Of a stretch of DNA of 24,000 nucleotides, positions 1-24,000 are shown in pieces. The notes below the pieces were generated by a model. It had not been told where the DNA came from. It saw only the letters and a list, made by a program, of their open reading frames with translations, and ran no database searches. The stretch spans positions 4,769-28,768 of the forward strand of contig JBAQMJ010000015.1 in NCBI GenBank assembly GCA_049302695.1. The letters are read 5' to 3'. Every line of letters begins with the position of its first letter. Position 1 is the first letter of the stretch. This DNA comes from Minisyncoccales bacterium. Its GTDB lineage: Bacteria > Patescibacteriota > Minisyncoccia > Minisyncoccales > Minisyncoccaceae. The position numbers and the translations under genes were made by a program.

Positions 1-150
1 ACAACCAAGGGGATTGATTTTGATGAAATGTTAAAAATATTCAAGGATGAATTAAATAAAACAAATAAAGAATCACACGAAATTGCAAGTACTTCTTATT
101 TTTGGGCAGGAGTGACAGCATTAGCTAGTATAATAACTTCTTTATTGTAG
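1..150 (+). CDS. 3' end of an unidentified protein (partial at window edge) with a hydrophobic C-terminal tail
   Basis: Frame 1 is open from the window edge to TAG at 148-150 (...HEIASTSYFWAGVTALASIITSLL*). No family motif recognised. Confidence 0.35.
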   Translation, partial: TTKGIDFDEMLKIFKDELNKTNKESHEIASTSYFWAGVTALASIITSLL

Positions 151-257
151 TTTATAAGATTGGCTTGGAAAAAGGTTCCAAGTTCGTCCCACTTACCGAG
201 CCAAGTAGTGAGGGGCTCTAGGAGACCGGTTACCGTCAGGTAGGCGGTTTTTAAGTA

Positions 258-286
258 TTGACAATTAATTTTAAGTTGACTATACT
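258..286 (+). promoter_or_regulatory. sigma70-type promoter for the TetR/MFS pair
   Basis: TTGACA (258-263), a 17-nt spacer, then TATACT (281-286). It lies 48 nt upstream of the ATG at 334. Confidence 0.6.
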
Positions 287-289
287 ATC

Positions 290-304
290 AGTAGACCAGT
301 CACT
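290..304 (+). promoter_or_regulatory. candidate TetR operator (imperfect inverted repeat)
   Basis: AGT(A)GAC-CA-GTCACT. The half-sites are perfect 6-mers if the one extra A is ignored. It sits just downstream of the -10 box, where autoregulatory TetR operators usually lie. Confidence 0.35.
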
Positions 305-333
305 ATAATAATTACTAAGAAAGGGATAATTTT

Positions 334-900
334 ATGAGCAATAAGTTGAATACACGAGAAAGAATTCTTACAACAGCATCTAGACTTTTCCAATTTCAAG
401 GATATTCTGCCACGGGACTAACTGAAATTTTGAAAGAAAGCGGTGCCCCTAAAGGATCTCTTTATTATTATTTTCCTAAAGGAAAAGAACAATTGGCTTT
501 GGAATCAATAAAATTAGCAAGTGAAATTATGCAAAAGAAAGTAAAAAATATCTTAGAAAATTTCCCTGAACCTGTTGAGGCTATTGAACATGCTATCAGA
601 AATTTAGCTAAAACTATTGATAAAGAAGGCCTTCTGGACGTCTCCATAAGTTTAATTTCATTAGAGAACTACAAGTCAAGTAAATGTTTGAGAGAAGCCT
701 GTAACGGTGTCTTTGAAGCTATGGAAAATATCTATTCAGAAAAATTAATTCAATGTGGTTTTGATAAAAATAAGGCAAAAGAATTAGGTATACTTATTCA
801 AATAATGATTGAGGGCGCTATTACCATATCCTTAGCAAAAAAAGATACCTCGCCACTTCTTCTAGTTGCTAATAAAATAAGTGTTTTGTTAAAACATTAA
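334..900 (+). CDS. TetR/AcrR-family transcriptional repressor (LmrA/YxaF-like)
   Basis: N-terminal HTH signature RERILTTASRLFQFQGYSATGLTEILKESGAPKGSLYYYFPKGKEQL. At 188 aa it is the same size as B. subtilis LmrA, which it resembles from memory. It is the only gene here with a visible SD-like AAAGGGA, 8-9 nt upstream of the ATG. Confidence 0.9.
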   Translation: MSNKLNTRERILTTASRLFQFQGYSATGLTEILKESGAPKGSLYYYFPKGKEQLALESIKLASEIMQKKVKNILENFPEPVEAIEHAIRNLAKTIDKEGLLDVSISLISLENYKSSKCLREACNGVFEAMENIYSEKLIQCGFDKNKAKELGILIQIMIEGAITISLAKKDTSPLLLVANKISVLLKH

Positions 901-969
901 GTTTTTCTACTACACATAACACAACCATAATTGGCGTATTTTGGCGTTTAATATACCTATATAAAAACC

Positions 970-2421
970 ATGAAAACAATCACAAATCAAGTTAAAAACA
1001 AAAAATTCAATATATTGCCAATTATGGTTGTGTTATTGCTGGGTGGATTTATTTCATTAATAAATGAAACCATCCTAAATGTAGCACTGTCAAAACTCAT
1101 GGTAGAAATGAGTGTGACAGCGGGGACCATACAATGGCTTGCTACTGGCTACATGCTTGTAATTGCTATATCAGTTCCGGTCACAGCTTTCCTCATTAAA
1201 ACCTTTACTACAAAGCAATTATATATTAGTGCTATGATGTTATTTTTAATAGGCACTATTTCTGCGGCCTTCTCTTCCTCTTTCACTATGCTGCTTATAT
1301 CTAGAATGATACAAGCTGCTGGAACAGGCATGATGATACCACTTATGACGAACACTGTTTTTGTTATAAATCCACCAGAGAAACGTGGTTCTGCTATGGG
1401 ATTATGCTTTTTAGTTATATTAGTCGCACCGGCTGTTGGACCTATTATCTCTGGTGTACTATTACAATATTATAATTGGCATGTCTTGTTTTTTATGTTA
1501 ATTCCAGTAGCTGTTATTGCTATTATTGCCGGTTACTTATTTTTAAAAAATGTATTAGAAATAACAAAGCCAAAAATTGATTATCTATCTATTGTATTAT
1601 CTTCAATAGGTTTCTGTGGAATTCTATATGGGATTAGTAAAATTAGTGAACTAGGACCAAATATTTTAGGAATGATTATTTCTTTTGTCATTGGAATAAT
1701 ATCTCTGGCTTTATTTATTAAACGTCAATTGTCTTTAAAAGAGCCAATGCTAGAACTGCGCGTCTTTAAATCTCCAGCTTTCTCCATAGGCGTTATACTC
1801 GTTATGTGTGCAATGATGATCATATTTAGTATGAATATGATTATACCTCTATTCCTTCAAGATGCACTAAAAGCATCATCTTCCACGGCAGCACTTACCT
1901 TGCTGCCAGCAGGGATTGTGAGTGCTTTAGTAACGCTTATTGCCGGCAGACTTTACGACAAGATTGGAGCTAAAATTTTAGTTCCTTTAGGATTTGGGAT
2001 AATAGGATTGGCCTTAATGTTTTTATCAGGAAGTTCATCAACTACAACCATTAGTACAATAGCTATCATATATTGTTTTGTATGCTTAGGAACTGCCCTG
2101 ACGATGGCCCCAACACAGACAAATGCTTTAAATTCACTATCTAAAGAAAATTACGCTCATGGTATTGCAATAATGAACACATTACAACAATTGGCTGCTG
2201 CTATTGGGTCTTCACTATTTATTAGTATTATGTCAGCTTATCAGATCAATTATTTAAAACAGATGAGCAATCCTAGTGGAGTTAATGAACAGATATCCGC
2301 AGTGGTTGCTGGATTTAATCATACATTGGTAGTTGCACTTATCTTTATTATAATTTCTTTTGTTCTATCCTTATTTTTAAAAGGCAAAGTTCGGCCCAAT
2401 AGTCCCATAAGTAGTACGTAA
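970..2421 (+). CDS. MFS drug:H+ antiporter, DHA2/EmrB-QacA (14-TMS) family, LmrB-like
   Basis: 483 aa and hydrophobic throughout, with about 14 predicted helices. Carries a motif-A-like region (LISRMIQAAGTGMMIPL) and motif-C-like PAVGPIISG. Lies directly downstream of the TetR gene. Confidence 0.9.
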   Translation: MKTITNQVKNKKFNILPIMVVLLLGGFISLINETILNVALSKLMVEMSVTAGTIQWLATGYMLVIAISVPVTAFLIKTFTTKQLYISAMMLFLIGTISAAFSSSFTMLLISRMIQAAGTGMMIPLMTNTVFVINPPEKRGSAMGLCFLVILVAPAVGPIISGVLLQYYNWHVLFFMLIPVAVIAIIAGYLFLKNVLEITKPKIDYLSIVLSSIGFCGILYGISKISELGPNILGMIISFVIGIISLALFIKRQLSLKEPMLELRVFKSPAFSIGVILVMCAMMIIFSMNMIIPLFLQDALKASSSTAALTLLPAGIVSALVTLIAGRLYDKIGAKILVPLGFGIIGLALMFLSGSSSTTTISTIAIIYCFVCLGTALTMAPTQTNALNSLSKENYAHGIAIMNTLQQLAAAIGSSLFISIMSAYQINYLKQMSNPSGVNEQISAVVAGFNHTLVVALIFIIISFVLSLFLKGKVRPNSPISST

Positions 2422-2504
2422 AATAACTTTTACTTATTTTGTTATCAATCTTTGAGAGTAAGCCCCCGCCTGTTGCTAAAGTAGTATATTTAGTTTTTTA
2501 TTTA

Positions 2505-2513
2505 TGATAAAAT
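2505..2513 (+). promoter_or_regulatory. extended -10 box (TGaTAAAAT)
   Basis: TG-n-TAAAAT ends 6 nt before the ATG at 2520, which implies a leaderless or near-leaderless mRNA. Confidence 0.4.
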
Positions 2514-2519
2514 ATTAAT

Positions 2520-3344
2520 ATGAAGTTTAAGAAGAATATAATTAAAATTAACGGTAGGAATATTTTCTATCTAGATAGCGATAACCAAAACCCAGCCATA
2601 ATTTTATTGCATGGCTTTCCAGGAAATCATATGGGTTTGATTAAACTGGCTAATCATATGGGGGATGATTACAGGATAGTAATACCTGACTTGCCCTCCT
2701 GCGGATCTTCAGATTCTTTAGGAAAAAAGCATAATCTTAAGAATTATAGCGATTGGCTGAACGATTTTTTAGAGGCTTTATCTATAGACGAAGTCATCAT
2801 TATTGGACATTCTTTCGGTTCAAGAATTGCTTTGGTTTTTGTTAACCATTATCCAAAAAAAGTCAAAAGGCTCGTGCTTATCACCCCGGTTTTAAAAGTT
2901 GACGGATTGCTTAATAGGATTATTTCGATTTATTATGGGATTACAGGGCTTCTGCCAAAATATTTGCAAAAGATAATGCTTTCTAATGGATTTGGTAAAG
3001 AGATGGGGGATAAGATTATTTTTAAATCATCTGATTCTAATATACACAAGGAAATAATAGATAGGGATATTGAAGAAATTAAAAAATTAAAACCGCAAGT
3101 CAGTATTGAAATATTCGATGAATTTTATAAATTTAGCCTAATCCCAGTAGGTAAAGAAATAAAAAATGACACCTTGTTAATCGCCGGTGAATTAGATAAG
3201 GTTTCTCCGTTGGGTCCGATTCGAGAATTGTCTCATCAATTACCTAATGCCCAACTGGAGATTATGAAAAATTGTGGGCATCTTTTACCGTTGGAAAAAC
3301 CAGAAGCCACTGCTAAAATTATTAAAAAATATATTTGTCGGTAA
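2520..3344 (+). CDS. alpha/beta-fold hydrolase
   Basis: Oxyanion-hole HG motif (ILLHGFPGN), nucleophile elbow GHSFGS, acidic residue region GELDKVSP, and catalytic His in NCGHLLPLEKPE. Confidence 0.85.
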   Translation: MKFKKNIIKINGRNIFYLDSDNQNPAIILLHGFPGNHMGLIKLANHMGDDYRIVIPDLPSCGSSDSLGKKHNLKNYSDWLNDFLEALSIDEVIIIGHSFGSRIALVFVNHYPKKVKRLVLITPVLKVDGLLNRIISIYYGITGLLPKYLQKIMLSNGFGKEMGDKIIFKSSDSNIHKEIIDRDIEEIKKLKPQVSIEIFDEFYKFSLIPVGKEIKNDTLLIAGELDKVSPLGPIRELSHQLPNAQLEIMKNCGHLLPLEKPEATAKIIKKYICR

Positions 3345-3580
3345 TTGAATTTGAAGAATTTAGTCGCATATGTTTTGACGAAGCCTTAAAAGAACAACAA
3401 ATGGCCACGAAGTTAATTCCTGTCCACGAAGAAATACGCTTTGAAGATTCGTAAATTGAGACATTCTAGAAAACTATAGGAGATGTGATAAAAAATAACC
3501 TCGAATTAAGAAATAACTAACAATGATTCAAATAATGAACAATTTAATAGTTAGCGATAGCACTTCTTTTTATGTTTTAT

Positions 3581-3609
3581 TTGACATTACCATTCAATAG
3601 TTTTAAAAT
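3581..3609 (+). promoter_or_regulatory. sigma70-type promoter of the 3638-8117 operon
   Basis: TTGACA (3581-3586), a 17-nt spacer, then TAAAAT (3604-3609). It lies inside the longest-ORF extension and so argues for the ATG at 3638. Confidence 0.55.
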
Positions 3610-3637
3610 AAAGATAATAAAAAATAAAATATATAAT

Positions 3638-5809
3638 ATGTTGAAAAAATATTCATCCGCATGTAGAAGGATAATCCTTTGTTTCACTTTTTCAATTTTA
3701 TTTTTAGTTGGAGGGTTGAACATTGCTTTTGCCCAAACTTCTTTACCGACCGCCGGGAACAGTTTTAGTTCGGCGGTTTTATTATCTCCAGGAGAATATC
3801 AGGGCGGGCACCTTGATGACTCGCAGGTTCTCTATTATTCCATTTCTGTCAAGCCGGGGCAAAAAATCAGCGTCGAGGCTAGTTCTTTTGACGAAGCTGG
3901 ATGTTCAATGTATCTTTATAGTTCAGGACAGGAAGAATTAATATCTTCTTATGACGAGAATCCCAAAGTTAGCTGGCTAGCAGGAACTAGTGGCTCTTCA
4001 GGTTATTATTTAAAGATAGAGAACGATCATGCGGAAATAGCTTCGTTTACCGTAAAAGTTTCTGCGACAAATTATTATGATGCCGGTAGTCAGACCGATG
4101 CTGGCGATACTTTTGATAGGGCCTTGACTGTTGGCACAGGGACGTATAGCAGCTATTTGGCTGGTAATGCCTACATTACTTCAGTGTCAGGCGACGATGC
4201 TCAAGATATATATAAGGTTTCACTTAAAAAAGGAAGTACTTACAGTTTTAAATTGAGTCCGTCCTCAAAAACGGAATTGACTTTAAGTCTTTACGACATT
4301 AACAAGCAATTGATCGAGGAAGATGCCTCGGCGAATAAAGGAGCGGCAGTTTCATTGTCTTTAACTCCCGCAGCCGACACTTATGTTTACATATCGGCTC
4401 TTAATGAATTTTATGCTTATCAGGAAGAAATCGTTAATTATACTTTAGAAATAAAAACGTCGGTTCCTTTAACGAAGTTTTATAGTTGCGCTGATGATTA
4501 TTGCGGATATGTCGGAGAGTTTGCTTCATTGTCGGAATGCCAGTCATCTACAACTAAAACCTGTTATACGTCTTCCACTTGTAATGGAGTCTGCTCGGGC
4601 GGAGGAGTCGAGGGCTGTATTAAAAGTTCTGATTGTCCGATAAACAATACTTGCATGGCCGGTCAATGTATTCCCGAAGAATTGCCTGTTTGCGAGGATG
4701 AATGCAGTGCTGATCAGACTAAGTGTTTTGATAATTTTAATTATTATAAATGCGGAGATTTTGACAGTGACAATTGTTTAGAATGGTCTACTCCAGCTTA
4801 TTGCGGAGAGGGAAATAAGTGCCAAGGAGAAAAATGTTCCAAATCTTCTGGCGGGTGCATGTGTTCAGCTTGGGTGGGGACCGAGTGTGGAAGTGGTGAA
4901 TGTGGAAGCGATAAAATTTTTCAAACAAGAACCTGTACTCCGCAAAGTTGCGATATAACAGAACAATGTTTGAGTGCTTCTTCGTGCGGAATTATACCGC
5001 CTCCTCCCGATGGCGGAGACAACTCATTTGAGGTATTTTTAACATTTTTAGGAACGCTTCCGGTCTGGAGCTGGTTTTCCGGCTGGTATTTATTGCTATG
5101 GATAGTCTTCTATGCTTATTTAGCTTTTTGTCTGCAGATATTGGCTCAGAGAACCAATACACCTAATAGCTGGCTGGCATGGATTCCAATCGGCAATATT
5201 TTTCTGATGATAAGTATCGCTCAGAAGCCGATGTGGTGGATTTTATTATTTTTGATTCCGCTGGTTAATATCGTCATAGCTGTAATTATTTGGATGGCGA
5301 TTTCCGAGCGAAGAGGGAAGCCGAATTGGTTGGGAATTTTAATTCTTATTTCTCCCATTAATCTGTTCATTATCGGATACTTAGCATTCTTTGATTATAA
5401 AAGCAATGGAAAGATAGAGCCCACTCCTCCTTATGCTCCGACGGGTACGGAAGCGGCCGATAAACCGACTGTGGGATACAAGCATCTTTGCAAATATTGC
5501 GACAAATTAATTCCTCCAGATTCCGTTGTTTGTCCTTTCTGTGAGAAGGTGAATCCTTTGGGTCCATCTCGCTGTCCGAAATGCCACGAACCGATTGAAA
5601 AGGAATGGAAGGTGTGTTCAAAGTGCAATTTGAATCTCCGTATTATTTGTCCTTTTTGCGGAAAAACAACTTTTTTTGGAGAGCATTGCGAAGACTGTGG
5701 AGCCCGTTTGATGGTTATTTGTCCTAATTGCAATCAAGAACAGCCGCCACTTGGCGACAATTGTATGAAATGCGGGAAATCTTTAACTTCAAAAGAAAAA
5801 AATAAGTAA
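3638..5809 (+). CDS. mosaic envelope protein: signal peptide + 2 PPC-like beta-sandwich domains + 26-Cys module + DUF5684-like polytopic membrane module + 4 C-terminal zinc ribbons
   Basis: Signal peptide MLKKYSSACRRIILCFTFSILFLVGGLNIAFA|Q. Two PPC-type units (AGNSFSSA...YYSISV...GYYLKIEN...FTVKVS and AGDTFDRA...DIYKVSL...YTLEIK). 26 Cys in 167 aa (nt 4487-4987), followed by a PPPP linker. Hydrophobic block at nt 5027-5395 with WLAWIPIGN...PMWWILLFLIPLVNIV...GKPNWLG. Four CxxC-x10-11-CxxC ribbons at nt 5489-5773. The ORF track start at 3572 is less likely. Confidence 0.85.
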   Translation: MLKKYSSACRRIILCFTFSILFLVGGLNIAFAQTSLPTAGNSFSSAVLLSPGEYQGGHLDDSQVLYYSISVKPGQKISVEASSFDEAGCSMYLYSSGQEELISSYDENPKVSWLAGTSGSSGYYLKIENDHAEIASFTVKVSATNYYDAGSQTDAGDTFDRALTVGTGTYSSYLAGNAYITSVSGDDAQDIYKVSLKKGSTYSFKLSPSSKTELTLSLYDINKQLIEEDASANKGAAVSLSLTPAADTYVYISALNEFYAYQEEIVNYTLEIKTSVPLTKFYSCADDYCGYVGEFASLSECQSSTTKTCYTSSTCNGVCSGGGVEGCIKSSDCPINNTCMAGQCIPEELPVCEDECSADQTKCFDNFNYYKCGDFDSDNCLEWSTPAYCGEGNKCQGEKCSKSSGGCMCSAWVGTECGSGECGSDKIFQTRTCTPQSCDITEQCLSASSCGIIPPPPDGGDNSFEVFLTFLGTLPVWSWFSGWYLLLWIVFYAYLAFCLQILAQRTNTPNSWLAWIPIGNIFLMISIAQKPMWWILLFLIPLVNIVIAVIIWMAISERRGKPNWLGILILISPINLFIIGYLAFFDYKSNGKIEPTPPYAPTGTEAADKPTVGYKHLCKYCDKLIPPDSVVCPFCEKVNPLGPSRCPKCHEPIEKEWKVCSKCNLNLRIICPFCGKTTFFGEHCEDCGARLMVICPNCNQEQPPLGDNCMKCGKSLTSKEKNK

Positions 5810-5820
5810 AAATAAAAAAT

Positions 5821-6489
5821 ATGTCTTTACAACCTTTTACAGACAATTTTGCTGACAATTCCACTAATGCTGGATTTCAGTTCACCTTTTTTTGCGCCGT
5901 TTGCAAGGAAGGATACAAAACTGCGTTTATCGAAGCCAAATCAACCAAAAAGGGAAAATTTCTTGAAATGGCTGGAGGTCTTTTCGGTGCAGCGGCTCAG
6001 ATGGCTGGAAAATATAATGTTGGTTACGGAATTGAAAAGGTGACAGATGTAATTACGGGCCGACACGAGGGCATGTCGCCAGAATGGCGTAAAGAATATG
6101 ATGTGGCTTTCGAGCAGGCTCAGACCGAGGCCAAAGCTCATCTTCATCGCTGTCCAAAATGTACCCAGTGGGTTTGCGAAAATTGTTGGAACGAACAGGA
6201 AAATTTGTGCGTGAGTTGCGCACCGAGAGAAGCAGTTGAGGTAGCGTCATCCAGAGCCAAGAAGAAAATTCAGGATATAGCGGCCAAGGTGGCTGGTACC
6301 CAGGTTTTTACCGGTGAAATTGAATCAAAACAGACATTGTGTCCCGCTTGCGGAAAACCAGCTGGAACTGGCAAATTCTGCGTTAATTGCGGGGCTGGTT
6401 TGGAATTCAAAAAATGTCCCAAATGCGGAGCTAAAAATCCGGCCGGTACGGGATTTTGTGGCAATTGCGGAGAAAAAATGAAGAAATAA
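5821..6489 (+). CDS. cytoplasmic multi-zinc-ribbon protein (function unknown)
   Basis: No TM or signal peptide. Metal motifs are CAVC; a CPKC..CENC..CVSC cluster; then two ribbons, CPACG..CVNCG and CPKCG..CGNCG. Starts 11 nt after the upstream stop. Confidence 0.8.
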   Translation: MSLQPFTDNFADNSTNAGFQFTFFCAVCKEGYKTAFIEAKSTKKGKFLEMAGGLFGAAAQMAGKYNVGYGIEKVTDVITGRHEGMSPEWRKEYDVAFEQAQTEAKAHLHRCPKCTQWVCENCWNEQENLCVSCAPREAVEVASSRAKKKIQDIAAKVAGTQVFTGEIESKQTLCPACGKPAGTGKFCVNCGAGLEFKKCPKCGAKNPAGTGFCGNCGEKMKK

Positions 6490-6492
6490 AAT

Positions 6493-6774
6493 ATGGAAGA
6501 AGCAATTTTTGTCCCCCAAAATATATTCAAGGTTGCCGGAAAAGGCTTAATTATATCAGGTTCTCTTAAAAGCGGAGTCTTAAGATTAGGAATGGTGGCT
6601 GAGATAAAAAAGCAGAAAATACCTTTAATCGGGATAGAAGCATTCAATCAGAAAGCGGATGAAATTAAATTAACAGATTCGGCTGCAAAGCAGTTTGGGA
6701 TAGTTTTGCCAGAAGCCGCTGGAGAATTTTTAAATTCCATTGGTAAAGAAATAATTTTTACAGAATCAAAATAA
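6493..6774 (+). CDS. stand-alone translation-factor domain-II-like beta-barrel (EF-Tu D2-like), 93 aa
   Basis: VPQNIFKVAGKGLIISGSLKSGVLRLGMVAEI aligns without gaps to E. coli EF-Tu [32 protein letters not shown] (from memory), sharing the G..G...G....G..G..EI pattern. The following IGIEAFNQK matches TGVEMFRK. Starts 3 nt after the upstream stop. Confidence 0.7.
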   Translation: MEEAIFVPQNIFKVAGKGLIISGSLKSGVLRLGMVAEIKKQKIPLIGIEAFNQKADEIKLTDSAAKQFGIVLPEAAGEFLNSIGKEIIFTESK

Positions 6775-6776
6775 TT

Positions 6777-8117
6777 ATGGATAAACAAGATTTTAACAAC
6801 GACCAAATAAAAGAAAGTCTTTCGGCGTTGCAGAAATTTGCTTCGGTTCAGCCAAGTGATAACAAAGAGGAAAAGAAGAAGAAAAAAAAGAAAGAGCCGA
6901 GTGTTATTTCAGAAGCCAGTGGGGTGTGTATTTTGACCGACGGGTCTGGAAATGAGGTTGAGTCGGGCCAAGCAAAATTTGTTCTTGATGAAGAAAAGAT
7001 TTCCATTCTTTCAGAGAAAGGCCAGGCCACTCCTTTATTATTGAGAGACATTAGTGAGTTTATCGCCGAGGATTTTAAAATCAATTTGTTTCTTATCGGT
7101 GGAGGAAAAGCAGTGCTTTCTGAATTGGGATATCAATATGAAGACTTTGTTAGAGTTTTAAACAAACTCCGTCACGAAATATCTCAAAAGGAACTTTTAA
7201 TGAAAGAGGGGGGAATTAAAGGGAGCTATAAGGGAAGCTACAGTTATCGAAAAGGAGGAGAAGAAGAATCGGGAGAAGCGGAGGTTGAAGTCTCCGACAC
7301 GGGATTAGTGATAAAACCGAAACAAGGGAACTTGATCAGGGTTTCTTATGCTGAAATAGAGGATTTTTCCAATAAAGACTATGAGATATTAATTATTGCC
7401 GAATCGTTTGAGGTTTTATTATCTGGTTTTGGAGAATATTTTGATTCTTTAAATAATGCGATAAAGGAATCGTTGAATGAATTATCTTTAAAAACTCAGT
7501 CTATTCTTAAGGAGTTTTTGCCAGAACTAGATCCTTTGACTGTTAAAAAAGCAAGCGAGCTTTTGAGGGATGGCCAGGCGGTGAGCCGAGAAAAGATTGA
7601 TAAAGTTTCGTCATCAATCTGGGCGGGATTGGAGAAAAAATTGGCAATTCTGGAAATAAAAGAATCATATGACTATCTGATGTCTTTATCAAAAAACAAG
7701 CAGGTTTTCTTTGGAATCAAACGCGATCTAATGGGAGATTTAACAGGTGAATACGTTTGGTTTTTAATGCCAGTGAATTCCCAAAAGGGCAATAATTTCA
7801 TTGTCATGGAAGCGGCTTCAACTATAGAAGGTGGAGGTAAGGCCACATATTTTTTTAAGATTTCCGAAAAAGAAGATATAGACGAGCTAGTTAAGAAAAT
7901 AAATCGTTGCATGATTGCCATAAATTTCAGGCGGGAACCTATATATCTTAAAGCTGAAGATTTGGAAAAGCCAGAGTATTTGAAATACAAAACAGCCGTT
8001 AGCAGAATTCCTGAATTGAAACTCATTCGTCAACTTTTTGTCGGACGGGTTGTTCACGCTTCTCCGGAAGAATGGAAAGAGAACGTAAATAATCTTATGG
8101 CTGCTGAATCAAATTAA
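6777..8117 (+). CDS. hypothetical 446-aa protein with poly-K N-terminus, tandem PH-like duplication and an unassigned C-terminal domain
   Basis: Starts 2 nt after the upstream stop. Two colinear repeats, aa 63-131 (SGQAKFVL...ISEFIAEDFKINL...LSELGYQYEDF) and aa 165-233 (SGEAEVEV...IEDFSNKDYEILI...LSGFGEYFDSL). No enzyme motif recognised. Confidence 0.8.
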   Translation: MDKQDFNNDQIKESLSALQKFASVQPSDNKEEKKKKKKKEPSVISEASGVCILTDGSGNEVESGQAKFVLDEEKISILSEKGQATPLLLRDISEFIAEDFKINLFLIGGGKAVLSELGYQYEDFVRVLNKLRHEISQKELLMKEGGIKGSYKGSYSYRKGGEEESGEAEVEVSDTGLVIKPKQGNLIRVSYAEIEDFSNKDYEILIIAESFEVLLSGFGEYFDSLNNAIKESLNELSLKTQSILKEFLPELDPLTVKKASELLRDGQAVSREKIDKVSSSIWAGLEKKLAILEIKESYDYLMSLSKNKQVFFGIKRDLMGDLTGEYVWFLMPVNSQKGNNFIVMEAASTIEGGGKATYFFKISEKEDIDELVKKINRCMIAINFRREPIYLKAEDLEKPEYLKYKTAVSRIPELKLIRQLFVGRVVHASPEEWKENVNNLMAAESN

Positions 8118-8258
8118 TTGAAAAATTAATGACATAGATTCAAGTCGCTATTTATAGCCAGCTTTTGCTTTAGCTTATGTTTTTGGGCACTTTTGGTTAT
8201 TATTTTGATTTAGCAAAAATTATCTATCAATAAATCAAGAATTATCTGTTTTTAATAA

Positions 8259-8894
8259 TTGAAATTGTTGCCAATTTTAATTGTATTAATTTATATGCAG
8301 AATATAATGACAAAAATTGATAGGATAGCTTCGTGGATTCTGTTTATTACGATTATACTTTATGCCATCACTGGATATGGCATGACTAAGGGTCTGATTG
8401 ATTCCAATTTTTCTCGTACGTGGCATCTGGGATATCTGGGAGTTATCGGCTTGATTGCTTTTGTCATTCATACTTCATGGGCTGCACATCTATCCTTAAA
8501 GAGGAAAAACATTTGGAATGTTTATACAAAATCATTATTAGTTATTTTTTATCTATCTTTGATTTTTTTCTTTTGTTTTATGCAATTTTTCTATCAAGAA
8601 TCAAAAAGCAAAGAAATCGATCATCCAAAAACTACAATAGAGAATTCTGGAACATCTATTGATATAATAACAACTGTTTTTACAGCAGAAACTCTTAAGC
8701 AATACAATGGATTAAATGGACAGCCGGCATATATAGCTGTTGATGGTATCGTCTATGACGTATCGAGTCTTTTTGTGAATGGACAGCATTATGGATGCAA
8801 CGCAGGACAAGATGTAACAGATGAATTTGATGGCGAAAGAAGGCATAACGACAACATACTGGAAGGGTATACGGTAGTCGGAACCTATGAATAA
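8259..8894 (+). CDS. membrane-anchored cytochrome b5-like heme/steroid-binding (MAPR/COG4892-like) protein
   Basis: The C-terminus FTAETLKQYNGLNGQPAYIAVDGIVYDVSSLFVNGQHYGCNAGQDVTDEF matches the cyt-b5-like domain pattern. The N-terminal half has 3-4 TM helices with conserved His residues. The start is ambiguous: TTG 8259, ATG 8295 or ATG 8307. Confidence 0.75.
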   Translation: MKLLPILIVLIYMQNIMTKIDRIASWILFITIILYAITGYGMTKGLIDSNFSRTWHLGYLGVIGLIAFVIHTSWAAHLSLKRKNIWNVYTKSLLVIFYLSLIFFFCFMQFFYQESKSKEIDHPKTTIENSGTSIDIITTVFTAETLKQYNGLNGQPAYIAVDGIVYDVSSLFVNGQHYGCNAGQDVTDEFDGERRHNDNILEGYTVVGTYE

Positions 8895-8915
8895 TCTGTT
8901 TGTATTTTTTATTTG

Positions 8916-8924
8916 TGATATAAT
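8916..8924 (+). promoter_or_regulatory. extended -10 box (TGaTATAAT)
   Basis: Exact TGnTATAAT, 17 nt upstream of the ATG at 8942. Confidence 0.5.
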
Positions 8925-8941
8925 CTTCTTAAGATTAAATT

Positions 8942-9391
8942 ATGAATAAATATCCATTATCTCCTAAGGTATTTTTTGATATATACAGCAAAGTCCCACG
9001 TCTTTGTGTTGATTTGGTGATAAAATCTAATGAAGGGATTTTGCTTGCCAAGAGATCAATCGAGCCGTGCAATGGCTTTTGGCATTTGCCTGGCGGAATG
9101 ATTTTTAAAAAAGAAAAAATAGCTGATGCAATTTTGAGGGTGGCAAAAGAAGAAACGGGATTAGCTGTAAAGCCAAAGAAACTCCTTGGACATATAGAAT
9201 TTTTAAACGAAGTTCGTTCAAATACGGATATTAGGTTCCATAGTGTAAGTATTGCAATGGAAGTTAAGCCTATGAGTAATGATTTTAGTCCAGATGAGAA
9301 CGCTAGCGAACTTAAGTATTTTAAAAAGTTACCTAGTAAGATGATAAAGGAGCAAAAAGAGTTTTTGAAAACAATTTATTCAAACATTTAA
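8942..9391 (+). CDS. Nudix hydrolase (GDP-mannose mannosyl hydrolase/WcaH-like)
   Basis: Nudix box GGMIFKKEKIADAILRVAKEETGL (Gx5Ex7R..xEExG). The N-terminal VPRLCVDLVI...GFWHLPGG resembles the NudD/WcaH subfamily. Confidence 0.85.
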   Translation: MNKYPLSPKVFFDIYSKVPRLCVDLVIKSNEGILLAKRSIEPCNGFWHLPGGMIFKKEKIADAILRVAKEETGLAVKPKKLLGHIEFLNEVRSNTDIRFHSVSIAMEVKPMSNDFSPDENASELKYFKKLPSKMIKEQKEFLKTIYSNI

Positions 9392-9416
9392 ATCGGCTTT
9401 TGCCGATTTTTTGTTT
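9391..9416 (+). terminator. Rho-independent terminator
   Basis: AATCGGC-TTTT-GCCGATT (7-bp stem) followed by TTTTGTTT. It overlaps the Nudix stop codon. Confidence 0.8.
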
Positions 9417-9417
9417 G

Positions 9418-9426
9418 TGGTATAAT
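9418..9426 (+). promoter_or_regulatory. extended -10 box (TGgTATAAT)
   Basis: Exact TGnTATAAT directly after the terminator, 47 nt upstream of the ATG at 9474. Confidence 0.55.
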
Positions 9427-9473
9427 CAAAAGCATGATAAGGATTCATATAGAGTATAATAAATAATTAAATT

Positions 9474-10355
9474 ATGGAAAAAGTAGCTGTTATTGTTTGT
9501 AATTTTGCCTCAATTAATGATGAGACTATTAATAAGTATGGTATTGTTCCGATAATTTCTCAGCCATACTGGCCAGAGGAGAGTTCTTTAATTGGTGACA
9601 ATATCTTTCAAAAGATGAGGGATGCGCGCAAGAAAGGGATAAAATCAAGCCCTAAAACTTCTCAACCTTCTTTGGGAACTTTTAAGAAATATTTTGAAGA
9701 GGCGCTGAAGAATAACAATGAGGTTATTTGTATAACGATAAGTTCCAAGATATCGGGAACGTATAATGCCGCATTGCAGACTAAAAAGCTATTCAGTCCA
9801 GAAATTCAAAATAAAATACATATAATAGATTCTAATAATATTGATGCAGCAGAAAGCCTTTTAGCTATTAAGGCGTTTGAAATAATCAAGCAAGAAAATG
9901 ATATTGAAAAAATAATCAATATTGTCAGCTCGTATATTCCCAAGACATATTTCTATGGAATGACTGAGAACCCTGATCAAATGGAGGCTGGAGGAAGGAT
10001 AAGTCATGTCTTGGCGGTAGTTCTTTCTCAAATGCAAAAGCTGGGGATGAGGCCGATATTGCACATGGACGATGGGGTTGTTAAAGCAGCTAATCTTAAA
10101 ATGAATGCTAAAGATATTGCTGAAGCATTATTTAAACAGTTTGAAGATTTAAATAAAGAGTCATTGTCTAAAGGGAAGACTTATAGGGTTGCAATCAGCC
10201 ATGCAGACAATATTGCTGGCGCTGAAAAACTGAAATCTTTGTTTGAAAGCAAATATCCTTCTCAGGTTAAAATTGATTTTATAAGCATGACAGGTGTCTT
10301 TATTGGTTCCCACGTTGGTCCGGGAACTTTAATGTGTTGTACTCTAGAAGAATAA
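9474..10355 (+). CDS. DegV-family fatty-acid-binding protein
   Basis: Hallmark ITISSKISGTYNAA, plus HIIDSNN and the C-terminal HVGPGTL. The 293-aa length is typical. Confidence 0.9.
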   Translation: MEKVAVIVCNFASINDETINKYGIVPIISQPYWPEESSLIGDNIFQKMRDARKKGIKSSPKTSQPSLGTFKKYFEEALKNNNEVICITISSKISGTYNAALQTKKLFSPEIQNKIHIIDSNNIDAAESLLAIKAFEIIKQENDIEKIINIVSSYIPKTYFYGMTENPDQMEAGGRISHVLAVVLSQMQKLGMRPILHMDDGVVKAANLKMNAKDIAEALFKQFEDLNKESLSKGKTYRVAISHADNIAGAEKLKSLFESKYPSQVKIDFISMTGVFIGSHVGPGTLMCCTLEE

Positions 10356-10359
10356 AACA

Positions 10360-10830
10360 ATGAACAAGTACGTTTTTCCATATCAAGAGCAATTAGATAG
10401 AATAAAAAGATTAAAAGAAGAGATTGATCGTTTTTCAGTTGCTTCTGATGAAAACTTCAAAAGCGCTGTTGATGCTTTCACTTCATTTTTTATACAATGC
10501 TATCATTTGCGTGATTGGCTGGCTGAAAGCAGGTACAGCAGGAGAGATATAGATATTTTTGTTTCTGAAAGTCCATGGCTTTCTCTTTGCAAAGATTTAG
10601 CTAATAAGCAGAAGCACAAGAATATAGACAAGTATGAACCGCAGAATCATTTAGTCGAACACAGTATTCTCGGACTAAAGACGCCGATTATTTCCTATTA
10701 CGATCCCACTAAAGATCAAAAAAGGTTCGGAGTGGATGTCGAAGAGTTCGGAACCTTAATAGACGTAATCGAATTATCAGAAAGATGTATTGAGGAGTGG
10801 CAGAGATTCTTGTATATATATTCAATATGA
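10360..10830 (+). CDS. hypothetical alpha-helical protein (156 aa)
   Basis: Starts 4 nt after the DegV stop, and its TGA overlaps the next ATG (ATGA at 10827-10830). Contains CKDLANKQKH, only loosely reminiscent of a HEPN Rx4-6H motif. No family assigned. Confidence 0.65.
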   Translation: MNKYVFPYQEQLDRIKRLKEEIDRFSVASDENFKSAVDAFTSFFIQCYHLRDWLAESRYSRRDIDIFVSESPWLSLCKDLANKQKHKNIDKYEPQNHLVEHSILGLKTPIISYYDPTKDQKRFGVDVEEFGTLIDVIELSERCIEEWQRFLYIYSI

Positions 10831-11507
10831 ACAATAAAAAAATAAAAATAGAAAAGGACGGTCCATATCATGTTTCAGGCGACATTCTATTAGAAAAAGA
10901 ATTTGTTACAGCTGATAACAATAACGATCCTTTGGATTGGAAGAAAGGAGAAAAATATCAGACGAAAGGAGAATACAGTCTTTGTCGTTGCGGAAAATCA
11001 GGCAATAAACCGTTTTGTGATGGAAGCCACGCGAAAGGATTTGATGGTGCGGAAACTGCGAGCAAAGAAAGCTATGCTAATCAGGCTGAAAAGATTTCTG
11101 GACCAGGGATGGATTTAATGGATGCTCCCAATTTATGTTCTGGGGGTAGGTTCTGTCATCGACATGGAGGAACTTGGAATCTTACCCAAAAATCAGATAA
11201 TCCTGAAGCAAAAAAGATTGCTATTGAAGAAGCTTGCAACTGTCCCTCTGGAAGATTAAAGGCAATTGATAAAAAGACAGGTCAGCCGATTGAGCCAAAC
11301 TTCCTTCCGGCTATTAGTGTTACCGAAGATGTTCCTGCGCAAGTTAGCGGACCTTTATGGGTAAAAGGAGGGATTCCAATAGAGTCTTCTGATGGTTCAA
11401 TTTACGAGCCAAGAAACAGGCAAACGATTTGCCGTTGCGGAAAATCACGCAACAAGCCTTTTTGTGACGGAAGCCATATAGGAAGCAGATTTGACGACAA
11501 AAAATAA
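10827..11507 (+). CDS. CDGSH iron-sulfur domain protein (two CDGSH motifs)
   Basis: CRCGKSGNKPFCDGSH (nt 10983-11030) and CRCGKSRNKPFCDGSH (nt 11430-11477), with a central Cys/His cluster (CSGGRFCHRHGG...CNCPSG). N-terminal KIEKDGPYHVSG. The ATG at 10827 is preferred over 10797 because of the ATGA overlap with the upstream stop. Confidence 0.9.
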   Translation: MNNKKIKIEKDGPYHVSGDILLEKEFVTADNNNDPLDWKKGEKYQTKGEYSLCRCGKSGNKPFCDGSHAKGFDGAETASKESYANQAEKISGPGMDLMDAPNLCSGGRFCHRHGGTWNLTQKSDNPEAKKIAIEEACNCPSGRLKAIDKKTGQPIEPNFLPAISVTEDVPAQVSGPLWVKGGIPIESSDGSIYEPRNRQTICRCGKSRNKPFCDGSHIGSRFDDKK

Positions 11508-11580
11508 GCCAAATATCTTTTCGTTTGCTTTTAAATCATATTTAGCCTATAATGAGCCCCACAGGTTAATATATATAAAT

Positions 11581-12213
11581 ATGAAAAACTTCAACAACAT
11601 TTTTGAAAACGAGAAAAGAAACGGAGCCAGAGAAAGTGATTTTAAAAGAATGAAACCAGAAAGAAGAGAATTTAGCAATGATAGAGATAGAGAAAGACCT
11701 CAAATGCATGAGGCTGTTTGTAGTGATTGCGGCAAGAGATGCGAGGTTCCTTTCAGACCAACTGGCGATAAGCCCGTTTATTGCAGCCAGTGTTTTACAT
11801 CTCACGGAGGAGCTTCATCTTCAGATAGGTCAGACAGAAGGGGAGGAAGAGAAAGACCGAGATTCCAAGATAAAAGAATGTTTGACGCAACTTGTGCTAC
11901 TTGTGGAAAAAGATTTGAACTTCCTTTCAGGCCAACTGGAGAAAAGCCTGTTTACTGCAATGAGTGTTTTGACAGGGGAGGTAATGCTCCTACTACAGTT
12001 AAGAGCAATGTAAGCAATGAGCAATTCGAAATGTTGAATGCAAAGCTTGATAGAATCATTAAGGTTTTAATTCCTGTCGTTGCAGTAAAAGAAGAAAAGA
12101 AACCGGTGGTTGTTGAAAAGAAAGAAATTGTAATTGAAAAGAAAGAGAAAGCAAAAAAATCCAAAGTAGCAGCAAAGAAAGTCGTTGTTAAAAAGAAGAA
12201 AGCCAAAAAGTAG
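11581..12213 (+). CDS. tandem CxxC-x17-CxxC zinc-ribbon protein with polybasic C-terminal tail
   Basis: CSDCGKRCEVPFRPTGDKPVYCSQCF (nt 11719-11793) and CATCGKRFELPFRPTGEKPVYCNECF (nt 11893-11967). The tail is KKEKAKKSKVAAKKVVVKKKKAKK. The ATG at 11581 is preferred over the TTG at 11491, which lies inside the CDGSH gene. Confidence 0.8.
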   Translation: MKNFNNIFENEKRNGARESDFKRMKPERREFSNDRDRERPQMHEAVCSDCGKRCEVPFRPTGDKPVYCSQCFTSHGGASSSDRSDRRGGRERPRFQDKRMFDATCATCGKRFELPFRPTGEKPVYCNECFDRGGNAPTTVKSNVSNEQFEMLNAKLDRIIKVLIPVVAVKEEKKPVVVEKKEIVIEKKEKAKKSKVAAKKVVVKKKKAKK

Positions 12214-12217
12214 ATCA

Positions 12218-12241
12218 AAGGCCGACCAATAGTCGGTTTTT
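12218..12241 (+). terminator. Rho-independent terminator
   Basis: CCGAC-CAATA-GTCGG, extended by A/U and G/U pairs, followed by TTTTTG. Confidence 0.7.
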
Positions 12242-12263
12242 GTTTGTCTAAAAGTAAATACAA

Positions 12264-12283
12264 TGGTATGATTTGTATATAAT
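12264..12283 (+). promoter_or_regulatory. -10 boxes (TGgTATGAT and TATAAT) upstream of engB
   Basis: TGGTATGAT at 12264-12272 and TATAAT at 12278-12283. Confidence 0.45.
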
Positions 12284-12297
12284 TAATTTTAAAGTTT

Positions 12298-12363
12298 ATG
12301 GCAAAAGGAAATAATTCCAGAAAAAAGGAAACAAAAAAGCCAAAGAAAGACAAGAAGAAGTAG
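12298..12363 (+). CDS. possible 21-aa polybasic micro-ORF (MAKGNNSRKKETKKPKKDKKK)
   Basis: ATG lies 14 nt after TATAAT, with an in-frame TAG at 12361-12363. There is no SD, as for nearly all genes here. Its composition could be chance in an A-rich spacer. Confidence 0.25.
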   Translation: MAKGNNSRKKETKKPKKDKKK

Positions 12364-12435
12364 TCTAGGCTATTTTTGTTCGGAGCGTATCAGTGATACT
12401 GTTAAAGTATCTAATTTTTGTTAACTATATAGACT

Positions 12436-13008
12436 ATGAAGATAGAAACAGCACAATTTATAAAAGGAACGCTTGGTAATGATGAATCGCTTGAGAATGG
12501 TATTCCTCAGGTTGCTTTTATTGGTCGTTCTAATGCAGGCAAATCTAGTGTTATTAATTCTTTAGTTAATCAAAAAGATTTAGCTAAAACTAGTCCTTTT
12601 CCCGGAAGAACTCAGAAGATAAATATATTCTTAATTAATAACTCTCTGTATTTTATCGATCTTCCGGGCTACGGCTACGCTAAGGTTCCTGACAAGTTAA
12701 AGAAAAGCCTTAAAGGAATGGTCAATTGGTATTTTTTTATTTCTAACTATGAACAAAAGAAGGTTATCCTGATAATTGATGCTGATGTCGGTCCGACTAA
12801 AGATGACTTGGAAATGCTCTACGCTCTAGAAGACCACAGGAAAGATATTGTCGTTGTTGCGAATAAGATAGATAAAATAAAAAAATCTAAATACGAAGAG
12901 CAGTTCAAAACAATTAATGAACTTATCGGAAGCCATAAGATTATTCCTTATTCAGCAAAAAATAAAATAGGTGTAAATGAACTGTTGGAAGAAATATTTT
13001 CAGCATAG
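12436..13008 (+). CDS. engB: ribosome-biogenesis GTPase EngB/YsxC
   Basis: G1 GRSNAGKSSVINSL, G2 PGRTQKIN, the EngB-specific G3 DLPGYGYAKV, G4 NKIDK and G5 SAK. Confidence 0.92.
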   Translation: MKIETAQFIKGTLGNDESLENGIPQVAFIGRSNAGKSSVINSLVNQKDLAKTSPFPGRTQKINIFLINNSLYFIDLPGYGYAKVPDKLKKSLKGMVNWYFFISNYEQKKVILIIDADVGPTKDDLEMLYALEDHRKDIVVVANKIDKIKKSKYEEQFKTINELIGSHKIIPYSAKNKIGVNELLEEIFSA

Positions 13009-13032
13009 TTTTCTTTACATATTTTCTATTTA

Positions 13033-13041
13033 TGCTATAAG
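13033..13041 (+). promoter_or_regulatory. extended -10 box (TGcTATAAG)
   Basis: TG-n-TATAAG ends 7 nt before the ATG at 13049 and 189 nt before the ABC-F ATG. Confidence 0.45.
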
Positions 13042-13048
13042 TATGTAT

Positions 13049-13153
13049 ATGTCTGATAAAGAAGAAATATCAATAATTCCAACTATTTTATCCGCCATCA
13101 AGGGCGATTATTTAGCGTGGGAATGTGCTCGTCCTCTTATCTGGATGATTTAG
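13049..13153 (+). CDS. possible 34-aa leader/uORF upstream of ABC-F (MSDKEEISIIPTILSAIKGDYLAWECARPLIWMI)
   Basis: The ATG sits at the expected transcription start of the 13033 box, giving a leaderless configuration. The stop at 13151-13153 is 77 nt before the ABC-F ATG. It is below the ORF-track size cutoff. Confidence 0.3.
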   Translation: MSDKEEISIIPTILSAIKGDYLAWECARPLIWMI

Positions 13154-13230
13154 CGGGATATTTTTTCTTTTAACTAACTATGCTTTCTATCTTTGCTGAT
13201 ATGCAATCGGCAAATCTTTAATTTAAAATT

Positions 13231-14700
13231 ATGAACACGAATAAAAATGAATCAATTCTTAGATTCAGCAAGGTATCATTTGGATATGATGACGAAAGGC
13301 CTCTTTTAAAAGAGGTTAGTTTTTCTGTCCATCGCGGTACAAAAATAACAATTATGGGACAAAATGGAGCCGGTAAAAGCACTATTTTTGCTCTTATTGC
13401 TGGAGACATTCATCCAGAAGAAGGAACGGTAAATATCGTTAATGGCGTTTCTATCGCTATTTCTCGCCAAGTTATTCCTCGAGATGAACTCGATTTTACC
13501 GTTAGGGAATTTTTTGAAAAAACAATGTCAAAAGGTTCTGATAAAAAAATCTACGATATCGATCCTAAAATAGATGATATTTTAGAGATTGTTCACCTTG
13601 AAGCTCCTCATGACAAAATAGTCAGGTCTTTTTCTGGCGGACAGCAAGCCAGGCTTCTCCTAGCCTCAGCCCTTATTCAAGATCCAGACTTGCTTTTGCT
13701 AGATGAACCAACTAATAATCTAGATAAAGACGGAATAAAACATCTTACAGAATTTTTAATTAAATATGAAAAAACATGCATTGTTATTTCTCACGATGCA
13801 GATTTCTTAAATAGTTTTACCGATGGAGTCTTGTATCTAGATGTCTTTACCAGGCAGGTAGAACAATATGCCGGCAACTATTTTGATGTAAGAGAACAGA
13901 TTACCATTCGTCAAGAAAAAGAAAATAGAAAGAATGCTCAACTTAAAAAAGAGATTCAAGAGAATAAATATAAAGCAAATTATTTTGCCAATAAAGGAGG
14001 CAATATTCGTTTTGTTGCTAAAAAAATGATAGAAAAAGCAGAAGCGGCTGAAGAAGAAAAGATTGAAATAAGAAGGGAAGACAAGACTATCCGTTCTTTT
14101 ATCATCCCTTCACAAAAAGATGTTAAAGGAGAAATTGCCCACATATCCTCATTTAAAACTATTAAAAAACACAAGCCGGTAGAAAGGAAGGCAAATATAG
14201 AACTTAGAAGGAATGAGCACCTTTTGATCCAAGGGCCTAATGGCATCGGTAAAAGTACTCTCCTAGAGTCGATCGTCAAAAAGGAGGCTACTGGAGCGAC
14301 AATTGCTTCTGGAGTTAATGTCGGTTATTACCGTCAGGATTTTTCAATCTTGAATTTTGAGGACACTGTCTACAAATCTCTTTCAAGGGTGTCTGAAAAG
14401 CATTCCGAAGAAAGCATGAGAAAAGTGGCGGCTGGATTTTTAATCACGGGAGAAATCATGAATTCAAAAATAGGAAACTTATCAGAAGGACAAAAAGGCT
14501 TAGTTGCTTTTGCCAGGCTTGTTTTACAGGAGCCAGGCTTGCTTATTCTTGATGAGCCGACTAATCATATAAACTTTCGCCACATTCCTGTTATTGCTGA
14601 AGCATTGGATAAATACGATGGAGCTATGATTGTCGTTAGCCATGTGCCTGATTTTATAAGCAAGATACGTATTGATAAGATATTGGATCTAGAAGATTAA
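13231..14700 (+). CDS. ABC-F family ATPase (two NBDs, no TMD)
   Basis: NBD1: GQNGAGKST, FSGGQQARLLLA, LLLLDEPTNNLD. A basic/acidic linker (QEKENRKNAQLKKEIQENKYK) follows. NBD2: GPNGIGKST, LSEGQKGLVAFA, LLILDEPTNHIN. Confidence 0.9.
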   Translation: MNTNKNESILRFSKVSFGYDDERPLLKEVSFSVHRGTKITIMGQNGAGKSTIFALIAGDIHPEEGTVNIVNGVSIAISRQVIPRDELDFTVREFFEKTMSKGSDKKIYDIDPKIDDILEIVHLEAPHDKIVRSFSGGQQARLLLASALIQDPDLLLLDEPTNNLDKDGIKHLTEFLIKYEKTCIVISHDADFLNSFTDGVLYLDVFTRQVEQYAGNYFDVREQITIRQEKENRKNAQLKKEIQENKYKANYFANKGGNIRFVAKKMIEKAEAAEEEKIEIRREDKTIRSFIIPSQKDVKGEIAHISSFKTIKKHKPVERKANIELRRNEHLLIQGPNGIGKSTLLESIVKKEATGATIASGVNVGYYRQDFSILNFEDTVYKSLSRVSEKHSEESMRKVAAGFLITGEIMNSKIGNLSEGQKGLVAFARLVLQEPGLLILDEPTNHINFRHIPVIAEALDKYDGAMIVVSHVPDFISKIRIDKILDLED

Positions 14701-14708
14701 TATTTTTG

Positions 14709-14717
14709 TGCTATAAT
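14709..14717 (+). promoter_or_regulatory. extended -10 box (TGcTATAAT)
   Basis: Exact TGnTATAAT (within TGTGCTATAAT), 25 nt upstream of the ATG at 14743. Confidence 0.55.
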
Positions 14718-14742
14718 TTAAAAAAATTATAAATATACTTAT

Positions 14743-15060
14743 ATGACTATTAAGCAGCTTACTGAAGAAATTATGGAGCAAGCCAAAGAAAAAGGCTTTG
14801 GTGTAAAGCCAGAAGATATTAATGTTGCTGAAAAGATTGCTCTTATCCATTCAGAAGTCTCTGAAGCTTTTGAAGCATATCGACACAAGAATATAGACGG
14901 AAAGGATGGATTTGAAGAAGAGCTGGGCGATATTGTCCAGCGAGTGCTACATCTTTGTGGTATATTTAATATTGATATTGAGAAATCAATAATTAAAAAA
15001 ATGGAATCAAATAAGGATAGAAAATGGGAGTGGGATAAGATGAACGAAAATCACAATTAA
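14743..15060 (+). CDS. MazG-like all-alpha nucleoside-triphosphate pyrophosphohydrolase
   Basis: Metal-binding helices IHSEVSEAFEAYR and EEELGDIVQRVLHL (the ExxE...EExxD pattern of the MazG family). 105 aa. Confidence 0.8.
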   Translation: MTIKQLTEEIMEQAKEKGFGVKPEDINVAEKIALIHSEVSEAFEAYRHKNIDGKDGFEEELGDIVQRVLHLCGIFNIDIEKSIIKKMESNKDRKWEWDKMNENHN

Positions 15061-15437
15061 TTATTTTGGCATTTTTTACACCTGCATCCAAAAGGCTTGA
15101 TAAATTCATCAAAGTATTCTTTTCCGTAGTTATAAGATAATTCTTCTCCGGCCCCAATATTCTTTTTCGCCAGTATCTTTATTTTTTTACCAACGATATA
15201 GGCTTCGCAATTAGGTCGGCAGGAATGATTGATATATCTAGCGAGATTATTTCTTCCGCTGCCATCAATCGTCCATTTAGAATTAATCTCAAAGAGATAT
15301 TTTCCGCATTTTTCATCAGCCTCTTTGGAGGTTATCATCTTGCCGGTATAATTAATAACAAATTCACCCTTTTTAAGGGGTGTTTTTGTGTACAGGCCTA
15401 AACCAGCTAAAGATTTTTTAACAATTAATTTTTTCAT
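15057..15437 (-). CDS. minimal SET-domain protein (lysine methyltransferase-like)
   Basis: RYINHSCRPNCEA (NHSC motif), GEELSYNYG (ELxxxY motif) and a post-SET-like CRCKKC. 126 aa. Its stop overlaps the convergent MazG-like stop (TTAA at 15057-15060). Confidence 0.85.
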   Translation of the reverse strand: MKKLIVKKSLAGLGLYTKTPLKKGEFVINYTGKMITSKEADEKCGKYLFEINSKWTIDGSGRNNLARYINHSCRPNCEAYIVGKKIKILAKKNIGAGEELSYNYGKEYFDEFIKPFGCRCKKCQNN

Positions 15438-15446
15438 GACTAAAAT

Positions 15447-15455
15447 ATAGTAACA
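15447..15455 (-). promoter_or_regulatory. extended -10 box on minus strand (TGtTACTAT) for the SET gene
   Basis: The reverse complement of 15447-15455 reads TGTTACTAT, 9 nt upstream of the SET ATG (15437-15435). Confidence 0.4.
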
Positions 15456-15502
15456 TATATTTTAAAAAATAAAAGATGTTTATTGGTAAAAATGTCTTAT
15501 TT

Positions 15503-15511
15503 TGCTATAAT
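15503..15511 (+). promoter_or_regulatory. extended -10 box (TGcTATAAT)
   Basis: Exact TGnTATAAT, 40 nt upstream of the ATG at 15552. Confidence 0.55.
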
Positions 15512-15551
15512 GAATTCAAAGGTCGTTATTATTTAATAGATATATAACAAT

Positions 15552-15758
15552 ATGTTTTTTGGAATAGCTTTAATTGTAATCGGATTAATTTTTCTTTTAC
15601 AAAATATGGGTTGGATTGCTGCAGGAAGTTGGAATATTATTTGGCCCGCAATTTTAATAATTGTAGGAATTTCAATGATTTGTAAGAAATCAGGCCATTG
15701 TATGTGTGGATGCGAGCACGAAGAAAAAAAGATAAGTAGGAAGATGCAACAGAAATAA
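15552..15758 (+). CDS. small two-TM membrane protein with LiaF/LiaI-type TM module (DUF5668-like) and Cys/His-rich tail
   Basis: GIALIVIGLIFLLQNMGWI...WPAILIIVGISMI matches the LiaI-LiaF-like TM pattern. The tail is GHCMCGCEHEE. A strong terminator follows. Confidence 0.6.
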   Translation: MFFGIALIVIGLIFLLQNMGWIAAGSWNIIWPAILIIVGISMICKKSGHCMCGCEHEEKKISRKMQQK

Positions 15759-15760
15759 GG

Positions 15761-15788
15761 AGAGCTGATTAATCAGCTCTTTTGTTTT
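15761..15788 (+). terminator. Rho-independent terminator
   Basis: Perfect 20-nt palindrome AGAGCTGATTAATCAGCTCT (8-bp stem, TTAA loop) followed by TTTGTTTT. Confidence 0.85.
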
Positions 15789-15867
15789 GAAATAAAAAAT
15801 ATCAGCTATTGTAATTATAGATAGAGGACCTCTGATAATAAAAATAAATAAAAAAAATGAAATAAAT

Positions 15868-16263
15868 ATGAATAAAAGGCAAGTATTAGTTTTTTCATTA
15901 TTGTCAGCCTTGATAGTTTCAGGATTCGGAATAGTAAACGCTTTGGCAGCTTCTTCAGGAACTAATAATTCCGTAGATAAAGCAGCTCAATTAGAAGAGA
16001 GATATGGCATCACTTTGACCGATGAACAAAAAACTCAAATAGAGGCCAAAGAACAGGAACAGGAAACTAAAAAAGCAGAAGAGTTGGCTAAGTGGGAGAA
16101 TATGACTCTTGATACCTGGAAAACTCAGGAAATAGAGAGAATCAATGCTACTACTCAGGAAGATTTTGACAAGATGAAGGAAAGACAATTGAATATGTTG
16201 GAAAATGGTAAGGGTGGTCCAATGGGAGATCCTAAGGACATGGGAGAGAAGCCAGCTGAATAG
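15868..16263 (+). CDS. secreted Glu/Lys-rich helical protein (hypothetical; YckD/Spy-like LTxEQK motif)
   Basis: Signal peptide MNKRQVLVFSLLSALIVSGFGIVNALAA, then a charged helical region containing ITLTDEQKTQIEAK. Confidence 0.65.
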   Translation: MNKRQVLVFSLLSALIVSGFGIVNALAASSGTNNSVDKAAQLEERYGITLTDEQKTQIEAKEQEQETKKAEELAKWENMTLDTWKTQEIERINATTQEDFDKMKERQLNMLENGKGGPMGDPKDMGEKPAE

Positions 16264-16312
16264 CTGGTTTCCTTTATTGAAAGAAGAAACTGTTCCTGGT
16301 TGTATAAATATA

Positions 16313-16321
16313 TGGTATTAT
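16313..16321 (+). promoter_or_regulatory. extended -10 box (TGgTATTAT)
   Basis: TG-n-TATTAT, 13 nt upstream of the ECF sigma ATG at 16335. Confidence 0.4.
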
Positions 16322-16334
16322 GGAAGTATAAACC

Positions 16335-16895
16335 ATGGAACAATTAAGCGACGAACAGATAGTTACCGCCATTCTTGAAGGTGATAAGGATTTATACAGG
16401 GAAATTATTAAGAGATATGAAGTTAAGCTTTCCCGTTATTTGCGTAAATTTATTGCTGACCAAGATGACATCGAAGACATTCTTCAGGTTGTCTTCATTA
16501 AAGCGTACAAGAACCTGTACGGCTTTGATATAAAAAAGAAGTTTTCTTCATGGATATATAGGATTGCCCATAATGAAGCAATCAATCATTTAAAAAGGAA
16601 AAGAAGCAACAGAGTCTCCCTAGATGATGTTGAGTATAAACTGATAGATGAGAAGGCAGATATAAAAGGAGAAGCTGATCGAAAGTTCTTGAAAGCAGAT
16701 GTTGAAAAAGCAATCGGCTGTTTGAAAGAAAAATACCGAGAGCCGATAGTCCTTTTCTATCTAGAAGAAATGTCATACGAAGAAATTAGCGATGTTTTGA
16801 GAATACCAAAAAATACAGTCGGAACATTGATATTAAGAGGAAAGAATCAAATTAAACAAAGCTTAGAAGAAATAAATAAAAGACATGGAGGATAA
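16335..16895 (+). CDS. ECF (group 4) sigma-70 family factor
   Basis: Region 2: DIEDILQVVFIKAYKNLYGFD...FSSWIYRIAHNEAINHLKRKR. Region 4: REPIVLFYLEEMSYEEISDVLRIPKNTVGTLILRGK. Confidence 0.9.
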   Translation: MEQLSDEQIVTAILEGDKDLYREIIKRYEVKLSRYLRKFIADQDDIEDILQVVFIKAYKNLYGFDIKKKFSSWIYRIAHNEAINHLKRKRSNRVSLDDVEYKLIDEKADIKGEADRKFLKADVEKAIGCLKEKYREPIVLFYLEEMSYEEISDVLRIPKNTVGTLILRGKNQIKQSLEEINKRHGG

Positions 16896-17724
16896 TTTGG
16901 AAAAATCAATAATGGGAAAGATAAAAACTGGCCAGGTGAAGATCAGGTCAAAGTATGTCTTTATCGCCGAGAAGTTGGGACTGGGAACAGCTTTCGCTCT
17001 TTCGGTCTTATTATCTATTCTTTTATTTAATTTAATTCTTTTCTATTTAAAAGAGACAGACAATCTCAAATATTTGAGTTTTGGCAAGTTTGGAATATTT
17101 GCCTTTCTTGAATCTTTTCCATATCTTTTGGTTGCTGCTTTTATTGTTTTGATTGTCTTATCAGGATATCTGATAACCAAAAGCGATGTTTCCTACAAAA
17201 AACCATTTGGATATTTAGCTGTTGGTTTAGCCGCCTTTATTATGATTTTTGGAGGAGTTTTGACTTATGCCAATCTAGGACAGAATTTTGAGAAGCAAGC
17301 CAGAGGGGGGAATGGGTCAGTTGGAATGTTTTTAAATCCTTTGACTGAAATTAGAAACAACGGCGTTGCTGGTATTGTCTATGAGGTGGGTGAAGATTAT
17401 TTAGTTCTTCAGACCCCGCATGGCTTAAGGAATGTAGAAATAACAGACATTGATGATTTGCCAGAAATAACAAAAAATCAGTTTATTATTGCTGTAGGTA
17501 AAAGCGATGGATTTGATTTTAAAGCTGAGAAGATAAAGATTGCTAATAGGGAAGATATGCCGGCGGTGGAGAGAGGTATTGATTTTAAATTTAACCAAGG
17601 AGGAGCAGATCCAAAAGATTTTTCTCCCAGTATGTTTTATTTTAATGAAGAAGAAAAAACATGCGTTCAAAGCTGCCTAGATTTAGAGAGCGGAAAAGAT
17701 TGTTTCAGAGAATGTCGCAAGTAA
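16885..17724 (+). CDS. polytopic membrane protein coupled to the ECF sigma gene (putative atypical anti-sigma/sensor) with C-terminal DUF5666-like beta domain
   Basis: Overlaps the sigma gene by 11 nt. Has a short N-terminus (about 30 aa), 3-4 TM helices, and an extracytoplasmic GIVYEVGEDYLVLQTPHGLRNVEITD domain. The tail is Cys-rich (CVQSC...CFREC). No classical HxxxCxxC anti-sigma domain. Confidence 0.6.
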   Translation: MEDNLEKSIMGKIKTGQVKIRSKYVFIAEKLGLGTAFALSVLLSILLFNLILFYLKETDNLKYLSFGKFGIFAFLESFPYLLVAAFIVLIVLSGYLITKSDVSYKKPFGYLAVGLAAFIMIFGGVLTYANLGQNFEKQARGGNGSVGMFLNPLTEIRNNGVAGIVYEVGEDYLVLQTPHGLRNVEITDIDDLPEITKNQFIIAVGKSDGFDFKAEKIKIANREDMPAVERGIDFKFNQGGADPKDFSPSMFYFNEEEKTCVQSCLDLESGKDCFRECRK

Positions 17725-17727
17725 AAT

Positions 17728-17748
17728 CTGCCTTCGGGCAGTTTTTTG
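17728..17748 (+). terminator. Rho-independent terminator
   Basis: CTGCC-TTCG-GGCAG followed by TTTTTTG. Confidence 0.8.
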
Positions 17749-17806
17749 TTTTGAAATAAAAAAGAAGAGTTATCGGTATTAAATAGTAGAATAATATTTA
17801 TTAACT

Positions 17807-19588
17807 ATGAACAAAATTATAAACATCTTCTCAAAGATAAAGAGCTTCGTATTGTCTCATAAGATTATTTCAATAATAGTCTTGGTTGCAGTTATCGGCG
17901 CTATTATTGCTGTGTATGTATTCCTTCCTAAAGAACAAAGCTTAACCTATGCTACACAGGCAGCTAAGAAGGGAGATATCAGTGTCAGTATTTCCGGAAC
18001 AGGACAAGTTTCTTCATTGAAGAATGTCGATATTTCGCCAAAAGTCTCTGGAGATGTTATCGGGGTATATGTTGAAAGCGGAGACGACGTCAGCGAAGGA
18101 GATATTCTTTTCAAGATTGATAGCACAGAACAGTTGAAGAATGTTAAAAGTGCAGAATTGACTTTAGAAAGCGATCAATTAACTCTGGAAGATATGACTT
18201 CTCCTGTTGATGAACTGACTCTTTTGCAAGCGCAGAATTCATTGATTGAAGCTCAAGAATCAAAAGAAACCGCTGAATCTAATTTGGAAAAATCATATGA
18301 TGATGGTTTTAATAATGTTTCAAACGCTTTCCTTGAATTGCCATCAATCATGACTGGGTTCGATACAGTTTTGTTTTCTGCAACGATAACAGACTCTCAA
18401 CAGAATATTGACTACTATGCCAGTGCTATTGATTTTTCAACTTCATATGAAGGAACTAAGTATAGAAATGAAGCATATGCTAAATATGAGGCAGCCAAGG
18501 CAGCATATGATAAAGCCTTTGCTGATTATAAGGCAACCAGCCGTTTTTCTGACAAGGCAACAATTGAAAGCTTGATTACTGAAACCCACGACACTATTAA
18601 AACTATTTCAGATGCGATCAAGAGCGCTACCAATTTGATCGAACTATATAGATATACAATGAATGATGAGCAAAAAACATACGATTCTGCTGCTGATACT
18701 CATATTAGTACGTTAAGCGGATATACTAGCCAGACCAATAGTCAGATTTCAACTCTTCTTTCATCAACAACATCAATTGAAAATTACCAAAAGACTATAG
18801 AAAGTTCTGAAAGATCAATTAAAGTTAAGCAGTTGAGTCTTGATGACATTGAAGCAGGATATACCGATCTAGAGATAAGAACTCAGGAATTAGTTGTTGA
18901 AAAAGCTGAGCAGGCATTATCTGATGCTAAGGTGACATACAATAATTATTGGGTAAAGGCTCCTTTCAGCGGAACTATAGCCAGTGTTGATACTATTGTC
19001 GGAGATACTGTAAATTCAGGAACTGCAATGGGTTCTATTATTACTAAAAAAATGATTGCCGAGATAACTTTGAACGAGGTTGATATCGCCAGTGTTGAAA
19101 TTGGACAGAAGGTCAATCTTACCTTTGATGCTTTAGATGATGTTACAATCGAAGGAGAGATTGCTGAAGTCGATGCCGTCGGAACGGTTTCTCAGGGAGT
19201 GGTAAGTTATACCGTTAAGATATCATTCGATACTGATAATGCTAGCGTTAAGCCAGGAATGAGTATAACAGCTGATATTATTGTTAATTCAGTCTCAGAT
19301 GTTCTAACTATTCCAGCAGCCGCTGTTAAAACAGGAAGAGATTCTAGCTATGTGGAGATTATGAACAGCAACGGAACCATTGAGAAGAAAAATGTTGAAA
19401 CAGGAATAACTGACGATACGACAATTGAAATAACAAGCGGATTAAGCGAGGGAGATAAGGTAGTTGTTTCTAGCAGTTCAAGCACTAAAAAGGCTACCAC
19501 ATCAACAACGACCAACAGCAGTACAACAACCACTCAACAGGAGGGCCCTGGAGGCGGTGGCGTAGATATGATGATGATGACAAGATAA
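17807..19588 (+). CDS. HlyD/MacA-family periplasmic adaptor (membrane fusion protein), long form
   Basis: N-terminal TM anchor. Lipoyl-like halves (ISPKVSGDVIGVYVESGDDVSEGDILFKID and VKAPFSGTIASVDTIVGDTVNSG) are separated by an unusually long helical region. Beta-barrel/MPD regions follow, then a Ser/Thr-rich tail. Confidence 0.85.
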   Translation: MNKIINIFSKIKSFVLSHKIISIIVLVAVIGAIIAVYVFLPKEQSLTYATQAAKKGDISVSISGTGQVSSLKNVDISPKVSGDVIGVYVESGDDVSEGDILFKIDSTEQLKNVKSAELTLESDQLTLEDMTSPVDELTLLQAQNSLIEAQESKETAESNLEKSYDDGFNNVSNAFLELPSIMTGFDTVLFSATITDSQQNIDYYASAIDFSTSYEGTKYRNEAYAKYEAAKAAYDKAFADYKATSRFSDKATIESLITETHDTIKTISDAIKSATNLIELYRYTMNDEQKTYDSAADTHISTLSGYTSQTNSQISTLLSSTTSIENYQKTIESSERSIKVKQLSLDDIEAGYTDLEIRTQELVVEKAEQALSDAKVTYNNYWVKAPFSGTIASVDTIVGDTVNSGTAMGSIITKKMIAEITLNEVDIASVEIGQKVNLTFDALDDVTIEGEIAEVDAVGTVSQGVVSYTVKISFDTDNASVKPGMSITADIIVNSVSDVLTIPAAAVKTGRDSSYVEIMNSNGTIEKKNVETGITDDTTIEITSGLSEGDKVVVSSSSSTKKATTSTTTNSSTTTTQQEGPGGGGVDMMMMTR

Positions 19589-19589
19589 T

Positions 19590-20297
19590 ATGATCAAATG
19601 CGACAATATTGTAAAAACATATAAGTTGGGTGATGACGAAACAACTATTTTAAAAGGAATATCTTTTGAAATCAAAAAAGGAGAATTTGTTGCCATCATC
19701 GGACCTTCTGGTTCTGGCAAATCAACTTTGATGCATATTTTGGGAACGTTAGATAAGCCAACCTCAGGAAAATATTTTTTAAATGGCCAAGATATGCTTA
19801 GCTTGGGTGATGATGAATTAGCCAAGACAAGGTCTCAGAGAATCGGCTTCGTTTTTCAATCGTTTAATCTTTTGTCCCGTGCCAATGTTTTAAGGAACGT
19901 CATGCTTCCTTTGATCTATGACAATAATATTAAAAAAGAGGATAGAAAGGCAAGGGCTGAAAAAGCTTTAATCTCGGCTGGACTAGATAAGGATAGATGG
20001 TACCACCTATCAAGCCAGCTTTCAGGAGGACAAATGCAAAGAGTAGCCATTGCTAGAGCTTTAGTTAATAATCCCGATTTAATTTTAGCTGATGAGCCGA
20101 CTGGAAATCTTGATTCTAAAACTGGAGATATCGTCTTAAATACTTTTCAGAGATTGAATAGGGAATTCGGACATACAATTGTTTTAATTACTCATGAGAG
20201 ATATGTAGCAGAGCATGCTGATAGGATTATTGAATTGAGAGATGGAATGATTATTGCCGATGGGCAAGCATCAAAAGATTTATTAAAGAATAAATAA
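19590..20297 (+). CDS. MacB/LolD-type ABC transporter ATP-binding protein
   Basis: Walker [12 protein letters not shown]-loop FVFQSFNL, signature [15 protein letters not shown], Walker [13 protein letters not shown] and the H-loop ITHE. Confidence 0.93.
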
Positions 20298-20298
20298 T

Positions 20299-21522
20299 AT
20301 GATTTTTAGCGATTTATTAGAAGAAGTGTATATTTCCCTCTCCTCGAACAAATCGAGGTCTGGCTTGACTATGCTAGGAATCGTTATCGGCATAGGTTCA
20401 GTTATTACAATGGTTTCAATTGGCCAAGGATCAACAGCGACAATTGAAAGCAGTATACAATCTTTAGGTTCAAATCTTTTAGTTATTTCTCCTGGAGCAA
20501 CAAAGAGCTATGGCTCAATGGTAAAGGGCAGTTCTGGTTCGGCCAGTACTTTAACTATGGATGACGCTGATGCAATTAAAGCAGAAGTCAGCAATCTAAA
20601 AGAAGTTGCCCCCTTGATATCTTCTCAAAAGCAGATTGTGTATAAGGGAGAAAATACTAATGCTAGTATTTATGGAATAACTTCAGTTTATCAGACTGTT
20701 AAAAGTTTGGAGGTTGCCACGGGAGCTTTTTTTAGCGATACCCAGATAGAGAAAGTGGCTAAGGTTGCGGTTATCGGTCCGACAGTGAGCGAGACTCTTT
20801 TCGGAGAGGATGTTGATCCGATTGGATTGAAAATAAAGATCGGGGACACTCAGTTTACCGTTATTGGAGTGACAGAATCAAAGGGGACTACAGGAATGAA
20901 TAGTTCTGACAATATAGTATATGTTCCGATTACTGTTGCCGAGCATTATTTTACCGGCAGTGAATCATTGTCCAGTATTAGTGTTGAAGTAACTGAATCT
21001 AAATATATGGATCAGGCTGAAGCTGATATAGAAGCACTGCTCTTGGTGAGGCATGATTTAGCTGATGCTGATTCAGCTGATTTCAGTATAATGAACCAGG
21101 CAGAAATAATGGAAACCATGTCTTCAGTTTCAGGAACTTTAACTTTATTATTAGGAGCTATTGCCGGAATATCATTATTGGTTGGAGGAATTGGAATCAT
21201 GAACATGATGTTGACTACTGTGACTGAAAGAACAAGAGAGATAGGATTGAGAAAATCATTGGGAGCAAGGAGCAAAGATGTCAGCGGACAGTTTTTAGTC
21301 GAATCAATTTCTTTAACTTTTATCGGAGGTATTATTGGAATAATTTTGGGAATCGTGGCTTCGTATTTGGTTAGTACGTTTGGAGGAACGACAACGGTCG
21401 TTACCGTTCAATCTGTTCTATTATCATTTTTTGTGTCGGCAGCCATTGGAATAGCCTTTGGTTATTATCCAGCCCAGAGAGCTTCTCAATTGAATCCGAT
21501 AGAAGCATTAAAATACGAATAA
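20299..21522 (+). CDS. MacB/FtsX-family ABC transporter permease
   Basis: An N-terminal TM, a large extracytoplasmic MacB_PCD-like domain, then 3 C-terminal TMs of the FtsX type (REIGLRKSLGA...YYPAQRASQLNPIEALKYE). Confidence 0.9.
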   Translation: MIFSDLLEEVYISLSSNKSRSGLTMLGIVIGIGSVITMVSIGQGSTATIESSIQSLGSNLLVISPGATKSYGSMVKGSSGSASTLTMDDADAIKAEVSNLKEVAPLISSQKQIVYKGENTNASIYGITSVYQTVKSLEVATGAFFSDTQIEKVAKVAVIGPTVSETLFGEDVDPIGLKIKIGDTQFTVIGVTESKGTTGMNSSDNIVYVPITVAEHYFTGSESLSSISVEVTESKYMDQAEADIEALLLVRHDLADADSADFSIMNQAEIMETMSSVSGTLTLLLGAIAGISLLVGGIGIMNMMLTTVTERTREIGLRKSLGARSKDVSGQFLVESISLTFIGGIIGIILGIVASYLVSTFGGTTTVVTVQSVLLSFFVSAAIGIAFGYYPAQRASQLNPIEALKYE

Positions 21523-21529
21523 TAAACAT

Positions 21530-22084
21530 ATGAAAAAAATACACATTATTTTAATTTCGATAATTGCAATTGCAGTATTGGTTGTTGGAGGAATCTATTT
21601 ATTCCAGGGTAATAAAAATACAGATCAGTTTAGTGATCAAGAAATACCTGGCAATCAAGATGTTACAGAATTAAGCATAGATTCTTTATCTCTTGGCAAT
21701 TGGGCTTCAATCGTAGCCGAGAAGGGTGACGATGGAATATATATTGCTGATATGATAAGCGTTTGCGAGAGTGAAGATAGCTGTTCTGCTCAACAGGGAG
21801 GAAACGGACAAACATCTCCTTCAGGTACGGGAACTCCCACTGGAGAAGCTCCTACGGGTACTGGGACAGCCCCTTCAGGCAGTGCTCCTTCAGGTGATAA
21901 AACTTCAGGAACTGCACCGACTGGAACCGCTCCTAGCGGAGAAGGACAGAAAGACATGAGTAATAAATCTATGCTTTCTGGAACAATTATTGAAATAGGC
22001 GAAAACTCTATTACTCTTGAATTAGATACTGGAGAAACGGCAACTGTTGCTATCTCTGATTCGACTAGAGTAGTGGAGAGATAG
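21530..22084 (+). CDS. membrane-anchored protein with Pro/Thr/Ser/Gly linker and C-terminal DUF5666-like beta domain
   Basis: N-terminal TM (IHIILISIIAIAVLVVGGIYLF), a low-complexity APSG/APTG linker, and C-terminal SGTIIEIGENSITLELDTGETATVAISDSTRV. It is the last gene of the efflux operon. Confidence 0.65.
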   Translation: MKKIHIILISIIAIAVLVVGGIYLFQGNKNTDQFSDQEIPGNQDVTELSIDSLSLGNWASIVAEKGDDGIYIADMISVCESEDSCSAQQGGNGQTSPSGTGTPTGEAPTGTGTAPSGSAPSGDKTSGTAPTGTAPSGEGQKDMSNKSMLSGTIIEIGENSITLELDTGETATVAISDSTRVVER

Positions 22085-22085
22085 G

Positions 22086-22114
22086 TTGACAAAATGCGAA
22101 AAATATAATATAGT
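22086..22114 (+). promoter_or_regulatory. sigma70-type promoter upstream of the DEAD-box helicase
   Basis: TTGACA (22086-22091), a 17-nt spacer, then TATAGT (22109-22114). Confidence 0.5.
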
Positions 22115-22139
22115 TATCTCATATTAGATATTGAGATAA
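22114..22139. promoter_or_regulatory. perfect 8-bp inverted repeat, candidate operator
   Basis: TTATCTCA-N10-TGAGATAA. It starts at the last base of the -10 box and spans the expected transcription start. Confidence 0.4.
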
Positions 22140-22142
22140 GAA

Positions 22143-22177
22143 GGCGGAGTCTCTGTATTGAGGCACTCCGTCTTTTT
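22143..22177 (+). terminator. terminator-like hairpin + U-run (efflux-operon terminator and/or 5'-UTR attenuator of the helicase)
   Basis: GGCGGAGTCTC-TGTATT-GAG(gc)ACTCCGTC followed by TTTTT. It ends 10 nt before the ATG at 22187. Confidence 0.7.
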
Positions 22178-22186
22178 AATTGAATT

Positions 22187-23374
22187 ATGCAAACAAGAAG
22201 ATTTTCAAAAAACAATAGAGCTGGAAGAAAACCGGCATTTAGAAGAGGAGCCCCTCAAAGAAGAAGTGGTTTTTCTGCTTCTAAAATAGATATTTCTAAA
22301 TTAATCCAAAAGAGCACTTTTGTTGAAGAAGATGTCTATACTCCCGCTCATCAATTTGCTGATTTTAAAGTAGATAGCAGGTTGAAGAGCAATATTATTC
22401 GCAAGGGATATAAGGATCCTACTCCGATTCAAGACAAAATCATTCCTTTGATTTTAGAAGGAAGGGATGTTGTTGGTATTGCTAATACTGGAACAGGAAA
22501 AACTGCTGCTTTTTTAATACCAGCGATCAACAAGACTCTTTTGAATAAAAGCAATAAAACTATTATTATTGCTCCAACTAGAGAGCTAGCTTTTCAAATA
22601 GAAACAGAGTTTAGAGATTTTACCACTGGCATGCATTTGTATTCCATTATTTGTGTTGGAGGAACAAGCATGAGAGATCAGATGTTCAAGATGAGAAGAG
22701 GATATGACTTTGTTATCGGAACTCCTGGAAGAATTAAAGACTTGGTTCAGAGAAATGCTTTGGATATGAACAGATTCCAAACAATAGTTCTAGATGAAGC
22801 AGATAGAATGCTTGATATGGGCTTTGTCGATGATATGAGATTTTTAATGGAAAAGATGCCAGCTAATAAGCAGGCTCTGCTTTTTTCAGCTACCATTCCC
22901 GATGAAATAGAAAAGCTTTCTAGGAAGTTTTTAAAGAATCCAGAAAAAGTTTCAGTTAAAGTCAGGGAATCTTCAGCCAATGTCGATCAGGACGTGATCA
23001 AGGTGGGAGATAAAAACAAGATAGATATTTTATGCGATCTTTTGAAAAAGGAAGAATTCAGCAAAGTTCTTATCTTTGGAAAAACTAAGCACGGAGTAGA
23101 AAAGCTTTCTAAAACTTTAGTTCAGAAAGGATTTAAATCAGACTCAATCCATGGGAACAAAACGCAATCAAACAGAAAGAGAGCAATTGATTTCTTTAAG
23201 GGAACTCAAGGAAAGATATTGGTGGCTACAGATATAGCAGCCAGAGGCTTGGATATTGATAATATTAGCCATGTTATCAACTATGATATGCCCGCTACCT
23301 ATGAAGACTATGTTCACAGAATTGGAAGAACTGGCAGAGGAAGAAAAAAAGGAAAAGCCATTACTTTTGTTTAA
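22187..23374 (+). CDS. DEAD-box ATP-dependent RNA helicase
   Basis: Q motif (FADF...PTPIQ), motif I ANTGTGKTAAF, Ia PTRELA, Ib TPGR, II DEAD, III SAT, V ARGLD and VI HRIGRTGR. It has an Arg-rich N-terminal extension. Confidence 0.95.
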   Translation: MQTRRFSKNNRAGRKPAFRRGAPQRRSGFSASKIDISKLIQKSTFVEEDVYTPAHQFADFKVDSRLKSNIIRKGYKDPTPIQDKIIPLILEGRDVVGIANTGTGKTAAFLIPAINKTLLNKSNKTIIIAPTRELAFQIETEFRDFTTGMHLYSIICVGGTSMRDQMFKMRRGYDFVIGTPGRIKDLVQRNALDMNRFQTIVLDEADRMLDMGFVDDMRFLMEKMPANKQALLFSATIPDEIEKLSRKFLKNPEKVSVKVRESSANVDQDVIKVGDKNKIDILCDLLKKEEFSKVLIFGKTKHGVEKLSKTLVQKGFKSDSIHGNKTQSNRKRAIDFFKGTQGKILVATDIAARGLDIDNISHVINYDMPATYEDYVHRIGRTGRGRKKGKAITFV

Positions 23375-23377
23375 AAA

Positions 23378-23398
23378 GGAGCTGAGAAGCTCTTTTTT
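23378..23398 (+). terminator. weak terminator-like hairpin
   Basis: GGAGC-TGAGAA-GCTCT (5 bp including one G-U pair) followed by TTTTTT. Confidence 0.4.
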
Positions 23399-23399
23399 G

Positions 23400-23428
23400 T
23401 TGAAATATTCTTTAATTTTTGAGATAAT
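23400..23428 (+). promoter_or_regulatory. promoter with -35 and extended -10
   Basis: TTGAAA (23400-23405), a 17-nt spacer ending in TGa, then GATAAT (23423-23428). The ATG at 23437 lies 8 nt downstream, giving a near-leaderless mRNA. Confidence 0.5.
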
Positions 23429-23436
23429 AACCATAT

Positions 23437-24000
23437 ATGGATTATCTTAAAGCAATAACGGAAATTCTTTTGGTTGCAACTATTGGAGTTGCTGTTTTGG
23501 TTTTAGGGCCAGACATTCAATCAATTTATTCTGAGAAATTTTTTAATCCCTGTCAAAATCCAATTTCTTATTCAATCGGAAATATCGATAAAGATTTTAA
23601 TATTACCAACGATTATTTTTTATCAGCCATCAAGGATGCGGAAAAAGTATGGGAAGATGCTGCTGGAATTAATTTTTTTAATTATTCAGAAGAGGGGGGA
23701 ATGAAAATAAATTTTGTTTATGATTATCGCCAAGATTCAACAGCTCAAATAAATGATTTAAGCAGCACCCTCGAGGCCAATGAAGCTAATTACGCTAAAA
23801 TTAAAAGCGAATACGATGGATATGTTAGCCAATACAATTCTAGCAAGTCAGAATTAAATAATTTGGTTTTGCGATACAATCAATCTGGAAAAAAGAAATC
23901 AGAGGAATTACTTTTGCAAATCAGAACTTTAGAGAAAACAATCAATGATTTAGTTGTTAAGATAAATGAATTGGGAAATCAAATCAATAGCCTTGAAGGC
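23437..24000 (+). CDS. 5' part of a membrane-anchored secreted protein, possibly a matrixin-like metalloprotease N-terminal region with a coiled-coil insert (partial)
   Basis: The frame is open from the ATG at 23437 to the window end (188 codons). N-terminal TM ITEILLVATIGVAVLVLG. The pattern PISYSIGNIDKDF...AIKDAEKVWEDAAGINFF...KINFVYDYRQ recalls matrixin-type N-lobes. No HExxH motif appears before the window ends. Confidence 0.55.
   Translation, partial: MDYLKAITEILLVATIGVAVLVLGPDIQSIYSEKFFNPCQNPISYSIGNIDKDFNITNDYFLSAIKDAEKVWEDAAGINFFNYSEEGGMKINFVYDYRQDSTAQINDLSSTLEANEANYAKIKSEYDGYVSQYNSSKSELNNLVLRYNQSGKKKSEELLLQIRTLEKTINDLVVKINELGNQINSLEG

Follow-up and report, generated by a model that had tools for sequence, protein, structure and literature searches.

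The histone chaperone FACT holds basic histones by means of acidic surfaces. The double PH modules of FACT (the middle domains of Spt16 and of Pob3/SSRP1) and of BBS5 are the best structural matches to approximately residues 45 to 247 of p4, the fourth product of the operon described here (Foldseek E values of 5e-7 to 1e-4). As in FACT, the PH pair of p4 is acidic and the partners encoded with it are basic. Unlike FACT, however, p4 is only 8 to 14% identical to these modules and gives low TM-scores, the latter because domain orientation differs. Moreover, p4 adds an unrelated C-terminal domain of about 200 amino acids, its family is prokaryotic and horizontally mobile, and its cassette encodes neither histones nor FACT partners.

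ESCRT adaptors, such as yeast Vps36 with its GLUE domain and NZF fingers, combine PH-like and zinc-ribbon modules and, as here, consist of binding domains only. The Asgard protein Znr_PH_CC_SB is also a PH and zinc-ribbon ESCRT adaptor (bioRxiv 10.1101/2024.02.06.579148). Unlike both, the cassette splits the PH and zinc-ribbon modules onto separate proteins, and unlike Znr_PH_CC_SB, it belongs chiefly to bacteria and to archaea outside the Asgard group. The 80 neighbourhoods examined contained no winged-helix pair, steadiness box, Vps4 or ESCRT-III gene. The zinc-ribbon families DZR (PF12773) and Zn_Ribbon_1 and the membrane family DUF5684 (PF18936) are generic and have no known function; the p1 tail and the p2 C terminus score above the DZR threshold and the membrane block of p1 matches DUF5684, but these families neither define the cassette nor include p4. 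The third product, p3, aligns to residues 215 to 320 of EF-Tu, that is, to domain II (GTP_EFTU_D2, PF03144), but lacks the GTPase domain and domain III and therefore is not a translation factor. Finally, four Cys pairs of p2 could form a cross-braced two-metal site like that of Prok-RING_2 (PF14445) and other binuclear treble-clef fingers, but p2 falls short of the threshold for Prok-RING_2, many members carry Asp at two of the eight ligand positions, and the 80 neighbourhoods contained no ubiquitin-like, E1, E2 or JAB gene near the cassette.

The system as a whole had no counterpart in searches of Pfam, NCBIfam, PADLOC, PHROGs, the PDB, viral contigs, plasmids or published work, in keeping with a first-pass annotation that knew of no described system combining these parts. 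What emerges is a highly conserved set of three proteins that hundreds of uncultured archaea and bacteria carry and that the libraries and literature searched do not describe. We favor the reading, with a probability of about 55%, that the operon represents a Paceibacteria version of a horizontally moving three-protein module.

The operon and its products

The window, the whole stretch of 24,000 nucleotides analysed, contains four genes separated by gaps of 11, 3 and 2 nt (Table 1). Promoter sites as good as the one preceding them occur three times in the window against 1.0 ± 0.9 expected, all on the forward strand and each directly 5' of a gene, and the probability of a chance site in the 293-nt spacer upstream of the operon is about 2%. 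The longest p1 reading frame starts at 3572 and includes the promoter, and thus p1 is taken to start at the ATG at 3638, from which the product begins MLKKYSS and continues into a signal peptide. No terminator-like site was found at the gene junctions, and three weak forward-strand matches within p1 do not exceed chance (8 in the region versus 4.3 ± 2.2 expected). A 141-nt spacer separates p4 from the next listed reading frame, which has a TTG start at 8259. On an identical contig, that gene is called from a start about 36 nt further downstream. The operon of four genes is confirmed, and the first-pass annotation was correct about its packing, promoter, downstream spacer and lack of internal terminators.

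Table 1. Features of the operon (window coordinates)
Feature	Coordinates	Strand	Remarks
Promoter, sigma-70-like, TTGACA-17-TAAAAT	3581..3609	+	11/12 positions match; best site in region
p1, 723 aa, membrane-anchored form of the zinc-ribbon subunit	3638..5809	+	Pfam, hydropathy
p1 aa 31-297, extracellular, two PPC-like beta-sandwich repeats	3728..4528	+	Below-threshold PPC
p1 aa 298-484, extracellular Cys-rich module, 24 Cys	4529..5089	+	Cys count
p1 aa 485-600, membrane block, three TM and DUF5684	5090..5437	+	Pfam, hydropathy
p1 aa 608-723, cytoplasmic tail, four zinc ribbons (16 Cys), core subunit Zn110	5459..5806	+	Homology
p2, 222 aa, core subunit, split treble-clef/RING-like zinc module and two C-terminal zinc ribbons	5821..6489	+	
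p3, 93 aa, stand-alone EF-Tu domain II beta-barrel, lineage-specific accessory	6493..6774	+	Family profile
p4, 446 aa, core subunit, tandem PH-like domains and orphan C-terminal domain	6777..8117	+	
p4 aa 45-139, PH-like domain 1	6909..7193	+	Seven strands and C-terminal helix; pI 4.6
p4 aa 149-247, PH-like domain 2	7221..7517	+	Model, Foldseek, hhalign; pI 4.5
p4 aa 250-446, C-terminal domain, most conserved part	7524..8114	+	LTGEYxWF, GGGKATYFF, NFRREPIY

Hydropathy predicts that p1 has a signal peptide, about 450 residues outside the cell, three transmembrane segments (residues 485 to 503, 530 to 548 and 567 to 585) and a cytoplasmic tail. DUF5684 (45.8 bits, cut-off 27.4, E 1e-11) and DZR (32.8 bits, cut-off 27.3) were both above threshold, and the polytopic membrane block joined to four zinc ribbons was recognized correctly from the start. 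The ectodomain is acidic throughout (pI 4.2). Its proposed pair of PPC domains survives as two PPC-like repeats; an internal repeat was detected (E 0.017), and both PPC matches (E 3e-4 and 0.045) fell under the Pfam cut-off. The adjoining module has 24 cysteines rather than the 26 first reported, and a Pfam search gave no family for it.

The second protein repeats the zinc-ribbon theme, as had been proposed, and also scored above the DZR threshold. Its conserved Cys pairs lie at residues 25/28, 111/114, 119/122, 130/133, 174/177, 187/190, 199/202 and 213/216, and identity across phyla is 64 to 84%. Residues 105 to 134 matched Prok-RING_2 at 21.7 bits, just under the cut-off of 22.4; of the 26 family members, six match Prok-RING_2 with E<0.01 and four zf-HIT. 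The structure model of p2 is weak (pLDDT 67). For p3, the family profile matched EF-Tu residues 215 to 320 in the PDB at E 9e-20, one relative has a precomputed PF03144 match, and the description of p3 as essentially only EF-Tu domain II holds. The p3 family is small and consists of proteins of 85 to 145 amino acids, some with a C-terminal hydrophobic anchor.

The AlphaFold2 model of p4 (pLDDT 84.9, pTM 0.78) contains two PH-like domains, which Foldseek matched to double-PH modules (E 5e-7) and which hhalign found homologous to each other (probability 98.9%, E 3e-17). These results agree with the duplicated PH-like unit first proposed, and the C-terminal domain is indeed an orphan. About three-quarters of the invariant columns fall in the C-terminal domain, which had no Pfam or PDB sequence match even at an E value of 10, and none of 687 p4 homologues carried a Pfam family. 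No cofactor motif or conserved cysteine was found in p4.

A three-protein core shared by bacteria and archaea

Relatives of p4 occur in 343 of approximately 185,600 species genomes, spread over dozens of bacterial and archaeal phyla. The tail of p1 has homologues (E 1e-33 to 1e-47) among free-standing proteins of 105 to 136 amino acids that adjoin p2 and p4 homologues in other phyla; we call this subunit Zn110. Its family has a median identity of 62%, a pI of 8.9 and a net charge of about +8 to +8.5. Genes for p4, Zn110 and p2 stand together at 62 of 77 loci, which supports the suggestion that the zinc-ribbon tail recruits the other proteins, and at 30 of the 32 loci that have 3 kb or more of flanking DNA on each side. 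The order is p4, Zn110, p2 at 47 loci and Zn110, p2, p4 at 14. The junction of Zn110 and p2 is almost invariant, with a median gap of 13 nt (11 nt here) and 51 of 56 gaps at 50 nt or less. The four genes had been treated as one unit, and co-localisation holds for the p1 tail, p2 and p4; p3 sits within the cassette at only 5 of 80 related loci, all Paceibacteria-like. Other CPR cassettes lack p3, and one p3 relative lies in an unrelated gene context. We conclude from these comparisons that the real unit is the core of p4, Zn110 and p2, not the four genes. Purifying selection on this core is very strong.

Median identity between archaea and bacteria is the same as or close to that within bacteria (0.49 versus 0.49 for p4, 0.63 versus 0.67 for p2 and 0.62 versus 0.64 for Zn110), and the pairwise distance matrices of the three proteins correlate (r of 0.47 to 0.69). 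Thus, the cassette appears to move horizontally as one unit, and its genes apparently are inherited and transferred together between the two domains. The best archaeal-bacterial pairs reach 0.78 to 0.84 identity, and several archaeal cassettes, on contigs of 47 to 281 kb, have bacterial nearest neighbours. In our window, GC3 of p1, p2 and p4 is 2 to 3 SD above that of the other 20 genes; GC3 of p3 is host-like. No flanking gene family was common to several phyla in the 80 neighbourhoods. Accessory genes occupy a variable slot and specify nothing but binding domains, namely FecR, DUF4352, a CsgG/FlgO-like lipoprotein and, here, EF-Tu domain II. At a minority of loci p4 lacks its partners, as in a Thorarchaeota locus with 8 kb on each side, and in Saccharibacteria only an accessory FecR-family gene lies beside p4 in the flanking DNA examined. 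Most genomes are MAGs, and some taxonomic labels may be binning errors; one locus labelled Gammaproteobacteria looks CPR-like.

Among the loci examined, Zn110 with a transmembrane anchor (154 to 211 aa) or an ectodomain (470 to 725 aa) occurs only in CPR genomes, and the p1-type ectodomain with a DUF5684 membrane block occurs only in CPR/Paceibacteria genomes. Because Zn110 is a soluble protein of about 110 amino acids in most lineages, the membrane and ectodomain parts of p1 are best read as lineage-specific additions, fused at a late stage to a cytoplasmic module that already existed.

Proposed mechanism and competing explanations

How the three proteins work together is suggested by their charge. 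The PH domains of p4 have a pI of about 4.5, against 8.9 for Zn110 and 9.2 for the C terminus of p2, and the acidic PH domains would dock onto the basic zinc-ribbon arrays of the other two to form one cytoplasmic complex of binding modules. The working site may be an invariant pocket rich in Arg, Glu, Tyr and His in the p4 C-terminal domain. As the cassette probably functions in both bacteria and archaea, we infer that it is self-contained or has a universal target, possibly nucleic acid or the translation apparatus, rather than serving lineage-specific machinery. In CPR, the zinc-ribbon subunit would have acquired a membrane anchor and, in this genome, also a PPC-like, Cys-rich ectodomain of about 450 amino acids. 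Here the complex would form on the cytoplasmic side of the membrane, where it could link an external cue to the module inside the cell. p3 may be a lineage-specific adaptor, and of all the parts, only p3, itself lineage specific, hints at a link to translation.

Alternatively, the cassette might be an anti-phage or conflict module in which the constant core acts as the sensor of an invader and the variable accessory domains adjust specificity, with either the C-terminal domain of p4 or a glycine-rich stretch of p2 as effector and p3 as an EF-Tu-like decoy or bait. The T4 Gol peptide binds EF-Tu domains II and III in Lit exclusion, some CdiA toxins use EF-Tu, and an EF-Tu fragment (PDB 5i4q) was the second-best p3 match. 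Patchy spread, cross-domain transfer, unconserved flanks and the variable slot also fit, as do IS- or integrase-like genes adjoining the cassette in Thermospira aquatica and a Saccharicenans MAG. Nearly all cassettes lack p3, however, and none of p1 to p4 matched PADLOC or PHROG or contained a recognizable nuclease, NADase, protease, pore or NTPase. Moreover, searches of 2.9 million viral contigs, 50,697 phage records and 72,556 plasmids did not find the cassette, its neighbours in the contexts examined are housekeeping genes instead of defence islands, and between bacteria and archaea p2 retains about 65% identity, far more than would be expected of immune genes. The defence and decoy function first suggested thus found no direct support, and we consider it unlikely. 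The other early suggestion, that the system serves CPR cells for attachment or outside-in signalling and has proteins 2 to 4 as its dedicated cytoplasmic output, draws on the signal peptide, large acidic ectodomain, three transmembrane segments and cytoplasmic tail of p1, on other CPR genomes that likewise anchor the zinc-ribbon subunit in the membrane and on a lipoprotein gene inserted in the T. aquatica cassette. In most lineages sampled, however, the core consists of three soluble proteins, and no product of the cassette is membrane-bound or exported. Thus, a trans-envelope role is an improbable account of the system's nature, even if it may correctly describe the use of the module in this genome.

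Metal handling or redox chemistry is more improbable still. Zn110 and p2 together have seven or eight Cys4 sites (16 Cys per roughly 100 residues and 14 to 16 Cys, respectively, with CPxCG-like knuckles), which in this view would bind rubredoxin-like iron or buffer zinc in anaerobes, with p4 as regulator or partner. Anoxic sediments, groundwater and digesters seem to be the source of many hosts, as read from record names and sources rather than measured. Pfam, however, returned zinc-ribbon families and no rubredoxin match, non-Cys residues are as conserved as the cysteines, unlike in metal buffers, p4 offers neither cofactor motif nor conserved Cys, and no oxidoreductase is among the conserved neighbours. 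We regard it as scarcely credible that four unrelated genes simply happen to lie side by side here. Neither p3 nor the N-terminal two-thirds of p1 is a conserved partner, but for the p1 tail, p2 and p4, chance adjacency is rejected by co-localisation in both domains and by correlated divergence.

A three-gene core linked across bacteria and archaea

Here, we show that three components of the window operon form a linked cassette that has been transferred horizontally as a unit and is under strong constraint. When one genome per GTDB species was scanned, 343 genomes proved to contain relatives of p4, the last protein of the operon, and none of the 687 detectable p4 homologues carries a Pfam domain. 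The bacterial taxa include Paceibacteria, Saccharibacteria, Chloroflexota, Acidobacteriota/Aminicenantes, Actinomycetota, Bacillota, Elusimicrobiota, Planctomycetota, Nitrospira, Spirochaetota, WOR-3 and Fermentibacteria, and the archaeal taxa include Thermoplasmatota, Bathyarchaeia, Nitrososphaerota and Asgard groups; nearly all genomes with the cassette are metagenome-assembled genomes (MAGs). Locus analysis covered the best 80 of the 343 loci, in which ORFs were called and then searched with p1 to p4. A p2 homologue of about 222 amino acids (E 1e-72 to 1e-130) was encoded in 62 of 77 p4 loci, and the same 62 encoded a protein of about 110 amino acids matching residues ~613 to 716 of p1 alone (E 1e-33 to 1e-47). 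We call this four-zinc-ribbon subunit Zn110. Moreover, p4, Zn110 and p2 were all present in 30 of the 32 loci in which p4 is flanked by 3 kb or more on either side. The first-pass annotation had treated the four window genes as one candidate undescribed system; co-localization bore this out for p4, p2 and the p1 tail and failed for p3, which occurs within the cassette in only 5 of 80 related loci. Adjacency by chance is refuted for the p1 tail, p2 and p4.

The commonest gene order is p4, Zn110, p2 (47 loci), and the order Zn110, p2, p4 is found in Paceibacteria and some archaea. The junction of Zn110 with p2 is nearly constant (median gap, 13 nt) and has its counterpart in the 11-nt gap between p1 and p2 in the window. 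An accessory slot, mostly between p4 and Zn110, varies in the gene that it contains, which encodes a FecR-domain protein in 20 loci, a protein with a DUF4352 C terminus in 9, and a CsgG/FlgO-like lipoprotein in Thermospira aquatica. Clustering of all neighboring ORFs in the 80 loci returned no cross-phylum family besides the core three and the FecR-domain and DUF4352 families inside the cassette. Fusions between core subunits were not found among the homologues; p4 homologues of 594 to 723 amino acids were considered as p2-p4 fusions and ruled out, as the extra length consists of C-terminal extensions, one of them DUF4352-like by eye. Finally, p4 stands alone in a Thorarchaeota locus (L074), with neither Zn110 nor p2 in the 8 kb to either side, and just an accessory FecR-family gene accompanies it in an unclassified Patescibacteria MAG (L071) and two Saccharibacteria MAGs (L082 and L083), with no Zn110 or p2 in the flanking DNA examined. 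Perhaps p4 sometimes works without the zinc proteins, or its partners are encoded elsewhere.

The operon in the window and its products

Coordinates of the operon, its promoter and other features are collected in the table. The genes of the operon are separated by 11, 3 and 2 nt, none of the junctions contains a terminator-like site, and a 141-nt spacer separates p4 from the following listed ORF. The promoter (TTGACA-17-TAAAAT) matches 11 of 12 positions of the sigma-70 consensus, and the chance of such a site falling in the 293-nt spacer 5' of p1 is about 2%. Three sites of this quality occur in the 24-kb window, where about one is expected, all on the + strand. Because the other two also lie just 5' of genes, sigma-70-like promoters are apparently genuine in this CPR genome. 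The promoter sits within the longest p1 ORF, and therefore the true p1 start is plausibly the ATG at 3638 (MLKKYSS..., followed by the signal peptide), which would give a 28-nt leader. An Rfam search of the upstream region and the whole window returned no riboswitch or other RNA element.

Positions of features in the window and in related loci
Sequence	Feature	Position	Strand	Basis
Window	p1 ORF	3572/3638-5809	+	ORF calling
Window	p2 ORF	5821-6489	+	ORF calling
Window	p3 ORF	6493-6774	+	ORF calling
Window	p4 ORF	6777-8117	+	ORF calling
Window	Promoter 5' of p1	3581-3609	+	11/12 sigma-70 consensus
Window	Sigma-70-like site 5' of gene at 334	258-286	+	11/12 sigma-70 consensus
Window	Sigma-70-like site 5' of gene at 22187	22086-22114	+	11/12 sigma-70 consensus
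Window	Gly/Ala-rich segment of p2	5953-6057		
Window	156-aa protein gene	10360-10830		
Window	CDGSH/Fer4_19 protein gene	10827-11507		
Window	zf_Tbcl_2 protein gene	11491-12213		
T. aquatica (L084, CP073355)	Cassette region	6033-13702		
T. aquatica (L084, CP073355)	p4	7361-8692		
T. aquatica (L084, CP073355)	CsgG/FlgO-like lipoprotein	8732-9634		
T. aquatica (L084, CP073355)	Zn110	9654-9983		
T. aquatica (L084, CP073355)	p2	10001-10675		
Saccharicenans MAG (L001)	IS630-like gene	5827-6836		
L089	MamF_MmsF-family gene	339-737		
L091	MamF_MmsF-family gene	10235-10582		

Domain, fold and family searches left the first-pass parts list for the four proteins essentially intact. The p1 protein (723 aa) begins with a signal peptide and continues with an ectodomain of about 450 residues, three transmembrane (TM) segments and a tail on the cytoplasmic side. 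Its ectodomain comprises two PPC-like repeats and a 24-Cys module; against PPC (PF04151) the second repeat scores 22.2 bits and the first 15.1 bits, both below the Pfam cut-off of 25.9. Residues 512 to 583 match DUF5684 (PF18936; 45.8 bits, cut-off 27.4), as does the p1-like protein of locus L090. The tail (residues 608 to 723) is the window's Zn110, with four zinc ribbons and a DZR match (PF12773) of 32.8 bits against a cut-off of 27.3. Membrane-anchored Zn110 was seen in CPR genomes only, either with a single TM segment (154 to 211 aa) or with a DUF5684 block, to which an ectodomain may or may not be joined (470 to 725 aa), and TM-anchored CPR forms were present among the 10 proteins listed in a homologue search that used the zinc-ribbon tail as query.

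The p2 protein (222 aa) has two C-terminal zinc ribbons and four further Cys pairs in its N-terminal region. It exceeds the DZR cut-off at 32.1 bits, and all 26 of its relatives match DZR. The central part falls just under the cut-off for Prok-RING_2 (PF14445; 21.7 against 22.4 bits), which matches at E<0.01 in 6 of the 26 relatives; neighborhoods of the 80 loci contain no ubiquitin-like, E1, E2 or JAB genes near p2. The AlphaFold2 model is of middling quality (pLDDT 67) and gave no significant Foldseek match in the PDB and nothing beyond zinc ribbons, which were also all that a PDB sequence-profile search returned. We note that residues 45 to 79 form a Gly/Ala-rich segment (GGLFGAAAQMAGKYNVGYG) that is conserved across phyla, is modeled at pLDDT <50 and resembles a glycine-zipper-like or partner-dependent segment.

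The p3 protein (93 aa) is the beta-barrel of EF-Tu domain II (GTP_EFTU_D2) encoded on its own. A profile built from 22 p3 relatives matched EF-Tu in the PDB at E 9e-20 over EF-Tu residues 215 to 320, and p3 alone matched the NCBIfam EF-Tu family at E 3e-3. A translational GTPase, or EF-Tu proper, is ruled out, as p3 is domain II alone, with neither the GTP-binding domain I nor domain III. In this Paceibacteria clade the gene lies between p2 and p4; other CPR cassettes do without it, and one relative occurs in an unrelated gene context. Separately, one 1690-aa protein (P0250) has four separate p3-like stretches, or EF-Tu domain II-like repeats, and several p3 relatives of 129 to 145 amino acids terminate in a hydrophobic anchor.

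The AlphaFold2 model of p4 (446 aa) is good (pLDDT 84.9, pTM 0.78) and contains two PH-like domains followed by a helical/beta C-terminal domain of about 200 residues. Residues 45 to 247 (pLDDT ~90) are modeled as two seven-stranded beta-sandwiches, each with a C-terminal helix cap, and the alignment of one PH unit with the other (hhalign probability 98.9%, E 3e-17) indicates that they are true duplicates. About three-quarters of the invariant residues lie in the C-terminal domain, in motifs such as LTGEYxWF, GGGKATYFF and NFRREPIY, and this domain has no sequence match in Pfam or the PDB. The whole protein likewise belongs to no Pfam or NCBIfam family and drew nothing from a PDB sequence-profile search, and its model found nothing meaningful among viral structures by Foldseek. 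A third PH domain in the C-terminal beta-meander was dropped at an hhalign probability below 1%. Walker-A and PD-(D/E)xK readings, of GGGKAT and of the C-terminal beta-sheet, respectively, were provisionally dropped by inspection of secondary structure and residue spacing in the model.

The remaining window genes are ordinary (TetR, MFS, alpha/beta hydrolase, cytochrome-b5-like, Nudix, DegV, CDGSH, ABC-type ATPase and MacB-type pump). Another zinc-finger protein, of 240 amino acids, combines two treble-clef fingers of the zf_Tbcl_2 family (E 2e-32) with a long tail rich in Lys and has no sequence kinship with the cassette. Nearby, one gene encodes two zf-CDGSH domains and a Fer4_19 mono-cluster domain, and the gene that precedes it encodes 156 amino acids that match no Pfam family.

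Transfer of the cassette

Median pairwise identity was 0.49 for p4, 0.65 for p2 and 0.62 for Zn110, with values of 0.49, 0.63 and 0.62 between archaea and bacteria and 0.49, 0.67 and 0.64 within bacteria. The top archaea-bacteria pairs reached 0.78 to 0.84, and the nearest neighbors of several archaeal cassettes on long contigs were bacterial. Moreover, the distance matrices of p4, p2 and Zn110 correlate with one another (r 0.47 to 0.69). In the window, GC3 is 0.365 for p1, 0.395 for p2 and 0.353 for p4, against 0.299 +/- 0.029 for 20 other genes, and p3 is host-like at 0.277, a pattern consistent with an acquired core and a native p3. An identical copy of p4 is on record from a Minisyncoccales (CPR/Patescibacteria) MAG. 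The cassette was found in none of the 2.9 million IMG/VR viral contigs, the INPHARED phage records or the PLSDB plasmids. In a Saccharicenans MAG, an IS630-like HTH_23/28/29/32 gene lies immediately 5' of p4, after which the contig stops. A gene for a MamF_MmsF-family small membrane protein lies 2.5 to 6 kb from the cassette in two unrelated genomes, which may be coincidence.

Possible function and related systems

We infer that p4, Zn110 and p2 form a single cytoplasmic complex, in which the acidic PH pair of p4 (pI ~4.5) would dock onto the basic ribbon arrays of Zn110 (net charge +8.5) and p2 (C-terminal pI 9.2), as their complementarity suggests. The functional site would probably be the invariant R/E/Y/H-rich surface of the p4 C-terminal domain. 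Intact cross-domain transfer limits the possible functions: near-identical cassettes work in archaea and diverse bacteria, which implies that the module either is self-sufficient or has a universal component as its target, for example nucleic acid or the translation apparatus. That this lineage has recruited a paralogue of EF-Tu domain II may point, weakly, toward translation. Here, assembly of the complex would take place at the membrane, on the tail of p1, and the ectodomain could supply an outside cue. We consider this overall picture slightly favored (probability about 0.55). That the cassette exists and acts as one functional unit is much more certain, and the specific target of the module is much less certain. 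All accessory parts that can be recognized are binding domains, and no enzyme is recognizable in the system unless the p4 C-terminal domain is one. We speculate, tentatively, that p4, Zn110 and p2 together make up a novel type of self-contained cellular machine, made of binding modules alone and spreading between bacteria and archaea. Its universal target would be the translation apparatus or nucleic acids, which it would regulate or guard, with interchangeable accessory adaptor domains, and in CPR it would have become surface-wired.

Alternatively, the cassette might be a defense or conflict module, as the first-pass annotation proposed in a speculative reading with a translation-factor-like decoy. 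The patchy, mobile and modular pattern matches such a role; conservation, however, is atypically high for one, no effector is recognizable, and the four proteins found no match in PADLOC-DB v2.0.0 (E<0.05) or in PHROGs. We regard defense as unlikely. The same annotation had also offered a trans-envelope device, which stays plausible as a local deployment in this genome; that the system is in essence a CPR trans-envelope device is contradicted by the soluble majority of cassettes and seems quite doubtful. A metal or redox role, which the many cysteines might bring to mind, is very improbable, as Pfam gives zinc-ribbon families and no rubredoxin match.

The nearest structural analogue of the modeled p4 PH pair is the double-PH module of FACT, which, with BBS5, provided the best Foldseek matches in the PDB (Spt16M, Pob3M and SSRP1; E 5e-7). 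In theme, the closest parallels are ESCRT adaptors that combine PH with zinc ribbons (Vps36 GLUE and the Asgard protein Znr_PH_CC_SB; bioRxiv 10.1101/2024.02.06.579148). The cassette, however, lacks the defining features of either: p4 has no Spt16, Pob3 or SSRP1 sequence match in Pfam or the PDB, its neighborhoods contain no histone genes, and Vps4 AAA+ ATPase and ESCRT-III (Snf7/PspA-family) genes are not among the recurrent neighbor families of the 80 loci. Scans of Pfam, NCBIfam, PADLOC and PHROGs with the four proteins gave only generic zinc-ribbon, DUF5684 and weak EF-Tu and PPC matches. Because a literature search found no description of the cassette, and only the ESCRT paper as a thematic parallel, we rate the system as categorically new; the novelty is at the system level, and the parts are known kinds of domain plus one orphan domain.

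A three-gene set of such conservation (archaeal and bacterial p2 share about 65% identity) in hundreds of species and dozens of phyla would represent sizeable unexplored prokaryotic biology rather than an isolated orphan. In CPR, the joining of Zn110 to a Cys-rich protein exposed at the surface suggests that a conserved cytoplasmic module is connected with the cell surface, which would be relevant given that attachment to other cells is common among CPR organisms. Thermospira aquatica, a named species with a complete genome, carries the cassette and provides an experimental handle. There, the cassette has small HTH_23 ORFs on one side and a gene for an rve-family integrase on the other, adjoins the rimP-nusA-infB operon and is possibly an island.
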